In this document: in pieces, positions 1 through 64,000 of the stretch
Position numbering within the stretch: position 1 is the first letter of the stretch
Layout of the letters: the number at the start of each line of letters is the position of its first letter
Origin: Spirochaetia bacterium
GTDB lineage: Bacteria; Spirochaetota; Spirochaetia; UBA9216
Length of the DNA stretch: 64,000 bases
Assembly (NCBI GenBank): GCA_963677925.2
Contig: CAXXYH010000004.1
Location: 1,504,001 to 1,568,000, forward strand
Direction: 5' to 3'
The notes under the pieces: generated by a model
What the model saw: the letters and a program-made list of their open reading frames with translations, nothing else
The model's database searches: none
Told to the model about the DNA's origin: nothing
Made by a program: the position numbers and the translations under genes

Positions 1-365
1 TTTTTTTTCAGACTCTTATTACTGTCATAGACAGTATCCGCAGGCTTCCTCCTGAGTACAGGATTTCCATTGATTCTGTCGGAGCCGGGCGTTTTCAGAG
101 ATTTCTGTTCCTGTATCTGCCGGCAGCTATGCCGGCAATATTTACCTCGCTGCGGATCGGTGTCGGGGCTGCTTTTGCGGTGCTTTTTTTTACAGAAGCT
201 TCTATAACCAGAGGTTACGGACTCGGCAGGCTGGTAATTGAAAGCTGGTCCAGGCTCGATTACGGGACTATGATTCTGGCGGTTTTGCTGTCTGCCGTAT
301 CGGGACTGGTTCTCTTTATAATTATTGATTTAGCTGAAAAACGGCTATTAAAGTGGAAGGCCTGA
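1..365 (+). CDS. NitT/TauT-family ABC transporter permease, 5'-truncated by the window edge
   Basis: The frame is open from nt 3 (FFQTLITVIDSIRRLPPEYRISIDSVGAGRFQRFLFLYLPAAMPAIFTSLRIG...), with an EAA-like loop and a GLG motif typical of SsuC/TauC permeases; stop at 363-365. Confidence 0.85.
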   Translation, partial: FFQTLITVIDSIRRLPPEYRISIDSVGAGRFQRFLFLYLPAAMPAIFTSLRIGVGAAFAVLFFTEASITRGYGLGRLVIESWSRLDYGTMILAVLLSAVSGLVLFIIIDLAEKRLLKWKA

Positions 366-1166
366 GTTCTTTCGGGTATTCCATCTGCACAGCAGTCCCT
401 CTGCCAGCCTGATTGTTCCAAAAATTACTCCGCTTATAAAAGTTAGTACCAGGATACCGCTGTAAAGATCTGTATAATCCATCCGTACCCGTGAGTCCAT
501 TATATAAAAGCCCATACCATAGGTGGTTCCGAAATATTCAGAGAAAAAAAGTACTGCCACCGAGATTCCTGCTGAAATCCGTAATGTTGAAAACAGCCCC
601 GGAAGCACTGCCGGCATGATCAGATACCTCAACTCGTCCGTTTTACCACCTCCGGAAGCCTGCAGGGATTTATAATAGCTTTCATCAATTCCGGCGGTGC
701 TGTCTCTTACGCTTATGACTATTTGAAAGACAAGCGAAAAGGTGATCAGCAGTACTTTTGAAAACTCTCCTATCCCGAAGGCCAGTACGAATATCGGAAT
801 CAGGGCCGTTTTGGGAAGGGGGTAGAGCAGGTAGGAGGCAATGCTTATGAAGCCTTTTCCTGAAGGTCTGCTAAGCCTGCGTCCGCGGATACCGGCAGCA
901 ATACCTGCAGGTATTCCAATCAGTGCTGCTATAAGGCTGCCGGCGGCTATCCGGTAAAGACTGTAAAGCATATGATGAATAAGTCCGGGGCTGAATGGAA
1001 TACTGTATAAGCAGGCTGAGAACCGCGGCAGCAAGGGCGTATCAGCCAGTACCGCCGCTGTTTCCCAAAGGATGAAAAATGAGGATAAAATCAGGGCAGG
1101 TAGGATGTATCTACCAGTTCCCCGAAAGAGTATTCTTTTTTGATAAGCTGTCTTGAGCTCAGCCAT
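348..1166 (-). CDS. NitT/TauT-family ABC transporter permease
   Basis: Hydrophobic 272 aa with YPLPKTALIP and IMPAVLPGLFSTLRIS motifs of SsuC/TauC permeases; GAGGT just upstream of the ATG; overlaps the 3' end of the binding-protein gene. Confidence 0.85.
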   Translation of the reverse strand: MAELKTAYQKRILFRGTGRYILPALILSSFFILWETAAVLADTPLLPRFSACLYSIPFSPGLIHHMLYSLYRIAAGSLIAALIGIPAGIAAGIRGRRLSRPSGKGFISIASYLLYPLPKTALIPIFVLAFGIGEFSKVLLITFSLVFQIVISVRDSTAGIDESYYKSLQASGGGKTDELRYLIMPAVLPGLFSTLRISAGISVAVLFFSEYFGTTYGMGFYIMDSRVRMDYTDLYSGILVLTFISGVIFGTIRLAEGLLCRWNTRKNSGLPL

Positions 1167-2047
1167 TCGATTACCTCTTTTACTTCCTTCTCCGGAGGAG
1201 CTGCTGCCTTTGTGTATGCCGGAAGTTCCATGACTTCCTTTGCTGCCGGAGGGAATCCCATCTCGCTTATAATGCTGTCGATATACTCATTTTTATCTGT
1301 TTCGATGAGATAATCAACCGCCTTGTTGTAGGCTGTAAAAAGAGCAGTTAATGCCTTGCTGTTTTCGGATGCGTAGTCGGTTCCAGCAAGAAGAATTCCA
1401 GGATTAATTCCGAGTTTATCGGTGGATGTGAGCACATTTGCTCCGGAAGTTACCGATACAGTCGCAAGCGGTTCTGCGAGGGTTGCTCCGTCAATCCTGC
1501 TGTTTGAAAGAAGTTCAAGTCTGACGGGAATCTGGGGGATAATTTCCTTAACAATAACTGAATCGGATAATCCGCCCGCCTTGAGCATTTTATCGGTTGC
1601 ATATTCGATTATTGTATTCTTTGAGATACCTATGCTTTTACCGGTAAGATCGCTTATGGATGTAATTCCCGATTCTGCTGATGTGAGCAGTTTATATGAA
1701 CCGTTTGTAGCTGCAACAGCCCGGACGTCAAAGCCGCCGTTCACGGAAAATGCGGCGGCAAGCAGATCTGAAATCACCAGGTCAATTTCTCCTGCTTGAA
1801 AGGCTGCATCCCTGTCATTGGGGTTTTTGAACTGCATTATTTCAACTTCAATGCCTTCTTCACCGTAGTAGCCGTTAAGATCGGCAATAACGAATGGAAT
1901 TGAATCAACGTCGGGAAGCACTCCCAGACGAATGTGAGTTATCTGTTCAACTTTATTGATATCTGTACTTTTTTCTGAATTTCCTGCTGAAAAAGCAGAT
2001 ACTGTCAGCATAAGCATCAGCAGCATCAAAAGAAATTTTTTAATCAT
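1091..2047 (-). CDS. ABC transporter substrate-binding protein (NMT1/SsuA-like)
   Basis: Signal peptide followed by RLGVLPDVDSIPFVIADLNGYYGEEGIEVE, an NMT1/SsuA-like pattern. ATG 2047 preferred because GGAG lies 7 nt upstream (the track starts at 2059). Confidence 0.85.
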   Translation of the reverse strand: MIKKFLLMLLMLMLTVSAFSAGNSEKSTDINKVEQITHIRLGVLPDVDSIPFVIADLNGYYGEEGIEVEIMQFKNPNDRDAAFQAGEIDLVISDLLAAAFSVNGGFDVRAVAATNGSYKLLTSAESGITSISDLTGKSIGISKNTIIEYATDKMLKAGGLSDSVIVKEIIPQIPVRLELLSNSRIDGATLAEPLATVSVTSGANVLTSTDKLGINPGILLAGTDYASENSKALTALFTAYNKAVDYLIETDKNEYIDSIISEMGFPPAAKEVMELPAYTKAAAPPEKEVKEVIEWLSSRQLIKKEYSFGELVDTSYLP

Positions 2048-2075
2048 TCGAATCTCCATATAATTAAAATGTCGC

Positions 2076-2092
2076 TTAGTAATTATTACTAA
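2076..2092. promoter_or_regulatory. Palindromic operator-like site upstream of the ABC binding-protein gene
   Basis: TTAGTAAT-T-ATTACTAA, perfect 8 bp arms in the divergent intergenic region. Confidence 0.45.
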
Positions 2093-2163
2093 ATAAATAA
2101 TGTATAGTTCAAGCCCTTTAAACCGGGATTAACCCATATTCCATAAGGGTATATTATATAGCC

Positions 2164-2610
2164 GTGGATTGCAAAATTAAGCAGATTACGGAAGGAAATT
2201 ATACCTGTTTATCAAGCCTCGTGAAAGACAGGACGGCCATTGATTTTTCCTTTGTTAAATCAGCTTTTGATGAATGGATTTCGGGAAAAAACAGATTTGA
2301 CCGAAAAGGTGAAATACTTCTCGGTGTTTTTGCAGGGGATGAGTGTGCCGGAATTTGCGGCCTGAATATTGATCCCTATGCTGAAGACTTGCGTCTTGGC
2401 AGAGTCAGGCATCTGTTTATATGCGAGGCCTACCGGCGTCAGGGCCTTGGACAGCAGCTGCTGACCAGTATCATAGAACAGGCTTCAGAGAATTTCGACC
2501 GGATTCGTTTATATACAGACAGTAAAGCTGCAGCAGCTCTATATGAGAAAACGGGGTTCAGGAAGTCCTTCCGATTTAAAGAAAGTCACATTATGGATTT
2601 GAAAGTTTGA
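2164..2610 (+). CDS. GNAT-family N-acetyltransferase
   Basis: RVRHLFICEAYRRQGLG acetyl-CoA motif A and LYEKTGF motif B. Confidence 0.85.
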   Translation: MDCKIKQITEGNYTCLSSLVKDRTAIDFSFVKSAFDEWISGKNRFDRKGEILLGVFAGDECAGICGLNIDPYAEDLRLGRVRHLFICEAYRRQGLGQQLLTSIIEQASENFDRIRLYTDSKAAAALYEKTGFRKSFRFKESHIMDLKV

Positions 2611-2641
2611 CTGCCTAATAAAATCATGATAATCTCAGCGC

Positions 2642-3052
2642 ATGACAGAAACTGAAATAATTGTGAGATATGCCGAAACCGACCAGATGGGGATTGTTCA
2701 CCATGCTGTTTACCCGGTCTGGTTTGAGGCTGCCAGAACAGATATGATGGAAAAGGCGGGCTATCCCTATTCGAGAATTGAGGAAGAAGGGATTATGATT
2801 CCACTCTCCCATCTTGAGTGTGATTACCTTGCCGGAGCAAAATATGGAGAGAGGGTGATTGTAAGCTGCAGAGTTGAAAAGCTTTCAATCGCACGCTTTG
2901 CTATGGCCTATGAGGTCCGGCGGAAGGATGACGGTGAGCTGCTCGCAACCGGGAAGTCGATGCACGGCTGGACAGATACGAATCTTAATGTGATTAATCT
3001 GAAAAAACGAGCTCCGGATTTATATAATTTTCTGGAGAATATGGGGAAGTAG
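2642..3052 (+). CDS. YbgC/FadM-family acyl-CoA thioesterase
   Basis: VRYAETDQMGIVHHAVYPVWFEAAR hot-dog thioesterase signature. Confidence 0.9.
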   Translation: MTETEIIVRYAETDQMGIVHHAVYPVWFEAARTDMMEKAGYPYSRIEEEGIMIPLSHLECDYLAGAKYGERVIVSCRVEKLSIARFAMAYEVRRKDDGELLATGKSMHGWTDTNLNVINLKKRAPDLYNFLENMGK

Positions 3053-3112
3053 GAGTTCCGCTGTGAGATGCGTTGAACGGTTCAGGGCGGCCATTTATGA
3101 TATTTTTGAAGG

Positions 3113-3655
3113 ATGGAAAAAGTGATTGAAATGAAAAATTCAGAATTAATTTATAAGGCCTGCAGCCTTGGTCTGCAGACAAAAAGCCTTAATAATCACT
3201 GTTCACAAGCCTGTCTGTGCGGGATAGCACCTCATATCGGGCTTGATGATGCTATGGCCCTTAAGATGATGGCCGCTATGGGCGGAGGTATGAGGCATGG
3301 ACAGCTTTGCGGTGCTGTGACTGCAGCCGGAGTAGCATTAGGGCTGGAATTCGGTGCGGAATCTTTAAAAAAGAATCCTGATGAAACTGCCCGGGATAAA
3401 AGGCTCGGGGAGCTTACCGAGGAATTTGTTGCAAGGTTTAAGGATGTATTGAGCACTACGCTCTGTGATGACATACTAGAGTCCGAGCTTGAATCTTTCA
3501 GCTGGGATATGCCTGAGGAGCTGAATTTTGTACCTAACACGGATAATGAAAACGGAAATGAGTACAACATAAAGCATCCATCCTGCGGAGTAGCGATAAC
3601 CAAGGCCATTGAAATAGCCCTTGATATTATCTACCGGGAGAGAGACTTGGCTTAG
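3113..3655 (+). CDS. C-GCAxxG-C-C family putative redox protein
   Basis: HCSQA...GGGMRHGQLCGAVTAA...TLCDDIL...SCG cysteine pattern. Confidence 0.8.
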   Translation: MEKVIEMKNSELIYKACSLGLQTKSLNNHCSQACLCGIAPHIGLDDAMALKMMAAMGGGMRHGQLCGAVTAAGVALGLEFGAESLKKNPDETARDKRLGELTEEFVARFKDVLSTTLCDDILESELESFSWDMPEELNFVPNTDNENGNEYNIKHPSCGVAITKAIEIALDIIYRERDLA

Positions 3656-3656
3656 T

Positions 3657-4505
3657 TCAGGGAGCAATGGCCTTTTCATAGAAATGCTGTGCGAAAGGAT
3701 TATCATTATATCTTTCAATTTCATGATAACCGTATCCCCGATACATGGCCTTTGCTTCGTTAAGATTATCGTTGGTATCCAGCCGGACTGTTTTTTTTCC
3801 GGCCCGGAAAGCCTCTGCTTCAAGCTGTCCAAGTATTTTGGAAGCGATTCCCCGCCCCCTGCAGGATGAAGCTACCCACATTCTTTTCACTTCTGCAAAA
3901 TCGGGATACATTACTACAGCACCGCATCCAACGGTTGCTCCATGAAGATCTGCAATAAAAAATATACCATTCTCCATTTGTCCCGGATCAAAGTGCATCC
4001 CGAATCTGTCTGAAAGTTCAGAATAGTATGATTCAAGAGATTTCTGAGCACGGGGGTCGGATTCTTTGACCCTGATCAACTGAACCGCGGCGGTTTCAAG
4101 CAGCTGTTCAACTTTTTTCATTGCCCCGGTAAGAATCTGCTGTTTTTTTTCAGGCAGTTTTGTCAGCAATTCTGTCATCTCTAGATCTGAAAGTCTGTTC
4201 AGTTCCTGCAGTTCAATAATTCCCGCTTCAGTCAGCTGAACCTGCCGAATCCGGCGATCCTTAGGAGAAGGTTCAGTTTTAATCAATGATTCCTTTTCGA
4301 GAGTCCGTAGCAGGCGTGACATGTAGCCTGAATCAACCCCCAGCCTGTCCCGCAGCGTACGTACCTCTGCTCCTTCAGTGCCTATCTCATATATTAATCG
4401 CGATGCCGCAAGGGGTCTTGGACGGCCGAGATACTGCCTGTTGAATATGCCGATGCTGCGGGTTACGGTGCGGTTGAATTCCCGCATAATCTCAATATTA
4501 TTCAT
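3657..4505 (-). CDS. Bifunctional MarR-type HTH regulator / GNAT acetyltransferase
   Basis: N-terminal LGVDSGYMSRLLRTLE...DRRIRQVQLT MarR wHTH; C-terminal EVKRMWV...RGRGIA GNAT. Confidence 0.88.
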   Translation of the reverse strand: MNNIEIMREFNRTVTRSIGIFNRQYLGRPRPLAASRLIYEIGTEGAEVRTLRDRLGVDSGYMSRLLRTLEKESLIKTEPSPKDRRIRQVQLTEAGIIELQELNRLSDLEMTELLTKLPEKKQQILTGAMKKVEQLLETAAVQLIRVKESDPRAQKSLESYYSELSDRFGMHFDPGQMENGIFFIADLHGATVGCGAVVMYPDFAEVKRMWVASSCRGRGIASKILGQLEAEAFRAGKKTVRLDTNDNLNEAKAMYRGYGYHEIERYNDNPFAQHFYEKAIAP

Positions 4506-4531
4506 AATATCTGATTTTAGTCAGATATTAT
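4504..4531. promoter_or_regulatory. Probable autoregulatory operator of the MarR-GNAT gene, overlapping its -10 and start
   Basis: ATAATATCTGA-TTTTAG-TCAGATATTAT, perfect 11 bp arms; the minus-strand promoter TTGAAC-17-TAAAAT overlaps it. Confidence 0.7.
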
Positions 4532-4574
4532 TACTTGTTCAAGATTTTAATTAAAGATACAGGAAAAAAATAAC

Positions 4575-4594
4575 TACGACACAGGGCTGTCGTA
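4575..4594. promoter_or_regulatory. Palindromic regulator site upstream of the GyrI-like gene
   Basis: TACGACA-CAGGGC-TGTCGTA, immediately followed by a TATACT hexamer. Confidence 0.6.
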
Positions 4595-4632
4595 TATACT
4601 GTATTATCCTCGTTTTAACAGGAGTGAAAAAT

Positions 4633-5256
4633 ATGAAACATGAATGGAAAAAACAGGAAAAGCAGTTTTATCTTCCTAAAAATAAACCGGAAATTATTGA
4701 GATACCCGAAATGAAATTCTTTACTGTCAGCGGTGAAGGAAACCCCAATGATGAAGCCTTGGGTGAATATATCGGTGTTCTCTACTCGCTGTCATATGCT
4801 GTCCGGATGAGTCCGAAGAAGGGATTAGCACCGGATGGATATTTCGAGTATACAGTGTATCCGCTTGAGGGAGTGTGGAGTCTGACAAAAAAGGGAATTG
4901 CTGAAAATGACGGAAGTCTGAATAAAGATCATCTGGCTTTCACATTGATGATACGGCAGCCTGATTTTGTGACTTATGAGTATGCCCTGGAAACAATAGA
5001 ACGTCTAAAGAAAAACAAGCCGCATGAACTGCTTGAAAAGGCTGATTTTCAGACTTTAGCAGAAGGTAAATGCATTCAGATGCTGCACAATGGCCCCTAT
5101 GATGATGAACCGGAAAGCTTTGCTATGATGGAAGAGTATGCTGAAAGCATCGGAGTAAAAAGACTGTCTAAGAATCATCGTGAGATTTATCTGTCTGATG
5201 CCAGGAAGACAGAGCCTGTAAAGCTTAAAACCGTTCTGCGGTTTGAGTGCGAATAA
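4633..5256 (+). CDS. GyrI-like small-molecule-binding domain protein
   Basis: YTVYPLEGVW, CIQMLHNGPYDDE and HREIYLSDARKT motifs; GGAG 8 nt upstream of ATG 4633. Confidence 0.85.
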   Translation: MKHEWKKQEKQFYLPKNKPEIIEIPEMKFFTVSGEGNPNDEALGEYIGVLYSLSYAVRMSPKKGLAPDGYFEYTVYPLEGVWSLTKKGIAENDGSLNKDHLAFTLMIRQPDFVTYEYALETIERLKKNKPHELLEKADFQTLAEGKCIQMLHNGPYDDEPESFAMMEEYAESIGVKRLSKNHREIYLSDARKTEPVKLKTVLRFECE

Positions 5257-5262
5257 GAGAAA

Positions 5263-5290
5263 AAGGCCGGAAGTGAATGTTTCCAGCCTT
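5263..5290. terminator. Probable bidirectional intrinsic terminator
   Basis: AAGGCCGGAA-N8-TTCCAGCCTT hairpin between convergent genes, flanked by A- and T-rich runs. Confidence 0.55.
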
Positions 5291-5306
5291 ATTTATCGGC
5301 TGCTCT

Positions 5307-6323
5307 CTATTCCGTTGTGAGGCTGAATTTATCCCAGAATCCATTGGATAGAATAGCTACATCATCAGTCTTATCATCAGTAGTTCCTGAATCATAGACT
5401 GAAATTATATCACTAACATCGATATTGAAAGTTATTGTGGTTTCTTCGTCAACTGCTATGCTTTCCATCGGCAGGTATAAGACGGGGGCTGATGCGTTTG
5501 CAATGCCGGGTGAAACATTTCCGTAATCCGACAGAAGTATACTGTCGCCCCAGTCCGGAACAAGAATTTCTGGGGCAGAGCATTGCGAACTAAGCAGATA
5601 ATAACCTATTCGAATGGAGCGCTGTCCATAGGGGACATCGGCTTCATCAACAGGATCAGGCAGGAGTTCATAGAGCATAAACCTGAAAGTATTTCCGCCG
5701 AGATTTTGCCGGAAATATCTACCGGTAGGGTCTCCTGTACTGATATCTGTTTCTTCAATATCCGGCCATTCAGCGACCGTGTAGCCCGGTATTTCTACCG
5801 TGATATATGGTTCCAATGTTAGGTTAAAAGTCTCGGATCCTGTAAAAGTTGATGTTTCCAACACACAGGAATCAATATTCAATACTAACGAATCATAAAC
5901 TCCAATCCAGGTCTCGGCTGTAATCATAAATGGCTCATCAGCTACAAAATCGACATGCATTGAGTCTTCCAGACTCTCTGCATCTGTGTAATTATAGGCT
6001 GACTGAAATGGAATGTCCCATAATTCCTCGCCGTTTCCGGTATCTATCATCCCGGTAAGAAGGGGGAAGCCCAGAGGCAGAGTGAAAGATGTCGGGGTGA
6101 GAACTGAAAGTCTTGTACCAAGGCTGCCGTACACAGCATCAAGTTCGCTGATTGAACTTCTTGATTCTAGAGTTCTCTGAGCAATTCGTCCGGAAGTCTT
6201 TCCGGCGTTCGGCGCTGCATTAAATGTTACATTAGTTAAGCCTGTACCTCCGCATCCTGAGATAATTCCTGCAGTCAGAATTAATAAAAGTAGTTTTGAC
6301 AGATTTTTTGCTAAGTTTTTCAT
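5307..6323 (-). CDS. Hypothetical lipoprotein
   Basis: 338 aa; basic N-terminus, hydrophobic stretch and IISG-C lipobox; acidic, Ser/Thr-rich mature part. Confidence 0.75.
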   Translation of the reverse strand: MKNLAKNLSKLLLLILTAGIISGCGGTGLTNVTFNAAPNAGKTSGRIAQRTLESRSSISELDAVYGSLGTRLSVLTPTSFTLPLGFPLLTGMIDTGNGEELWDIPFQSAYNYTDAESLEDSMHVDFVADEPFMITAETWIGVYDSLVLNIDSCVLETSTFTGSETFNLTLEPYITVEIPGYTVAEWPDIEETDISTGDPTGRYFRQNLGGNTFRFMLYELLPDPVDEADVPYGQRSIRIGYYLLSSQCSAPEILVPDWGDSILLSDYGNVSPGIANASAPVLYLPMESIAVDEETTITFNIDVSDIISVYDSGTTDDKTDDVAILSNGFWDKFSLTTE

Positions 6324-6390
6324 ACGATGAATGCCTTTCTCATTAAGATTATGGCCTTCATTTTAACTGAGTGTCTGAATCACATACAAG

Positions 6391-6425
6391 CAAAAAAATC
6401 TGCCTGCTGAAAAATTGGCGGTTAT
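6391..6425. repeat. Direct repeat copy 1 (about 34 bp), including the stop codon of the histidine kinase gene
   Basis: CAAAAAAATCTGCCTGCTGAAAAATTGGCGGTTAT; its 20 bp core GCTGAAAAATTGGCGGTTAT is identical to 8122-8141. Confidence 0.85.
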
Positions 6426-8059
6426 GAGACTGAAATTCTATCTACACCTCTGATTTCAGGAAAACTAATTGACCAATTCACTCCGTTATCGGTTTTAACT
6501 TTTACGGTTCCGTTCAGCTGGTGCTCGCCGATGTTAAAGATTGTAAATATACCGAAATCATTCTTTTTATTGAGATCAACTGATGAGGGAAATCCAACTC
6601 CGTCATCATTGATTTCCAGATGAATCAGTTTTTCAGGTGTAAAGTTCAGTGATACTGATAAAATCCCCGATCTTTTACCGGGGAATGCGTGAACAAAGGA
6701 GTTTGATATAATTTCCTGAAGCAGCAGCCCGCAGGGAATGGCTGTGTCCAGAGTTACATTAACTTCTTCCAGGTTAAAATGATATTTGATACGGCTGCTA
6801 TCCAGTTCCAGATTTCCAGCAAGAAGCAATACAAGATCCCTTATATACTCAGCAAGGTTGATATTGATCAAATCGCCCGATTCATAGAGTTTTTCATGAA
6901 CCAGGGCCATGCTGTGGATACGGTTCTGTGTTCCGACGAGGACACTCTGGAGTTTTGCATCCTGAAAAAAGGAATTCTGAATTCCAAGCAGGGCTATGAT
7001 CAGCTGCATGTTGTTCTTTGTCCGGTGATAAAGCTCCTGTATTAGAAGTGTTTTTTCCTGCAGTGCTCTCTCAAGGTGCTGTTCAAATAACTTTCTGTCA
7101 CTTACATCATTATATACGATGGCAACTCCATGATCCGGAAGAGGTACAGGTGCCGCTGTGACATTCAGCCAGGTGATTGCCCCCTCTGAACTGATGAATC
7201 CGATTTCCGAATTTTCAACCTTTCTGCTCTCCCGAAGTGCTATTACTCCAGGATATGCTGAAGATTCCAGTTCATTTCCACTGGAATCTACAATATTCCA
7301 TTGATTTCCGTTAAGCATTCGGCTGGTATGTTCCTTGTGGGGAAGTTTTAAAATCTTTTCAGCTATATCATTTGTTTCAATTATTTTTCCTTCATTATCA
7401 GTAATTGTTATGCCAAGAGGAAAAGATTCAAACAGCACACGGTATTTTTTTTCACTGATTACCAGAGCCTGTCTGGTTTTCAGGCTGGATTCCTCTCGCC
7501 GCAGCATAAGCCCGCCCAGAAAAATGCCGATAAATATTGCAGTTCCGTAAGGTAGGCCCATGCTGAGCATTAAATTCAAGCCGGTTTTCAGATCTCCCAC
7601 AAAAAGAAATCCGGGTAAAATGATAATCACTGTAAAAAGGCTTTGAAATACGGCAGAAGATACTCTGGTAAAGCTTTTTCTTTGGAAATAAAGTATGCTT
7701 CCGGCTGAGGCTGCAAGATTAACACCTACAATTCCTGCCAATACGCCGCTTCCACCAAGATAATATCTGTATGCGCCTGCAAATGCTGCACTTATAAAAC
7801 CTGCCAGCGGACCTCCGAATGCTGAGCTTAATGCTATTACGGCATTCCGCTGATCAACGATTACTCCTTCAAAAACAGGAATTTTTGCGTACATACTTAT
7901 GATCGCAAAAACACCGAAAGCTACACCTGTAACTGTCTGCTGTTTTAGTCTGCTTAGTTTCTCACTGAGATTATATAGATATCTGTAGATATAAATTAAA
8001 GCAATGAAAACTGCCAGATTGTTAAATAATGCAAGGAACAGTAATCTTCCGCCTATCAT
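6422..8059 (-). CDS. Sensor histidine kinase (5TM-5TMR_LYT, PAS, HisKA_2-type)
   Basis: N-terminal DQRNAVIALSSAFGGPLAG LytS-type membrane domain, PAS domain, H-box ELYHRTKNNMQLI, N-box EIISNSFVHAF, G-box DDGVGF. Confidence 0.88.
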   Translation of the reverse strand: MIGGRLLFLALFNNLAVFIALIYIYRYLYNLSEKLSRLKQQTVTGVAFGVFAIISMYAKIPVFEGVIVDQRNAVIALSSAFGGPLAGFISAAFAGAYRYYLGGSGVLAGIVGVNLAASAGSILYFQRKSFTRVSSAVFQSLFTVIIILPGFLFVGDLKTGLNLMLSMGLPYGTAIFIGIFLGGLMLRREESSLKTRQALVISEKKYRVLFESFPLGITITDNEGKIIETNDIAEKILKLPHKEHTSRMLNGNQWNIVDSSGNELESSAYPGVIALRESRKVENSEIGFISSEGAITWLNVTAAPVPLPDHGVAIVYNDVSDRKLFEQHLERALQEKTLLIQELYHRTKNNMQLIIALLGIQNSFFQDAKLQSVLVGTQNRIHSMALVHEKLYESGDLININLAEYIRDLVLLLAGNLELDSSRIKYHFNLEEVNVTLDTAIPCGLLLQEIISNSFVHAFPGKRSGILSVSLNFTPEKLIHLEINDDGVGFPSSVDLNKKNDFGIFTIFNIGEHQLNGTVKVKTDNGVNWSISFPEIRGVDRISVS

Positions 8060-8107
8060 TCTAGTATTTTAGGTCTGGCGGTGGGTAATGTCAAACTATT
8101 ATGTTTT

Positions 8108-8141
8108 CAAAAAATCTACCCGCTGAAAAATTGGCGGTTAT
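8108..8141. repeat. Direct repeat copy 2, including the stop codon of ubiX
   Basis: CAAAAAATCTACCCGCTGAAAAATTGGCGGTTAT; two substitutions and one indel relative to 6391-6425. Confidence 0.85.
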
Positions 8142-8743
8142 TCCCCCCAGCGTTTACTCAGGCTGTTATAAATGCCTAGGTGATCCAGGATTCTTGCTGT
8201 TACAAAATTGACTGCATCTATGAGGGTGCGGGGCTGGGTGTAGAATCCTGGGGACGCAGGCAGTATGGTTGCACCCGCCTCATCGAGTGCGAGCATATTT
8301 TTCAGATGAATGCGATTGTAGGGTGTTTCTCTCGGTACGGTGATGAGCTGCCGCTTTTCCTTCAGGCAGACATCTGCTGCCCTGCCTATTAGGCTCTGAA
8401 GAGTTCCGTTGGCAACCGACCCTAGTGAGGACATACTGCATGGAACTATCACCATTGATTCTATTCCAAATGATCCGCTTGCAGGGCCGGCGAAGAGGTT
8501 TTTATTATCGTGTACTGTTATGGCAGGAGTGTCCTGCGCACTTATTTTTTCAATCCATCCGCTAATATCTGCAGCATCAATATCTGTCTCGAACTTAAAA
8601 ACATCTGCTCCGGTTTCTGAAAAAACAAGGTGGATATCACATCCCGCCTTCCACAGTTCCTCTAAAAGCCTCAGTGCGTATATGGAACCGCTGGCTCCTG
8701 TTACCGCTACTAATATTTTCCTGTTCCTGTTTACATCGCTCAT
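8138..8743 (-). CDS. ubiX: UbiX-family flavin prenyltransferase
   Basis: VAVTGASGSIYA, PASGS, VPCSMSSL, RAADVCLKEKRQL and PRETP motifs. Confidence 0.93.
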   Translation of the reverse strand: MSDVNRNRKILVAVTGASGSIYALRLLEELWKAGCDIHLVFSETGADVFKFETDIDAADISGWIEKISAQDTPAITVHDNKNLFAGPASGSFGIESMVIVPCSMSSLGSVANGTLQSLIGRAADVCLKEKRQLITVPRETPYNRIHLKNMLALDEAGATILPASPGFYTQPRTLIDAVNFVTARILDHLGIYNSLSKRWGE

Positions 8744-8805
8744 AGCATAAATATAATATATATATCCAGCTTAAAACCACCCTTTATATTTTCAAGTAAT
8801 CAGGA

Positions 8806-9330
8806 TTAAGCAGCCCGTCTTCTTCCCGGTACAGGCTTTTTCTTTTTTTTCTTTCCCTTTGGATTTCCGTAAACAGCTGTAATAAAGACATCCGCAAAGG
8901 TATTCCTGGGTTTTGAATAAATTTCATCAGTATTCGCAATAATATTTCTGATAATTCCTCTTTTTTTCGGCTTGTTAATAGCCGCATAATCTTTCACAGC
9001 CTCAACAGCATTAACCTCAGGATTATTCAATTTGAGGTTATACCAGTGATCAGAAACGGCAATGTAAAGTTCGCCTGTGCTCATATTATTGAATCTCAAA
9101 TTGAGGTTGCTTATTTCAATACCGAGTTTCAGTGCCTTGTAGATGTTTTCATACCAGGAATATAGTGCCTGGCTGTAAGTAACATACTCTCCCAGCTGTT
9201 CAATCAGAAACTGATGATGAACGTTCACATGTTCTGCTATTGCGTTCCAGTCTTCATTTGAATTAAAGTGCATGCCTTCTTCGGTCAGCATGAATTCCAT
9301 TAGTTTAGCTTTGTTTATTTTCTGAGTCAT
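8806..9330 (-). CDS. Hypothetical protein, possibly DUF4032-related
   Basis: 174 aa with GGAG RBS; EHVNVHHQFL, ALYSWYENIY and LYIAVSDHWYNLK resemble spirochaete DUF4032-type proteins (recalled, not searched); Lys/Arg-rich tail. Confidence 0.6.
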   Translation of the reverse strand: MTQKINKAKLMEFMLTEEGMHFNSNEDWNAIAEHVNVHHQFLIEQLGEYVTYSQALYSWYENIYKALKLGIEISNLNLRFNNMSTGELYIAVSDHWYNLKLNNPEVNAVEAVKDYAAINKPKKRGIIRNIIANTDEIYSKPRNTFADVFITAVYGNPKGKKKKKKPVPGRRRAA

Positions 9331-9459
9331 TTGTATACTCCCTATTAACCGGTCTTAATATATCGATAAAATAATACCTAATAAGAATTATGTCAATACT
9401 ATTTAGATAAAAAAAATATCTTTCTATTGTGAGTATAAAAATTGAGTAGGGGAATGAAC

Positions 9460-9720
9460 TCAGATTCCCATATTGCTCAATAAAGTCGCAATACGGTTTA
9501 GTGCATCCGTGATAACTGGGTGGGTCGCTTCAAAGTATTTAATATTATCCTGTACGGTTGTGCCTATCTCCGCAGAATGCGGAAAATCGGTTTCGATGGA
9601 AGTTTCGATATTTTTCAATAGAGTATTCAGCCGTGACGCAGCTTCGGTATCACTGCTCTGCAGTTTTTCAAGCTCTTCCCTGAGTTCCTCAATGTATTTT
9701 TGAAGTTTATCTCTTTCCAT
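9460..9720 (-). CDS. DUF4404-family small helical protein
   Basis: C-terminal FEATHPVITDALNRIATLLSNMGI; ATG 9720 preferred as start. Confidence 0.75.
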   Translation of the reverse strand: MERDKLQKYIEELREELEKLQSSDTEAASRLNTLLKNIETSIETDFPHSAEIGTTVQDNIKYFEATHPVITDALNRIATLLSNMGI

Positions 9721-9887
9721 ACTGAGATCATAATGCAGAACACCTGCCGGGAGCAAGAAAAATCATACGAAATAGTATTAAAAATTCAGGTATCCGACAA
9801 TAATGTAGGAATGGTTTAATACTCTTAAAATATATAAATGCTTTCTGTATAACGAAATAGAACTGTATAGCTTCGCTGTTTGTTATG

Positions 9888-9906
9888 TTTGGTATGATTA
9901 TTGCAT
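9888..9906 (+). promoter_or_regulatory. Sigma54 (-24/-12) promoter of the amt-GGDEF gene
   Basis: TTTGGTATGATTATTGCAT: GG at 9891-9892, 10 nt spacer, GC at 9903-9904. Confidence 0.75.
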
Positions 9907-9945
9907 AAAGTTTATGATATATAAAAGTTCAAATGCTTTTTATGG

Positions 9946-11829
9946 ATGATGCGGATGAAGAACATGAGTGATCTTCTCTGGGTTATTATCTCGGCCATGC
10001 TTGTTTTTCTGATGCAGCCGGGCTTTATGGCTCTTGAGACAGGTCTTACAAGGGCAAAGAACTCAATTAATGTTGCAATCAAGAATATGTCTGATTTTCT
10101 TGTTTCTGTTGCAGCTTTCTGGTTTATCGGGTTCGGTCTCATGTTCGGAAAATCCTTTCATGGAATCATAGGCATTAGCGATTTTTTTGTTAACTTTGAA
10201 ATGGATAACTGGAAGGCCGCCTTTTTTGTTTTTCAGGCAGTTTTTGTAGGAACAGCAGCTACGATTGATTCAGGCGCGGTAGCCGAGCGGGCGAAATTCA
10301 GCACATATCTGATGATGTCTTTTCTTACTTCAGCATTTATATATCCGGTTTTCGGTCACTGGGCCTGGGGCAGCGCCTTCTATCCGGATAATCCCGGCTG
10401 GCTTCAGAAGCTCGGATTCCTTGATTTTGCGGGGTCTACTGTTGTCCATTCGATTGGCGGATGGGTAGGACTTGCCGGTATTATCACTATCGGCCCAAGG
10501 ATAGGCCGATTCAGTGAAGACGGGAAGCCCAATAAAATATCCGGGCATAATCTGGTTTTCGCCTACTTCGGAGTCTGTATTCTGTTTTTTGCCTGGTTTG
10601 CCTTTAACGCAGGGAGTACTCTCAGTGCATCGGAGAGTATTGCTAATATTCTGGCCAATACTATTATTTCAGCGTCTTTCGGGGGACTTACAACATTATT
10701 TGTAAGCTGGATGCTCAGTGAAAACCATCTGCCTGAACCGGAACTTATTATCAACGGAATTCTCGGAGGCCTTGTAGGAATAACCGCCGGCTGCAGGTAT
10801 ATGGGCGAACTCAGTTCCATGCTTGTCGGAATTGTATCAGGAATTATAGTTGTTTTCGGAAACCGGCTGCTTGAAAAACTAAAACTTGATGATGCTGTAG
10901 GTGCTGTTCCTGTTCATGGCTTTGCGGGGATGTGGGGAACAATAGCAACCGGACTCTTTATAAAGAACAGTTTTCTTCTGGAATTCGGAATATCAAGGGG
11001 AAATCAGATTTTAATTCAGTTGCTTGGATCTGCCGCTGCTCTTGTATGGGGGCTTGGTGTATCGCTCCTCCTGATGAAAATAATAAACAGATTTTCTCCG
11101 ATGAGGGTATCCCCGGCATTTGAGGAGATAGGCCTGAATATTGCCGAACACGGAGCAAGCTCCAGCATTCTTGAACTGTCCAATTCGGTCAGAAAGATAA
11201 TAGAAAGCAGGAATTTCAGGGAAACCGGAAAGATTCAGGTTGAGTACGGAACAGAGATTGGAGAGCTCACCAATTATTTCAATACGATGATTGATGATCT
11301 GAAGATTAAGGAGGATGCGGCCGAAGAAGCACTTTCATCTCTGCATCAGATGGCAATTACCGACGGATTGACCCAGATATACAACAGAAAATTTATCTCG
11401 GACACCCTGGTCAAGGAGATTGCCAGATCGATCCGCTACGAAAGTAAATTATCAGTATTAATGTTCGATATAGATTTTTTTAAGGATATAAACGATAAAT
11501 ACGGCCATCCGGCCGGAGATAAGGTTCTTATTGAAATTTCTAAAAGAGTTAAGGAGTCACTGCGGGAGTCCGACTATTTCGGCAGGTATGGGGGAGAAGA
11601 ATTTCTGGTGATTTTTCCGGAGACAGATCTCGCAAATGCCTACATTATCTCAAACCGGATAAAAGAGAATATTGAATGCATGTGCTGGGACTTCAACGAG
11701 GTATTCTGTGTCACTGTAAGCGGCGGTGTGGTGGAAAACTTCGGTGAAGATTTTGACCGGATGATTAAGCGGGCAGACAACCTGCTGTACTACGCAAAAG
11801 AAAACGGCCGCAACATGATTATAAAATAA
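9946..11829 (+). CDS. Ammonium transporter (Amt) fused to a HAMP-like linker and GGDEF diguanylate cyclase
   Basis: Amt motifs FLMQPGFMALETG, DFAGSTVVHSIGGW, LDDAVGAVPVHG; linker EIGELTNYFNTM; TDGLT, DIDFFKDINDKYGHPAGD, RESD I-site and GGEEF. Confidence 0.92.
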   Translation: MMRMKNMSDLLWVIISAMLVFLMQPGFMALETGLTRAKNSINVAIKNMSDFLVSVAAFWFIGFGLMFGKSFHGIIGISDFFVNFEMDNWKAAFFVFQAVFVGTAATIDSGAVAERAKFSTYLMMSFLTSAFIYPVFGHWAWGSAFYPDNPGWLQKLGFLDFAGSTVVHSIGGWVGLAGIITIGPRIGRFSEDGKPNKISGHNLVFAYFGVCILFFAWFAFNAGSTLSASESIANILANTIISASFGGLTTLFVSWMLSENHLPEPELIINGILGGLVGITAGCRYMGELSSMLVGIVSGIIVVFGNRLLEKLKLDDAVGAVPVHGFAGMWGTIATGLFIKNSFLLEFGISRGNQILIQLLGSAAALVWGLGVSLLLMKIINRFSPMRVSPAFEEIGLNIAEHGASSSILELSNSVRKIIESRNFRETGKIQVEYGTEIGELTNYFNTMIDDLKIKEDAAEEALSSLHQMAITDGLTQIYNRKFISDTLVKEIARSIRYESKLSVLMFDIDFFKDINDKYGHPAGDKVLIEISKRVKESLRESDYFGRYGGEEFLVIFPETDLANAYIISNRIKENIECMCWDFNEVFCVTVSGGVVENFGEDFDRMIKRADNLLYYAKENGRNMIIK

Positions 11830-11831
11830 AT

Positions 11832-12872
11832 TTACACTGATACTGTGTTTAGAAGTTCCCTGCCTGCAGCCTGAAGATAGGTGGCAAGTTCCTGTTTATT
11901 AACAATATAGTAATAGCGCCTGCTGTTCCCCGGTTTTATGCTCAATATTCTTGATGAAACCATTTTATTGAGATGGTAGGACATTGTCGCCGGGGTTATT
12001 CCGAAATGAGTTGCCAGTTCATTGCTGAACCAGGGTCTTATTGAAACGAGTCGTAGAATTTCAAGTCTTTTGCTGTCTCCAAGAACAGAAAACAGTATGT
12101 CTGTTTTTCTGTTGTCGGATTGATTATTCAATATATCCTTTGTTCCCGCTCCGATTATCACCATGGGCATATCTGTCGAAAGATACGAACTTGTATCCAG
12201 AAAGAATGAGAAATAGATATTGTTTAATCCCTGCTCAGTCTCGAAGAAATTGTTGAAGAGATCCCTTGTTGCACCGTTAAGATAAGAGATTTCATCCTGC
12301 TCAAATCTTTCTTTATGCCAAATGAAAAGACTTTTAATCTGCTCACTATTATTAACCTCTGTCTGACTGTAAAAATCGGAATAGAAGATTTTATACAGAT
12401 TTTTCAGGCGTTCGAGAAAGTCTGCGGGAGTAGTGAGGAATGATGAAATGAGTCTGGCAGTTTCCTCAGGTGAGTTTTCTGAAGATGATATCTCTGGCAG
12501 AATTGCCAGAATATTCTCATACGAAACTACCTTGTCCTGTGGAAGATTTAAAATGCTTTTTATCCGGGTCTGTATATACTCTGGTGTGAGGCTGTTCAGA
12601 ATATTCAGGAACCCGGCCGCTGTGCTGCAGCCTTCATTGGATATTACAGTTTCAATAAGAAGCCAGCTTGTCTGAGGTATTTTTTTCACAAGCAATTCAA
12701 TATCACTCTCAAGAAAAGGTGAAATGTTTTTCTCTGTAATATCAATCCATTCCTGTACGGCTTCTATTCCTTTCAAACCGAGGAATGTCTTCTTTTCTGC
12801 TGTTTCGTTCCGGAGTGCATAATGCAGTACAGCGCAAATGAAATCGATTGCCTGGTTATGTATAAATTCCAT
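11832..12872 (-). CDS. ArsR/SmtB-family regulator with a large N-terminal domain
   Basis: C-terminal VLGDSKRLEILRL...ELATHFGITPATMSYHLNKM HTH. Confidence 0.85.
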   Translation of the reverse strand: MEFIHNQAIDFICAVLHYALRNETAEKKTFLGLKGIEAVQEWIDITEKNISPFLESDIELLVKKIPQTSWLLIETVISNEGCSTAAGFLNILNSLTPEYIQTRIKSILNLPQDKVVSYENILAILPEISSSENSPEETARLISSFLTTPADFLERLKNLYKIFYSDFYSQTEVNNSEQIKSLFIWHKERFEQDEISYLNGATRDLFNNFFETEQGLNNIYFSFFLDTSSYLSTDMPMVIIGAGTKDILNNQSDNRKTDILFSVLGDSKRLEILRLVSIRPWFSNELATHFGITPATMSYHLNKMVSSRILSIKPGNSRRYYYIVNKQELATYLQAAGRELLNTVSV

Positions 12873-12890
12873 TTCATGATTTTATCACTA

Positions 12891-12981
12891 ATTAGAAATA
12901 TATCTAATATAAAATTTCGAAAATATTCTAAATTAGTAGATTAATATAAGATATAGATCTAATATTAGAAACATATCTAAC
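12891..12981. promoter_or_regulatory. Array of four ATTAGA-N6-TCTAAT operator-like palindromes
   Basis: 12891 ATTAGA-AATATA-TCTAAT; 12915 TTTCGA-AAATAT-TCTAAA; 12946 ATAAGA-TATAGA-TCTAAT; 12964 ATTAGA-AACATA-TCTAAC; they overlap both divergent promoters. Confidence 0.75.
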
Positions 12982-13013
12982 ACTAAGTATGTTTCTGATA
13001 AAAAGGGGTGTTT

Positions 13014-13211
13014 ATGTTTGAGTCTTCACATGAGTCGTATTATATGAGCAGAGCCCGGGGCAGACAGTTGTATCTGGAATATCAACGGGGACGTAATGTA
13101 CCGGGAGAAGTCCTTCTATGGTTAAAAGAAAAGGGCAAGCGCTGTAAAAAGAAGAAAGGTTACACCGATTATCTGATTGATGTTGTATGCGGCGAAGTTG
13201 ATCAGTCGTGA
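13014..13211 (+). CDS. Putative small protein divergent from the ArsR regulator
   Basis: Promoter TAGATT-17-TAATAT (12937-12965), AAGGGG RBS, ATG 13014; the last 90 nt overlap the ubiA-like gene antisense. Confidence 0.45.
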   Translation: MFESSHESYYMSRARGRQLYLEYQRGRNVPGEVLLWLKEKGKRCKKKKGYTDYLIDVVCGEVDQS

Positions 13212-13988
13212 ATCTTTTTTTACCCTTTCAGGCAGAATCAGCAGGTGTTCGAAGATAAACAGGGCTGTAATGATTCCGACTCCGGCATAATAGATAATAC
13301 CCAGCCCCTGAAGGTAGCCGGTGACTGCCATAAGCAGTACCGACGCAGCATGCATACCGGCCGCACCGAGTCTTGCCAGTTTTTCTCCGAAGACGGAGGG
13401 TATTGAGTAGAGGCCTTCAGAACGGTCAAAGTCGATATCCTGAATAGCATAAATTACATCAAATCCTGCAACCCAGGCGGCATTGGCCGCAGCCAGAACA
13501 AAGGTCGTAAGTTCAGCTCCTGCGGTTACTCCGACCCATGCACCGAATGCTCCGCCGGCACAGGCCGCACCCAGAATTATATGGCAGAGCCATGTGAAAC
13601 GTTTTGTGTAGGAGTAGAGTATGAATATTCCGGCGGCCAGCGGAAGAAGTACTACACAGAGCCAGTTGAGCATGAACGCCGAAACGGTGAGAAGTATCAT
13701 ACCGGCGACTGCAACAGCGAGGGCATCACGCCGGTGAAGTTTTCCCGACGGCAGGTGACGCCCGGCAGTTCTGGGATTTCTTGCATCGATATTGCGGTCT
13801 ACTATCCGGTTCATGGCATTCGCAGCGTTTCTTCCGCCGGTAAATGCCAGCACTATCCAGATGAACGTTTTCCATCCGGGGAAGCCATGTGCAGCCATGA
13901 GCATTGCAGCAAGTGTTACCGGAAGCGAAAAAAGCGTATGCGAAAACATCACCATTTCCGCATACAGCTTCAGTTTCTTAAAGGCCAT
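13122..13988 (-). CDS. UbiA-family prenyltransferase (MqnP-like)
   Basis: FSHTLFSLP, NRIVDRNIDARNPRTAGRHLP, YSYTKRFT and GFDVIYAIQDIDFD motifs; ATG 13988 overlaps the ubiD stop. Confidence 0.9.
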   Translation of the reverse strand: MAFKKLKLYAEMVMFSHTLFSLPVTLAAMLMAAHGFPGWKTFIWIVLAFTGGRNAANAMNRIVDRNIDARNPRTAGRHLPSGKLHRRDALAVAVAGMILLTVSAFMLNWLCVVLLPLAAGIFILYSYTKRFTWLCHIILGAACAGGAFGAWVGVTAGAELTTFVLAAANAAWVAGFDVIYAIQDIDFDRSEGLYSIPSVFGEKLARLGAAGMHAASVLLMAVTGYLQGLGIIYYAGVGIITALFIFEHLLILPERVKKDSRLINFAAYNINQIIGVTFLLFTALALFF

Positions 13989-15420
13989 ATTCAGACCACT
14001 TTTTGTCGACCATGGCTTTGACTTCATCAGTCATCTCGATGTCATCAGGCCATTCACGCGGGTGGCCTTCCTCAGGCCACTTTTTAGTGGCATCTATTCC
14101 AAGCCTGCTTCCGTAATGGGGCAGGGGCGAGGCATGATCCAGTGCATCCAGCGGACCTTCGGTAATAAGCAGGTCGCGTCTTGCATCAATATTGTTGAAG
14201 ACCTTCCACATTACAGTAGATATATCCGAGGGATTGATGTTCTTATCAACTACGATGATCATTTTTGTGTACATCATCTGGCCGCTGCCCCATATTGCGT
14301 TCATGACTTTCTTGGCATGGCCGGGGTATTTCTTGTCTATCGAGACAATTACACAGCTGTGAAAAACGCCCTCCAGCGGGAAGTTGATGTCCATAATCTC
14401 GGGGTTTATCATCTTTATAAGCGGAAGAAAGGTTCTCTCCGTAAGTTTTGCCAGATAGCAGTCCTCCATCGGCGGCTTGCCGACGATGGTAGCCGGGAAG
14501 ACCGGCTTTTTCTTACGGGTGATCTTTTCAACATGAAAAACCGGGTAGTAGTCTGTTAGTGAATAGTATCCGGTGTGATCACCGAAGGGGCCTTCAAGCA
14601 CATGAGGCTCGGCAGGATCCACCCAGCCTTCGAGGATAAACTCGGCATTCGCCGGAACTTTGATATCGTTTGTTATACATTTTACCTGCTCAACAGCCGC
14701 CTTGCGCAGAAAGCCTGCAAACATTATTTCATCAATGATAGCCGGCAGAGGTGCAGTTGCAGAATAGATGATTGCGGGATCACAGCCGAGGGCTACCGAT
14801 ACCGGCATCTTTTTTCCGGCTTTGCGGTATTTTTCATATATTTCACGGCCGTCCTTGTGCAGGTGCCAGTGCATTCCAGTTGTATTTTTGGAAAATACCT
14901 GCATCCGGTACATTCCTATATTCTGCTGTCCGGTATCCGGATCTCTTGTAAAAACAAGCGGCAGAGTCATGAAAGGTCCGCCGTCCTGAGGCCAGCAGTG
15001 CAGTACCGGCAGTGTATTCAGATCCGGTTCCTCCACCACCTGCTGACAGGCTGCGGGGCCGACAACCGGCCTGGGGAAAACCTCCAGCATTCTGGCCAGT
15101 TTGGGTATCGATTTTATCTTGTCGATGAGTCCCATATAGCTGCTTACATCAAGAAGATCTGTTATCTGATCAGCAAAATCGTCGATGGACTCTATTCCGA
15201 AGGCGAGATTCAGCCGGTCATAAGTTCCGAACCCATTTATGAATACAGGGTATTCCGAGCCTTTTACGTTTTCAAAAAGAAGTGCAGGTCCGCCCTCTTT
15301 CACAACCCTGTCGGCAATCTCGGTTATTTCAAGGTAGCTGTCGACTTCAGCTGAAATCCTTTTCAGCTCACCTTTCTTCTCAAGAAGTTTTATAAAACCC
15401 TGAAGATCTTTTACTGCCAT
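13978..15420 (-). CDS. ubiD: UbiD-family decarboxylase (menaquinone biosynthesis, MqnL-like)
   Basis: NIGMYRMQV, GMHWHLHKDG, EGPFGDHTGYY, GKPPMED and GPLDALDHAS motifs. Confidence 0.92.
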   Translation of the reverse strand: MAVKDLQGFIKLLEKKGELKRISAEVDSYLEITEIADRVVKEGGPALLFENVKGSEYPVFINGFGTYDRLNLAFGIESIDDFADQITDLLDVSSYMGLIDKIKSIPKLARMLEVFPRPVVGPAACQQVVEEPDLNTLPVLHCWPQDGGPFMTLPLVFTRDPDTGQQNIGMYRMQVFSKNTTGMHWHLHKDGREIYEKYRKAGKKMPVSVALGCDPAIIYSATAPLPAIIDEIMFAGFLRKAAVEQVKCITNDIKVPANAEFILEGWVDPAEPHVLEGPFGDHTGYYSLTDYYPVFHVEKITRKKKPVFPATIVGKPPMEDCYLAKLTERTFLPLIKMINPEIMDINFPLEGVFHSCVIVSIDKKYPGHAKKVMNAIWGSGQMMYTKMIIVVDKNINPSDISTVMWKVFNNIDARRDLLITEGPLDALDHASPLPHYGSRLGIDATKKWPEEGHPREWPDDIEMTDEVKAMVDKKWSEYGL

Positions 15421-15423
15421 TTA

Positions 15424-16509
15424 TTATCTCCCGACCTCGTTGTAGCTCGTGTCAGTTAGGCTGAAACTGTCTCCCAGCCCGCTTGTGAGGTACATATCCT
15501 TATTTTCCATCAGAATAATTGCTTCTGTGTCCGGCATTTCTTCAACAAGAGCCAGGCCTGCCTCTACACCGAGGGAGAAAACTGTGGTAGACATTGCATC
15601 CGCCTGCATTGATACAGGGCAGATTATTGACACCTGGGCGATTCCGTTTTCAACGGGGTATCCGTCCTTAGTGCTTAAGATATGGTGATACCGCCTGTCA
15701 TCTTCAATAAAGAAGCGTTCATATTTACCCGAAGAAACTACTGCCTTATCACTGATTGAAAGGACTCCGATGTATTCGCCCCTTGATGTATCCGGATTCT
15801 GGATTCCAATCCGCCATTCCGAGCCGTCGAGTTTTGTACCGAGTGCAAGTACATTCCCGCCAAGGTTTATAAGCGATGATGTGACGCCGACTGAATGGAG
15901 GTATTCGGCGATTTTATCGGCTGAAAAACCCTTGGCTACTCCGCCCGGTTCCAGTTTCATTTTTTCAGTTTCGAGGAATGCATAGTATTTACCGCTGTCG
16001 GATGTGAGACTGAGTCTGTTATAGTCAACCAGTTCAAGTGCTGCATTTATTTCTGCTTTTGAGGGAACTCTTGCATCTTCACTTCCTATTCCCCAGAGGC
16101 TTACAAGAGGCCCTATGGTTATGTCGAAGGTACCACCGCTTTTCTCAGAGAACTGAAGGCCCTCTGAAAGTACTTTGTAGAAGTCGGCGGAAATCTCAAC
16201 CGGTTGAAGGCCTGCAGCCTTGTTAACTTTATTTGCAGTGCTGTCCGCAATTGTCACACTCATCTGCTGCTCAATATCATCAACCAGAGTCCTGATTTCA
16301 GAAAATATATCTGATGCCTGTAAATTATCTGTACCGGCAACTCTGCCTTTTTTATCGGCATCGATGCTGATACTGCAGGTTGTTCCGATGGCAAGAAAGC
16401 TGTCATTTACACGTTCATATTCAGTCTGTCCGAGAGCAAAAAGGCTGCCGGCAGATAAAACTGCTGTTAAAAATATTAGAGTAAAAATTTTATTAGTTCG
16501 TATTTGCAT
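15424..16509 (-). CDS. apbE: FAD:protein FMN transferase (ApbE/FmnB family)
   Basis: FDITIGPLVSLWG, GGVAKGFSAD, NLGGN, SSGKYERF, YHHIL and ADAMST motifs; signal peptide; ATG 16509 preferred. Confidence 0.9.
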   Translation of the reverse strand: MQIRTNKIFTLIFLTAVLSAGSLFALGQTEYERVNDSFLAIGTTCSISIDADKKGRVAGTDNLQASDIFSEIRTLVDDIEQQMSVTIADSTANKVNKAAGLQPVEISADFYKVLSEGLQFSEKSGGTFDITIGPLVSLWGIGSEDARVPSKAEINAALELVDYNRLSLTSDSGKYYAFLETEKMKLEPGGVAKGFSADKIAEYLHSVGVTSSLINLGGNVLALGTKLDGSEWRIGIQNPDTSRGEYIGVLSISDKAVVSSGKYERFFIEDDRRYHHILSTKDGYPVENGIAQVSIICPVSMQADAMSTTVFSLGVEAGLALVEEMPDTEAIILMENKDMYLTSGLGDSFSLTDTSYNEVGR

Positions 16510-16606
16510 ACCGGCTATTTTAGTGAAAGCGGGCGGCATTGTTAATAGTAGTTGCGTAGATCCCGATGACCTTTTCATACTAATTGCTTCTGATGTATAT
16601 TCAGAT

Positions 16607-17158
16607 ATGGACGATATTCTTCAGAACATTGGAAAAAGAATAAAAAAAATCAGGAAAGATAAAGAGCTTACTATAAAGGACATTGCCGACAGGCTGAATC
16701 TTACCAGAAGCCTTATCAGTCAGATCGAAAACAACAAGGTTACACCGTCCATAAAAACACTTGCCCAGATAGCATCAATTCTGAATACTCCTTTAACAGC
16801 CTTCTTTGAAGACATCGATGACCCCAATCCCGTTGTGAGGAAAAGTGAAAGACAGAAGCTTGAAACAAGAGACGGCGTATCTTATGAGATGCTTACCCGA
16901 AACGTTTCCTGTCATAAGTTCGAAGTTCTTGAAAGCACCTTTGAAGAGGATGGAACTTCGGGTTTTCATCATAAACACAGCGGTGAAGAATGCGGGATTG
17001 TCGTTAAGGGACGGTTCCGGGTCGAGACTGGTGATGATGAATACACCCTAAGCGAGGGAGATTCCATCTATATTGATTCTTCAAGACCGCACAGAATCAC
17101 AAATGTATCCGACGGTGAATCGGTTGCGATATGGATAAACTGTCCGCCTTCACGGTAA
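16607..17158 (+). CDS. XRE-family HTH regulator with C-terminal cupin domain
   Basis: IGKRIKKIRKDKELTIKDIA...SLISQIENNKVTPSI and HSGEECG...GDSIYIDSSRPH; the track's 129 aa N-terminal extension is antisense to apbE. Confidence 0.9.
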   Translation: MDDILQNIGKRIKKIRKDKELTIKDIADRLNLTRSLISQIENNKVTPSIKTLAQIASILNTPLTAFFEDIDDPNPVVRKSERQKLETRDGVSYEMLTRNVSCHKFEVLESTFEEDGTSGFHHKHSGEECGIVVKGRFRVETGDDEYTLSEGDSIYIDSSRPHRITNVSDGESVAIWINCPPSR

Positions 17159-17227
17159 TTATATCGCTGCAGTTATAACGATACTATGAAATAACCATTT
17201 TGACTTTCTCCCTCTTTGCGTTAGCAT
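17159..17227 (+). promoter_or_regulatory. Promoter with an upstream motif shared with 21808-21876
   Basis: TTAT-N12-ATAACGATACTATGAAATAACCATT-TTGACT-16-TAGCAT. Confidence 0.65.
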
Positions 17228-17255
17228 GAAGCATGAAAACTTCCAGGGAGGAAAT

Positions 17256-19214
17256 ATGAAAGATATAAGCCGGTATGCTCACGTGTTCCAGCCATTGACT
17301 ATAAAGGGTGTAACACTTAAAAACAGGCTGCAGTATGCACCGACTGTGGTATTGAAATGTGCGCCGAACGGCGATATGACTGAAGAAATGCTCGAATTCA
17401 TGGAATGGCAGGCTAAAACCGGTGTTGCATATGTGACTGTAGGCGATACTCCCGTTACCCATGAAAATGACTCTGCATGGCTCTGCGAAATGAATGTAAA
17501 TTCAGATGACAACATACATGGAATGAATCAGCTGGTAGAAGCTGCACGATATAACGGAGCAGAGATCTCAGTTGAACTTGCACATGCCGGAAGAGGCTCG
17601 CGACAGAACATAGACTGCCCGCCGGTGCTTGCTGTATCTGCCTCCCGTCCATTGAACCCTGAAGAAACGCACCTGAAAGAGATGGATCAGGCGGATATGG
17701 ATTATATGAAGAGTCGGTATGTCGATTGCGCTGTGAGATGTAAAAAAGCGGGTTTCCGTATAATCATGCTTCACTGCGCCCACAACAACCTCATTGCCCA
17801 GTTTCTTTCTCCTGCCAGCAACGTCCGGACTGATGAATACGGCGGAACACCGCAGAACCGGCGCAGATGGCCTCTTGAGGTTCTGAAGGCTGTAAGGGAT
17901 GCGGTTGGTGAAGAAATGGTAATTGAGATAAGGGTTTCCGCCCAGGAGGATAACCCTGATGGCCTTCAGTTTGATGAGTCGCTCGACTTCATGGAAGCAG
18001 CACAGCAGTACATTGATATTGTACATATTTCACGCGGAAGCATCTTTGACTTTACAGCCGCGGTCTACACCATCCCCACATATTTCAAGGGAAGACAGCT
18101 TAATGTAGCCTTTGCAGCCGAGGCAAAAAAAAGGCTGAAGATTCCTGTTGCCGTTGTCGGAAATATCACTTCACTTGCTGAAGCTGAAGAAATAATAGCA
18201 TCCGGCAAGGCTGATATTGTGGCTATCGCCAAATCCTACATGGCGGACGGTGATCTGATTCATAAATCAGTGGATGGAAGGGCTGAGGATATCAGACCAT
18301 GTACCCGATGTGATCAGTGCGGGAATGCGAATACCTACGGTACTTCAATGCGCTGTGCAGTCAATCCGCGAATGGGTATTCCCGGCGGTATCGAAGTGCT
18401 CGCTCCTGCAGATCGTAAAAAAGTAATGATTGTAGGCGGCGGACCCGGCGGAATGATGGCGGCTCAGACTCTTATCGCCCTGGGGCACAGGGTGAGTCTA
18501 TATGAAAAAATGGAGACTCTCGGCGGTCTTTTAAAAGACGCTACGGCTGCACCTTTTAAGGAATACCTTCGAAACTATCTTGACTGGGACATCAGGGCAA
18601 CTATGTCCTGCGGTGCCGAAATAAAACTGAATACCGAAGTTTCGGCAGAACTTGTTGAAAAAGAGAATCCTGATGCAGTAATTGTTGCTACAGGTTCCAA
18701 GTATCTAGTTCCGCCGATTCCGGGAATTGAGAGCGATATTGTAAAGTCTGTAATTGATGTTGAGTCAAATAGAGCCGTGACAGGTGAAAAGGTACTTGTC
18801 TGCGGTGGCGGGCTGTCGGGCCTTGAGTGCGCACTTACCCTTGCTATGGAGGGGAAGGATGTTACTGTGATAGACATGATACCGGTGAATGAATTCTGTG
18901 TTGATATGCCTATTTTTAATAAGGCGGATCTCTTCGAGCACCTGAAACGCTTTGGTGTAAAGCTGGTAGGTGAACGGAGAATTATATCCTTTTCAGAGTC
19001 GGGTGTGGAAGTTTCCGGTCCTGACGGAGAGAAGGAAATATTTGAGGCGGATACCTGCGTCAATGCCCTGGGCGTTGTGCCGGATAATACGCTTGGGCTG
19101 GAGCTTCTTGGAAAGTATGGAAATGATGTTTTTTTGATTGGGGACTGTGTATCAAAGGGGCGGACTTTTTATCATGCTAACCAGGAAGCCTACCATGCTT
19201 CAATGCGGATTTAA
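17256..19214 (+). CDS. Fe-S flavoenzyme, NADH:flavin oxidoreductase / Old Yellow Enzyme family (BaiCD/FadH-like architecture)
   Basis: TIM-barrel ELAHAGR, QFLSP-x2-N-x-RTDEYGG, CTRCDQC-x11-C cluster motif, two GxGxxG motifs; GGAGG RBS before ATG 17256. Confidence 0.9.
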   Translation: MKDISRYAHVFQPLTIKGVTLKNRLQYAPTVVLKCAPNGDMTEEMLEFMEWQAKTGVAYVTVGDTPVTHENDSAWLCEMNVNSDDNIHGMNQLVEAARYNGAEISVELAHAGRGSRQNIDCPPVLAVSASRPLNPEETHLKEMDQADMDYMKSRYVDCAVRCKKAGFRIIMLHCAHNNLIAQFLSPASNVRTDEYGGTPQNRRRWPLEVLKAVRDAVGEEMVIEIRVSAQEDNPDGLQFDESLDFMEAAQQYIDIVHISRGSIFDFTAAVYTIPTYFKGRQLNVAFAAEAKKRLKIPVAVVGNITSLAEAEEIIASGKADIVAIAKSYMADGDLIHKSVDGRAEDIRPCTRCDQCGNANTYGTSMRCAVNPRMGIPGGIEVLAPADRKKVMIVGGGPGGMMAAQTLIALGHRVSLYEKMETLGGLLKDATAAPFKEYLRNYLDWDIRATMSCGAEIKLNTEVSAELVEKENPDAVIVATGSKYLVPPIPGIESDIVKSVIDVESNRAVTGEKVLVCGGGLSGLECALTLAMEGKDVTVIDMIPVNEFCVDMPIFNKADLFEHLKRFGVKLVGERRIISFSESGVEVSGPDGEKEIFEADTCVNALGVVPDNTLGLELLGKYGNDVFLIGDCVSKGRTFYHANQEAYHASMRI

Positions 19215-19340
19215 TAACTTCAAAGGTATGGAGATTGCGATTTTTATTCATTGACAGAATCGAAGAATTTAACTAACATTTGTGTACTCATCTTTACTAT
19301 GGTTAAAAACACAAATACCAAATATTTGGAGGAATAATAA

Positions 19341-20099
19341 ATGGGACGATTACAGGATAAAATAGCAATTGTAACCGGCGGAAACTCCGGAATCGGACTT
19401 GCAACAGCAAAGCTCTTCTGCAAGGAAGGTGCAAAAGTTGTTATCTGCGGTAGAAGAGACGCTGAAAACAAAAAGGCTGTTGAAGAAATTACAGCAGCAG
19501 GCGGCGAAATAATGGCTGTTCAGGCTGATGTTTCAAAGCAGGAAGACTGTCACAAGGTTGTTGACGCAACTATTGAAAAATACGGAAAGATTGATGTACT
19601 GGTTAACAATGCCGGTATTGCAGACAGGCACATGCCTATCAACAAGTGTACTGAAGACTGGTATATGGAAGTATGTCTGATTGACCAGTTCTCAGTTTAC
19701 TACATGAGCAAGTATACTCTTGAGCACATGGAAAAGGTTGGAACTGGTTCTATTGTTAACGTTTCTTCAATCGGAGCAATGGGTCTTGCCGGTATTTCAT
19801 ACAGCGCAGCAAAATCTGCTGTTAACGCAATGACCAAGAATATCGGTCTTCAGTATTCTGCAACAGGAATCAGATGCAACGCTGTTGGCCCCGGACCTAC
19901 TCCTACACCGCTTAACGCTCCTGAAGCATTCAAGCACTTCTATATGGAGTTTGCAGATAAGTGTGCACAGCATCTTGACCTTTCTGTTCCGGAGGCTCAG
20001 GCTGAGGACCAGGCTGAAGCAATTCTCTTTTTTGCAAGCGATGCTTCAAAAGCTGTTACAGCTCAGGTTATGTACGTATCTCACGGAACAACAATATAA
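19341..20099 (+). CDS. Short-chain dehydrogenase/reductase
   Basis: TGGNSGIG, NNAG and YSAAK motifs; GGAGG RBS. Confidence 0.92.
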   Translation: MGRLQDKIAIVTGGNSGIGLATAKLFCKEGAKVVICGRRDAENKKAVEEITAAGGEIMAVQADVSKQEDCHKVVDATIEKYGKIDVLVNNAGIADRHMPINKCTEDWYMEVCLIDQFSVYYMSKYTLEHMEKVGTGSIVNVSSIGAMGLAGISYSAAKSAVNAMTKNIGLQYSATGIRCNAVGPGPTPTPLNAPEAFKHFYMEFADKCAQHLDLSVPEAQAEDQAEAILFFASDASKAVTAQVMYVSHGTTI

Positions 20100-20133
20100 T
20101 CGACGCTGTCAGTCAATTTTAAATTGAGTATCT

Positions 20134-20168
20134 GCCTGCAGGGAATTCCCTCTGCAGGCTTTTTTTTT
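20134..20168 (+). terminator. Intrinsic terminator after the SDR gene
   Basis: GCCTGCAG...CTGCAGGC stem followed by a T9 tract. Confidence 0.8.
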
Positions 20169-20205
20169 GTATATATTCTGTTTTATAATTAAACCGGAGA
20201 CGCAG

Positions 20206-20805
20206 ATGAACGAACGTGCCCGGCAGGCGAATCCGGTTTTTAAGGATCGTACCACTATTTCAATAAGAGCCTTTGGAATGGTATTTACCGGTAATATAAT
20301 AGGTTATATTCCGGATTCCGATGGAGGAAATGCCAAGTGGCACAGATGGATATTCGAAAATGACGGAACCTCACCGTCTATGAACCCTCTGGCTCATTTT
20401 TTCCCGGGACGGGATTTTAAAAAATTTTTATTCAAGCATCCTGATACCGATTTTGGAATGAGCAGATATCTTGTTTTGGGAAATACCACCCTGAATCAAG
20501 GCTACCGTGTAACTCTTGCCGACGGAACAGTTGTTTCAGGATACGACTACGAAAACTCCGCTCCTGAAAGCAGGGAGCGCCGTATGATTCCCGTAAGACT
20601 GAAGCCTGTTCTCTATGAGCTGAACGGTGTTAGTCTTGATGAGGCACAGAATATTTTCAGCTCACTTTCTGAAGAGTTTTCGGATTACATCAACCTTAAA
20701 TTTGAGGTGGATGATGAATACGGGACGACAGTGCTTAATCTCTGGGGTGAACGCCTGGAAACAGATGAGGAATACAGGCAGCGTAGATCTGCTGCAGATA
20801 AATAG
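20206..20805 (+). CDS. Hypothetical protein
   Basis: 199 aa ORF filling the intergenic gap; GGAG RBS before ATG 20206; no recognised family. Confidence 0.7.
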   Translation: MNERARQANPVFKDRTTISIRAFGMVFTGNIIGYIPDSDGGNAKWHRWIFENDGTSPSMNPLAHFFPGRDFKKFLFKHPDTDFGMSRYLVLGNTTLNQGYRVTLADGTVVSGYDYENSAPESRERRMIPVRLKPVLYELNGVSLDEAQNIFSSLSEEFSDYINLKFEVDDEYGTTVLNLWGERLETDEEYRQRRSAADK

Positions 20806-20869
20806 AGCAGCCTGCCGAAGGGTAGTATTCCTTTAACGACATATCGAGAAAGATGTGGTAAGATTTCTT

Positions 20870-21784
20870 ATGGAATTTAATCAGCTGCGTTATTTTCAGA
20901 CTGTTGCAAAGACGGGAAATGTTTCAAAGGCCTCGGAAATACTATTTGTAACTCAGCCCAATATCAGCAAGAGCATCGCCCGGCTTGAAGATGAAATCGG
21001 GGTCCAATTATTCGATCACCGCAAGGGCAAGATTACTCTCAATGAATACGGTCGGGTCTTTCTTTCCAGCGTTGAAGTAGCTTTTTCGGAACTGACTACC
21101 GGGGTTCAGACAGTACAGCGTCTTTTTGAAACAAGTCAGGGTACCCTGTCTCTTGCATGTTCAATTGATGATTTTCTGCCCGACCTTCTTAAGCAGTTTT
21201 CGCTTCAGCATCCTGAAATCGGAATAAGGCAGTTAAGCCATTCTTTTAGCACTATAATCGAACATCTTCTGGATCGTTCCCTTAATATTGCAATTACAAG
21301 TCAGGAAATAAAAGATGAACGCATTGTTTTTGAGCTTTTAGGGCGTAAAGACTATGTAATTCTTGTGCATAAGTCACATCTTCTTGCCTCGGAAGGCGAG
21401 GTTCACGTCAGTCAGCTGCGTGATGAGAAGTTTATCTGCGACAGTACCAGGCTTAACCTGGAAAAACTCAGGGATATCTGTATTAAACAGGGTTTCGCAC
21501 CCGATGTGGCCTTTGAGGTTGAAAGTTCGGATTTAATCTTTCAGCTGATTGAAGGGAATGCCGGTATTGCCTTAGTTCCCGTCCCTCAGTTTGCAAAATT
21601 TGTATCGCAGAACAGAGACCATCATATCAGTGTTCTTAAGATTAAGGATGATATTCCTCCGGCCATGATTGGGGTAGCTTATCATAAAGGCTATGTTATT
21701 TCAAAGTCAGCCGAGATGTTCATTGCCTTCATCAGAGAGTGGCTTGCAGGTGAAGACAGGCTGATTGAAAAACTCGGTTTATAG
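20870..21784 (+). CDS. LysR-family transcriptional regulator
   Basis: MEFNQLRYFQTVAKTGNVSKASEILFVTQPNISKSIARLEDEIGVQLF HTH plus substrate-binding domain. Confidence 0.93.
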   Translation: MEFNQLRYFQTVAKTGNVSKASEILFVTQPNISKSIARLEDEIGVQLFDHRKGKITLNEYGRVFLSSVEVAFSELTTGVQTVQRLFETSQGTLSLACSIDDFLPDLLKQFSLQHPEIGIRQLSHSFSTIIEHLLDRSLNIAITSQEIKDERIVFELLGRKDYVILVHKSHLLASEGEVHVSQLRDEKFICDSTRLNLEKLRDICIKQGFAPDVAFEVESSDLIFQLIEGNAGIALVPVPQFAKFVSQNRDHHISVLKIKDDIPPAMIGVAYHKGYVISKSAEMFIAFIREWLAGEDRLIEKLGL

Positions 21785-21807
21785 GATTTTTCTGAAGCTG
21801 CTGAAAG

Positions 21808-21876
21808 TTATTACCTGTACAGCATAACGATAGGATGAAAAAGACATTTTGAACAGAAGGCCTGCACTGATATACT
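21808..21876 (+). promoter_or_regulatory. Promoter with an upstream motif shared with 17159-17227
   Basis: TTAT-N12-ATAACGATAGGATGAAAAAGACATT-TTGAAC-16-TATACT. Confidence 0.65.
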
Positions 21877-21905
21877 GTTTTTCAGAAAATGAAAGGAGTA
21901 TGAAA

Positions 21906-22691
21906 ATGCCGGCTGATATTAAGGGAAAAGTTGTTCTTATAACAGGCGGAGCTTCAGGGATGGGCAGAGCGGCAGCTCTTGAGTTCGCTGAGCTCGGCGC
22001 AAAGGTAGTTGTATCAACTGCAAATAACATAAAAGGCGGTGAAGAGACCGTTTCAATGATAAAAGAAAAGGGCGGCGAGGCTTTTTTTATTCAGTGCGAT
22101 GTAGGCTCTGAAGCTTCCGTGGAAAAACTGGTTGCGGGCACTGTCGGGAAGTACGGCAGGCTGGACTGCGCCTTTAATAATGCGGGGATCGGTCCCGACG
22201 GCGTTCGGATTCCGCATGTTCCCCTTACTGAAGTTTCTGAAGAAAACTGGGACCGCATAATGAATACAAACCTGAAGGGTATCTTTTTCTGTCTGAAACA
22301 TGAGCTTAGGCAGATGCAGAAGCAGGGAAGCGGGGCTATCGTAAATACAGCCTCAATCGGAGGTCTGAAAATGGCCCCGAACTTCGGAGCTTACGGTCCG
22401 AGCAAGAGCGCAGTAATTGCGGTTACACGAACAGCAGCAATCGAGAATGCCAGAAATGGTATCAGGGTTAATGTTGTCTGCCCGGGGCCCACTGCAGGGA
22501 CCAATCTTATGAATAATACGCTTGAAACAAATCCTGAGGAGGAGAACCTTCTCAGGGAACATGTTATCCCTATGGGGAAACTTGGAACAACCCTGGATGT
22601 TGCAAGGGCCGTTGTATGGCTTTGTTCAGATTTTTCAGGAAATACTACCGGTCAGGCTCTGTCTGTTGACGGCGGAATGCATATTGCCTGA
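21906..22691 (+). CDS. Short-chain dehydrogenase/reductase
   Basis: TGGASGMG, FNNAG and YGPSK motifs; AGGAG 7 nt before ATG 21906. Confidence 0.92.
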   Translation: MPADIKGKVVLITGGASGMGRAAALEFAELGAKVVVSTANNIKGGEETVSMIKEKGGEAFFIQCDVGSEASVEKLVAGTVGKYGRLDCAFNNAGIGPDGVRIPHVPLTEVSEENWDRIMNTNLKGIFFCLKHELRQMQKQGSGAIVNTASIGGLKMAPNFGAYGPSKSAVIAVTRTAAIENARNGIRVNVVCPGPTAGTNLMNNTLETNPEEENLLREHVIPMGKLGTTLDVARAVVWLCSDFSGNTTGQALSVDGGMHIA

Positions 22692-22723
22692 TCATAGCTA
22701 TCTGAATAAGTAAATGCTGATTG

Positions 22724-22758
22724 AATCCCCGGAGCCGAGATACTCCGGGATTTTTTTT
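22724..22758. terminator. Intrinsic terminator
   Basis: AATCCCCGGAG-N8-CTCCGGGATT followed by a T run, between convergent genes. Confidence 0.75.
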
Positions 22759-22766
22759 AGGTTTAA

Positions 22767-23639
22767 TTAAAGTTCGAATCCCAGAAAGGTTCTTACCGCC
22801 CAGCCTATGCCGAAGGATATGATAGCTACACCGATACTGATGCCTGCCATCTCAAGGAATCTGCTCTTGAAATCAAGGTCTTTGGCGACAGAAATATAAA
22901 AATTAAAGAACAGGATGATAAGCACAGCTATAGCTATTGTTATTCCAAGATCGATGAACGGATTGGGGATGATAAGAAAGGGAAGTACCAGAAGGGTAAC
23001 AGTTATTATATAGGCCAGGCCTGTATAAATACTTGAACTGAATCCCCCTTCCTCCTTTTCCTCTCTCTTGGAAAGGTATTCGCTTGCTGCCATTGAGAGT
23101 GATGCGGATATACCGGTAATCAGACCGAGAAGGGCAATGTTTCTGCTGTCCTGTATTGCGAAGGTGTAGCCTGCAAGTGCACCTGTAAGCTCGACAAGGG
23201 CATCATTGAGTCCAAGAACTATTGAACCTATATAGTTAAGGCGTTTTTCATTGAGCATATCGATGAGTTCACGTTCATGCCGTTCCTCTTCTTCGATGAC
23301 CAGCTTAAGTTCGGGCAGATATTCTTCTATTAAAGAATATCCCTCATGAGCTTCCTGCTCACCGTTTTCAAGCAGTTTGAAAGCGAATGTCAGTCCCAGT
23401 ATCCTTGCAATTATTTTGAAAATCAGTACATACAGGAATCTTGGTTTTATATCCATCCCCGAGAATTTTTTCAGGTAGTCATAGTGCTTTTTTTCATCAG
23501 CAGCTATGGTTTTAAGAATTTTCGCATTCTCAGGGTTTTTGCATGAAGCGGCAATGCTGCTGTATATAAGATGGGCTTCTATCTCGTTGCGCTGGTCTCT
23601 GCGGATCTCCAGCCTGACTTTTTCAGGTATATCTGACAT
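22767..23639 (-). CDS. Rubrerythrin-domain VIT1/CCC1 transporter family protein
   Basis: N-terminal ExxH pairs (DEKKH, EEERH); C-terminal GSIVLGLNDALVELTGAL and SMAASEYLS. Confidence 0.88.
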   Translation of the reverse strand: MSDIPEKVRLEIRRDQRNEIEAHLIYSSIAASCKNPENAKILKTIAADEKKHYDYLKKFSGMDIKPRFLYVLIFKIIARILGLTFAFKLLENGEQEAHEGYSLIEEYLPELKLVIEEEERHERELIDMLNEKRLNYIGSIVLGLNDALVELTGALAGYTFAIQDSRNIALLGLITGISASLSMAASEYLSKREEKEEGGFSSSIYTGLAYIITVTLLVLPFLIIPNPFIDLGITIAIAVLIILFFNFYISVAKDLDFKSRFLEMAGISIGVAIISFGIGWAVRTFLGFEL

Positions 23640-23727
23640 TATTTTCTCCTGGTTTTATTGTGTAAATATTGAGGACTGACTGTCAATAGAATATTTCAGA
23701 AATAATTTAAAATACGACGGCCGGAGT

Positions 23728-24669
23728 TCAGTTGTTTAAAACGGCGAGTGCTGTCTGTTCATCAATAATGAGATGGCTGAATATCCTTGATTTCAGTCCT
23801 GCAGAAACAGCCTTCGCTTTTTCAAGCCCGGCCACTATACAGAAAACCTTCGGTATTTTTTTCAGCTGTTCATGGCTGCAAACCATAAGCAGTTCTGTTG
23901 CATCGCCCGACAGAAAATTGCCGTCCTTATCGAAGGGCCAGCCGCAGATATCTCCTACTGCATTATTGAATACAGGGGATTTATCATCTTCGAGATCGAG
24001 GTATTTCCGCCATATTTCATCTGTAGTGTCTGAAGGCGGAACCCCGATTGATGTGACGGCTATATCGAGGGTATCCCAGTACTGGACAATCTTTTTCATC
24101 ATAGAGCTGTTTTTATACAGCTGCAGATCTTCAAGGCTTTCGGCCATTGCCGGTGCATGTATGAAGTTGGGAGTAGCATTCAGCTTTTCGGCAAAATCAC
24201 GAACCATTTCGTTTATCTGAAATCGTTTATGAGCACGGTTGCTCCCGCCGATCAGGGGTACTATGTTCAAATCGATATAGGTATTTTCATCATTGTAATA
24301 CTGGGTCATGAATTCATAGCAGGTACGGCCCCATGCAATACCGATGTTAAGCCCGGGAAGCAGCTCTTCGTTAAATATTTCTATTGCCCTTTCCGCGGCA
24401 AGTTTAAGCAGAAGGTTGGAATCTCTTATAGATGTGGGGACTACAAAACATCGCTCAAGACTGTATTTCTCAATAAGTCTTGAGGCAAGCGCCTCATTGT
24501 TTCCCAGAGGGTTTCTCAGTTTAATTTCAACTATTCCCGCTTCTCTTGCCTGGGTCAGAAACATCGAGATTGATGATCTGGAACGTTTTATGATTGAGGC
24601 AATTTCTTCCTGTTTTTTCCCTTCCAGATAATACATTCTGGCGACATTGTAAAGCAGCTGTTTATCCAC
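23728..24669 (-). CDS. SorC/DeoR-type sugar-binding transcriptional regulator
   Basis: VARMYYLEGKKQEEIA HTH; IGIAWGRT, AVGDICG and LIIDE motifs. Confidence 0.92.
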   Translation of the reverse strand: MDKQLLYNVARMYYLEGKKQEEIASIIKRSRSSISMFLTQAREAGIVEIKLRNPLGNNEALASRLIEKYSLERCFVVPTSIRDSNLLLKLAAERAIEIFNEELLPGLNIGIAWGRTCYEFMTQYYNDENTYIDLNIVPLIGGSNRAHKRFQINEMVRDFAEKLNATPNFIHAPAMAESLEDLQLYKNSSMMKKIVQYWDTLDIAVTSIGVPPSDTTDEIWRKYLDLEDDKSPVFNNAVGDICGWPFDKDGNFLSGDATELLMVCSHEQLKKIPKVFCIVAGLEKAKAVSAGLKSRIFSHLIIDEQTALAVLNN

Positions 24670-24735
24670 TGAGCACCTCTGAAGATATGATTATACCAGT
24701 TTCGCATGAGAATCTTCAAGTTGATTCATATTATG

Positions 24736-26199
24736 CTATTTTACTGCTTCAAGATACTTTTTAAACAGCTGAAATTTCCGTTCATAAACGGCTGTATTTT
24801 CTTTAACCGGCTCAATAACCCTGGAGACTCTTACCATTTCTTTGGCTGCTTCTGCAAGATCCTGATAGGTGCCTGCGCCTACAGCGGCTCCCATTGATGC
24901 TCCAAGGGTTCCAAGTTCATCACCCTCGGTTATTTCTACCGGAAGTCCGAGGATATCTGCAAAGATCTGAACCCATTCCTTTGATTTCGAAGCGCCGCCG
25001 GATATTCTTATTTTTCTGGGTTTGTCCCGGTATTTAAGCAGCTTGTCGATGTGAAGTCTGTGTCCGAAAACAACACCTTCATATATTGCCCGAAGCATAT
25101 GGGCTCTTGTGTGCCATCCATAGAGACCTATAAAACTCGAAGACATTTCTTCTTTCAGGTTCGAGCCGAATAGATACGGGAAAAATATTAGATCTGATTC
25201 GTCAGGTTTTACTGATTCTACCAGTTTGTTTGCCGCGTCATAGTCGGAACTTTCTATTATATTGTTCATAAACCATTCAAGGTTTGAAGCTGATGTTGGA
25301 CTTGCCTCGGTTACAAGCCAGTATCCGGGGATGCCGTAGATGCTTGTCATGAACAGTTCTTCGGCTCCCACCGGAGAACTGCTTATAAATTCGTTTATAC
25401 TCCAGGTGCCTGCAATTACAGTGAGATCCTTATCATCGGTAAGACCTGTAGCAATAGCGCAGGCGTGAATATCAAAAAAGCCTCCCATAACCGGTGTTCC
25501 GGCCTTAAGCCCGGTTGCCGCAGCAGTGCTTTCTGAAACATAACCGCAGATATCTGTAGAGTTTTTAAGCGGCGGAAGCTTTGGAAGTATCTCAGGGATT
25601 CCGAAATCAGCAAGAAGGTCTTCATCATAGTTTCCGGTAAGTACATTCACCATGTTGGTTCCTGAGTAGTCGGTTATTTCTGCATAAACTTCGCCGGTCA
25701 GTTTGAAACGGATATAGTCTTTGCACATCAGTATCCAGCGGGTTTTTTCTATAATAGAGGGATTATTATCTTTGAACCAGTTTACAAGTGCAACAGGCTG
25801 AGCTGCCCATATTGACTGAAGGGTCTTCTTATTGATTTTTTCAAATGTACCGTCACTGTACCACTTGTCAACATATGATTTTGCTCTCATATCTGTTGAT
25901 ATGATACCGTTCATAACAGCATCGCCGTTTTCATCGATCAGGAACATTCCGTTTCCGTGACCGGTCTGTGATATTCCTGCAATTTCGTCAGCAGATATAT
26001 CCGCCTGTGAGAGAGCCTCTTTTATGGCCTGGACATTGGCGTTCCAGAATTCGTTCATATCCTTCTCAGTATGACCCGATTCCGGGTAGAGCATTTCCAC
26101 CTTTCTGCTGGCAATTGATATCTCATTGCCTTTTGAATCGTAAATGCCGACCTTGCAGACTGTTCCGCCGTTGTCTATTCCCATAAATAACTTTCTCAT
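24736..26199 (-). CDS. FGGY carbohydrate kinase, L-xylulokinase (LyxK)-like
   Basis: GIDNGGT, TGHGNG, CKDYIRFKLTG, AGTWSINE, SPTSASNLEWF and WVQIFAD motifs; in an operon with a 3-epimerase and a 4-epimerase. Confidence 0.85.
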   Translation of the reverse strand: MRKLFMGIDNGGTVCKVGIYDSKGNEISIASRKVEMLYPESGHTEKDMNEFWNANVQAIKEALSQADISADEIAGISQTGHGNGMFLIDENGDAVMNGIISTDMRAKSYVDKWYSDGTFEKINKKTLQSIWAAQPVALVNWFKDNNPSIIEKTRWILMCKDYIRFKLTGEVYAEITDYSGTNMVNVLTGNYDEDLLADFGIPEILPKLPPLKNSTDICGYVSESTAAATGLKAGTPVMGGFFDIHACAIATGLTDDKDLTVIAGTWSINEFISSSPVGAEELFMTSIYGIPGYWLVTEASPTSASNLEWFMNNIIESSDYDAANKLVESVKPDESDLIFFPYLFGSNLKEEMSSSFIGLYGWHTRAHMLRAIYEGVVFGHRLHIDKLLKYRDKPRKIRISGGASKSKEWVQIFADILGLPVEITEGDELGTLGASMGAAVGAGTYQDLAEAAKEMVRVSRVIEPVKENTAVYERKFQLFKKYLEAVK

Positions 26200-26210
26200 C
26201 AACACACCTC

Positions 26211-27044
26211 TTAAAACATATTCTCTATTACGAAATTCTTTGCGGCTTTAAGCTCTTCCATTGTGTCAGTGCTTTCATCAGCCCACATCTCAATGACTAT
26301 CATCCCTTTGAATTCTGCAGTCTTTACAGCTTCTGATGCACGTTGAAAGTCTACAGTACCCTTGCCGAAGGGGATCCTTCTGACTACGCCGGGATTTGTA
26401 TCTTTTATGTGCATGGCTGCTATGTGCCCCCTGGCAGAGGCCAGATCCAGAACTATGTCGTTGCCCATAGCTGAACTGTTGCCCAGATCGGGATAGGCCT
26501 GAAGATAGGGGGAGTCAAACATTTTTACATAGGTCATAACGCGTTCTATGGAGGGCATGAAAATTATGCCCATATTTTCAATAGCAAGGGTTACTCCGCG
26601 CTTCTCTGCATAGCGGAGTGATTTTTCAAGATTGGAAAGGTAGTTATCCTGCGATTGCTGAGTACTCTCCTCATCATATGCCGCGTCGTAGCCGGCAAGC
26701 TGCACAATCCTTATCCCTGTGTCGGATGCAAAGTCTATCGCATCGAACATCAGCTTCATGCCTGCGGTACGGATATCTTCATAGCAGCTTCCAATCGGAT
26801 AACGCCGATGCCCGCTCAGGCACATGGTCGGAACTTTCAGGCCTGAATTGAGCACTGCCTTTACGAAATCTTTCTTTTCACTCATAGACCAGTTCATTCT
26901 TGAAAGTCTGTAGTCGCTCTCATCCACTGATATTTCGACAAAGCTGAATCCTGCTTCACCGGCATACTCAAGAAGCTGCGGCCATTCCATTCCTTCGGGA
27001 ACAGCTTTCTCATATAGTCCGAACTGGTAATTATCAATATTCAT
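26211..27044 (-). CDS. ulaE: L-ribulose-5-phosphate 3-epimerase (UlaE/SgbU family)
   Basis: GLYEKA, FVEISVDESD, MCLSGHRRYPIGS, IVQLAGYD, YPDLGN, HIKDT and EMW motifs. Confidence 0.9.
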   Translation of the reverse strand: MNIDNYQFGLYEKAVPEGMEWPQLLEYAGEAGFSFVEISVDESDYRLSRMNWSMSEKKDFVKAVLNSGLKVPTMCLSGHRRYPIGSCYEDIRTAGMKLMFDAIDFASDTGIRIVQLAGYDAAYDEESTQQSQDNYLSNLEKSLRYAEKRGVTLAIENMGIIFMPSIERVMTYVKMFDSPYLQAYPDLGNSSAMGNDIVLDLASARGHIAAMHIKDTNPGVVRRIPFGKGTVDFQRASEAVKTAEFKGMIVIEMWADESTDTMEELKAAKNFVIENMF

Positions 27045-27049
27045 AACTG

Positions 27050-27691
27050 TTATTTTGACTGTCCGTAATCTTTAAAAACATTAACTGCTTCAACAAACTG
27101 TTCATCTGTAAGAAGAACCGGTTCGCCCATAGATTTTGCTACAAAGAGGGTTTTTACAGCATCCTCAAGATATACTGCGGCATAAAGAGCTTCCTTGATT
27201 GTTTTACCGACAGTAATTACGCCGTGGTTTTTGAGGATTACCGCATTTGAATCACCGATGTTGTCTACGGTTTCTTCACCCATAGCAAGGCTTGCCGCAG
27301 AGCTGAAGGGAGCTACATGAACTTCACCGGCACAAGCGTTCGCAAGTGTTGTTACGGCATTGGGGACCTTGTCGTATACCATGCCGACTGCTGTTGCATA
27401 TACCTGATGTGTGTGGATAATTGCGTTTACTCTTTCCATGTTCTTATAAACATGAAGGAGGGCAATTGAATCAACGGAGGGTCTTCTTGTTCCCTCTATT
27501 ATGTTTCCGTCTATATCCATAACTACAATATCATCTGCAACCATGGTGTCGTATGCCATGCCTGAAGGAGTTACAAGTATTTTGTTATCCGGCATTCTGC
27601 TGCTGACATTTCCCCCTGAAAGTGCAATGAGGTTGTATTCTTTCAGCGCCTGGCCTGTTTTAATGAGTTCATTTTTCTCTTTTTCGTACAT
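27050..27691 (-). CDS. Class II aldolase/epimerase, probably L-ribulose-5-phosphate 4-epimerase
   Basis: GGNVS, TPSG, HTH and NHG Zn-binding motifs; PSVD (Asp as in AraD, not Glu as in FucA); operon context. Confidence 0.75.
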   Translation of the reverse strand: MYEKEKNELIKTGQALKEYNLIALSGGNVSSRMPDNKILVTPSGMAYDTMVADDIVVMDIDGNIIEGTRRPSVDSIALLHVYKNMERVNAIIHTHQVYATAVGMVYDKVPNAVTTLANACAGEVHVAPFSSAASLAMGEETVDNIGDSNAVILKNHGVITVGKTIKEALYAAVYLEDAVKTLFVAKSMGEPVLLTDEQFVEAVNVFKDYGQSK

Positions 27692-27724
27692 TATCTTCTC
27701 CTGTGGTTTTTAGTAGGATGCGAT

Positions 27725-27783
27725 AATTTAACATGGTTCATGTCGTATGTCAAATAAAATGACAAATGTTAAAACATATGTCA
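27725..27783 (-). promoter_or_regulatory. Sigma70 promoter and operator of the epimerase-kinase-regulator operon
   Basis: Minus strand TTGACA-17-TAAATT; upstream inverted repeat TGACAAATGTT-AA-AACATATGTCA (27760-27783). Confidence 0.7.
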
Positions 27784-27788
27784 GTAAA

Positions 27789-29621
27789 TCAGATGAAATG
27801 AGGGATCAGTATTGTAAATACACAGCCCGATTCAGGATGGTTTTCGACGGTAATTTTCCCGTTCATTTTATTAACTATTCCGTAAGATACCGACAGGCCT
27901 AGACCCAGGTTGTTTCCTGTTGCGTTTTTCTTTGAGAAAAACGGCAGGAAAATATTCTTTTTATCATCCTCGCTTATTCCAGGGCCGGTATCCCTGAATA
28001 CCATCTTCGCATAGCTGATTCCGCCTTCCGAAACTGATGTAAGTGATATTTCAAGTCTGCCTTCGCTGTTAACCGCTTCGAAACTGTTTTTGATGATATT
28101 GAGAATAATCTGCTTTACCTCTGTCCGGTTGCAGGCAACCAGAACTGCTGATTCGGGATCTGAATAATTTATTTCAATATTTCTTTTTTTTGCATTGTAG
28201 GAGATAAGCTGAATAATGTGACCAAGTACTTCGGATAGATCAATTACCTCGGTCTTTTCACTCGCACTGTCGCTGAATGATACCAGGTTGCTGACAATCT
28301 GTACGATGCTTTCAACCTCTTCCTCTATGTTATCAAGCACCTTGTCCAGCCGACCATCCGGAAGCATGGTCCTCAGATAGTCAATTTCATTGACTATTAT
28401 CTCAAGCGGGTTGTTGATTTCATGGGATACCCCGGCTGCAAGCAGTCCTACAGACCCCAGTTTTTCTGAAAAGTTAAGCTTCTCCCGGAGTGATTCCTGC
28501 TCGGTAATGTCTCCGACAATAATCATACTTCCTATGTACATAGTTCCGTCATAGATAGGATAGGTGGTTATTGTATTGATGGTCTCGTTTCCGCTGTTGT
28601 GTTTCAGCCGGACTGTGAAGGTTTCAAGCTGTCTTTTTTTAAGTGATTCAAAAACAGATTCAAGGATTTCCGGATTTCCGTTCAGGTTGAAAAACTCATC
28701 AATGCTCTGTCCGATAACAGGCTTATCACCGATTGAGAAGTAAGTCTTGGCATTGTTGTTAAGCAGTCTGAGTATCCGGTACTCATCAACTACAATCAGG
28801 TTCATGGGCAGGTTTTCAAGTATGGCCCTGTTGTATTTAAGCAGCTGGTAGAACTCCTGAGTGGTTGTGTCCAGACTGCTTTCCTGTACAACCTGAGTGT
28901 ATGCAAGCTTTATCAGATTGATCTTGTCGATATTTTTGATGGATTCGGTAGTAAGAATCCTTCCGTTTCTGATTACCGATACCCTGTCTGCAAAAGTGTA
29001 GACATCATCAATTCGATGAGTAATGAAAATAATGCTTGTGCCTTCCTCTTTTCTCTTTTTAAGTTCGGGAATGATTCTGTTAATATCGACAGCTGTCATC
29101 TTCTCAAAGGTTTCATCAAGTATCAGAAGCGCAGGGTCAGTGTGAAGGTGTTTGAGCAGTTCCAGCAGAACCTTCTCGGTATCCTTAAGAGTGCTCAGTC
29201 TTCGATGGCTGCGGAAATTGAAGCCGAGTGAGTCAAAAAAATCATCTGCCTTTCTGTTCAGTTCCTTGTTTGTGAAAAAACTCTTCATGAAGAAACGGGG
29301 ATCGTTGGCAAAAAGGTTCTGCGCGATTGAGAGCCTCTCATACTGCTCAATTTCCTGCATAACTATCTCTATTCCCTGCTCCTTTGCGGAACCCGGCTGA
29401 AAATATGCAGTCTGACTGGCATCCCAGAAAAGCTGTCCGGAATCAGGTTTTACATGGCCGGAAAGGATCATTGCCAGCGAAGATTTGCCCGCACCATGCT
29501 CTCCTATGACTGCATGAATTTCGCCCTTTCGGACGCTGAAATCAATTTTGCGCAGTACACTTGTCTGGCCGTAATTTAAACAGATTTTCTTTAGTTCTAT
29601 GATGTTCGTATCAGAGGACAT
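27789..29621 (-). CDS. Soluble histidine kinase with an N-terminal sugar-ABC nucleotide-binding domain and a PAS domain
   Basis: aa 1-245 RbsA/MglA NBD1-like (GEIHAVIGEHGAGKSS, Q-loop VMQE, LLILDE, ITHR); PAS at about 255-375; H-box AGVSHEINNPL; NIIKNSFEA, DTGPGI and GLGL boxes; no transmembrane segment. Confidence 0.9.
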   Translation of the reverse strand: MSSDTNIIELKKICLNYGQTSVLRKIDFSVRKGEIHAVIGEHGAGKSSLAMILSGHVKPDSGQLFWDASQTAYFQPGSAKEQGIEIVMQEIEQYERLSIAQNLFANDPRFFMKSFFTNKELNRKADDFFDSLGFNFRSHRRLSTLKDTEKVLLELLKHLHTDPALLILDETFEKMTAVDINRIIPELKKRKEEGTSIIFITHRIDDVYTFADRVSVIRNGRILTTESIKNIDKINLIKLAYTQVVQESSLDTTTQEFYQLLKYNRAILENLPMNLIVVDEYRILRLLNNNAKTYFSIGDKPVIGQSIDEFFNLNGNPEILESVFESLKKRQLETFTVRLKHNSGNETINTITTYPIYDGTMYIGSMIIVGDITEQESLREKLNFSEKLGSVGLLAAGVSHEINNPLEIIVNEIDYLRTMLPDGRLDKVLDNIEEEVESIVQIVSNLVSFSDSASEKTEVIDLSEVLGHIIQLISYNAKKRNIEINYSDPESAVLVACNRTEVKQIILNIIKNSFEAVNSEGRLEISLTSVSEGGISYAKMVFRDTGPGISEDDKKNIFLPFFSKKNATGNNLGLGLSVSYGIVNKMNGKITVENHPESGCVFTILIPHFI

Positions 29622-30918
29622 CTGTAATACCGTATTTAGTCATCTTGCTGTACAGGGTTGTCCTTGAAATACTCAGTTCCTCTGCCGCTTTCTTTTTATT
29701 ATATGAGTGTCTAATAAGAGTTTTGATTATAAGCTCTTTTTCAACTGCCATAACCGGAGTGAGTGTGGCTGTTTCATCAATAGTTTTTACCGGATGCGAC
29801 ATGGGCAGATCTTCAGGAAGCATGATCCCGTTTGAACAAATTGTTGCACCGTAATTGACGGCGGCTTTCAGCTCTCTCACATTTCCCGGCCAGTCATAAT
29901 TCAGAAGCAGTTCCATAGCCTGGTCGGAAATTGAAACACGGGGTTTTGCTTCCTCATCAGAATAACGGTTGAGAAAGTAATCGATCAGCAGGGGGATGTC
30001 TTCCTTCCGATCTCTAAGCGGCGGAATATAAACAGAGGCGCAGTTGAGTCTGTAATACAGGTCGCTTCTAAAAAGCTTGTCGGAAACAAGTTCTTCAAGA
30101 TTCCTGTTTGTAGCCGCTATGAAGCGGACGTTAATCTTTATGATTTCCTTACCGCCGAGTCGTCTTATTTCATTTTCCTGAATGGCCCGAAGGATTTTTG
30201 CCTGAATAGATAGGGGCATGTCCCCAAGTTCATCCAGGAAGAGAGAGCCGTTATCGGCCTGTTCAAAAACCCCCTTGAAGCAGTCATTTGCCCCGGTGTA
30301 TGAACCCTTCTCGTGTCCGAAGAGCTCGTTGTCCAGCAGTGATTCCGGAAAGGCGGCACAGTTTATCTTTACGAAGTTTTTTTCTTCTCTTGGAGAGTAT
30401 TTATGAATGAGGTCGGCAAGCAGTTCTTTTCCGGTGCCGCTTTCCCCGAGAATCAGTACCGAGAGATTTGACTGCGCAAGTTTCAGTGATTTCTTTATTA
30501 CATCAACCATCCTGCTGTTGCGTGTCTGTATCTCGGGAATCGCCGGAAGCTCCCTGGATTCTTCTCTCAAAAGTGCTTTTACCTGTTCCAGCAGGGTAGG
30601 GAATCTTACAGGCTTTTTGAGGTATTCATTAGCTCCAAGCTTAATTGCCTGTACTGCTGTTTCAACGGTTGCAAAACCGGTTATCATCAGAACAGGAAGA
30701 TCCGGCATCATCTTCTTGATCATAGTCAGAGCGTCAATTCCGCTTTCCTCTCCGATCTTGATATCAACAATCGCAAGATCGATTGGGCAGCACTGGAGAA
30801 TTCCCGATGCTGTGCTTATGTCGGGAGCTGTGGCGCATTCTATTCCTACAGAACCGAAATTACGTGAAAGGGTATCAAGAATCTTCTGGTTATCATCAAG
30901 TATTAAAATTCTGCTCAT
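29611..30918 (-). CDS. NtrC-family sigma54-dependent response regulator
   Basis: Receiver domain (ILDD, VDIKI, TGF, LKKP), GESGTGKE, GHEKGSYTGA, LFLDE, WPGNVREL, Fis-type HTH. Confidence 0.93.
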   Translation of the reverse strand: MSRILILDDNQKILDTLSRNFGSVGIECATAPDISTASGILQCCPIDLAIVDIKIGEESGIDALTMIKKMMPDLPVLMITGFATVETAVQAIKLGANEYLKKPVRFPTLLEQVKALLREESRELPAIPEIQTRNSRMVDVIKKSLKLAQSNLSVLILGESGTGKELLADLIHKYSPREEKNFVKINCAAFPESLLDNELFGHEKGSYTGANDCFKGVFEQADNGSLFLDELGDMPLSIQAKILRAIQENEIRRLGGKEIIKINVRFIAATNRNLEELVSDKLFRSDLYYRLNCASVYIPPLRDRKEDIPLLIDYFLNRYSDEEAKPRVSISDQAMELLLNYDWPGNVRELKAAVNYGATICSNGIMLPEDLPMSHPVKTIDETATLTPVMAVEKELIIKTLIRHSYNKKKAAEELSISRTTLYSKMTKYGITDVL

Positions 30919-30982
30919 CGGTGGAAATACTTTAACACGGTTTTTTATGCAGTCAAAGATAAAACTTTACCAAACAGGGAAC

Positions 30983-31033
30983 TGAACATTTTCTGAACAT
31001 GTAATTCGGACAGATCTGTCCAGATATTGAACA
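30983..31033. promoter_or_regulatory. Candidate upstream activator sites for the sigma54 regulator
   Basis: TGAACATTTTCTGAACA (30983-30999) and TGTCCAGATATTGAACA (31017-31033, TGT-N11-ACA), about 75-125 bp upstream of the -24 element; perfect palindrome GGACAGATCTGTCC at 31008-31021. Confidence 0.6.
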
Positions 31034-31105
31034 CATTGTTTTTGACAGTTTTTTCCGGAATCTGTTAACTTATTCTGATTATGTGACTTAGCTGTTTTTC
31101 GGATT

Positions 31106-31124
31106 TTTGGCATGCTTACTGCAT
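31106..31124 (+). promoter_or_regulatory. Sigma54 (-24/-12) promoter of the sugar ABC operon
   Basis: TTTGGCATGCTTACTGCAT: GG at 31109-31110, N10, GC at 31121-31122. Confidence 0.8.
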
Positions 31125-31131
31125 GTATAGA

Positions 31132-31150
31132 TTTTGACAAATGTCATAAA
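31132..31150. promoter_or_regulatory. Operator-like palindrome at the predicted sigma54 start site
   Basis: TTTTGACAAATGTCATAAA; the TGACAAATGT core also occurs at 27760. Confidence 0.6.
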
Positions 31151-31178
31151 ATAATTCAATCACAAAAGGAGAGAGATT

Positions 31179-32255
31179 ATGAAGACTAGTAAAGTTCTTG
31201 CTCTTGTACTTGCTGTACTGACAGTGTTCGCACTGCTGGGTTTCAGCGGCTGTGCAAAAGAAGAGGCAGCAGCCGCACCTGCAGCTGCTGATACAGAAGA
31301 GGTTAGTTCACCTTTTATCGGCGACCCCAGCGAAACATATTATATGTGTGTTATGGTGTCAGGTGTAGAATACTGGTTCCCTGTTTATGAAATGATGAAG
31401 CAGGCCGGACAGCAGCTTGGTGTTGATACTGTTTATACAGGAACTCCTGAATACGACGTTAACAAGCAGCTTGCTGTATTTGAGCAGATTCTTGCTAAAA
31501 AACCTGCCGGTATCCTTCTTCACCCGATGAATCCGGATGCATTCATTGAACCAATCAACAGAGCCGCAGAAATGGGAATTCCTGTTGTTACATTTGCTGC
31601 TGACTCACCCAATTCAAAGCGTGTTTCCTACATTACTTCAGATAACACAAGAGAAGGTAGTTTTGCTGCCGACACAATCGCTAAGGATATGGGAGAAAAA
31701 GGTGAAGTTGCCGTTCTTGAAAATCCGGGACAGGATAACCACGACAAGCGTGTTAAGGCATTTATCGAAAGAATTGAAACTGCATATCCAAACATGAAAG
31801 TTGTTGCCAGAGCTGCTACAAACCAGGATCCCAACAAGGCATACCAGGCTCTTATGACAATGGCACAGGCTCATCCTAACCTCGGCGGTGTTTTCATGCC
31901 GGAAGCCAGCTCGGGAATGGGTGCTGCACAGGCTGCCAAAGAACTCGGAACAGGCATCAGGGTAATGTGTGTTGACGTTAATGCAAAGGTTCTTGATATG
32001 CTTAAAGCCGGTGAAATGTTTGCTGCTCTCAATCCGAACCAGGGTCTTCAGGGATACTACGGAATGCTTCTGCTTTATCTTGCAAAGCACTCAGACATGG
32101 TTGATCCGATGAATGACTACAAGGATGCAGGCTACAACCCGACCGGAATACCTCTGCTTGATAACGGCCTTGCTGTTGTAACAAAAGACAATGCTGATAA
32201 CTTCTACTGGGACAAGTATCTCAAGAGAAGAGGTACCAAGGGTATCAACGAATAA
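31179..32255 (+). CDS. Sugar ABC transporter substrate-binding lipoprotein
   Basis: FSG-C lipobox, RbsB-type fold motifs (GIPVVTFAADSP, YITSDN); AGGAG RBS. Confidence 0.92.
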   Translation: MKTSKVLALVLAVLTVFALLGFSGCAKEEAAAAPAAADTEEVSSPFIGDPSETYYMCVMVSGVEYWFPVYEMMKQAGQQLGVDTVYTGTPEYDVNKQLAVFEQILAKKPAGILLHPMNPDAFIEPINRAAEMGIPVVTFAADSPNSKRVSYITSDNTREGSFAADTIAKDMGEKGEVAVLENPGQDNHDKRVKAFIERIETAYPNMKVVARAATNQDPNKAYQALMTMAQAHPNLGGVFMPEASSGMGAAQAAKELGTGIRVMCVDVNAKVLDMLKAGEMFAALNPNQGLQGYYGMLLLYLAKHSDMVDPMNDYKDAGYNPTGIPLLDNGLAVVTKDNADNFYWDKYLKRRGTKGINE

Positions 32256-32266
32256 TCAGAATTTTC

Positions 32267-32297
32267 AGGCCGTATCCTCACCTGAGGATGCGGCTTT
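32267..32297 (+). terminator. Intercistronic stem-loop after the binding-protein gene
   Basis: AGGCCGTATCCTCA-CC-TGAGGATGCGGCTTT. Confidence 0.6.
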
Positions 32298-32322
32298 CTT
32301 ATCATTACTACGGAGGAAGTAA

Positions 32323-33831
32323 TTGAGTGATAATTTTGTACTGGAAGTAGAGGGTATAATAAAGGATTTTCCGGGTACACGGGCACTTGATAATGTAAGC
32401 CTGGGGCTTAAAAAAGGTGAAGTTCTGGCTCTTGTAGGCGAGAACGGCGCAGGAAAATCCACCCTGATGAACATAATAGACGGTGTACTTCTTCCTGATG
32501 AGGGTTCGATCCGCATAAACGGAGAAGAAGTGCAGATAAGAAATCCGCTGGATGCTCAGTTACATGGAATAGGTTTTGTCCATCAGGAAATAGCGCTTTG
32601 CCAGCATGTCACTGTAGCGGAAAATGTTTTTATGGCAGAGCTTAACAATACTAAAAGTAAATTTGTTAACTACAAGGATTTATATAAAAGAGCTGCTGAA
32701 ATCCTGAAGCCTCTGGGAGATGTTGATCCCCGAAAGGTTGTCAGTGAACTTTCAATATCAAAGCAGCAGATAGTAGAAATTGCGAAAGCATTAAGTCTTG
32801 ACTGTAAAATACTGATTCTGGATGAGCCTACGGCCGCACTGACCGAGGCTGAAACAGATGCTCTGTTCACTATTATGAGAGAGCTCAAAAGCAAGGGGAT
32901 CAGTATTATATATATAAGCCACAGGATGGCTGAAATCTTCTCACAGTGCGACAGAGTTGCGATACTAAGAGACGGCACTTACTGCGGAGAGCTTAATATT
33001 TCCGAGACTGACTCGAAGGAAGTTGTCAGCAGGATGGTCGGCCGGGAAATATCGGACCTGTATCCGCCGAAGTTTCATGGTGTTTGCACTGAGCAGGATG
33101 AACTTTTGAGGATAGAAAATTTCTCTGACGGAAACAGGTTTAAAGATATCTCCTTTACCCTGCATAAGGGAGAAATCCTGGGTCTTTCGGGACTGATAGG
33201 TGCCGGCCGAAGTGAGATAGTCAAGGCTGTATGCGGACTTTTTCCGAAAATTGAAGGCCGCACTTATTTCAACGGTAAAGAAATAAAAATCAGCAGCTAT
33301 CAGGATGCCATCAACTACGGTATAGTTTATCTCACCGAGGATCGTAAAGTGGAGGGGGTTTTCCTGGAGAAGTCCATTCAGCTTAATATCTCGGCTCTTA
33401 ACCTGGATCAGGTTTCAACAAGCGGGATGGTTGATGTTTCAAAGGAGAAGAAACAGGCAGCCGAATTTGCCGGGAAACTGAATGTTAAATATGCCAGTCT
33501 GTCTCAGCATGCTTCATCCCTGTCGGGAGGAAACCAGCAGAAGGTTCTTATTGCCAAGCTTCTTTCGGTCAATCCGAAGGTTGTAATTATGGATGAACCT
33601 ACTAGGGGTATCGATGTCGGAGCCAAATCTGAAATTCATAAGCTGATAAGAACTCTCACCTGTGAGGGAATCGGGGTTATAATGATTTCATCAGAACTGC
33701 CCGAACTGATAGGAATGAGCGATCGTGTCCTTGTTATGCACGAGGGGTCGAGCTGCGGTATTATTACCGGTGATGATATAAACGAAAAGAAAATAATCCA
33801 TATGGCTTCCGGTCTGGAAAAGATGGAATAA
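32323..33831 (+). CDS. Sugar ABC transporter ATP-binding protein (two NBDs, CUT2)
   Basis: GENGAGKST, LDEPT, GLIGAGRSE, LSGGNQQK and DEPTRGIDVGAK motifs. Confidence 0.95.
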   Translation: MSDNFVLEVEGIIKDFPGTRALDNVSLGLKKGEVLALVGENGAGKSTLMNIIDGVLLPDEGSIRINGEEVQIRNPLDAQLHGIGFVHQEIALCQHVTVAENVFMAELNNTKSKFVNYKDLYKRAAEILKPLGDVDPRKVVSELSISKQQIVEIAKALSLDCKILILDEPTAALTEAETDALFTIMRELKSKGISIIYISHRMAEIFSQCDRVAILRDGTYCGELNISETDSKEVVSRMVGREISDLYPPKFHGVCTEQDELLRIENFSDGNRFKDISFTLHKGEILGLSGLIGAGRSEIVKAVCGLFPKIEGRTYFNGKEIKISSYQDAINYGIVYLTEDRKVEGVFLEKSIQLNISALNLDQVSTSGMVDVSKEKKQAAEFAGKLNVKYASLSQHASSLSGGNQQKVLIAKLLSVNPKVVIMDEPTRGIDVGAKSEIHKLIRTLTCEGIGVIMISSELPELIGMSDRVLVMHEGSSCGIITGDDINEKKIIHMASGLEKME

Positions 33832-33842
33832 GGGAGAAGATA

Positions 33843-34832
33843 ATGAGCGAAATTGCAAACAACCGGTTTGCTGTATTAAACCGGATTTTTACAAAGATTA
33901 AGGGCTTCAGGGAAGGAACTCTCATTCTGATTATCATAGGTGTCTGTATTCTAATGAATTTTCTGTCGCCTTATTTCATGACCTGGAACAACTGGAAGGC
34001 TATATTCCTTTCATTTGCAACCGAAGGTATCGTCGTTGTAGGAATGACTGTAATGCTGGTTCTGGGCGGAATCGACCTTTCAGTAGGTGCTGTAATGTGT
34101 CTGGCAATGTGTATTGCCGGAAAGCTTTTCCTTCTTGGTGTTGATCCCTGGGTTGCAAGTATTATTGCCCTGGTCATAACCGGCGGAATAGGTGCCATAA
34201 TGGGTATTCTTGTTACGAGGGTGGGGCTTGTGCATTTTATTACAACACTGGCATTTATGGGTATTGCCCGCGGTGCATGCTTTGTAATAACTCAGGGAAC
34301 TCCGTTGTCCCTTTTCACACTTCCCTCAAGCTTCAAGTTTCTCGGACAGGGAACAATCGGACCCTTTCCTTTTGTAATAATAATTTTTCTTGTGATAGTA
34401 ATATTCAGTGATTATATGCTTAGAAATTCAACTCTTCTACGGAAGGTTTTCTACACAGGAAGTAATGAAAAAGCTGCAAAGTTTTCAGGTATAAGAATCA
34501 ACCGGGTAAAAATCGGCGTGAGTACACTCTGCTCACTTCTTGCGGGGCTGGCCGGTATAATCTATATGGCACGTTTCGGTGCCTCTACTCCCGGATTCGG
34601 AGTAGGACTTGAAATGACTGCAATTTCCGCTGCCGTTATCGGCGGAGCCAGCCTTACCGGAGGTGAGGGAACTGTATTCGGATCAATCCTTGGAATCGCC
34701 CTTCTTTCAATCATAACCAGTTCACTTATTCTTCTTGATGTATCTGTTTACTGGCAGGATCTTATTAAGGGTATTATTCTTCTTTTTGCAGTATCAATAG
34801 ACCATCTGCAGCATATAAAGAGACAGGCATAA
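33843..34832 (+). CDS. Sugar ABC transporter permease
   Basis: GGIDLSVG, GSNEKAAKFSGI and AISAAVIGGASLTGGEG motifs. Confidence 0.95.
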   Translation: MSEIANNRFAVLNRIFTKIKGFREGTLILIIIGVCILMNFLSPYFMTWNNWKAIFLSFATEGIVVVGMTVMLVLGGIDLSVGAVMCLAMCIAGKLFLLGVDPWVASIIALVITGGIGAIMGILVTRVGLVHFITTLAFMGIARGACFVITQGTPLSLFTLPSSFKFLGQGTIGPFPFVIIIFLVIVIFSDYMLRNSTLLRKVFYTGSNEKAAKFSGIRINRVKIGVSTLCSLLAGLAGIIYMARFGASTPGFGVGLEMTAISAAVIGGASLTGGEGTVFGSILGIALLSIITSSLILLDVSVYWQDLIKGIILLFAVSIDHLQHIKRQA

Positions 34833-34965
34833 GGAGCAAAAATCAAAACTTATAAGGTTTTGATTATTAACAGGAGTTTTTTGTAACTCTGGACAGATAA
34901 AAGAGAGCATATTGTTGCAAAAAGCTCCATTTCTACTATTTCCGGAGCGGGTGAAATTAAAGTGC

Positions 34966-35010
34966 GGCCTTTTTGATACATTTATTGTATTAAGAAGGTC
35001 CTTTTTTTTT
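34966..35010 (+). terminator. Intrinsic terminator of the ABC operon
   Basis: 15 bp stem GGCCTTTTTGATACA/TGTATTAAGAAGGTC (three G-U pairs) followed by CT9. Confidence 0.75.
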
Positions 35011-35019
35011 ATCTGCTTC

Positions 35020-35048
35020 TTGACAGTTTAAGATAAAAACTCTATGTT
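35020..35048 (+). promoter_or_regulatory. Sigma70 promoter of the trp operon
   Basis: TTGACA-17-TATGTT, about 45 nt upstream of trpE. Confidence 0.65.
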
Positions 35049-35092
35049 TCTATATACAATAACGTTTCTATAGGTAGAAACCGGGAGATTTT

Positions 35093-36493
35093 ATGCGACA
35101 GATGCACATGGTCAAAAAAATACCGGGCGAGAAGTTTACACCCTTTGCCCTCGCGCAGAAGCTTAATGCTGCTGTAATACTTGAATCATCATCGCTGAGC
35201 AAGGGACGTGAGAGATATTCCATCCTTCTTATCAAAGAAGCATTCCGTATTGTTCAGAAAGGAACAGACTGCGCACTTGTTACGAAAGACGGCCGGAAGA
35301 AAAAGATAGTCAACGGCGGCCGCGATATTCTTGATTCAGTGAAGAAATTTGCCCTTTTTCACAAGGGCGTTGAACACGATTTTCCCTTTCCCTCCGGCGG
35401 AATAGGCTTTTTATCATTCGAGTTCGCAAGGTTCTGTGATGACATAAACTTTGTTGAACGCTCGGATCAGCTCGGACTTCCTGATGCCTGCTTTCTCTTC
35501 GGAAACGATTTTCTTATCTTCGATCACTACACTGATGAAATCTACATCCTGATTATCAACTACCCCGGATACGAGGTCGATCTCGAGAAGGAACTTAAGA
35601 AAGTAGAAAGCAAGATATTTGATCTCAACTTCAACTACATGGCTGAACCGCCGCAGACGGACCCTGCTGAAATTGTTTCATCGAAGGCCGTAGAAGAGGA
35701 ATACAAAAAGAATGTCGGGATAATCCGGGATGAGGTGATTAAGGGGAATCTTCTTCAGGGTGTACCTTCCCGAAGGCTTGAGATAAAAACCGATATGAAG
35801 GCAATTGATGCATACCGCAATCTTCGCTCATCAAATCCATCCCCCTATCTTTTCTTTCTGGATTTCGGCGAGTACCAGCTCTACGGAGCTTCACCCGAGG
35901 TTCATATCAAAGTGAAAAACGGCAAAGTAACTATCCGTCCGATAGCGGGTACCCGTCGAAGAGGTAAGAACGAAGCCGAGGATATTGCTCTGGCTGATGA
36001 ACTTCTGGCAGATGAAAAGGAACGTGCGGAACATCTTATGCTAATAGATCTTGCCCGTAACGACCTTGGTAGGGTATGTAAAACCGGAACTGTAAAAGTA
36101 ACTGAATACATGGTGATAGAGAAATACTCCAAGGTGATGCATATAGTCTCTCAGGTTGAAGGTGAGCTTCGGGATGATAAGGACAGCACAGATGCCGTCA
36201 GGGCAAGCTTTCCGGCGGGAACCGTCTCCGGCGCACCCAAGATCCAGGCTATAGAAACCATCTCCAGAATTGAAAAATTCAACCGCAGCTTTTATGCCGG
36301 CCTTGTCGGTTATATGGATTCTTCGGGAGACATAGATACATGTATAACTATCCGCAGCGGACTCAAGCGGCACGACAGGCTCTATCTGCAGGCGGGCGGC
36401 GGCATCGTTTTTGATTCCAACCCGGAACGCGAACTTGAAGAAACCAATGAAAAACTAAGGGCGGCCGCTCTTGCCGCCGGAATACAGGTGTGA
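35093..36493 (+). CDS. trpE: Anthranilate synthase component I
   Basis: ILESS, NPSPY, GASPE, PIAGTRRRG, DEKERAEHLMLIDLARND and FPAGTVSGAPK motifs. Confidence 0.95.
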   Translation: MRQMHMVKKIPGEKFTPFALAQKLNAAVILESSSLSKGRERYSILLIKEAFRIVQKGTDCALVTKDGRKKKIVNGGRDILDSVKKFALFHKGVEHDFPFPSGGIGFLSFEFARFCDDINFVERSDQLGLPDACFLFGNDFLIFDHYTDEIYILIINYPGYEVDLEKELKKVESKIFDLNFNYMAEPPQTDPAEIVSSKAVEEEYKKNVGIIRDEVIKGNLLQGVPSRRLEIKTDMKAIDAYRNLRSSNPSPYLFFLDFGEYQLYGASPEVHIKVKNGKVTIRPIAGTRRRGKNEAEDIALADELLADEKERAEHLMLIDLARNDLGRVCKTGTVKVTEYMVIEKYSKVMHIVSQVEGELRDDKDSTDAVRASFPAGTVSGAPKIQAIETISRIEKFNRSFYAGLVGYMDSSGDIDTCITIRSGLKRHDRLYLQAGGGIVFDSNPERELEETNEKLRAAALAAGIQV

Positions 36494-36502
36494 GGCAGGA
36501 AT

Positions 36503-38116
36503 ATGATTGTAATAATTGATAACTATGATTCTTTCACGTACAACGTCTTTCAGGAACTTTCAAAGCTGACCGAGACCCCGGTACAGGTTTTCAGAAACAA
36601 CAGGATTACTGTTAAGGAAATTGAAGAAATGAATCCTGAAAGCCTGATAATCTCACCGGGCCCCGGAACTCCTGCAGATGCAGGTATTTCCATCGAGGCT
36701 ATCAAACACTTTGCCGGGAAGATTCCAATCCTGGGCATCTGCCTTGGACATCAGGCTATCGCCGAAAGTTTCGGCGGGCGGATAGTCAGTGCGCAGAATA
36801 TCGTTCACGGAAAGGTTGAAAACATATCGCTGGACGGAAGGGGACTTTTCAGAAACCTCCCGGTATCAGCCGATTTCACGCGCTATCATTCACTTGCTGC
36901 CGAACGCTCAACCCTGCCGGAATGCCTGGAGATTACCGCCGAGAGCGCCGACGGCGAAATAATGGGGCTTAGGCACAAGGATTATGTGATTGAAGGTGTC
37001 CAGTTTCACCCTGAATCAATCGGATGTATTGATGCAGGTAAAATTATTTTAAAGAATTTTCTGAGGTACAAGCTTGAACCTCTGGATAAGACAGCCCTGC
37101 TGGTCAAGGTTCAGAAGGGTGAGGATTTAAGCAGGAAGGAAGCGGCCGACTTCATGGATGAGCTTACCGAAGGCTCGCTTAATCCCGCCTATACAGCGGC
37201 TGTTCTGTCGGCGCTGAACTGCAAGGGAATTGCTGCTGATGAAATCGCCGGATGCGCAGAGGTCCTCAAACGCAAGAAGGTTCATCTTGAAACTTCCTCT
37301 GATGTTCTTGATATAGTCGGCACCGGCGGCGACGGGCACCATACTTTCAATATCAGTTCTCTCTCTGCTCTTATACTTGCCGCGTCAGGAATCACGGTTG
37401 CAAAGCATGGCAACCGTGCAGTAAGTTCAAAAAGCGGAAGCGCCGATTTCTACCGGGAAATGGGAATCCGCTATAACATGAGCCCTGAAAAATCGGCTGA
37501 ACTTCTTGAAAAAGAACAGTTTGCCTTTCTGTTTGCCCCCCTCTTTCACAAGGCTATGGCCCATGCGGCTCCGGTACGAAGAGAAATGGGCGTTAAAACA
37601 ATAATGAACCTGCTCGGCCCACTGGTTAACCCCGCCGAGGCTGCCTATCTGCTTATCGGTGTATATGACAATGAGCTCTGTCCGGTGATGGCAAGAGCTA
37701 TGAAGATGCTCGGAGCAAAACGTGTAATGACGGTCCACAGCAATGACGGACTTGATGAGATCTCGCCGGCAGCACCGACAAGGATATTCATGATTGATGA
37801 TGCCGGTGTTGAGACTGATTATATTTTTGATCCGAAGGACGCCGGAATCGAAGGGTTTACACTCGAAGATCTGAAAGGCGGACTTGCCGATGAAAATGCC
37901 GTTATCGGCAGAAGTATAGTCGAAGGCAGCGGGCCCGCAGCAATAAAAGCAGCCTGTCTGCTCAATGCCGGAGCTGCTATGGTTGTGACCGGTAATGCCG
38001 AATCCATTATAGAAGGATATGAGAAGGCCAAAAAGGTTCTTGAATCCGGAGCTGTTAAGAAGAAGCTTGAGTCTCTAATCAGAAGCAGTATTCTGCTGGA
38101 GGAAAGAGTTGACTGA
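36503..38116 (+). CDS. trpGD: Fused anthranilate synthase component II / anthranilate phosphoribosyltransferase
   Basis: IDNYDSFTYN, GICLGHQ and QFHPES (TrpG), then DIVGTGGDG, KHGNRAVSSKSGSAD and DGLDEIS (TrpD). Confidence 0.95.
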   Translation: MIVIIDNYDSFTYNVFQELSKLTETPVQVFRNNRITVKEIEEMNPESLIISPGPGTPADAGISIEAIKHFAGKIPILGICLGHQAIAESFGGRIVSAQNIVHGKVENISLDGRGLFRNLPVSADFTRYHSLAAERSTLPECLEITAESADGEIMGLRHKDYVIEGVQFHPESIGCIDAGKIILKNFLRYKLEPLDKTALLVKVQKGEDLSRKEAADFMDELTEGSLNPAYTAAVLSALNCKGIAADEIAGCAEVLKRKKVHLETSSDVLDIVGTGGDGHHTFNISSLSALILAASGITVAKHGNRAVSSKSGSADFYREMGIRYNMSPEKSAELLEKEQFAFLFAPLFHKAMAHAAPVRREMGVKTIMNLLGPLVNPAEAAYLLIGVYDNELCPVMARAMKMLGAKRVMTVHSNDGLDEISPAAPTRIFMIDDAGVETDYIFDPKDAGIEGFTLEDLKGGLADENAVIGRSIVEGSGPAAIKAACLLNAGAAMVVTGNAESIIEGYEKAKKVLESGAVKKKLESLIRSSILLEERVD

Positions 38117-39572
38117 CATGAGCATGGATGACAGGATGAAGGCGTCTCGGGATATCAGAGCCGAAATAACTGCCCGGAGGATTGAGGATATAAAAAGGCT
38201 TGGCCCATCACAGGGAATTGAGCTGCCCGAAGAACGTGAAGTTCCCCTGACTTCCTTCCTGGGCATATCTCCGGTTATCTGTGAGATAAAACGTAAATCT
38301 CCGTCAGTAAAGAATATAGACACCTCACTTGATCCGGTAGAGCTTGCAAGAAAATACTACAAGGCGGGTATCCGTAATATCAGTATTCTTACTGAGCAGA
38401 ACTACTTCGGAGGTTCGCTTACCGATTTGATTAAGGTTAAGAAAGCCTTTCCGCATGTAGCGGTTCTGCGAAAAGATTTCCTGGTCAGTGTAGAGGATAT
38501 CGACATCAGCTACCGGGCGGGTGCAGATGCCTGTCTGCTTATTGCTTCACTGCTTGAGACCGATGTGCTTACCGCTATGCATAAGCGCTGTGGTGAACTT
38601 GGAATTACCGCGCTGGTTGAGCTTCATGACCAGGATGATGTGATTAAGGCTGAAAACTTTAAACCGGAGCTGACCGGAATAAACAGCCGTAACCTGAAGA
38701 CCTTTACTATTGATCCTCTTCAGCCGCTTAAAATAAGATCGTTGATCAACTGGCCTTGCAGGGTTGTTTATGAATCAGGAATAAAAACCGGATACGATAT
38801 TGATTTTGTATCCGGAAGCGGATTCGGCGGAGTGCTGGTAGGTGAGTCGGCAGTGAAAAACCCAGATTTTACAAAAACTCTTCTTGAGCGGTTTATTCCT
38901 GAATGCGCCAACGGCAGATTTGCTTTCTGGACTGAACTTTGCAACCGGTACAGGCCCGGCAGGCCTCTTGTCAAAATCTGCGGAATCACTAAGCGCAAGG
39001 ATTTGATTAAGGTAAAGGAGCTTGGTGCTGATATGGCGGGTTTCATACTTGCAGATTCGCCCCGTAGGGTAGATGCCGATTTTATAAACTCCTGCAGTGA
39101 TCTAGGAATTATGAAAGTCGGTGTTGTTGTTCTTAAGCGGGACGAAGAGCTTCCGCAGCAGTACATCGAACTGCTTGAGTCTGGCACTCTTGATGCGATT
39201 CAGTTTCACGGCGATGAGGGGCCGGAGATATATTTAAAGTATCCGGGGTATAAGGCCTTCCGTATCAAGGATAAGGATGCTGCCGCTGCTGCTGCAGAGG
39301 CTCCGGGAGCCGCAGTGCTTATTGATGCATTCAGTAAAGAAGCTCACGGCGGAACCGGAAAGCAGATTGATTCTGAATACGTATCGGCAGTAGCCGGAAA
39401 GCGGGCGCTCTGGCTTGCAGGCGGAATAAACCCGGATAATGTCTGCGGATTAATCCGTGAATACAGCCCGGCCCTGATCGATATCTCAAGCGGAGTCGAA
39501 TCTGCTCCCGGAATAAAAGATCATCAAAAACTTGAAGAGCTGTTTCAGCAGATAGAACAAGGAGTAGGCTGA
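38109..39572 (+). CDS. trpCF: Fused indole-3-glycerol phosphate synthase / phosphoribosylanthranilate isomerase
   Basis: EIKRKSPS, LRKDF, GINSRNL and ESGI (TrpC), then VKICGIT, QFHGDE, GGTG, LAGGINPDN and SSGVE (TrpF). Confidence 0.93.
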   Translation: MTDMSMDDRMKASRDIRAEITARRIEDIKRLGPSQGIELPEEREVPLTSFLGISPVICEIKRKSPSVKNIDTSLDPVELARKYYKAGIRNISILTEQNYFGGSLTDLIKVKKAFPHVAVLRKDFLVSVEDIDISYRAGADACLLIASLLETDVLTAMHKRCGELGITALVELHDQDDVIKAENFKPELTGINSRNLKTFTIDPLQPLKIRSLINWPCRVVYESGIKTGYDIDFVSGSGFGGVLVGESAVKNPDFTKTLLERFIPECANGRFAFWTELCNRYRPGRPLVKICGITKRKDLIKVKELGADMAGFILADSPRRVDADFINSCSDLGIMKVGVVVLKRDEELPQQYIELLESGTLDAIQFHGDEGPEIYLKYPGYKAFRIKDKDAAAAAAEAPGAAVLIDAFSKEAHGGTGKQIDSEYVSAVAGKRALWLAGGINPDNVCGLIREYSPALIDISSGVESAPGIKDHQKLEELFQQIEQGVG

Positions 39573-39573
39573 T

Positions 39574-40788
39574 ATGGAAAAATACAATAATTACTTCGGA
39601 GATTTCGGCGGACGTTATGTTCCTGAAGTTCTGCGAAAGCCTCACGAGGAACTTGAAGCTGCATACCTCAAAGCAATCAGCGACCCTGAGTTTATTGCTG
39701 ATTTTAAGAAGTTTCAGAAAGAATTTATCGGCCGTCCCACGCCGCTGCTTCATGCAGTAAATGCCACAAAGGCACTTGGCGGCGCGGATATCTACATCAA
39801 GCTTGAGGGGCTTGCCAATACCGGCGCCCACAAAATCAACAATGCGGCCGGTCAGGCTCTGCTTGCTAAGCGTATGGGCAAGACCCGGGTAATAGCCGAA
39901 ACCGGCGCCGGGCAGCACGGTGTTGCTACGGCATCAGCCTGTGCCCGCCTTGGACTTGAATGCGTTATCTACATGGGAACCGAGGATATGCGCCGCCAGC
40001 GGCCGAACGTTTACTGGATGGAGCTTTTCGGAGCCGAGGTCCGCGGGGTCGATTCGGGCAGCTGTACCCTGAAAGACGCTGTTAACGAAGCCTTCCGCGA
40101 CTGGACTGCAAGCTACAGCAATACCCACTATCTGCTCGGTTCCGCCCTCGGTCCGTCCCCCTATCCTGATATGGTGCGCGAGTTTCAGTCGGTAATAGGA
40201 ACCGAAGTGACCGAGCAGGCTGACTTTAAAATTGATGCGATGGTTGCCTGTGTCGGCGGCGGATCAAACGCAATTGGTTTTTTCAGCCCCTTTCTTGAAA
40301 AGGATGAACCGAGGCTTATCGGAGTTGAAGCCGGAGGCCGCGGAAACGGCTGGGGCAATAACGCTGTCCGCATGGACGACTCCGGAAAGCCGGGCATCGT
40401 TCAGGGCTACAAGAGTTTCTTCCTTGTCGATGATGACGGACAGGTGCTTCCTACCCATTCAATCTCCGCCGGTCTGGATTATCCCGGAATTGGTCCCCAG
40501 CTGGCTCACCTTGGAAATGCCGGAAGAATTGAGTTCAGAAGCGCAACCGATACAGAGGCTCTTGATGCCCTTAAGTTTTTCGCAAAGCACGAGGGCGTTA
40601 TTTTTGCGATGGAATCCTCACATGCCGGTGCCGGAGCCATGAACCTTGCAAGGGAGCTTGGGCCGGGTAAAAATATAATTGTGAACATGTCGGGAAGGGG
40701 AGACAAGGATATCTTTATTTCTGCTCCTGTGCTCGACGGCACGAACTGGAAGGAATACCTGATTGAAGAAAGCGGGAGGATTAAATGA
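39574..40788 (+). CDS. trpB: Tryptophan synthase beta chain
   Basis: TGAHKINN, AETGAGQHG, CVGGGSNA, SISAGLDYPG and SGRGDKD motifs. Confidence 0.97.
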   Translation: MEKYNNYFGDFGGRYVPEVLRKPHEELEAAYLKAISDPEFIADFKKFQKEFIGRPTPLLHAVNATKALGGADIYIKLEGLANTGAHKINNAAGQALLAKRMGKTRVIAETGAGQHGVATASACARLGLECVIYMGTEDMRRQRPNVYWMELFGAEVRGVDSGSCTLKDAVNEAFRDWTASYSNTHYLLGSALGPSPYPDMVREFQSVIGTEVTEQADFKIDAMVACVGGGSNAIGFFSPFLEKDEPRLIGVEAGGRGNGWGNNAVRMDDSGKPGIVQGYKSFFLVDDDGQVLPTHSISAGLDYPGIGPQLAHLGNAGRIEFRSATDTEALDALKFFAKHEGVIFAMESSHAGAGAMNLARELGPGKNIIVNMSGRGDKDIFISAPVLDGTNWKEYLIEESGRIK

Positions 40789-41525
40789 AACTTGTAACAC
40801 ACTTTATTGCCGGCTACCCGGATATTGAATCATCCTTTCAGACTGCCGCCGGTCTTATTGACGGCGGAGCATACACTCTTGAAATGCAGATTCCATACAG
40901 CGACCCCTCTGCGGATGGTCCTGTTATCGAGCTTGCCTGCCGGAAGTCACTCGAGAAGGGCTTCAGGGTTTCAGATGCCTTTGAGCTGGTGAAGCGCATT
41001 AAAGATTATGCTGATGTACCGGTCTATATAATGAGCTACTCAGGAATAGTCTACAATATGGGCGTCGAAGCCTTTGTTAAGAAAGCAGTTGAATACAATG
41101 TGACCGGACTGATAATTCCCGACCTTACACCCGGAATGGATGAAGGACTGTATGATGCCGGACGTAAAGCTGGAATCAATGTTGTTCCGGTAGTTGTTCC
41201 TGATGTTTCACCTGAACGTCTTGAATCGATAATGGCTGAAAAGCCCGAGTGGGTTTACGTGGCACTCAGAAGCGGAATAACCGGTCAGGAAACAAAACTC
41301 GATTCATTCAACCTCGGCTTTCTTGACCAGGTAAAAAAGTACGATGTAAACATCATGGCCGGTTTCGGAATAAAAACAGCGGCCCAGGTTAAAACTCTTG
41401 AAGCCCACTGCAACGCTGCAATCGTAGGCTCGCATATTGTTAAGTCCGTAACTGAAGAATACGCCGCAGGCGGAGATATTAAGGCTAGGGTCTGCTCGGT
41501 TGTTAAGGAACTGCTGGGGGAGTAA
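40785..41525 (+). CDS. trpA: Tryptophan synthase alpha chain
   Basis: AGYPD, PYSDPSADGPVI, IIPDL, GITG and GFGI motifs; ATGA overlap with trpB. Confidence 0.95.
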   Translation: MKLVTHFIAGYPDIESSFQTAAGLIDGGAYTLEMQIPYSDPSADGPVIELACRKSLEKGFRVSDAFELVKRIKDYADVPVYIMSYSGIVYNMGVEAFVKKAVEYNVTGLIIPDLTPGMDEGLYDAGRKAGINVVPVVVPDVSPERLESIMAEKPEWVYVALRSGITGQETKLDSFNLGFLDQVKKYDVNIMAGFGIKTAAQVKTLEAHCNAAIVGSHIVKSVTEEYAAGGDIKARVCSVVKELLGE

Positions 41526-41552
41526 AATACACAGACTGCATAACATCTATAG

Positions 41553-41591
41553 AAAAGAGGCTGATTCTCAGGAAATCAGCCTCTTTTTTTT
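41553..41591. terminator. Intrinsic terminator after trpA
   Basis: AAAAGAGGCTGATT...AATCAGCCTCTTTTTTTT. Confidence 0.85.
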
Positions 41592-41614
41592 GTCAAAATT
41601 TGACTATAAAAAAA

Positions 41615-41693
41615 TTGACAGATTTTATCTCTGGCCATATAATAAATTTAAAAATAACATATATGTTATAAATAACAAACAGATTTGTTATTT
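41615..41693 (+). promoter_or_regulatory. Consensus sigma70 promoter with two downstream palindromic operators
   Basis: TTGACA-17-TATAAT (41615-41643); ATAACATATATGTTAT (41654-41669); AAATAACAAA-CAGA-TTTGTTATTT (41670-41693). Confidence 0.8.
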
Positions 41694-41707
41694 CTCAGGA
41701 GAATGAT

Positions 41708-42637
41708 GTGGAAATTGATGATTTCACTTTAGCTATGGTAGCCAAGCTGTATTACGTAGACAAAATAAAGCAGAAAGAAATATCCAACATGTTTAACACT
41801 AATGCTATGGTGATTTCCAGGATGATTAAGGAGGCTGAAGACAAGGGAATAGTACAGATTCAGATAAGAACTCCGGACAGAATTAATCTGGATATGAGTA
41901 AGAGGCTGAAAGAAAAATATAATTTGAAAGACTGTGTTGTACTTGAGAATTCACAGGATTTCTCGGGCGACGATCTAGTTGCTAAATTTCTGGCCAAGTA
42001 TGTTATGGGAATTCTTCCGGAGAATGGGATACTCGGTGTCTCCTGGGGTAATACTATCAGTAAATTTGCAGATCACCTCAGCTACCAGAATAGAGAGGAC
42101 TGCACGGTGCTGGAACTTACCGGAGGTTTCTATGCAAGAAACGGAGAGATGAAAACTCCCACCGGTATAATCATTAAGATCTGTCAGAAGATCAGGGCAG
42201 AGCACTGTATCCTGAATGCCCCATATTATGTTCAGAGTCTTGAAGCTAAAAAAGAGCTGAAGCAGGATGAGAATAATATGAATCTTATTCAGATGGCAAA
42301 GAAAGCTAATGTCAACATAATCAGTGTAAGTGCTTTCAGTGAAGATTCAACAACCTATAAATCCGGAGTAATTACAGATGAAGATTATCAAGAGCTTACC
42401 GGACTAGATGCGGTAGGAGATATTGCAGGAGTTTTTATCAATAGTGATGGTAACGAGATTAACTGGAGTAAGCACGACCTGTATATGGGTATTCCTATTT
42501 CAATACTGAAAAAAGCTGACAACCTGATTTGTGTAGCCGCCGGTAAAGAAAAAAGCGGAATCATTAAACTCACAGTTGATCAGGACTATTTCAATATTCT
42601 TGTTATCGATGAATTGCTGGCAGGTGAACTGCTGTAG
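41708..42637 (+). CDS. SorC/DeoR-type sugar-binding transcriptional regulator
   Basis: VAKLYYVDKIKQKEIS HTH; LGVSWGNT, AVGDIAG and LVIDE motifs. Confidence 0.9.
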   Translation: MEIDDFTLAMVAKLYYVDKIKQKEISNMFNTNAMVISRMIKEAEDKGIVQIQIRTPDRINLDMSKRLKEKYNLKDCVVLENSQDFSGDDLVAKFLAKYVMGILPENGILGVSWGNTISKFADHLSYQNREDCTVLELTGGFYARNGEMKTPTGIIIKICQKIRAEHCILNAPYYVQSLEAKKELKQDENNMNLIQMAKKANVNIISVSAFSEDSTTYKSGVITDEDYQELTGLDAVGDIAGVFINSDGNEINWSKHDLYMGIPISILKKADNLICVAAGKEKSGIIKLTVDQDYFNILVIDELLAGELL

Positions 42638-42662
42638 ATTTTAAGGGAAGGTGTTTGATTGA

Positions 42663-44165
42663 ATGAATAATGAATATCTGCTGGAGATGTGTGATATTTC
42701 AAAATCTTATATTGGGGTTCAGGCTTTAGATAAGGTTTCTATCCGTGTAAAGCCGGGTACCGTTCATGCGCTGCTTGGGGAGAACGGTGCGGGGAAATCA
42801 ACTCTGATGAAGATATTAGCCGGTGAAACACAGGCTGATTCCGGGGAAATGATTATCGATGGTGAGAAGCGAAGATTTGCTAACAGAAAGAATGCTATCG
42901 AATGCGGGATATCAATAATTCATCAGGAAATGATTAATGTACAGGAGATGACGGTAGCTGAAAATATGTTCCTCGGCCGTGAGTTTAAGCGTAAGGGAAA
43001 TATTTTTCTTAACAGGAAAAAAAACAGTTCACAGACTAAAAAACTTCTTGCAGAAGTAGGCCTTAACATTTCTCCATTAAAGAAAATGAGAGATCTGACA
43101 GTCGCAGAAATGCAGATGTGCGAAATAGCCAAGGCTGTCTCATATGATTCAAGAATATTCATTATGGATGAGCCGACCTCAGCTATAACAGAAACAGAAA
43201 CAGAAGTTTTATTTCAGCTGATCAGGAATATTATCAGTAAGGGCCATTCAATAATTTACATCTCCCACAAACTTGATGAGATATATGAAATTGCGGATGA
43301 AATTACAGTACTCCGGGACGGTAAGCTTGTTGCACATTTTGATAATACAGAAGTTGAACGCAATGTTCTGATTAAGCATATGGTCGACAGGGATGTTGTT
43401 GATGTTTATCCGAAACGAAACCGGAATAGTGAAGGTGATGTTCTGCTTGAAGTTAAAGATATTTCAATACCGGGAGTATTCAGTGAGATTTCTTTCAAAG
43501 TAAGAGCCGGAGAGATCCTTGGACTTGCAGGATTAATGGGAGCAGGAAGAACAGAAATTGTTGAAGCAATATTCGGAATAAATCAGATTGAAAATGGTTC
43601 GCTTATCATTAAAGGTCAGAAAAAAAGAATAACCAGTCCTGTTAAGGCCATAAGCAGCGGGATAGGCCTCATTACTGACGACAGAAAACTTAAAGGTCTG
43701 ATAATGGGGATGAATATCAAGGATAATATTGTTTTATCGAATCATAAATCCTTTAAATCCGGAAAGCTGTCTATTCTGGACTGGAGAAAGATTTCTGATG
43801 AATCTGAAAAATATAAAAAGCTTCTTAAAATCAAAACGCCGAATCTTTCCCAGGATGTTGAAAACCTGAGCGGCGGTAATCAGCAGAAGGTCGTTCTTTC
43901 CAAATGGCTGTCACGGGATTGCGACATCATCATATTCGATGAGCCGACAAGGGGAATTGATATAGCCGCAAAAAGCGACTTCTACCATCATATTTCTGAA
44001 CAGGCAGAGCAGGGAAAGGCTGTAATTTTTATATCTTCCGAAATGGAGGAAGTAATTGGAATGTGCGACAGGGTTCTTGTTCTGAGAGAGGGCGAAGCAA
44101 TGGGTGAATTATCAGCAGATGATATTACTCAGGAAAAGATTATGCATTATGCAACTTTAAGTTGA
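42663..44165 (+). CDS. Sugar ABC transporter ATP-binding protein (two NBDs, CUT2)
   Basis: GENGAGKST, MDEPTS, GLMGAGRTE and LSGGNQQKV motifs. Confidence 0.95.
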   Translation: MNNEYLLEMCDISKSYIGVQALDKVSIRVKPGTVHALLGENGAGKSTLMKILAGETQADSGEMIIDGEKRRFANRKNAIECGISIIHQEMINVQEMTVAENMFLGREFKRKGNIFLNRKKNSSQTKKLLAEVGLNISPLKKMRDLTVAEMQMCEIAKAVSYDSRIFIMDEPTSAITETETEVLFQLIRNIISKGHSIIYISHKLDEIYEIADEITVLRDGKLVAHFDNTEVERNVLIKHMVDRDVVDVYPKRNRNSEGDVLLEVKDISIPGVFSEISFKVRAGEILGLAGLMGAGRTEIVEAIFGINQIENGSLIIKGQKKRITSPVKAISSGIGLITDDRKLKGLIMGMNIKDNIVLSNHKSFKSGKLSILDWRKISDESEKYKKLLKIKTPNLSQDVENLSGGNQQKVVLSKWLSRDCDIIIFDEPTRGIDIAAKSDFYHHISEQAEQGKAVIFISSEMEEVIGMCDRVLVLREGEAMGELSADDITQEKIMHYATLS

Positions 44166-44183
44166 AATTTCGGAGGAGATATT

Positions 44184-45215
44184 GTGATTAAAATTGAGAG
44201 CGCAAAAAGGTATAACTCTTCAATAGGAAGACTTTTACTTGATTATAATATGGTTCTGGTTCTGGCGGTTATCTTTGCTTTTTTTGTGATTACCACCGGT
44301 GATACCTTTCTGAAGACTAAGAATCTTCTTAATGTACTTCGGCAGGTCAGTATAAACGGCCTTGTTGCAACCGGAATGACTCTCGTCATTCTGACAGGAG
44401 GAATTGATCTAAGTGTCGGCTCTGTTATTGCCTTTTCAAGTGTCGTAGCAGCAACAATTGCGAATGAAGCTCATTCATACTGGTGGCTGGCAATTCCTGC
44501 GGCAATAGGACTTGCGGTGATTGTTGGAGTAGTGTCCGGATTCTTTGTCTCTTATCTAAAGATAGCTCCATTCATCATGACTCTTGCAATGATGACAATA
44601 GCCCGCGGCAGTGCTTTCATTTTTTCAAACGGTAAACCTGTATCCGGTGTTATAAAATCGTTTCTGGTAATAGGAAAGGGCTCGTTTCTCGGTCTGCCGC
44701 TGCCCACATGGATTCTGATTGTAGCAATAATTTTTACTTTCATTATCCTGACCTACACATCTTTCGGCCGGTACATATATGCAATCGGCGGTAATGAAAA
44801 CGCTGCAAAAATATCGGGTATAAATGTAAAGCTTGTGAAACTTGGTGTATACACCCTTGCCGGTTTTTTTACCGGCCTTGCCTCAGTTGTTCTGACTTCC
44901 AGGGTCAGTGCCGGTCTTCCTCAGGTCGCCCAGGGATATGAAATGGAAGCTATTGCTGCAGTTGTACTTGGAGGAACAAGTCTGTCCGGAGGGAAGGGCA
45001 GTATCTGGGGAACCGTTATAGGGGTTCTGATTATCGGACTAATTTCCAATGGAATGGATCTAATGAATATACAGTCCTACACTCAGCAGATTGTTCAGGG
45101 CTGTGTTATCGTATTTGCCGTTCTGATTGATTCAGTCAGGAATGAAAGGGATTTATTTAAACACATCTCCAATACTTTCAAAGACCTCTTTGGACGTGAG
45201 GGATGTGAAGAATAA
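44184..45215 (+). CDS. Sugar ABC transporter permease (RbsC-like)
   Basis: TGGIDLSVGS, GRYIYAIGGNENAAKISGI and AIAAVVLGGTSLSGGKG motifs. Confidence 0.95.
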   Translation: MIKIESAKRYNSSIGRLLLDYNMVLVLAVIFAFFVITTGDTFLKTKNLLNVLRQVSINGLVATGMTLVILTGGIDLSVGSVIAFSSVVAATIANEAHSYWWLAIPAAIGLAVIVGVVSGFFVSYLKIAPFIMTLAMMTIARGSAFIFSNGKPVSGVIKSFLVIGKGSFLGLPLPTWILIVAIIFTFIILTYTSFGRYIYAIGGNENAAKISGINVKLVKLGVYTLAGFFTGLASVVLTSRVSAGLPQVAQGYEMEAIAAVVLGGTSLSGGKGSIWGTVIGVLIIGLISNGMDLMNIQSYTQQIVQGCVIVFAVLIDSVRNERDLFKHISNTFKDLFGREGCEE

Positions 45216-45318
45216 AATAAAGGAGGTATCAGGAAATTTTTAAAGGGTGATTTTATAAATCATAGGGTTTTTAATCACTAATCGAACAGAAACAAATTTT
45301 GTTAAGGAGTGTATTAGG

Positions 45319-46275
45319 ATGAAAAAAGGAATGTTCGTTTTATTTATGGTTGCAATACTTCTGTGCAGTTCAGCATCGGTATTTGCAGGCGGAGAACAGG
45401 AATCAGCCGGCGATGAGAAAATAGTAATCGGATATTCAATCTACTGGCTTTCAGAGTTCGCAACTTTAATGACAGAAGCAATGCAGGAGAAAGCGGATAA
45501 AGAAGGCGTTGAGCTTATAGTACTTGATGCAAAATGGGATGCTGTAACACAGTTGTCACATGTTGATAACTTCATTGCTCAGGATGTAGATGCGATCATT
45601 ATCGGAGCTGCTGATGTTTATTCAATGGTTCAGGGTGTGGAAGCTGCAAATGAAGCGGGAATCCCCTTTGTCGGTGTCAATATGAGAATTCCAACCGATA
45701 AGATTGATGCTTATGCCGGCCCCGACGATGTAAGAGCTGGTGAGATGATGGTTGAATATGTAATCAGCCAGTTAGGTGAAGATTTCAATTGTATAGTGCT
45801 CGAAGGAGCTGAAGGTTATTCAGCAACAGTTGACCGAAGAGAAGGCGTGAAGAATATGCTCGATGCGCATCCAGGTGTGACAGCTCTTGATATCAAGACT
45901 GCAAACTGGACAAGAGAAGGCGCATTGGAGCTGATGGAAAATTATATTCAGGACTTCGGCGGAAAAATTGATGCTGTAATAGCTCATAACGATGAGATGG
46001 CTCTGGGGGCTATTCAGGCTCTTGAAGCAGAAGGCATGCTTGATGACGTGATTGTAACTGGAATTGATGCAATCTATGATGCCTGTAAAGCTATTGATGA
46101 AGGCAAGATGGAATATACAGTATTTCAGGACGCAAAACTTGAAGGAAGTCTTGCTTTTGATGCAGCTTTAACTCTAATCAGAGGCGGAAAGCCTGAGATT
46201 AAGGAAAACTATATCAACATGATTGGTCTTACCCAGGCTAATGTAGCTGAATATCTTGCAGCATTCGGAAAATAG
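45319..46275 (+). CDS. Sugar ABC transporter substrate-binding protein
   Basis: Signal peptide (VFAGGEQE), RbsB-type motifs ANWTRE, AHNDEMALGAIQAL and GIDA. Confidence 0.93.
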   Translation: MKKGMFVLFMVAILLCSSASVFAGGEQESAGDEKIVIGYSIYWLSEFATLMTEAMQEKADKEGVELIVLDAKWDAVTQLSHVDNFIAQDVDAIIIGAADVYSMVQGVEAANEAGIPFVGVNMRIPTDKIDAYAGPDDVRAGEMMVEYVISQLGEDFNCIVLEGAEGYSATVDRREGVKNMLDAHPGVTALDIKTANWTREGALELMENYIQDFGGKIDAVIAHNDEMALGAIQALEAEGMLDDVIVTGIDAIYDACKAIDEGKMEYTVFQDAKLEGSLAFDAALTLIRGGKPEIKENYINMIGLTQANVAEYLAAFGK

Positions 46276-46332
46276 TATTCAGGGGCTTTAGCCGAGGCTG
46301 AAGCCCCATTTATTTTAAATCAGGAAGAAGAA

Positions 46333-47394
46333 ATGAAAGCAGTTGTGAAATATGGATATGGAAAAGGTGAAACCGAAATTCGGGAGCGGAATATTCCGGC
46401 GATAGGTGATGACGATATACTTCTCGAAGTAAAAGCTGCAGGGGTCTGTGGAACTGATATTGCCTTTGATGACGGCGGCCATGAAAATCTTCTTAGACCG
46501 CCGGTAATCCTTGGGCATGAGTTTTCGGGAGTTATAGCAGGGATAGGAAAAAACGTTACGGACTGGAAAGTCGGCGACAGGGTAGTTTCCGATAATACCG
46601 GATATGTCTGCGGGAAATGTTATGCCTGCGGCACGGCGAATTATCTGGTATGTCCGGATCGTCTGGGGCTTGGTTATGGAATGGATGGAGGTTTTACCAA
46701 ATATGTAAAAATTTACGGAGATACACTTAAAGTATTTCCTCAAAGTCTGATTCAAATACCTGATAATGTGTCTTTTGAAGAAGCTGCAATCCTGGACCCT
46801 TGCTGTAATGGATATAAAGCTGTATGCCAGGAAGCGAATATGCTCCCGGGAGAGGTCGGTGCGGTTTTTGGTGTCGGTCCTTTAGGATTAAACAGTATTC
46901 AGGCTATGAAGGTAGCCGGTGCTTCCAGGATAATTGCTATCGGTCTGTCCTCTGATACGGAGAGATTTGAGATTGCAAAGAAACTTGGAGCAACAGATAT
47001 TATCATTTCAGATAAAGAAGATGTTGATGATAAGATAAATATACTGACAGATGGAGAAGGTGTTGCATTAACCATTGACGGAGCAGGGATAAATGCCGTA
47101 CTTAGAAAGGCAGTTGATATTACAAGAGCCGGCGGTGAAATTGTTAAAATTGGCTATGATTCAAATCCTTTTTCCTACTCGCTTGATCCTGTGATTGATA
47201 AAGGCGTTAGTATAAAGGGCCATTTTGGTTATGACTGGATGTCATGGAAAAATTCTATTAACCTGCTGGAGGCAGGAATTATAGATCTTAAGTCTATGAT
47301 TTCTCATAAAATGGGCATATCTGAATTCAGGGAAGCCTTTGACCTGGTTAGACAGAGAAAAGCACTTAAAATTATTTTATATCCTGAAGATTAA
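46333..47394 (+). CDS. Zinc-dependent polyol/alcohol dehydrogenase (E. coli YdjL-like)
   Basis: CGTD, GHEFSG, WKVGDRVVSDNTGYVCGKCYAC, AAILDPCCNGYKA and GVGPLG; recalled close resemblance to YdjL. Confidence 0.85.
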   Translation: MKAVVKYGYGKGETEIRERNIPAIGDDDILLEVKAAGVCGTDIAFDDGGHENLLRPPVILGHEFSGVIAGIGKNVTDWKVGDRVVSDNTGYVCGKCYACGTANYLVCPDRLGLGYGMDGGFTKYVKIYGDTLKVFPQSLIQIPDNVSFEEAAILDPCCNGYKAVCQEANMLPGEVGAVFGVGPLGLNSIQAMKVAGASRIIAIGLSSDTERFEIAKKLGATDIIISDKEDVDDKINILTDGEGVALTIDGAGINAVLRKAVDITRAGGEIVKIGYDSNPFSYSLDPVIDKGVSIKGHFGYDWMSWKNSINLLEAGIIDLKSMISHKMGISEFREAFDLVRQRKALKIILYPED

Positions 47395-47439
47395 TTTGAA
47401 GTTTATGTGCTGCAGCTGCAGCACTTTTCATATATATAA

Positions 47440-48909
47440 TCAAACAGAACCCACAGCTTCAAGGTACTTCATGAATAATTTAAATTTGTGATTGTAGATC
47501 CTGGTATGTGAACTGTCAGGATAAAATGTTTTTGAAATCTTAACCATTGATTCTGCGGCTTCATAAAGTGATGTATAAAATCCTGAACCTACAGCAGCTG
47601 TCATTGCAGCACCCAGTGTGCCCAGTTCTTCTGCACTGGTAATCTGCACCGGTATATCTAAAATATCTGCAAACATTTGTACCCAGACATCGGACTTTGA
47701 TGCTCCTCCGGAAATCTTGATTATCTCTGGTTTATCCCTGTATTTGAGTAACTTATCAATATGCAGTTTGTGTCCGAATACAACTCCCTCAAACACAGCT
47801 CTCAGCAGATGCGGTCTTGCATGCCAGCCCTTAAGCCCTATAAAACTGGATGTCATTTCAGTCGCAATATTGCTTTTAAATATAAAAGGAAAAAAAATAA
47901 GCTCAGAATCTTCAGGCCGAACTGAATCAACTAAACGGCTGGCATATTCATAGTCATCACTTTCTAATAGGTTTTTCATAAACCACTCAAGATTTGATGC
48001 GGATGTAGGGCTTGCCTCTGTTACCAGCCAGTATCCCGGAAGGCAATAGGTACTATTCATAAAAATTTCATGGGTTCCGACAGGGGCTCTGCTGATATAC
48101 TCATTAATACTCCATGTTCCGGCAATTACGGTGAGAGCCTTCTCCGATGTGAGGCCTGTGGCAATGGCGCATGCATGGATATCAAACAAACCTGCAGCTA
48201 CCGGTGTTCCCTCTTTTAAGCCTGTTTCCTTTGCAACATCGGTTATTAGAAATCCGCAGTTATCTGTAGATCTTCTTAGCGGGGGTAGTTTTTCATAAAT
48301 ATCGGAAAGGCCGAATTCTTCCAGCAGTTCTAAATCAAATTGACCCGTTTTTTGATTAAGAAGACAGGTTCCGGAATAATCTGTTATTTCTGAATATGCT
48401 TCGCCTGTGAGAAGGAAGCGGACATAGTCCTTGCACATGAAAATCCATTTGGTTTTTTCAATTATTTCGGGTTTATGATCTTTGAACCACCTTAGTAGAG
48501 CAACAGGCTGCCCGGCCCAGAGCGATTGAAGGGTTTTATCATTTATTTTATTGAAGGTTCCATCTTTATGCCATTTCTCAATATATGATTCAGCCCTTGA
48601 ATCTGTAGACATTATTCCATTATAAACAAGCTCGCCATCATAACCTGCCAGATATAAACCGTTACCATATCCTGTCTGTGAAATCCCTGCTATATCATCT
48701 GCTGAAACTCCGCTAGCCTCCAGGGCTTCTCTCATTACGGCTATGTTTGATTCGCGGAATGCACTCATATCTTTTTCGGTATGGCCGTGTTCCGGGTAAA
48801 ATATTTCAACCTTTCTGCCGGCAATTGACATAACGGTACCCTCGGAACGGTATACGCCTGCTTTACATACTGTGCCGCCATTATCAATTCCAAGAAAGTA
48901 TTTATCCAT
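47440..48909 (-). CDS. FGGY carbohydrate kinase, L-xylulokinase-like (paralog of 24736-26199)
   Basis: Colinear with the first kinase; shares GIDNGGTVCK, LTVIAGTWSINE and PGYWLVTEASPTSASNLEWFM. Confidence 0.88.
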   Translation of the reverse strand: MDKYFLGIDNGGTVCKAGVYRSEGTVMSIAGRKVEIFYPEHGHTEKDMSAFRESNIAVMREALEASGVSADDIAGISQTGYGNGLYLAGYDGELVYNGIMSTDSRAESYIEKWHKDGTFNKINDKTLQSLWAGQPVALLRWFKDHKPEIIEKTKWIFMCKDYVRFLLTGEAYSEITDYSGTCLLNQKTGQFDLELLEEFGLSDIYEKLPPLRRSTDNCGFLITDVAKETGLKEGTPVAAGLFDIHACAIATGLTSEKALTVIAGTWSINEYISRAPVGTHEIFMNSTYCLPGYWLVTEASPTSASNLEWFMKNLLESDDYEYASRLVDSVRPEDSELIFFPFIFKSNIATEMTSSFIGLKGWHARPHLLRAVFEGVVFGHKLHIDKLLKYRDKPEIIKISGGASKSDVWVQMFADILDIPVQITSAEELGTLGAAMTAAVGSGFYTSLYEAAESMVKISKTFYPDSSHTRIYNHKFKLFMKYLEAVGSV

Positions 48910-49009
48910 TAAGCTTGCCTTCTTGTTTTTGTATCAAATGCTTATTCTTTATGCAATCTTATCAATATAAGGCTTGAAGTTTCAAGACAGGCGATTTGGA
49001 AAAATCTAA

Positions 49010-49978
49010 TCAGCTGTGGCTTACAGATGCAATCAGGGTTAGAGCCTCGGTCTCCGCCTGTGTCGGCAGGTCGGCTGTTGTCATTGGCGTTATAGCATCA
49101 AGTTCATCGGAATAATCAGTTGTATTTGCCGGAACAGTAGATGAACCTGTGTCGCTAAGCCCCTGAAGATAGCTGAGTGTTCCGACCTGGCTGGCATCAA
49201 ATTCAAAGTATGCTCCGCCTGTAACCGCTTCATTGTCTGTCAGGTACATAAGAAAAAAGCCGGAGCCTTCGGATACGCCGTAGCCTATAATATTGTGGTC
49301 ATAAACTATGCCTTCTCTGATTACCGAAATTGTGAATGTGTGGGTCTCAGTATTACCTGACAGTTTTGCCATAACATTCTCCCATCCTGAATTACCGCCC
49401 TCGGTCACGTAATTTGCGCTGAACATTCTGATATCGATTAAATGGGTACTCTCATCGTAGGTTCCCTGTACTATGAACTTGCTGTTTTCCAATCCCGATG
49501 AACTTTCACTTACAACCAGCATCCGGTAGCTAGTTCCATCCACATAGGCATAGCTCTTGTGAGGCATTGTCATGACCCCGGCTGTTCCGTCATAGTATAG
49601 GCTGTACTTTGCAGAGTCGGTCCCGTTAAAACCGAGATCAACCTCATCCGGAAGAGCTACCTCCTGAAGTGTGATCGCCTGTGTGTTCAGACTTATGCCT
49701 ATACTGCTGAAATATTCATCAGCGGTTTCCATCAGGCCGTAGAGATTGAAGTAACCTACCGGTTCTCCGTCTCCCTTGAGTATTCCGTAAAGCTCATAGA
49801 TTGCTCCGCCGTTGTCCCAGGTGGCCCGGGATGTATCCGATGCGAATTCGGGTGCGACTTCTTCTACTGCTTCATAAAAAAGTCCGGGAGTGATTCCGCT
49901 GAGCAGCCCGTCACATGAGAAGAACAATGCAGCAAGACAAATCAGTACGGCGATAATTATACGATTCCCTCTTATCAT
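49010..49978 (-). CDS. Hypothetical lipoprotein
   Basis: GGAGG RBS, LFFS-C lipobox, acidic Gly/Ser/Thr-rich body. Confidence 0.75.
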   Translation of the reverse strand: MIRGNRIIIAVLICLAALFFSCDGLLSGITPGLFYEAVEEVAPEFASDTSRATWDNGGAIYELYGILKGDGEPVGYFNLYGLMETADEYFSSIGISLNTQAITLQEVALPDEVDLGFNGTDSAKYSLYYDGTAGVMTMPHKSYAYVDGTSYRMLVVSESSSGLENSKFIVQGTYDESTHLIDIRMFSANYVTEGGNSGWENVMAKLSGNTETHTFTISVIREGIVYDHNIIGYGVSEGSGFFLMYLTDNEAVTGGAYFEFDASQVGTLSYLQGLSDTGSSTVPANTTDYSDELDAITPMTTADLPTQAETEALTLIASVSHS

Positions 49979-50032
49979 AGTTTTCCTCCAAAAACAATTT
50001 GAATATGAGTTTGAAATTAATTATCGCGGATC

Positions 50033-50068
50033 AAAAAACCGGAAGCAAGTTCGACATGCTTCCGGTTT
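50033..50068 (-). terminator. Intrinsic terminator of the PEGA-lipoprotein operon
   Basis: AAACCGGAAGCA-N9-TGCTTCCGGTTT, with a T run on the minus strand. Confidence 0.75.
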
Positions 50069-50093
50069 GATTTGCTGTTATGTGATGCAGGCT

Positions 50094-51443
50094 CTAAAGG
50101 GCTGGAGGGGTGTACTCGAGTATACTGTAGCGGTAGGAGGTCTCAGCCCGATAGTATTTTCCATTATACCAGTGGTTCTCGGGCAAGCTGCCTGCATAGT
50201 ATTTATAACCAAATATTCCCTCGGCAATATCCGGAACCTCAATCCATCGGAAACCTTCAACCCCATCGGCATTGTAGATATAGGTTGCACTGTAATCATA
50301 AGAACTGAATTGCATAACAAATAAATTATTAACAGATCTTGAAAAATAACTTTCAATTCCATCATCAGAACCGAGAGGGAAAGTATCCATAATTTCAAAC
50401 TGAAGCGAATTGCTGTTAAATCGGTAAAGGCTGTCAGTAATCAGCTCATACGATTCATCAGTGTCGTCCCAGGCAGATGTAAAGAAATATATATCATCTT
50501 TATAGATAACTGAACTGACTGAATCACCCGCTCCAAGTTCGGGATTATCGCTGTATTCAACCCTTTTACATGTGAGATCACCGCCAAGATCAACATAGTC
50601 AAGAAGCACAGGATCGTAGTCAAGGCTGTCTTCACTGCTGCTTACCTCATCAAACCTTAGATTACAAATAATATTTGTACTTGTCAGAAAATAGCTGTCA
50701 CTGTATGAATCCTCCGGTGATTCAAGGTTATAAGTCAGTGATATTTCATCAAATGAGTCTGTACCGAAGTTGAATTCCCAGACGGTATCGAGAGCTGAAT
50801 TACGAAGTATAAATCTATTATCATTGCTCAGATAAATTACAGATGTATTAAAGGTTTCAAGCAGTATGAAACTCCCGTCAGTGTATTCATAAACTGAACT
50901 GCCCGATTTAATAAAATATCGATCACTGCAGGTGATAAAACCAAGCATGGAACCCTCAGGAATATTTAAACTGTCGGTTATTTCATCCCATATACCGCTG
51001 CCGGAACTGTAGCGGAGGTATCTGTACATACTGGTAGAATCAGCGTTATTGAAATAATAATATTCAAGAACTATGTCACTTCCGATGTTATATGAACCAT
51101 TTAAATAAAAAGAGTCCAAATCAGATAGGTCGGGCATGGTGAGAGTCTTTACTTCAAAGGTTTCAAGATTTATAGCTGTAAAGAGAGATAGTTGGTAGGT
51201 CAGGACAGTTGAATGAATGCAGTAATAAATATTATCTGCAATAATGTTATTCTCAATATATCCAAACTCATAGTCAAGTTCGTCACCGCTTAGAAAATAT
51301 CTGCGCCAGTAGTTTGAGTCTGCATTGTTTTCGGTAGAATTGAAGTTATCGACCGCATCATAGAATGTCTGAGGATTAAACAAGTCACAGGCTGCAAGGA
51401 GCGTAACTGTTACTGTAAAAAGCAGAATTATTCTCATTTTCAT
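50094..51443 (-). CDS. Hypothetical lipoprotein (beta-rich, Tyr/Ser/Asp-rich)
   Basis: LLAA-C lipobox, GGAGG RBS, ATGA overlap with the upstream gene. Confidence 0.75.
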   Translation of the reverse strand: MKMRIILLFTVTVTLLAACDLFNPQTFYDAVDNFNSTENNADSNYWRRYFLSGDELDYEFGYIENNIIADNIYYCIHSTVLTYQLSLFTAINLETFEVKTLTMPDLSDLDSFYLNGSYNIGSDIVLEYYYFNNADSTSMYRYLRYSSGSGIWDEITDSLNIPEGSMLGFITCSDRYFIKSGSSVYEYTDGSFILLETFNTSVIYLSNDNRFILRNSALDTVWEFNFGTDSFDEISLTYNLESPEDSYSDSYFLTSTNIICNLRFDEVSSSEDSLDYDPVLLDYVDLGGDLTCKRVEYSDNPELGAGDSVSSVIYKDDIYFFTSAWDDTDESYELITDSLYRFNSNSLQFEIMDTFPLGSDDGIESYFSRSVNNLFVMQFSSYDYSATYIYNADGVEGFRWIEVPDIAEGIFGYKYYAGSLPENHWYNGKYYRAETSYRYSILEYTPPAL

Positions 51444-52984
51444 CTTTCTACCTCCTGAAGCCTGAATTTCAAATCACTTATATTGTTTTCAATCTTCTCA
51501 ATATTCGGTCTGAATAGAAAAAATACTCCTCCTATAAGACTGCCTGCTCCTCCGCTTATGAGGCTTATATCCCTGGTCATTCTTAAGCCCGGATCTATAA
51601 GCTCGATTGAGCTGTTGATGCTGTAGTTGAGCGCAGTCAATGTATCAGGATCGGTTTCTGAAGCATACTGCTCTGTAAGGGTTTCAATCTTGTTTATGTT
51701 ATACTGAATCAGGCCTTCTGCAGTTCCTCCGGTAAGCAGAAATGCTCCTCCGATTGAACTGAATACAGTTCCCCAGATATTCAATGTCTTTCTGGTTTTT
51801 ACAGCTTTTTCTAACTTCAATTCCATGGCAATAATCGCCTGCCTTAGTTCCCATGATTCGTTATGGACAAACTCCGGCTGAAGTTCAATGCTCTCATTCT
51901 GCTTTAAGCTAAGCGAACCAGAAACTGTTTCAAAATCTGGGTGTGTTATCTCGTAACTCCATGAGCCCGCAGGAATTGTATTTCTCTGGTTTGCAGAAAG
52001 AATCGGCAGGCTTTCAGGACCTTCGAGTGTAATTTCAGTATTCTCGGGTCCTGCTACTGCAAGCGTCCCTGCCTTAAGCAGCTGGGCATTTATCCTGGTT
52101 GTCTTACCAGTTTCTATGTCAGCTTCGGTATCAAGGTACCAGCCGCCGCCTTCAATATGAATTGAACGCTTTCCGATAAGGACATTCCGGTTAAGTCCTG
52201 TTTTTCCGGCCCGGTCGTCAACAGTAATTTCAATGTCCTTTGCGCTGGATGGAAGCACTACAAGAAAGAGGTTTCCTGTCAAAGTTGAACGATCGGCAAT
52301 AACTTCCTTAATCTCTTTTGAAGAGATGCTTATCTCAGATTTGTATTCATAATCACCGGCTTTTGCTTCAATAAGGTGAACGCCGAAACTGATTTCTTCG
52401 ACAAGTACCGGGGTCTCTCCATATGATTTTCCGTCGATGAATACCTCAAGGGTCATATCTCCGGGGGCTGTAACATAGAGACCTCCGTTTTCGGCTATTC
52501 CTTCTCCGCCGGTATATTTAAGACCAGCAAGGGCAAAGGTTGCGGTGAACACATCATCCTGCAGGCTTTCAAGGCCGGATATATTGGCAACTTCGGCACT
52601 GAGGGTCATTCCGGTACTCACGTTGACAAGTCTTAGTGCAAGCACAAAGCTGTCTTCTAACCGGGAAAGTTCGCCGACAACTATCTTGTCAGCAGCAAGG
52701 AGTTCTCCTATTTCGATGGCGCATGACTCGTCGGTACAGCCTGAAAGACTGAAGGCCTGGGCGGCAAGTATTTCCTCAACATCGGTATAGGACAGTACGG
52801 CATATCTGCCGGTTTTGATAAGTGCTGTTTCGACCATGTTCCTGCATGTATCAGCCAGAGTTTCTGCGGTGTCTTTGGCTGAAATACTGGGAACAGCAAG
52901 CAGCGGCAAATCTTCAGAAAATATTGGGCTGGAAATAGATGCAAGAAGAAGAACAGCTGCAAGCAGTAAACACATTCTTCTCAT
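51440..52984 (-). CDS. Secreted CsgG/TolB-N-like plus PEGA domain protein with a C-terminal hydrophobic hairpin
   Basis: Signal peptide; QAFSLSGCTDESCAIEIGELLAADKIVVG; PEGA-like VFIDGKSYGETPV...GVHLIE; two C-terminal Gly-rich hydrophobic helices; GGAG before ATG 52984. Confidence 0.75.
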   Translation of the reverse strand: MRRMCLLLAAVLLLASISSPIFSEDLPLLAVPSISAKDTAETLADTCRNMVETALIKTGRYAVLSYTDVEEILAAQAFSLSGCTDESCAIEIGELLAADKIVVGELSRLEDSFVLALRLVNVSTGMTLSAEVANISGLESLQDDVFTATFALAGLKYTGGEGIAENGGLYVTAPGDMTLEVFIDGKSYGETPVLVEEISFGVHLIEAKAGDYEYKSEISISSKEIKEVIADRSTLTGNLFLVVLPSSAKDIEITVDDRAGKTGLNRNVLIGKRSIHIEGGGWYLDTEADIETGKTTRINAQLLKAGTLAVAGPENTEITLEGPESLPILSANQRNTIPAGSWSYEITHPDFETVSGSLSLKQNESIELQPEFVHNESWELRQAIIAMELKLEKAVKTRKTLNIWGTVFSSIGGAFLLTGGTAEGLIQYNINKIETLTEQYASETDPDTLTALNYSINSSIELIDPGLRMTRDISLISGGAGSLIGGVFFLFRPNIEKIENNISDLKFRLQEVER

Positions 52985-53093
52985 ATTTTTCTCCAGAAAC
53001 TTTGATAATTTCATATGGATAATAACATTAAAAGGATGTAAAAATCAATTAAAGGGAAGGTGTAGTCAGTTTTTTAACGTAAACCAAACCGCT

Positions 53094-54026
53094 TCAGATA
53101 AGAAAAAATACTCCGCTTAATATCAGTATAAGCGCACCTGCGGATGTAAGTAATAAATGGGCCAGCTCCTGGTTAAAGCCTGAGTTTTCTTTTCCTATAG
53201 CCGATACCCGGTTCCGCAGAATTACTGCGGCAGGAGGGATGATTGCGAGCAGGGCGCCCATTCCGGCCGACATCGCCGCGGCAGATAATACTCCCAGTAC
53301 CGGGACTCCGAAGCCGAATGAAAAGATCATTATTGCGGCAGCACCGGGGCAGGGGACGAGTCCTGAGATGATTATCAGGAATATGATGTTCCGGTTATCA
53401 GTGTCGGCTTCATTACGTTTTCTGAAATATTCAGCCAGGGCTGTTACTATCAGAAAAATCCCGAGTGCCAGGATGAGTCCATAACTCGCCTTTTCTATCA
53501 GCGGGGCTATGTCATTGAATCGTCTGGATAGAGCCTTTGCCGTGATTAGATAGAGGCCGCCGATAATTACAATAGCAGAGAAGGCGTGCAGGACAGCGGT
53601 CAGAAATCCTGCCGCCATTCCTTTTTTCCATTTTGACGGGGAGCTTAGAAAATACGAAAAGAGTACAACCTTGCGGTGACCGGGCCCGAGAGCGTGCAGG
53701 AAGCCGTAGGCAAAGGATAACAGGAGAATCAGCCAGAGGCCTGATTCGTTCTTGCCTGATTTATAGTCAGCAATAAATCCGGAGATAGATGCCTGCAATT
53801 TTTTCTGGGCTGTTTTTATTTTCTGCATCAGCTCTGTATTCTGCAGTGTGAATCCAGGTGCTTTTATCTGTCCGGTTTCAGTTGGTGAATTATTTGCAGC
53901 TGCGGGTGCTGTCTGTCCGTTTTCTGAAGTGGAGGACAGGAAGGGGTTCTGCTGTGCTGTTACGGAAAAAACAGCGCAGAAGCTTAGCACTATGATGCAT
54001 ATGAATATTGCTGATTTTTTAGGCAT
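53094..54026 (-). CDS. Nickel/cobalt transporter, RcnA/NicO-like
   Basis: YGFLHALGPGHRK and GLVPCPGA motifs. Confidence 0.85.
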   Translation of the reverse strand: MPKKSAIFICIIVLSFCAVFSVTAQQNPFLSSTSENGQTAPAAANNSPTETGQIKAPGFTLQNTELMQKIKTAQKKLQASISGFIADYKSGKNESGLWLILLLSFAYGFLHALGPGHRKVVLFSYFLSSPSKWKKGMAAGFLTAVLHAFSAIVIIGGLYLITAKALSRRFNDIAPLIEKASYGLILALGIFLIVTALAEYFRKRNEADTDNRNIIFLIIISGLVPCPGAAAIMIFSFGFGVPVLGVLSAAAMSAGMGALLAIIPPAAVILRNRVSAIGKENSGFNQELAHLLLTSAGALILILSGVFFLI

Positions 54027-54031
54027 TATAA

Positions 54032-54676
54032 TTATCTGCCGGCGTTTTCAAGAATCAGTTCGGTTGGAAAGGTCTGGCCGGTATAAACTGCCCCTTCTCT
54101 TGAAACCAGCTGAGTTGAATTATCATAAAAGATCGGAGCATCCTTATTTTCCGAAAGTTCCCATGAAACCGCAGTGCTATTGTCGGAATCCATTTCGATA
54201 GGGTCTTCTTCCATATAAGCGATATCACAGAAAAAACTCTCATCATAAACCGCGACACGAATCATACCGTCATCCCTGAGCTTAACCGGTTCGGGACTGT
54301 TTACCGGAAGGAAAAATTCATATCCGAGCCGGTTCTCAGTCATGAATGCTGAGAAGTCGGTGAAGGTCTCAGCAGGAGATATTTTACCGTCTATATTGAA
54401 GAAGGTGAAATAGTTGTAATTTACCAGGTTGATGAATGAAGTGTCCCTGATGATAACGATATCCTCGTCATTCAGCTCTTCCTTCCATCCTATCCCGTTA
54501 TCCATCAGTACATTTCCGGTAAAAACCATATCAAAAACCCAGTGAATATAAACGCCTTCAAAACAGCCGTCTCTTATAACCGGTTTAAGTTTCATATCTA
54601 TAAACATATGAGGATGTGCAAAAACCGCTGCGGGTATGAGTACTATGAAAAATAAAGTTATAATTGCCTTCTTCAC
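54032..54676 (-). CDS. DUF1007-family periplasmic protein
   Basis: Signal peptide then AHPHMFID, WVFD and VYDESFF; typical partner of RcnA-like genes. Confidence 0.85.
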   Translation of the reverse strand: MKKAIITLFFIVLIPAAVFAHPHMFIDMKLKPVIRDGCFEGVYIHWVFDMVFTGNVLMDNGIGWKEELNDEDIVIIRDTSFINLVNYNYFTFFNIDGKISPAETFTDFSAFMTENRLGYEFFLPVNSPEPVKLRDDGMIRVAVYDESFFCDIAYMEEDPIEMDSDNSTAVSWELSENKDAPIFYDNSTQLVSREGAVYTGQTFPTELILENAGR

Positions 54677-54711
54677 ATTAAAATAATATCAGTATTGTCC
54701 TGCAGGGTCTA

Positions 54712-57141
54712 TCAGCGATTTTTAAGAAACGCTTTTATGAGCCTGAAAAGTCCCCTGAAAAACCTTCCGTTTCCCATTTCAACCAGGGCATCCACCATTG
54801 CAAGATTCAGAATATCCCCGCCCAGGAAAGCAAGTCCGCGCAGCGGCATTTCCTTAATCATGGCGTCATACATTCCGGCGGAATTCTCATCGATTTCATC
54901 AACAGATCCGCTCATCTTATTTACAGCTATCATGAAGAGCTTTCCAGCGAGGGTCCTGGTGAAATCAGTTAGGGTAGTATTTCTGTTTATTTGAAGCGGC
55001 AGAATATTTTCGGGAAGAGGTCTACAGTATCGTTTTTCAAAATCAGAAGTGCTGATACTGTGAACCGCTTCAGGTCTGTTTTTTAAACGGCTGTAAATGT
55101 CAGGTTCTGCCGTTGGGGATTCCTGCTCCTCGCCGCCTATTTCAATCCGGGTCTTCAGTCGGATATCCTCCGAAGACGCTCCGATATGGATTTCATAGGT
55201 ACCGGCAACTGTGAGCCAGCGGCCTTTCTCTGCTGAATAGTATGCAAAGCTCCGATCATCAAGGTTCATTACAAGTTCAGCCTCTTCGCCTGGAGCCAAA
55301 CCGGCTTTCTCAAATCCTTTAAGTTCAATTTCCGGTCGGTCTGCAAAAGACTCAGGCGGTTTGATATACAGCTGAACTGTTTCCCTGCCATAAAATGTAC
55401 CTGTATTTTTAATCCTGACTTTTACCTGATATTCATGCCCTGCTGTGTCTACTGCGGTAACCGACAGTTTTTCATAGCTGAAATCGGTATAAGAAAGCCC
55501 GTGTCCGAATGGATAAAGCGGAATGACTCCTGCGGTCGTATAATAACGGTAGCCGACATAAATCGATTCCCTGTACTCAACCTGACGAGGTCCTCCGGGG
55601 AAATATTCATAACATGGACTGTCCGAAAGTTTTACAGGGAAGGTCTCTGCAAGCTTGCCGGAAGGATTAACTTTGCCCGTCAGTATATTCACAAGTGCCT
55701 CGGCTCCGGCCTGACCTGCCAGGTAGCATTCAACAACCGCCTGCACATCACCGTTCCAGGGCATTTCAACCGGCCCGCCGTTGCTGAGGCATACAATTAC
55801 CGGCTTTCCGGTTTTTACCAGTTCGGAAATCAGTCTGTTGTGACTTTCCGGCAGGTTTAAATGACTGCGGTCGAATCCTTCCGATTCAAATTCATCCGGA
55901 AGTCCTGCTGTTACTATTATCTTATCTGCATCACCTGCCTTGATGACAGCTTCACTTATCAGCTTATCATCAACGTTCGGGCTGTTGCCGCTGTATCCTT
56001 CCGAGAAAACAGCCTCGGGGTAGGATTTCCTGATTTCTTCCATAAAAAGCGTTAATTTTGAAGGATTTATTCTTGAACTCCCGGCTCCCTGATATCTCGG
56101 CTTCCGGGCAAAAGCTCCGCATACAAGTATCTTGTCATCGGGAGAGAGGGGGAGGACTGAACCTGTATTCTTCAAAAGGATGATGCATTCTGCTGCTGCC
56201 TCTGCTGCAATTTTATGATTGATCTCAAGGATATCTGTTTTTACTGTGAAGCTTTTTTTCTGTTCATCAGAACGGAATATAAGCTCAAGGACTCTCTCTA
56301 CCGCCTGGTCCAGCAGTTCTTCCTTTAACCGGCCTTCATTCACCGCCCGTACTATCTCATTTGTATTCTCATCCCCCGACCAGGGCATCTCAATATCCTG
56401 GCCTGCTTCCAGGCCTTTTACCCTGTCGTTGCAGGCTCCCCAGTCTGTTACCAGGCCGCCTTTAAAGCCCCAGTCTTCACGCAGGAGCTCAGTGAGCAGA
56501 TGATGGTTTTCACTGGCAAAGTCTCCGTTAAGGCTGTTGTATGCGCACATCACAGTCCATGGCTCAGCCTGCTTGACTGCTCTTTCAAAACCGGAAAGAT
56601 ATATTTCGTGCAGTGCCCTCTCGTCAACCAGAGCATCAATAGTCATTCGGAGATATTCCTGATTATTTGCAGCATAGTGCTTCAAGGATGTACCGATTCC
56701 CTTTTCCTGAGTTCCAATGATCTGTGATGCAGCGAGTTCTCCGCTTAGAAAGGGATCTTCGGAGTAGTACTCGAAGTTTCTGCCGCAGAGAGGACTTCGC
56801 TTTATATTGGCACCGGGGCCGAGAATTACCGAAACATCTGAAGCAATACATTCTTCAGCAATAGCAGAGCCGACCAGATACAGGAGTTGACGATTCCAGC
56901 TTGAAGCAAGAGCCGCAGCAGTAGGAAAACATGTTGCCGGATCGCTTTTTGCCAGTGCCGCTCCGCCACCGGTTTCATTCTGTCTGCGTAATCCGTGCGG
57001 GCCGTCGCAGATCTGGATTTCCGGAATACCGGCGTGTTCTATACCCCGCAGGTGCCATGAGCCTGAACCGGAACAAAGCAGAGCTTTCTCTTCAAGTGTC
57101 AGTCTTGCAAGAGTTTCTTCTATTTTATTAATTGTTTTCAT
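54712..57141 (-). CDS. Glycoside hydrolase family 3 beta-glucosidase
   Basis: DGPHGLR, GRNFEYYSEDP, KHYAANNQE, VTDWG nucleophile, ESEGFDR, YVGYRYY and a C-terminal Fn3-like domain. Confidence 0.93.
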   Translation of the reverse strand: MKTINKIEETLARLTLEEKALLCSGSGSWHLRGIEHAGIPEIQICDGPHGLRRQNETGGGAALAKSDPATCFPTAAALASSWNRQLLYLVGSAIAEECIASDVSVILGPGANIKRSPLCGRNFEYYSEDPFLSGELAASQIIGTQEKGIGTSLKHYAANNQEYLRMTIDALVDERALHEIYLSGFERAVKQAEPWTVMCAYNSLNGDFASENHHLLTELLREDWGFKGGLVTDWGACNDRVKGLEAGQDIEMPWSGDENTNEIVRAVNEGRLKEELLDQAVERVLELIFRSDEQKKSFTVKTDILEINHKIAAEAAAECIILLKNTGSVLPLSPDDKILVCGAFARKPRYQGAGSSRINPSKLTLFMEEIRKSYPEAVFSEGYSGNSPNVDDKLISEAVIKAGDADKIIVTAGLPDEFESEGFDRSHLNLPESHNRLISELVKTGKPVIVCLSNGGPVEMPWNGDVQAVVECYLAGQAGAEALVNILTGKVNPSGKLAETFPVKLSDSPCYEYFPGGPRQVEYRESIYVGYRYYTTAGVIPLYPFGHGLSYTDFSYEKLSVTAVDTAGHEYQVKVRIKNTGTFYGRETVQLYIKPPESFADRPEIELKGFEKAGLAPGEEAELVMNLDDRSFAYYSAEKGRWLTVAGTYEIHIGASSEDIRLKTRIEIGGEEQESPTAEPDIYSRLKNRPEAVHSISTSDFEKRYCRPLPENILPLQINRNTTLTDFTRTLAGKLFMIAVNKMSGSVDEIDENSAGMYDAMIKEMPLRGLAFLGGDILNLAMVDALVEMGNGRFFRGLFRLIKAFLKNR

Positions 57142-57150
57142 CGGTAATAA

Positions 57151-57181
57151 ATCTCCGGTATGATCATAGCATACCGGAGAT
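57151..57181. terminator. Hairpin between lon and the GH3 gene
   Basis: ATCTCCGGTATG-N7-CATACCGGAGAT, perfect 12 bp stem. Confidence 0.6.
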
Positions 57182-57187
57182 GATAAG

Positions 57188-59566
57188 TTAATTGGAAAAA
57201 TTTACGTTTTTTGTACTATCACTGTGCATATAGAGAATTTCGGGTCCGGGAAGTTCAATATCAAGTGCTTCCTTTATAAGCTCCTCAATGGTCTCTATAA
57301 AAACAAACTCAAGGCTCTCGCGGACATCGCAAGGTATATCCTTCAGATCCTGTCTGTTTTCGGCAGACATTATGATCTTCTTTATTCCAGCCCTGTGAGC
57401 CGCAAGGACTTTTTCTTTTATTCCGCCAACAGGCAGAACAGAACCGCGAAGGGTTATCTCTCCGGTCATCGCTGTTTCAGGATCCACAGTTTTTCCTGTA
57501 AGAAGCGAAGCCAGCGATGTGAATAGAGTTATACCTGCCGACGGACCATCCTTCGGAGTGCTTCCTGAAGGCACATGAATATGCAGATCATTCTCATTGA
57601 ATTTAAAATGATGAATCTGGTTCGCCATCCGTGAACGGATCAGACTGACTGAAATTCTTGCAGATTCCTTCATAACATCACCAAGCTGTCCGGTCAGTAT
57701 CAGTTCACCGTTTCCGGGCATGAAGGTGCTCTCAATAAAGAGAATATCTCCGCCCACAGGAGTCCAGGCCAGACCGGTAACAATGCCCGGAGTAATATGC
57801 TTAAGGGCATCTTCCAGTCTTACGGTCTTGTGTCCCAGAATCTCTTCAAGATCCTCAGCCTTGACTGAAATTTTTGTTTCAGGACCATCTGCTGCTATTT
57901 TTTCAGTGGCCTTTCTTGCCACCGCTGCAAGCTGTTTTTTAAGTCCCCGTACTCCGGCTTCCCTGGTGTAATCTGAAATTACTGCATTTACTGCAGATTC
58001 TTCAAACTGAAGCTGCTCTGCGGTTATTCCGTGTTCTTCAAGAACTTCAGGTATTAAATGATCAACCGCGATATGATATTTCTCAAGATTTGTATAGCTT
58101 GAGATTGATATAACTTCCATCCTGTCCAGAAGCGGTCCAGGAATGGAGCTTACCGTATTGGCCGTTGCAATAAAGAAAACGTCCGAAAGGTCGTAGGGCA
58201 GATCGAGGTAATGATCTGTAAAGCTGTTATTCTGCTCCGGATCAAGAACCTCAAGCAGTGCGCTTGCAGGATCGCCGTTGTATGCTGCCATCAGTTTATC
58301 TATCTCATCAAGCACAAATACAGGGTCTTTCTCTCCAGCCTTCTTCATTCCGCTTATAACCCTTCCCGGCAGAGCCCCGATATAGGTTCGTCTGTGCCCT
58401 CTAATTTCAGCCTCATCTTTTACACCGCCAAGGCTTATCCGTACATACTTTCTTCCGAGGGCTTCAGCTATGCTTTTTCCCAGACTGGTTTTTCCGGTTC
58501 CCGGAGGACCTTCAAGCAGAAGGATTGTTCCTCGTTTTTTATCGGTAAGTTTTAGAACGGCAAGATGCTGGATTATTCTTTCCTTCACCTTATCAAGGCC
58601 GTAATGCTGTTCATCCAGGATCTTTCTGGCCTTTTCAAGATCAATTGCCTTTTCAGGACCCTTGAACCAGGGGAGGGCTAAAATAAGATCCAGATATGTC
58701 CTGATCATTCCCTCCTCATGGCCGTTCGGACCCTGTGCTTCCAGTTTGTCAACTTCCTCAAGTGCGGAAGCGCGGATATCCTCGGGAAGTTCCGCCTCAT
58801 TTATCATCTGACGGTAGTCTTTCTTTTTCTTTGACGGACTGTCTTCGTTGAGTTCCTTCTGTATCTCTTTCAGCTGTTCCCTCAGCATGGCCTTTCTGTA
58901 CTGGTTGTTTGTGTTCTCATTGAATTTCTGGGCCATCTCGATCTGCAGTTTCACAGATTCCTTCTGTTTCAGCAGATCATCAATGAACTTGATACCGCGT
59001 TTATGCAGTGAGCGTTCTTCAAGAAGTTCCTGCTTTTCAGCAATTGTCATACTCAGATACTGCACCGAAAAACCGATCATTTTTGTAACGGTATCAATGC
59101 GGTCAAGAATTTTCAGCATCGAAACGGAACCACGGAAGTTTTCAGCAATCTCATGAGCAAGTTTCTTCATATAGTCGAGCATTTCGATCTGCTCAACTTC
59201 TGAAAGATCGGGAGTGTCGGGCTGAAGCTCATAATCGGCATAAACATCGGAATCTTCAAAGAAAAACTCCTTGATATATGCGCGCTCAATGAGATCCATT
59301 TTGAGTTTGATATGATCATCACCCTTTATTGCTGCAGTTATGTTTACAAAGACTCCAGTTCTGTGGAAGTCCTCTTCTTTTAAATTTTTGTTTTCATCAT
59401 AATCTTTAATTGTGACAGCAATAGCGTTATGCTGTCCTGAACGAGTCATCCGGTCAAATAATGCCGATGCCGTACCTGTAATAATCAGCTCAGTCTGTCC
59501 CCCATGCATCAGCACGGTGCCTTTGAGGGGAAGAACAGGTAGTCTGTTTTCGGTTAACATATTCAT
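57188..59566 (-). CDS. lon: ATP-dependent Lon protease
   Basis: GPPGTGKTS, IRGHRRTYIGALPG, LDEIDK, KDGPSAG and GGIKEK motifs; ATG 59566 follows GAGGGG. Confidence 0.96.
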   Translation of the reverse strand: MNMLTENRLPVLPLKGTVLMHGGQTELIITGTASALFDRMTRSGQHNAIAVTIKDYDENKNLKEEDFHRTGVFVNITAAIKGDDHIKLKMDLIERAYIKEFFFEDSDVYADYELQPDTPDLSEVEQIEMLDYMKKLAHEIAENFRGSVSMLKILDRIDTVTKMIGFSVQYLSMTIAEKQELLEERSLHKRGIKFIDDLLKQKESVKLQIEMAQKFNENTNNQYRKAMLREQLKEIQKELNEDSPSKKKKDYRQMINEAELPEDIRASALEEVDKLEAQGPNGHEEGMIRTYLDLILALPWFKGPEKAIDLEKARKILDEQHYGLDKVKERIIQHLAVLKLTDKKRGTILLLEGPPGTGKTSLGKSIAEALGRKYVRISLGGVKDEAEIRGHRRTYIGALPGRVISGMKKAGEKDPVFVLDEIDKLMAAYNGDPASALLEVLDPEQNNSFTDHYLDLPYDLSDVFFIATANTVSSIPGPLLDRMEVISISSYTNLEKYHIAVDHLIPEVLEEHGITAEQLQFEESAVNAVISDYTREAGVRGLKKQLAAVARKATEKIAADGPETKISVKAEDLEEILGHKTVRLEDALKHITPGIVTGLAWTPVGGDILFIESTFMPGNGELILTGQLGDVMKESARISVSLIRSRMANQIHHFKFNENDLHIHVPSGSTPKDGPSAGITLFTSLASLLTGKTVDPETAMTGEITLRGSVLPVGGIKEKVLAAHRAGIKKIIMSAENRQDLKDIPCDVRESLEFVFIETIEELIKEALDIELPGPEILYMHSDSTKNVNFSN

Positions 59567-59727
59567 TATATATTTACCCCTCTTTATAGTTAAATCTATA
59601 TTGAATTTAATTACTGAGTATTGAGGGGTCAAGGAAAAAGGATAAATATTATAAGTTTGCTAAGGAATAATTTTTAAATAAAAAAGCAGAATCAGACCTT
59701 AGCCTGATTCCGCCTGCAGTTTTCTTC

Positions 59728-60288
59728 TCAGCCGCAACCGCCGCAGCAGCCTTCGTCATCACATCCGTCGCCGCAGTTCTCGTCACCTTCGTGACCGCAG
59801 TCACATCCGCATCCATGTTCATGGTCATGCTCATGATAAAAATGGGCCAGATCTTCCTCTGTTGTTTCGCGAACTTCCATTACACCCATTTCGAAGGTGA
59901 TATCCATTCCGGCAAAAGGATGGTTTGCATCAATTGTAACCATATCATCGTCGATAGCTTTTACAGTGACAATCATTTCTTTCTGGCCGTCACTGGCAAT
60001 AATATCTATTCCAACCTCAAGATTTTCAGGCTGATCAAATTCGGAAATCGGAACCTGGGCAATGTATTCATCGACTACTTCGCCGAAGCCGTCTTTAGCT
60101 TCCAGTTCGATTGTCACGGAATCTCCGGCTGATTTTCCTTCAAGTGCTGCTTCAACCGCCTTGGGGAACATTTCGTGACCGAAGAGTATTGTTACAGGAC
60201 CCTGTTCACTGGTTGTTTCCAGGACAGTGCCGTCTTTTGCTTTTAAAACGTAGTTTAACGTTACTGTTGTCTTTTCTGCTATGTTCAT
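59728..60288 (-). CDS. slyD: SlyD-type FKBP peptidyl-prolyl isomerase with His/Cys-rich metal-binding tail
   Basis: VTIDANHPFAG, VRETTEEDL and tail HEHDHEHGCGCDCGHEGDENCGDGCDDEGCCGGCG. Confidence 0.9.
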   Translation of the reverse strand: MNIAEKTTVTLNYVLKAKDGTVLETTSEQGPVTILFGHEMFPKAVEAALEGKSAGDSVTIELEAKDGFGEVVDEYIAQVPISEFDQPENLEVGIDIIASDGQKEMIVTVKAIDDDMVTIDANHPFAGMDITFEMGVMEVRETTEEDLAHFYHEHDHEHGCGCDCGHEGDENCGDGCDDEGCCGGCG

Positions 60289-60361
60289 GGTCAAAGTATA
60301 TCAGCTCATCCTTGTTGTGGATATACCGGCTTCGTCCGAATATAGCTGGTTTTCGTGCGTT

Positions 60362-62191
60362 TTACTTTATGTAGACATCATCATACAGAACAAGGTTCCA
60401 TCCTTCCAGATGTGATTCCGCCTTCCGCTCCGGGCTGGTTATTGTTCCGATACCGGTGGTCTGAAGGTACTTGCGTATGGTTTGTATTCTTTTATAAATC
60501 TTCTGGTAGTGGGGGCAGATACTCGATTTACAGTACCCGCCGCAGCCTGATGTTTCTTCTTTATTCAGCATGTCCAGAATTCGGTAGCAATGAAGAGGCT
60601 CTTCATAATTGTTTATGAATTCTTTTATTATAATAAAATTATCCTTTCCGGAGCAGGCAGGAAGCGGTCGTCCGTTCAGGTCCAGTATGGAATCTTTAAT
60701 GACAAGAGGTTTTTGAGGCATACTGAAGAATCGTGCAGAGAGAGAGAACAGCAGCAGTAACATTATTCTATTAATGAAGAATGACAGGAACATGGGTGTA
60801 TTCATACCAGTGCTGCTGATGCCGAATGTGATTCCGGGGTCAATAAACAGTGCCAGCAGCACCATATAAAACCATATGAGCCAGAAAAGCCAGTCGGGAG
60901 CTCTTTCTCTCAGCATGCTGATATCACTGCGCTTCTCAAGGTTCGGAAACCTGACCATCAAACAAAGGACGAAAAGTACAATTGCTTTCATCACCAGCAT
61001 CAGAACTTCCTGTTCAGAAAGTACACTAATAAGTAAAAACGAAGTTATTACCAACGAGGTAATCGAAATTATTATGGATTTTCCTGTTACTTTTACCGGT
61101 CTGCCCAGCGTAAAAATAATAATGAAACAGAATACTGCAATTAGAAGCGGGACGATAACCCTGGGCAGTGTTCCTTCTGCTCCGTATACGGCTTCAACAG
61201 CCAGCGCGGCGCTGCCGGTAATAGAAAGCAGGAGCATGGTTATCAATCCCGAATCAGTCCGGGCCTCTGACTTGTATACTTCACTGACAACGGGAATTCG
61301 CAATGGAAAAGGTCTGCGCTTAACAATCTGAACACCCTTTTCCGGCTTGAAGGTCCAGCCCAGTTCAATCACATTCTTTCTGTTTTCAGGCGGAATAATC
61401 ATTCCAATGCCCAGATTTCCGAGCTTTTTATCAAGACTTTTTATATGCCTGTATATAATCGGATAGGCTGGACAGTCTGTTGCCAGTTGGGAGCCCGGAG
61501 AACAGTTAAACTGTCTGCGTTTATTATTATTGTTTAATATGGGAATGATATCGCGGCATCGGATTCTTTTTCCTGTAATAAGTTTTTTCAGGATTGGTAA
61601 TTCTATTTCACTGAAAAATGACGAAATATCTTCGTTTCTGTATCTGATATCTTCATTTTCGATGAATATGTGTGAAAGGAATACGTTTTTCAGCTTCCAT
61701 AGAAAGTAAACGGCTGGAAGATAGTTAAAAGCCTCATAAAGCTTCAACAGAATTTCTCCTGCGGACAGAGGGTTTTGCAGCAAGCGGTGTATCAGCAATA
61801 AAATAAGCATAGCTGAATATGAAAAGAGAAGGAGTATAAGGCGGTTCAGCCCTTTAGACAGCTTTGAGAAATCCTGGGAACGGGAGAGTTTAAAAATCAA
61901 AACGAAGATAATTGTAAGAAGAGGGCCCTGGTATAGATTGATTAAAAGCCTGAAATAAATCAATTGATGAATAAATCCGCTAAAGATCACTATGGCTGAA
62001 AAAACCGCTGCAAGCACTGAAGTCAGAATAATAAGGGGACGTTTCTTTTCCAGGTTGAGAAGAAAGAACTCAATAACTATTTGCAGGATAAAAAGGGCTG
62101 CGCCTGATACGTTTACAAATAAATTATCTGCTGAAATTACCGCTGCTATCAGAGCCGGAAGTGAGGTGTATAAAATAAGCAGGAGTTTCAA
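60362..62191 (-). CDS. Membrane protein with two repeats of a TM bundle plus a Cys-containing winged-helix-like domain
   Basis: Two hydrophobic blocks, each followed by C-x2-I-x3-LN...CP-x-Y-x2-IY-[RK]-x-I-x4-K-x-L-x3-GIG-x-I-x2-PE-x8-GW. Confidence 0.75.
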   Translation of the reverse strand: MKLLLILYTSLPALIAAVISADNLFVNVSGAALFILQIVIEFFLLNLEKKRPLIILTSVLAAVFSAIVIFSGFIHQLIYFRLLINLYQGPLLTIIFVLIFKLSRSQDFSKLSKGLNRLILLLFSYSAMLILLLIHRLLQNPLSAGEILLKLYEAFNYLPAVYFLWKLKNVFLSHIFIENEDIRYRNEDISSFFSEIELPILKKLITGKRIRCRDIIPILNNNNKRRQFNCSPGSQLATDCPAYPIIYRHIKSLDKKLGNLGIGMIIPPENRKNVIELGWTFKPEKGVQIVKRRPFPLRIPVVSEVYKSEARTDSGLITMLLLSITGSAALAVEAVYGAEGTLPRVIVPLLIAVFCFIIIFTLGRPVKVTGKSIIISITSLVITSFLLISVLSEQEVLMLVMKAIVLFVLCLMVRFPNLEKRSDISMLRERAPDWLFWLIWFYMVLLALFIDPGITFGISSTGMNTPMFLSFFINRIMLLLLFSLSARFFSMPQKPLVIKDSILDLNGRPLPACSGKDNFIIIKEFINNYEEPLHCYRILDMLNKEETSGCGGYCKSSICPHYQKIYKRIQTIRKYLQTTGIGTITSPERKAESHLEGWNLVLYDDVYIK

Positions 62192-62886
62192 CGGCTTTTC
62201 CTCGCTTCCGATCTCATCGTTATCAGTGTTACAATAAATGGTGAAATGAGTATCAGAATTGCAAAATATCTGTATTCTGCATATGCCATAGCAATTATTA
62301 CCGCTGCAAGGCTTGCCGGAACAGCAGTCTGATAATAAGGATCGAACATATCAAGGAAGGCCTGCTTGACAGGTTCTCCGTCTTCAACCTTGTAGAAAAA
62401 TGCATTGATCAAGCAGGATAGAGTAAAGAATAAAGGTGCGATAATCATCGCAGGAATGATCTGGAAATTTGCTGTTGAACTAGTCATGAAATGATAGCCA
62501 TGATACAGAACAAGCATAATCAGTATATGGTGCGATATATTTAAGAGGATATATCTTGCCGCAGTGTTAAAGATATGCCAAAAGCGGTTTTCATCCTTTG
62601 TTATTATTAATAGAAAAGTAAGAGATATTGTGATTGCCGCGGTTAGCGGTCCGCAGGACAGGAGACATCCGCAGAAAACAGCTTCTATCGGTGAGATAAA
62701 GAAGCTGCCGTTTACATAATAGATTGCGAGTGATTCACTTAGTACTGCTGCAATAGTCCAGATGATGATATCTGCCGGAACCAATGCTGTAAAATCAGAC
62801 TTCTCTACGGTGAATAAAAGAATTGCTGCTGCAGATACGATTAATACTGATAAAAAAAGATATACTTTTAGCTTTCGGGAATTCAT
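62188..62886 (-). CDS. Hypothetical polytopic membrane protein (MASE-like sensor domain with no output domain)
   Basis: About 7 hydrophobic segments; AVLSESLAI...FISPIEAV...GPLTAA resembles N-terminal sensor domains of HD-GYP/GGDEF proteins; TTGA overlap with the downstream gene; GGAG before ATG 62886. Confidence 0.65.
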   Translation of the reverse strand: MNSRKLKVYLFLSVLIVSAAAILLFTVEKSDFTALVPADIIIWTIAAVLSESLAIYYVNGSFFISPIEAVFCGCLLSCGPLTAAITISLTFLLIITKDENRFWHIFNTAARYILLNISHHILIMLVLYHGYHFMTSSTANFQIIPAMIIAPLFFTLSCLINAFFYKVEDGEPVKQAFLDMFDPYYQTAVPASLAAVIIAMAYAEYRYFAILILISPFIVTLITMRSEARKSR

Positions 62887-63119
62887 TAAATTGTTTTTCT
62901 CCCATAAAACAATAGGAGATATTTTAAATGCCGTCAACAAATAAACTATGAAGCCTCTCCTACTTTATTCGGCCAGTCTGTAAGCATAATTAATATTGTA
63001 TTGCCAGTTCGTTTAGTTGTTTCCGTACGATTTTCCAATTGATTCTGTGTGGAAAGTTTACTTGAGTCTATGCGGGTGATAGGATTTATTATGAAATCAA
63101 AATTGTTACAGGAGCTAAA

Positions 63120-64000
63120 ATGTTAAAGAAAATAATATCTGCATTGAATATAGGTATTCTGCTGCTGACTATTTCAGCCTGCAATGTTGAGATAAGTAAT
63201 CCAGAGGCCGGAGTCCCTGATTCTGAGGCGTCGGATCCTTCAATTGCTTCGGATACCTCCGATACAGAAGATATAGGGGATACTGGAGATGAAAGCAGCG
63301 AAGATGAGCTGAAGGCTGGAGATCAGCAAACTTTTACAGTAGAAAGTATCGATTTTAAAATGAATTTTGTTCCAGGGGTGCTTACCTTTCCATCAGGAGC
63401 GAACGATACAGCTTATAAAACAATTGATCATAACTACTGGATGGCCGAAACCGAGGTAAGCTTTGAACTTTATAATACTGTATACAACTGGGCTATAACT
63501 GATTCCGGCAGCGGTACACGTGCTGACGGCGGTGTTATTTACACCTTTGGACTCTTGGGTAATTCAGGCGGCAGAGGTGGTTATGATGACGGTGAACAGC
63601 ATAATAATATAGTATATGAGACCGGGCATGAAAAACATCCAGTCACCATGGTGAGCTGGCGTTTTGCCATGGCCTGGTGCAATGCTTTAACAGAGTATTA
63701 CAACGCCAACAATGGAACAGAGCCCGATCTGAGCCTTGTTTATCTGCAGTCAGACGGCGGTGAACCAATTCGAATGGTGTCGGATTCTTATGATTCCAAT
63801 GCTTATGAAGATGATCCATTCGTGGTAGAAACAGCCAATGGCTTTCGCCTGCCGACATCCCTTGAATGGGAACTGGCGGCAAGATATATCGGTGATGCGA
63901 ATGGTGATGGAGACATTAGTGATGATGGTGAATACTACCGCGGCTGGTTTGCGAGTGGAGCAGATGCCAGATATAATGAGAGTCCCACTGCTGATCATGA
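63120..64000 (+). CDS. FGE-sulfatase (SUMF1)-domain lipoprotein, 3'-truncated by the window edge
   Basis: Absent from the ORF track because it has no stop in the window. Manual translation from ATG 63120 (GGAG RBS): MLKKIISALNIGILLLTISA-C, acidic linker, YWMAETEVSFELY, HPVTMVSWRFAMAWCNAL, GFRLPTSLEWELAARY. Confidence 0.85.
   Translation, partial: MLKKIISALNIGILLLTISACNVEISNPEAGVPDSEASDPSIASDTSDTEDIGDTGDESSEDELKAGDQQTFTVESIDFKMNFVPGVLTFPSGANDTAYKTIDHNYWMAETEVSFELYNTVYNWAITDSGSGTRADGGVIYTFGLLGNSGGRGGYDDGEQHNNIVYETGHEKHPVTMVSWRFAMAWCNALTEYYNANNGTEPDLSLVYLQSDGGEPIRMVSDSYDSNAYEDDPFVVETANGFRLPTSLEWELAARYIGDANGDGDISDDGEYYRGWFASGADARYNESPTADH

Follow-up and report, generated by a model that had tools for sequence, protein, structure and literature searches.

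A sensor kinase with an input domain derived from a CUT2 ATPase, encoded with a sigma-54 regulator beside a CUT2 importer in a Spirochaetia bacterium

The locus described here raises the question of what a nucleotide-binding domain (NBD) of the kind found in sugar ABC transporters does at the input end of a histidine kinase. It lies in a 64,000-nt stretch of a Spirochaetia bacterium genome (the window; contig CAXXYH010000004.1), for which an earlier note, made from the sequence alone, had proposed that the NBDs of a kinase dimer dock on the permease of a divergent CUT2 importer. The features of the locus, in positions of the window, were as follows:

27789..29621, minus strand: fused sensor kinase, a 610-aa ORF with an ATG start, predicted soluble; NBD1-like domain, PAS, HisKA (DHp) and HATPase_c
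28896..29621, minus strand: NBD1-derived input domain, residues 1–242 (Pfam, NCBIfam, motif reading)
28869..28895, minus strand: variable, low-confidence linker, residues 243–251, joining the last helix of the NBD, which is conserved, to the N-cap helix of PAS
28494..28868, minus strand: PAS domain including the N-cap helix, residues 252–376 (Pfam and modelled secondary structure)
27792..28493, minus strand: kinase core, residues 377–610, DHp with H400 in SHEINNPL, then the catalytic ATP-binding domain
29611..30918, minus strand: NtrC/AtoC-type sigma-54-dependent response regulator, 435 aa (Pfam domains)
31009..31022, no strand: 14-nt perfect palindrome GGACAGATCTGTCC, a candidate activator-binding site read from sequence
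31108..31124, plus strand: sigma-54-type −24/−12 promoter element TGGCAT-N5-CTGCAT (sequence; conserved in relatives)
31179..32255, plus strand: CUT2 periplasmic sugar-binding protein (Peripla_BP_4, 187.6 bits)
32323..33831, plus strand: two-NBD CUT2 ATPase (RbsA model, 522.9 bits)
33843..34832, plus strand: CUT2 permease, RbsC-like (BPD_transp_2), the sole permease gene of the operon

The description of one continuous ORF joining an NBD1-like domain, a PAS domain and an NtrB-type core was borne out by Pfam, NCBIfam and the invariant kinase residues. Pfam placed ABC_tran at residues 23–172 (77.7 bits, cut-off 25), PAS_9/PAS_4 at approximately 265–376 (a region also matched by PAS_10 and PAS), HisKA at 392–452 and HATPase_c at 499–607. 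In NCBIfam, residues 5–262 aligned to the first half of CUT2 ATPase models (LsrA, 9–257 of 510; YtfR, 2–248 of 492; also AraG, AlsA, RbsA and MglA) and residues 254–608 to AtoS. The translation reads as the earlier note had it: Walker A (GEHGAGKSS, 40–48), Q-loop (Q89), Walker B (LLILDE, 165–170, with E170) and H-switch (H202 in ITHR) are kept, the signature position (145–150) is LKDTEK, and DETF replaces DEPT. No membrane helix was found in the kinase by 19-residue Kyte-Doolittle hydropathy (top mean 1.12, nothing above 1.6, compared with 102 such segments above 1.6 in the permease). H400, N508, N512, D544, G546, G548, F561 and G573–G575 are invariant in 37/37 family members; on these sequence criteria, the kinase is soluble with an intact NtrB-type core. 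An AF2 model had a mean pLDDT of 80.8 and a pTM of 0.43, with the NBD block mostly at 82–94, dipping to 69–75, and the linker, which is variable and gapped in the family alignment, below 50. The best solved match was ThkA of Thermotoga maritima (PDB 3a0r; residues 260–607, E 5.1e-29), like the kinase a PAS-DHp-CA chain but lacking a counterpart of the NBD, and the structure sequence search found no solved chain covering both the NBD and the kinase halves.

The fusion is recurrent. Of 7999 candidates scored in a database search with the kinase, 2801 proteins reached E ≤ 1e-5, and the best 120 of these, drawn from many sources, cover 98–100% of the query, are 600–630 aa long and all carry ABC_tran, HisKA and HATPase_c. 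Sources of fused kinases include contigs of 2.6, 5.4 and 7.3 Mb. For synteny, 66 fused genes at 65 distinct loci in public genomes were used, after removal of 7 duplicates and of 13 loci where the match was truncated, split or outside the family. An assembly chimera or frameshift artefact is given practically no credence as the source of the fusion, because the best 120 matches share the architecture, as do the 66 genes, and the kinase NBDs form a single clade; it was rejected on this recurrence, which extends to megabase-size contigs, and on NBD monophyly. The earlier note knew of no characterised protein with this architecture, and literature searches likewise found no paper on it; the kinase family is conserved, large and uncharacterised. 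In the ESM Atlas, a 515-aa Spirochaetota cluster is annotated with ABC_tran, HisKA and HATPase_c but not with any PAS family (score 0.83, a lead only).

The kinase gene overlaps that of the regulator, which is the upstream gene, by 11 bp (29611–29621), as had been noted. The regulator contains Response_reg, Sigma54_activat, AAA_lid_14 and HTH_8 (Pfam), scores 396 bits against the AtoC model, under its cut-off of 714 (NCBIfam), and has the sigma-54 contact loop GSYTGA in its translation. Divergent from the pair is a complete CUT2 importer with its own normal ATPase, as described earlier and as called by Pfam and NCBIfam on 31179–34832. Its binding protein starts with a hydrophobic segment by hydropathy and appears lipoprotein-like by eye; its ATPase has GENGAGKST, LSISKQQ, DEPT and SHR in NBD1 and GLIGAGRSE, LSGGNQQ, DEPT and SSE in NBD2; a sequence search for a solved homologue of its permease gave none.

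This arrangement holds across the family. The regulator lies directly upstream of 62/66 fused genes, or 62/63 when only genes preceded by 1400 bp or more of sequence are counted. A CUT2 permease and ATPase lie within 6 kb of all 31 fused genes whose flanks reach 6 kb or more in each direction, and of 55/66 in total; short flanks are common to the 4 genes that have neither. At loci without a called binding protein, 8/10 sampled ORFs were Peripla_BP_4 or Peripla_BP_1 proteins. At control loci of non-fused NtrB-like kinases, by comparison, a CUT2 permease and ATPase were present at 1/73, or 1/42 of those of at least 15 kb. The kinase-regulator pair thus stands beside a CUT2 importer in every assessable locus. 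The architecture search and co-occurrence check suggested earlier therefore came out positive (62/63 for the regulator; 31/31 versus 1/42 for the importer), and these counts, with the size of the family, exclude a one-off, a chimera and a family unlinked to importers, the outcomes that the earlier note had named as contrary to its reading. The importer keeps its own complete two-NBD ATPase in 28/31 assessable loci, no free NBD2-like gene recurs across the fused-kinase loci, and this genome encodes at least 30 further CUT2-type two-NBD ATPases. Kinase cores that are close (p < 0.45) accompany very different permeases (p > 0.65) in 41/98 locus pairs; these sequence distances show the kinase cassette changing partners among unrelated CUT2 transporters. 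If the link were purely cis-regulatory, the partner need not be of the CUT2 class, yet every assessable neighbour is CUT2 despite the re-pairing.

The sigma-54 promoter proposed for the importer operon is the element at 31108–31124 (plus strand), which lies 55 nt before the binding-protein ATG. It was missed by a 1-mismatch scan because it deviates at two positions from the consensus TGGCAC-N5-TTGCA; it is aligned and conserved in the related loci L002, L003 and L115. In 42/62 loci, a −24/−12 site aimed at the ABC operon lies no more than 450 bp from the start of the regulator, whereas background density predicts 0.023 sites per stretch of this type, and the genome encodes rpoN (408 bits, cut-off 277). 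The enhancer-like sites of the earlier note are visible as candidates: three TGAACA words upstream and the palindrome at 31009–31022, approximately 90 nt upstream of the −24 element, which was not conserved in a four-locus alignment or returned by an automated repeat search. The phosphorylated regulator would turn on the adjoining importer operon.

In a tree, a single branch with an SH-like support of 98 sets the 66 kinase NBDs apart, and their parent clade consists of these 66 and 59 NBD1, so that they are sister to or nested among the NBD1 of CUT2 ATPases (RbsA, LsrA, YtfR, AraG, AlsA, MglA, XylG), with which they are homologous over residues 5–262. As judged from this tree, the input domain descends once from CUT2 NBD1, and the clade is old. 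Mean column conservation is 0.547, against 0.561 for working NBD1. Among 103 distinct family NBDs, K46 and D169 are kept in 103, Q89 in 102, E170 in 97 and H202 in 91, all five together in 87, and the aromatic A-loop residue Y17 in approximately 89%; the Walker A lysine, Q-loop, Walker B with its glutamate, H-loop and A-loop aromatic of NBD1 are thereby retained. The consensus of the post-Walker A helix, Q-loop and first helical-subdomain helix, the segments that line the coupling-helix cleft of ABC proteins, is nearly that of NBD1, and E90, beside the Q-loop glutamine, is present in 60/63 NBD1 but variable in the kinases. Unlike CUT2 NBD1, the kinase NBDs have histidine for N42 (102/103), lack the DEPT proline (103/103) and the signature glutamine Q151, show LSGG in 0/66, and have a newly conserved C-terminal sheet and last helix; where the CUT2 ATPase carries a second NBD, the kinase has PAS and the kinase core instead. 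The signature motif needed in trans being lost, ATP turnover is improbable, and the kinase NBD probably binds ATP rather than turning it over. Arginine replaces the second P-loop glycine (GEHRAGK) in 46/103 members, so ATP binding may not be universal in the family; the kinase of this locus has the canonical glycine.

Conserved ATP-site residues, together with the slow or absent hydrolysis expected once the signature is lost, would suit an NBD that reads cellular ATP/ADP as a measure of energy state with no transporter involved, the alternative given in the earlier note, for which KdpD, a kinase with a P-loop domain at its N-terminus, is a precedent. Such a sensor would bring no sugar specificity to the regulator of one among at least 30 importers and leaves unaccounted for both the CUT2 association (31/31 versus 1/42 controls) and the retained Q-loop and helical-subdomain consensus; we regard it as very improbable. 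The same pattern of residues could mean that the NBD pairs with the transporter's ATPase subunit, by an NBD1-like:NBD2 contact or by binding the idle ATPase as in MalK-MalT, and that the kinase reads ATPase occupancy or activity. Of the NBD1 half of the consensus ATP site, the kinase NBD retains the Walker A lysine, Walker B, the catalytic glutamate and the H-loop, and it has lost the NBD1 share of the degenerate site (the signature); neighbouring NBD2 has LSGG in 62/62 and the Walker A lysine in only 7/62, and fidelity to the CUT2 class is as compatible with this pairing as with docking on the permease. On the other side, NBD2 is covalently joined to its own NBD1 in 28/31 assessable loci, the loci lack a recurrent free NBD2-like partner, and the NBD tracks ATPase NBD1 or NBD2 no better than the kinase core does, so this pairing seems rather improbable.

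The explanation we favour, with somewhat less than even confidence, is a conserved uncharacterised two-component system in which the NBD engages the CUT2 transporter and the importer operon is induced. The NBD-like domain would physically engage the transporter, most likely at the cytoplasmic coupling helices of the permease, where it would stand in for the ATPase without powering transport. Permease movements dependent on binding protein and substrate would alter how far apart the two NBDs of the kinase dimer lie, and this change would pass through the conserved last NBD helix and PAS to the DHp helices and switch the kinase. The constant CUT2 neighbour despite re-pairing and the preserved Q-loop and helical-subdomain consensus argue for docking. 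In the structure-prediction check, the permease and kinase NBD residues 1–255 scored 0.59 (best of 3 controls, 0.00), above a pass mark that was reached by 58/80 solved complexes and 2/110 mismatched pairs, although only 7 of the 80 solved complexes, and both of the mismatched pairs that passed, did so at or below 0.60. The runs shared at least 88% of contacts, with partner pLDDT of at least 80. The prediction lends docking on the permease weak support, as a likeness to a docking NBD and not as binding.

The earlier interpretation is partly supported: docking as first proposed, by the dimer's NBDs on the permease, would fit CUT2 fidelity, the Q-loop consensus and the weak complex pass, and is countered by co-variation. 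Across 48 loci, NBD and permease distance matrices correlated with r = 0.60 and core and permease matrices with r = 0.64 (NBD minus core −0.033, bootstrap 95% interval −0.072 to 0.012), whereas real NBD1 correlated with the permease at r = 0.92 (difference 0.324, interval 0.228–0.425); corrected distances gave the same picture. No NBD-permease co-evolution beyond that of the kinase core was detected across the 48 loci. Over the segments presumed to make contact, the kinase NBD resembled the NBD1 of its own neighbour no more than that of other loci (0.334 vs 0.328, one-sided Wilcoxon p = 0.13), and the own-neighbour difference did not exceed that of other segments (p = 0.44). With at least 30 other CUT2 systems, generic docking implies cross-talk and specific docking implies co-variation, which was absent; a docked kinase would also compete with the ATPase that the importer keeps (28/31), and the variable linker with pLDDT < 50 leaves no obvious rigid signal path from NBD to PAS. 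The relaxation of E90 and the arginine-bearing P-loop of 46/103 members weigh on the same side.

The lack of NBD-permease co-evolution would fit a PAS domain that is itself the sensor and binds, in the cytoplasm, the incoming sugar or one of its catabolites, the NBD serving only for ATP-dependent dimerisation or as a tether and carrying no signal of transporter state. PAS is present in 37/37 aligned members and is the most divergent part of the kinase (mean p-distance 0.74 vs 0.58–0.60 for NBD and core), as expected if ligands vary by locus, and cytoplasmic sensing would make cassette transfer between unrelated CUT2 transporters easy. PAS nevertheless tracks the permease no better than core or NBD (difference to core −0.025, interval −0.103 to 0.05), the 31/31 CUT2 neighbours and the NBD1-level conservation of the NBD are left unaccounted for, and the ESM Atlas cluster would, as a lead, count against it; a PAS sensor with a passive NBD is therefore judged unlikely, if worth keeping in view. 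On the docking explanation or another, a kinase with an NBD as input beside a CUT2 importer points to an unstudied way of linking sugar uptake to gene control.

Among known systems, BceS contacts the permease BceB and has an OmpR-type regulator, PhoR is membrane anchored and also has an OmpR-type regulator, and CbrB is an NtrC-type sigma-54 activator. MalK-MalT of E. coli is similar in that the NBD subunit of an ABC importer directly helps control the regulator of the transporter regulon, and differs in that MalK is the working ATPase and sequesters a soluble activator, with no kinase and no fusion. In the flux-sensing BceRS-BceAB modules of Firmicutes, a kinase without its own ligand-binding domain is reported to receive its signal from an ABC transporter, and the two-component pair controls the genes of that transporter (PMC4513084, PMC10314905). 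BceS sits in the membrane and, as its own polypeptide, forms a complex with the transporter, which serves peptide-antibiotic resistance and not sugar import. The kinase of this locus differs in being predicted soluble, with a covalently fused NBD as its putative contact domain, and its regulator is sigma-54 dependent and its transporter a binding-protein-dependent importer. For PstSCAB-PhoU-PhoR, PhoU is reported to bridge PhoB/PhoR and PstSCAB2 and to act on the PhoR PAS domain (PMC13577022, PMC9239213); importer state reaches the kinase via PAS, and the order NBD-adaptor-PAS-kinase resembles NBD-PAS-kinase. There the proteins are separate and PhoU is the adaptor, whereas here an NBD homologue, distinct from the transporter's own ATPase, is fused before PAS. 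In the Pseudomonas transceptor CbrA-CbrB, a histidine kinase carries a covalently attached part of a transporter (PMC13022988, PMC7096432). That part is a membrane SLC5 domain, and CbrA transports its ligand itself; the kinase described here carries only the cytoplasmic ATPase domain of an ABC system, the complete transporter being encoded separately next to it.

The kinase gene of the window is one continuous open reading frame of 610 codons (27789–29621, minus strand), in which an NBD1-like ABC domain precedes PAS, HisKA and HATPase_c domains. The architecture claimed for it in an earlier note, an NBD1-like domain joined to a PAS domain and an NtrB-type core with no membrane helix, was confirmed by the reading frame, Pfam, NCBIfam and hydropathy.

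Domains of the window kinase (Pfam)
Residues 23–172: ABC_tran, PF00005, 77.7 bits against a cut-off of 25
Residues about 265–376: PAS
Residues 392–452: HisKA, 38.6 bits against a cut-off of 26.9
Residues 499–607: HATPase_c, 72.8 bits against a cut-off of 26.4

Residues 5–262 aligned with the first half of the NCBIfam CUT2 ATPase models LsrA, YtfR, AraG, AlsA, RbsA and MglA, with scores far under the full-length cut-offs (for example, LsrA 146.6 against 586) because half of each model was matched. The second NBD is absent from the chain, and the PAS domain and kinase core stand in that place. Residues 254–608 aligned with the AtoS model NF008468 (200.6 bits, cut-off 646), and the kinase was below the equivalog cut-off of every NCBIfam model that it matched. 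AtoS was ruled out as its identity by that score and by the restriction of the match to residues 254–608; going by the alignment, the core can be called AtoS-like and the protein not AtoS. The core has both domains, the phospho-acceptor histidine and the N, G1, F and G2 boxes of a HisKA-type sensor kinase (NtrB/AtoS-like), and H400, N508, N512, D544, G546, G548, F561 and G573–G575 were unchanged in 37/37 aligned members. Since no 19-residue hydropathy window exceeded 1.6, the kinase is soluble. In the AF2 model (mean pLDDT 80.8, pTM 0.43) the NBD is confident and is joined by a low-confidence linker (243–251) to a PAS domain that has an N-cap helix, after which come a long DHp hairpin and then the catalytic domain; no solved chain spanning both halves of the kinase was found.

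The NBD motifs listed earlier were all recovered from the translation: Walker A GEHGAGKSS, the Q-loop (Q89), Walker B LLILDE and the H-switch (H202 in ITHR), together with LKDTEK at the signature site, which is neither LSGGQ nor the CUT2 NBD1 form LSxGQQQ, and DETF after Walker B, where TF replaces the PT of DEPT.

Genes and elements around the window kinase
23728–24669, minus strand: DeoR/SorC-type regulator
24736–26205, minus strand: FGGY xylulokinase-like kinase
26211–27044, minus strand: L-ribulose-5-phosphate 3-epimerase (TIGR00542, 294.9 bits against a cut-off of 272)
27050–27691, minus strand: class II aldolase / L-ribulose-5-P 4-epimerase-like gene, directly downstream of the kinase
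29611–30918, minus strand: NtrC-type regulator with receiver, sigma-54 AAA+ and HTH_8 domains, all above the Pfam cut-off
31108–31124: sigma-54-type element TGGCAT-N5-CTGCAT, 55 nt ahead of the binding-protein start
31179–32255, divergent from the kinase: Peripla_BP_4 binding protein
32323–33831, divergent from the kinase: two-NBD ATPase
33843–34832, divergent from the kinase: BPD_transp_2 permease

The regulator gene lies upstream of the kinase and overlaps it by 11 bp, and the divergent genes constitute a complete CUT2 importer with its own ATPase and one permease, as had been described. In the translated regulator the GAFTGA loop is the variant GSYTGA; AtoC, its best equivalog, was ruled out as its identity (396 bits against a cut-off of 714). 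The importer ATPase shows the usual CUT2 asymmetry, NBD1 having a weak signature (LSISKQQ) alongside the Walker A lysine, and NBD2 having GAGRSE, LSGGNQQ and SSE where the H-loop is expected. No solved homologue of the permease was found by sequence.

The sigma-54 promoter that the earlier note had placed ahead of the importer emerged from inspection of the intergenic region and is supported by related loci: the element, which carries two consensus mismatches and was missed by a strict consensus scan allowing one, aligned across the window and three of these loci (L002, L003 and L115). RpoN is encoded in the genome. The enhancer-like sites fared less well: a palindrome is present at 31009–31022, and neither a repeat search nor the four-locus alignment gave a clear conserved upstream activator site, so that its role as an enhancer site is a guess.

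The four genes at 23728–27691, on the kinase strand, resemble an L-xylulose / L-ribulose-5-P route, and for this reason the importer substrate may be a pentulose, a pentitol or an ascorbate-like compound. Right after the permease (35093–40788, plus strand) is a tryptophan-biosynthesis-like cluster, judged by eye from translations, with candidates for anthranilate synthase component I, a TrpB-like gene, a 537-aa glutamine amidotransferase-phosphoribosyltransferase fusion and a 487-aa TrpC-TrpF-like fusion.

The architecture recurs widely, so the fusion is neither a one-off nor an assembly chimera. A word-based protein search gave 2801 matches at E ≤ 1e-5 among 7999 scored candidates, and the best 120 (598–634 aa, 98–100% query coverage, 41–100% identity) all contained ABC_tran, HisKA and HATPase_c; named sources were Spirochaetes, candidate division KSB3 (Moduliflexus, Vecturithrix) and Desulfomarina. 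Loci were retrieved from species-representative genomes with an NBD-only alignment (74 loci), since whole-protein and full-length-alignment scans yielded mostly ordinary kinases or ABC ATPases. The NBD-only loci were mostly from Spirochaetota, with others from Desulfobacteraceae, Poribacteria and a MAG labelled Clostridium; a Planctomycetota locus was among the results of the full-length-alignment scan. At E ≤ 1e-60, 13 of 401 sampled Spirochaetota genomes matched, counting that of the window, a lower bound and not a distribution because three first-look candidates were scored per genome. Stand-alone short proteins are rare, and among the 75 at E ≤ 1e-20 there was no evidence of a regular two-gene split version; six reached E ≤ 1e-43, four of them on contigs shorter than 6 kb. 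A full-text search of the openly accessible literature found no paper on this architecture, in agreement with the earlier view that no such protein has been characterised. The NBD-kinase family is large and old and seems not to have been studied.

Copy number and gene integrity varied. The fused kinase is single-copy in the 5.04-Mb window genome, in which at least 30 frames of about 500–550 aa resemble two-NBD CUT2 ATPases and reach E ≤ 1e-22 against the kinase NBD; sugar ABC importers are very numerous in this organism. At one locus (L049:4944–11788), two kinase/regulator pairs stand back to back (kinases of 603 aa, minus strand, and 604 aa, plus strand), each facing its own complete CUT2 operon, and several other genomes hold at least two copies (such as those represented by L002/L031, L112/L124 and L122/L150). 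In L004 (9968–11817) the family gene is in two frames (482 and 77 aa) and in L169 (10237–11811) it is a 525-aa frame with a late start; the neighbouring ATPase is also in two frames in both, and these broken genes, which may be pseudogenes or assembly errors, were excluded from counts. Further leads came from ESM Atlas (score 0.83). Actinomycetota is the most frequent phylum in two of the clusters, ABC_tran + GAF_2 + HisKA (852 aa) and HisKA + HATPase_c + ABC_tran (826 aa), and a 515-aa Spirochaetota cluster has no reported PAS family.

For neighbourhood analysis, stop-to-stop reading frames of 85 candidate loci were translated and searched with the window's proteins (phmmer, E ≤ 1e-5). Seven duplicate loci were removed, 13 with a truncated or split match, or with one that was simply an ordinary ABC ATPase, were set aside, and 66 fused genes at 65 loci remained, including L001, which is 98% identical to the window and not independent of it. 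For 62/66 genes, or 62/63 of those with at least 1400 bp upstream (the exception being L138), the gene directly upstream on the same strand encoded an NtrC-like regulator of 350 aa or more. Of the genes flanked on each side by 6 kb or more, 31/31 had both a CUT2 permease and an ABC ATPase within 6 kb, and in 28 of the 31 this ATPase was of the two-NBD type; overall both were present for 55/66, and the four genes with neither all had short flanks. Among 73 control loci of non-fused NtrB-like kinases, taken from the full-length-alignment scan, one had both (1/42 among loci of at least 15 kb). The association with a sigma-54 regulator and a CUT2 importer thus held at nearly every locus where it could be assessed.

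Where no binding protein had been detected, 8 of 10 sampled gap frames were Peripla_BP_4 or Peripla_BP_1 proteins and the other two were dehydrogenases. Zinc alcohol dehydrogenase or shikimate/quinate dehydrogenase-like genes between kinase and importer in some related operons (L124:11868–13073 and L112:5351–6301) fit substrates that differ across loci, such as polyols or quinate-like compounds.

A sigma-54 −24/−12 site facing the ABC genes was within 450 bp of the regulator start at 42/62 loci and a site downstream of the kinase, on the kinase strand, at 7/62 (either position, 47/62), against an expectation of 0.023 per stretch from overall match density. On the neighbourhood data as a whole, the importer operon is likely to be the target of the regulator.

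A FastTree phylogeny of 191 NBDs had one branch (SH-like support 98) that separated all 66 kinase NBDs from the rest, and when the tree was rooted on NBD2 their parent clade consisted of them and 59 NBD1 sequences. Mean patristic distance was 2.07 inside the kinase clade versus 2.17 among NBD1s, and this equal divergence indicates that the fusion is old and single and was not repeatedly re-made from the neighbouring gene. The window kinase NBD is 29% identical to NBD1 of the neighbouring ATPase, and about 17 other ATPases of the genome rank higher. Residues were counted in 103 distinct family NBDs and 63 neighbouring NBD1s.

Residue counts in kinase NBDs and neighbouring NBD1s (window kinase numbering)
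K46 (Walker A lysine): kinase NBDs 103/103; NBD1 63/63
D169 (Walker B aspartate): kinase NBDs 103/103; NBD1 63/63
Q89 (Q-loop): kinase NBDs 102/103; NBD1 61/63
E170 (catalytic glutamate): kinase NBDs 97/103; NBD1 63/63
H202 (H-loop): kinase NBDs 91/103; NBD1 63/63
Position 42: kinase NBDs H, 102/103; NBD1 N, 61/63
P171 (of DEPT): kinase NBDs 0/103; NBD1 63/63
Q151 (third signature glutamine): kinase NBDs, outside the four commonest residues; NBD1 57/63
LSGG: kinase genes 0/66; NBD1 2/63

K46, Q89, D169, E170 and H202 were all retained in 87/103 kinase NBDs. Two P-loop subfamilies were found, GEHGAGK (57/103, window included) and GEHRAGK (46/103); in the latter, arginine replaces the second P-loop glycine (residue 43; 29493–29495 in the window), the H-loop has HD or HN, not HR, and the signature region is more NBD1-like (S.AQQ). 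Mean domain conservation was 0.547 for the kinase NBD versus 0.561 for NBD1, the biggest relative drop being at the signature and the biggest rise in the C-terminal sheet and last helix (residues 211–243), around the IDKINLIKLAYTQ motif. Across the post-Walker A helix, the Q-loop and the helix that follows, the consensus differs very little from that of NBD1; E90, beside the Q-loop glutamine, is relaxed. A pure ATP/ADP sensor would be one use for an NBD with these nucleotide-site residues and no LSGG; alongside the constant CUT2 partnership of the family, we consider it very improbable.

Co-evolution was assessed by a mirror-tree test on distance matrices from 48 complete loci, using p-distances as the PAS domain was saturated under other distances. 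The matrices split into a signalling block and a transporter block.

Mirror-tree correlations (Pearson r, p-distances)
Within the signalling block (NBD, PAS, core and regulator domains): 0.75–0.94
Within the transporter block (permease, NBD1 and NBD2): 0.87–0.92
Signalling block versus transporter block: 0.56–0.67

Among the 98 locus pairs whose kinase cores are close, 41 differ greatly in their permeases, so the kinase-regulator cassette has been re-paired with unrelated transporters. Despite this shuffling all assessable partners are CUT2 systems, and since cis-regulation alone would not impose that, the partner-class fidelity is an argument that CUT2 parts are needed for function. Across the 48 loci no kinase domain tracked the permease preferentially: the difference between NBD and core was −0.033 (interval −0.072 to 0.012), while real NBD1 tracked the permease far better than the kinase NBD did (difference 0.324, interval 0.228–0.425). 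The absence of preferential tracking by the NBD favours an alternative in which the PAS domain senses in the cytoplasm and the NBD is a dimerisation or energy module, but the fidelity to CUT2 partners goes unexplained by it, and it is unlikely. Similarity to own versus other NBD1s in the presumed permease-contact segments gave no signal (p=0.13 and p=0.44), in a test of low power because the EAA-like motif of the permease is itself highly conserved.

In complex prediction, the permease with NBD residues 1–255 scored 0.59 (best of three controls, 0.00), with at least 88% of contacts shared between runs and partner pLDDT of at least 80. The mark was reached by 58/80 solved complexes and 2/110 mismatches, and at scores of 0.60 or less by just 7/80 solved complexes and both passing mismatches. 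Since proteins related to a true partner can also reach the mark, the prediction lends weak support to likeness to a docking NBD, not to binding. The docking on the permease proposed in the earlier note has the fidelity to CUT2 partners and a weak pass in complex prediction on its side and the lack of preferential co-evolution and of own-neighbour signal against it. Retention by the transporter of its own ATPase and the relaxation of E90 were also counted against docking, and the at least 30 other CUT2 systems in the genome leave docking specificity unexplained. A further alternative, that the NBD contacts this ATPase subunit and not the permease, we regard as improbable.

The reading that we prefer, tentatively and at slightly less than even confidence, is that the NBD engages the CUT2 transporter, relays its movements through the PAS domain and so causes the regulator to fire the sigma-54 promoter of the importer. 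The NBD-like domain would most likely engage the permease coupling helices, as a stand-in that binds ATP without powering transport; binding-protein and substrate-dependent movements would be relayed through PAS to the kinase, and the regulator would activate the importer operon. A bolder version, possible but somewhat doubtful, is that the kinase dimer replaces the ATPase on some permease dimers to give a non-transporting sugar receptor portable across any CUT2 transporter. Binding protein, permease and kinase would then report extracellular sugar across the membrane via an ABC permease, and re-pairing of the cassette with many unrelated CUT2 importers is the reason for proposing a portable plug-in sensor module.

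In this family, which is bound to one transporter class, an ABC importer's cytoplasmic motor domain has turned into the input domain of a soluble kinase. If the NBD docks, it would provide a third way for a periplasmic binding-protein signal to enter the cell and a natural, portable part for sugar-responsive circuits; if the receptor is real, an ABC importer has been re-used as a transmembrane signalling device. If the NBD does not dock, the question becomes what a signature-less, otherwise conserved NBD senses. The family also offers a direct experimental handle on the coupling of NBD movements to non-transport outputs.

MalK-MalT is a further system of like logic, and KdpD, with its N-terminal P-loop domain, is a further related case. 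To our knowledge, studied transporter-kinase links are always contacts between separate proteins or involve a fused membrane transporter domain. The closest systems in logic are the Bce modules, PstSCAB-PhoU-PhoR and the CbrA transceptor, and the window kinase is a member of none of them. Transporters inform kinases in Bce systems (PMC4513084, PMC10314905), and transporter-kinase links are described for PstSCAB-PhoU-PhoR (PMC13577022, PMC9239213) and CbrA (PMC13022988, PMC7096432). In CbrA the fused part is a membrane transporter domain, whereas in the window kinase it is a cytoplasmic NBD. The window system may be alike in logic to the Bce modules and is not a Bce member: those pair an intramembrane-sensing kinase in complex with a BceAB-type transporter, whereas the window kinase has no membrane helix and its neighbour is a CUT2 importer.
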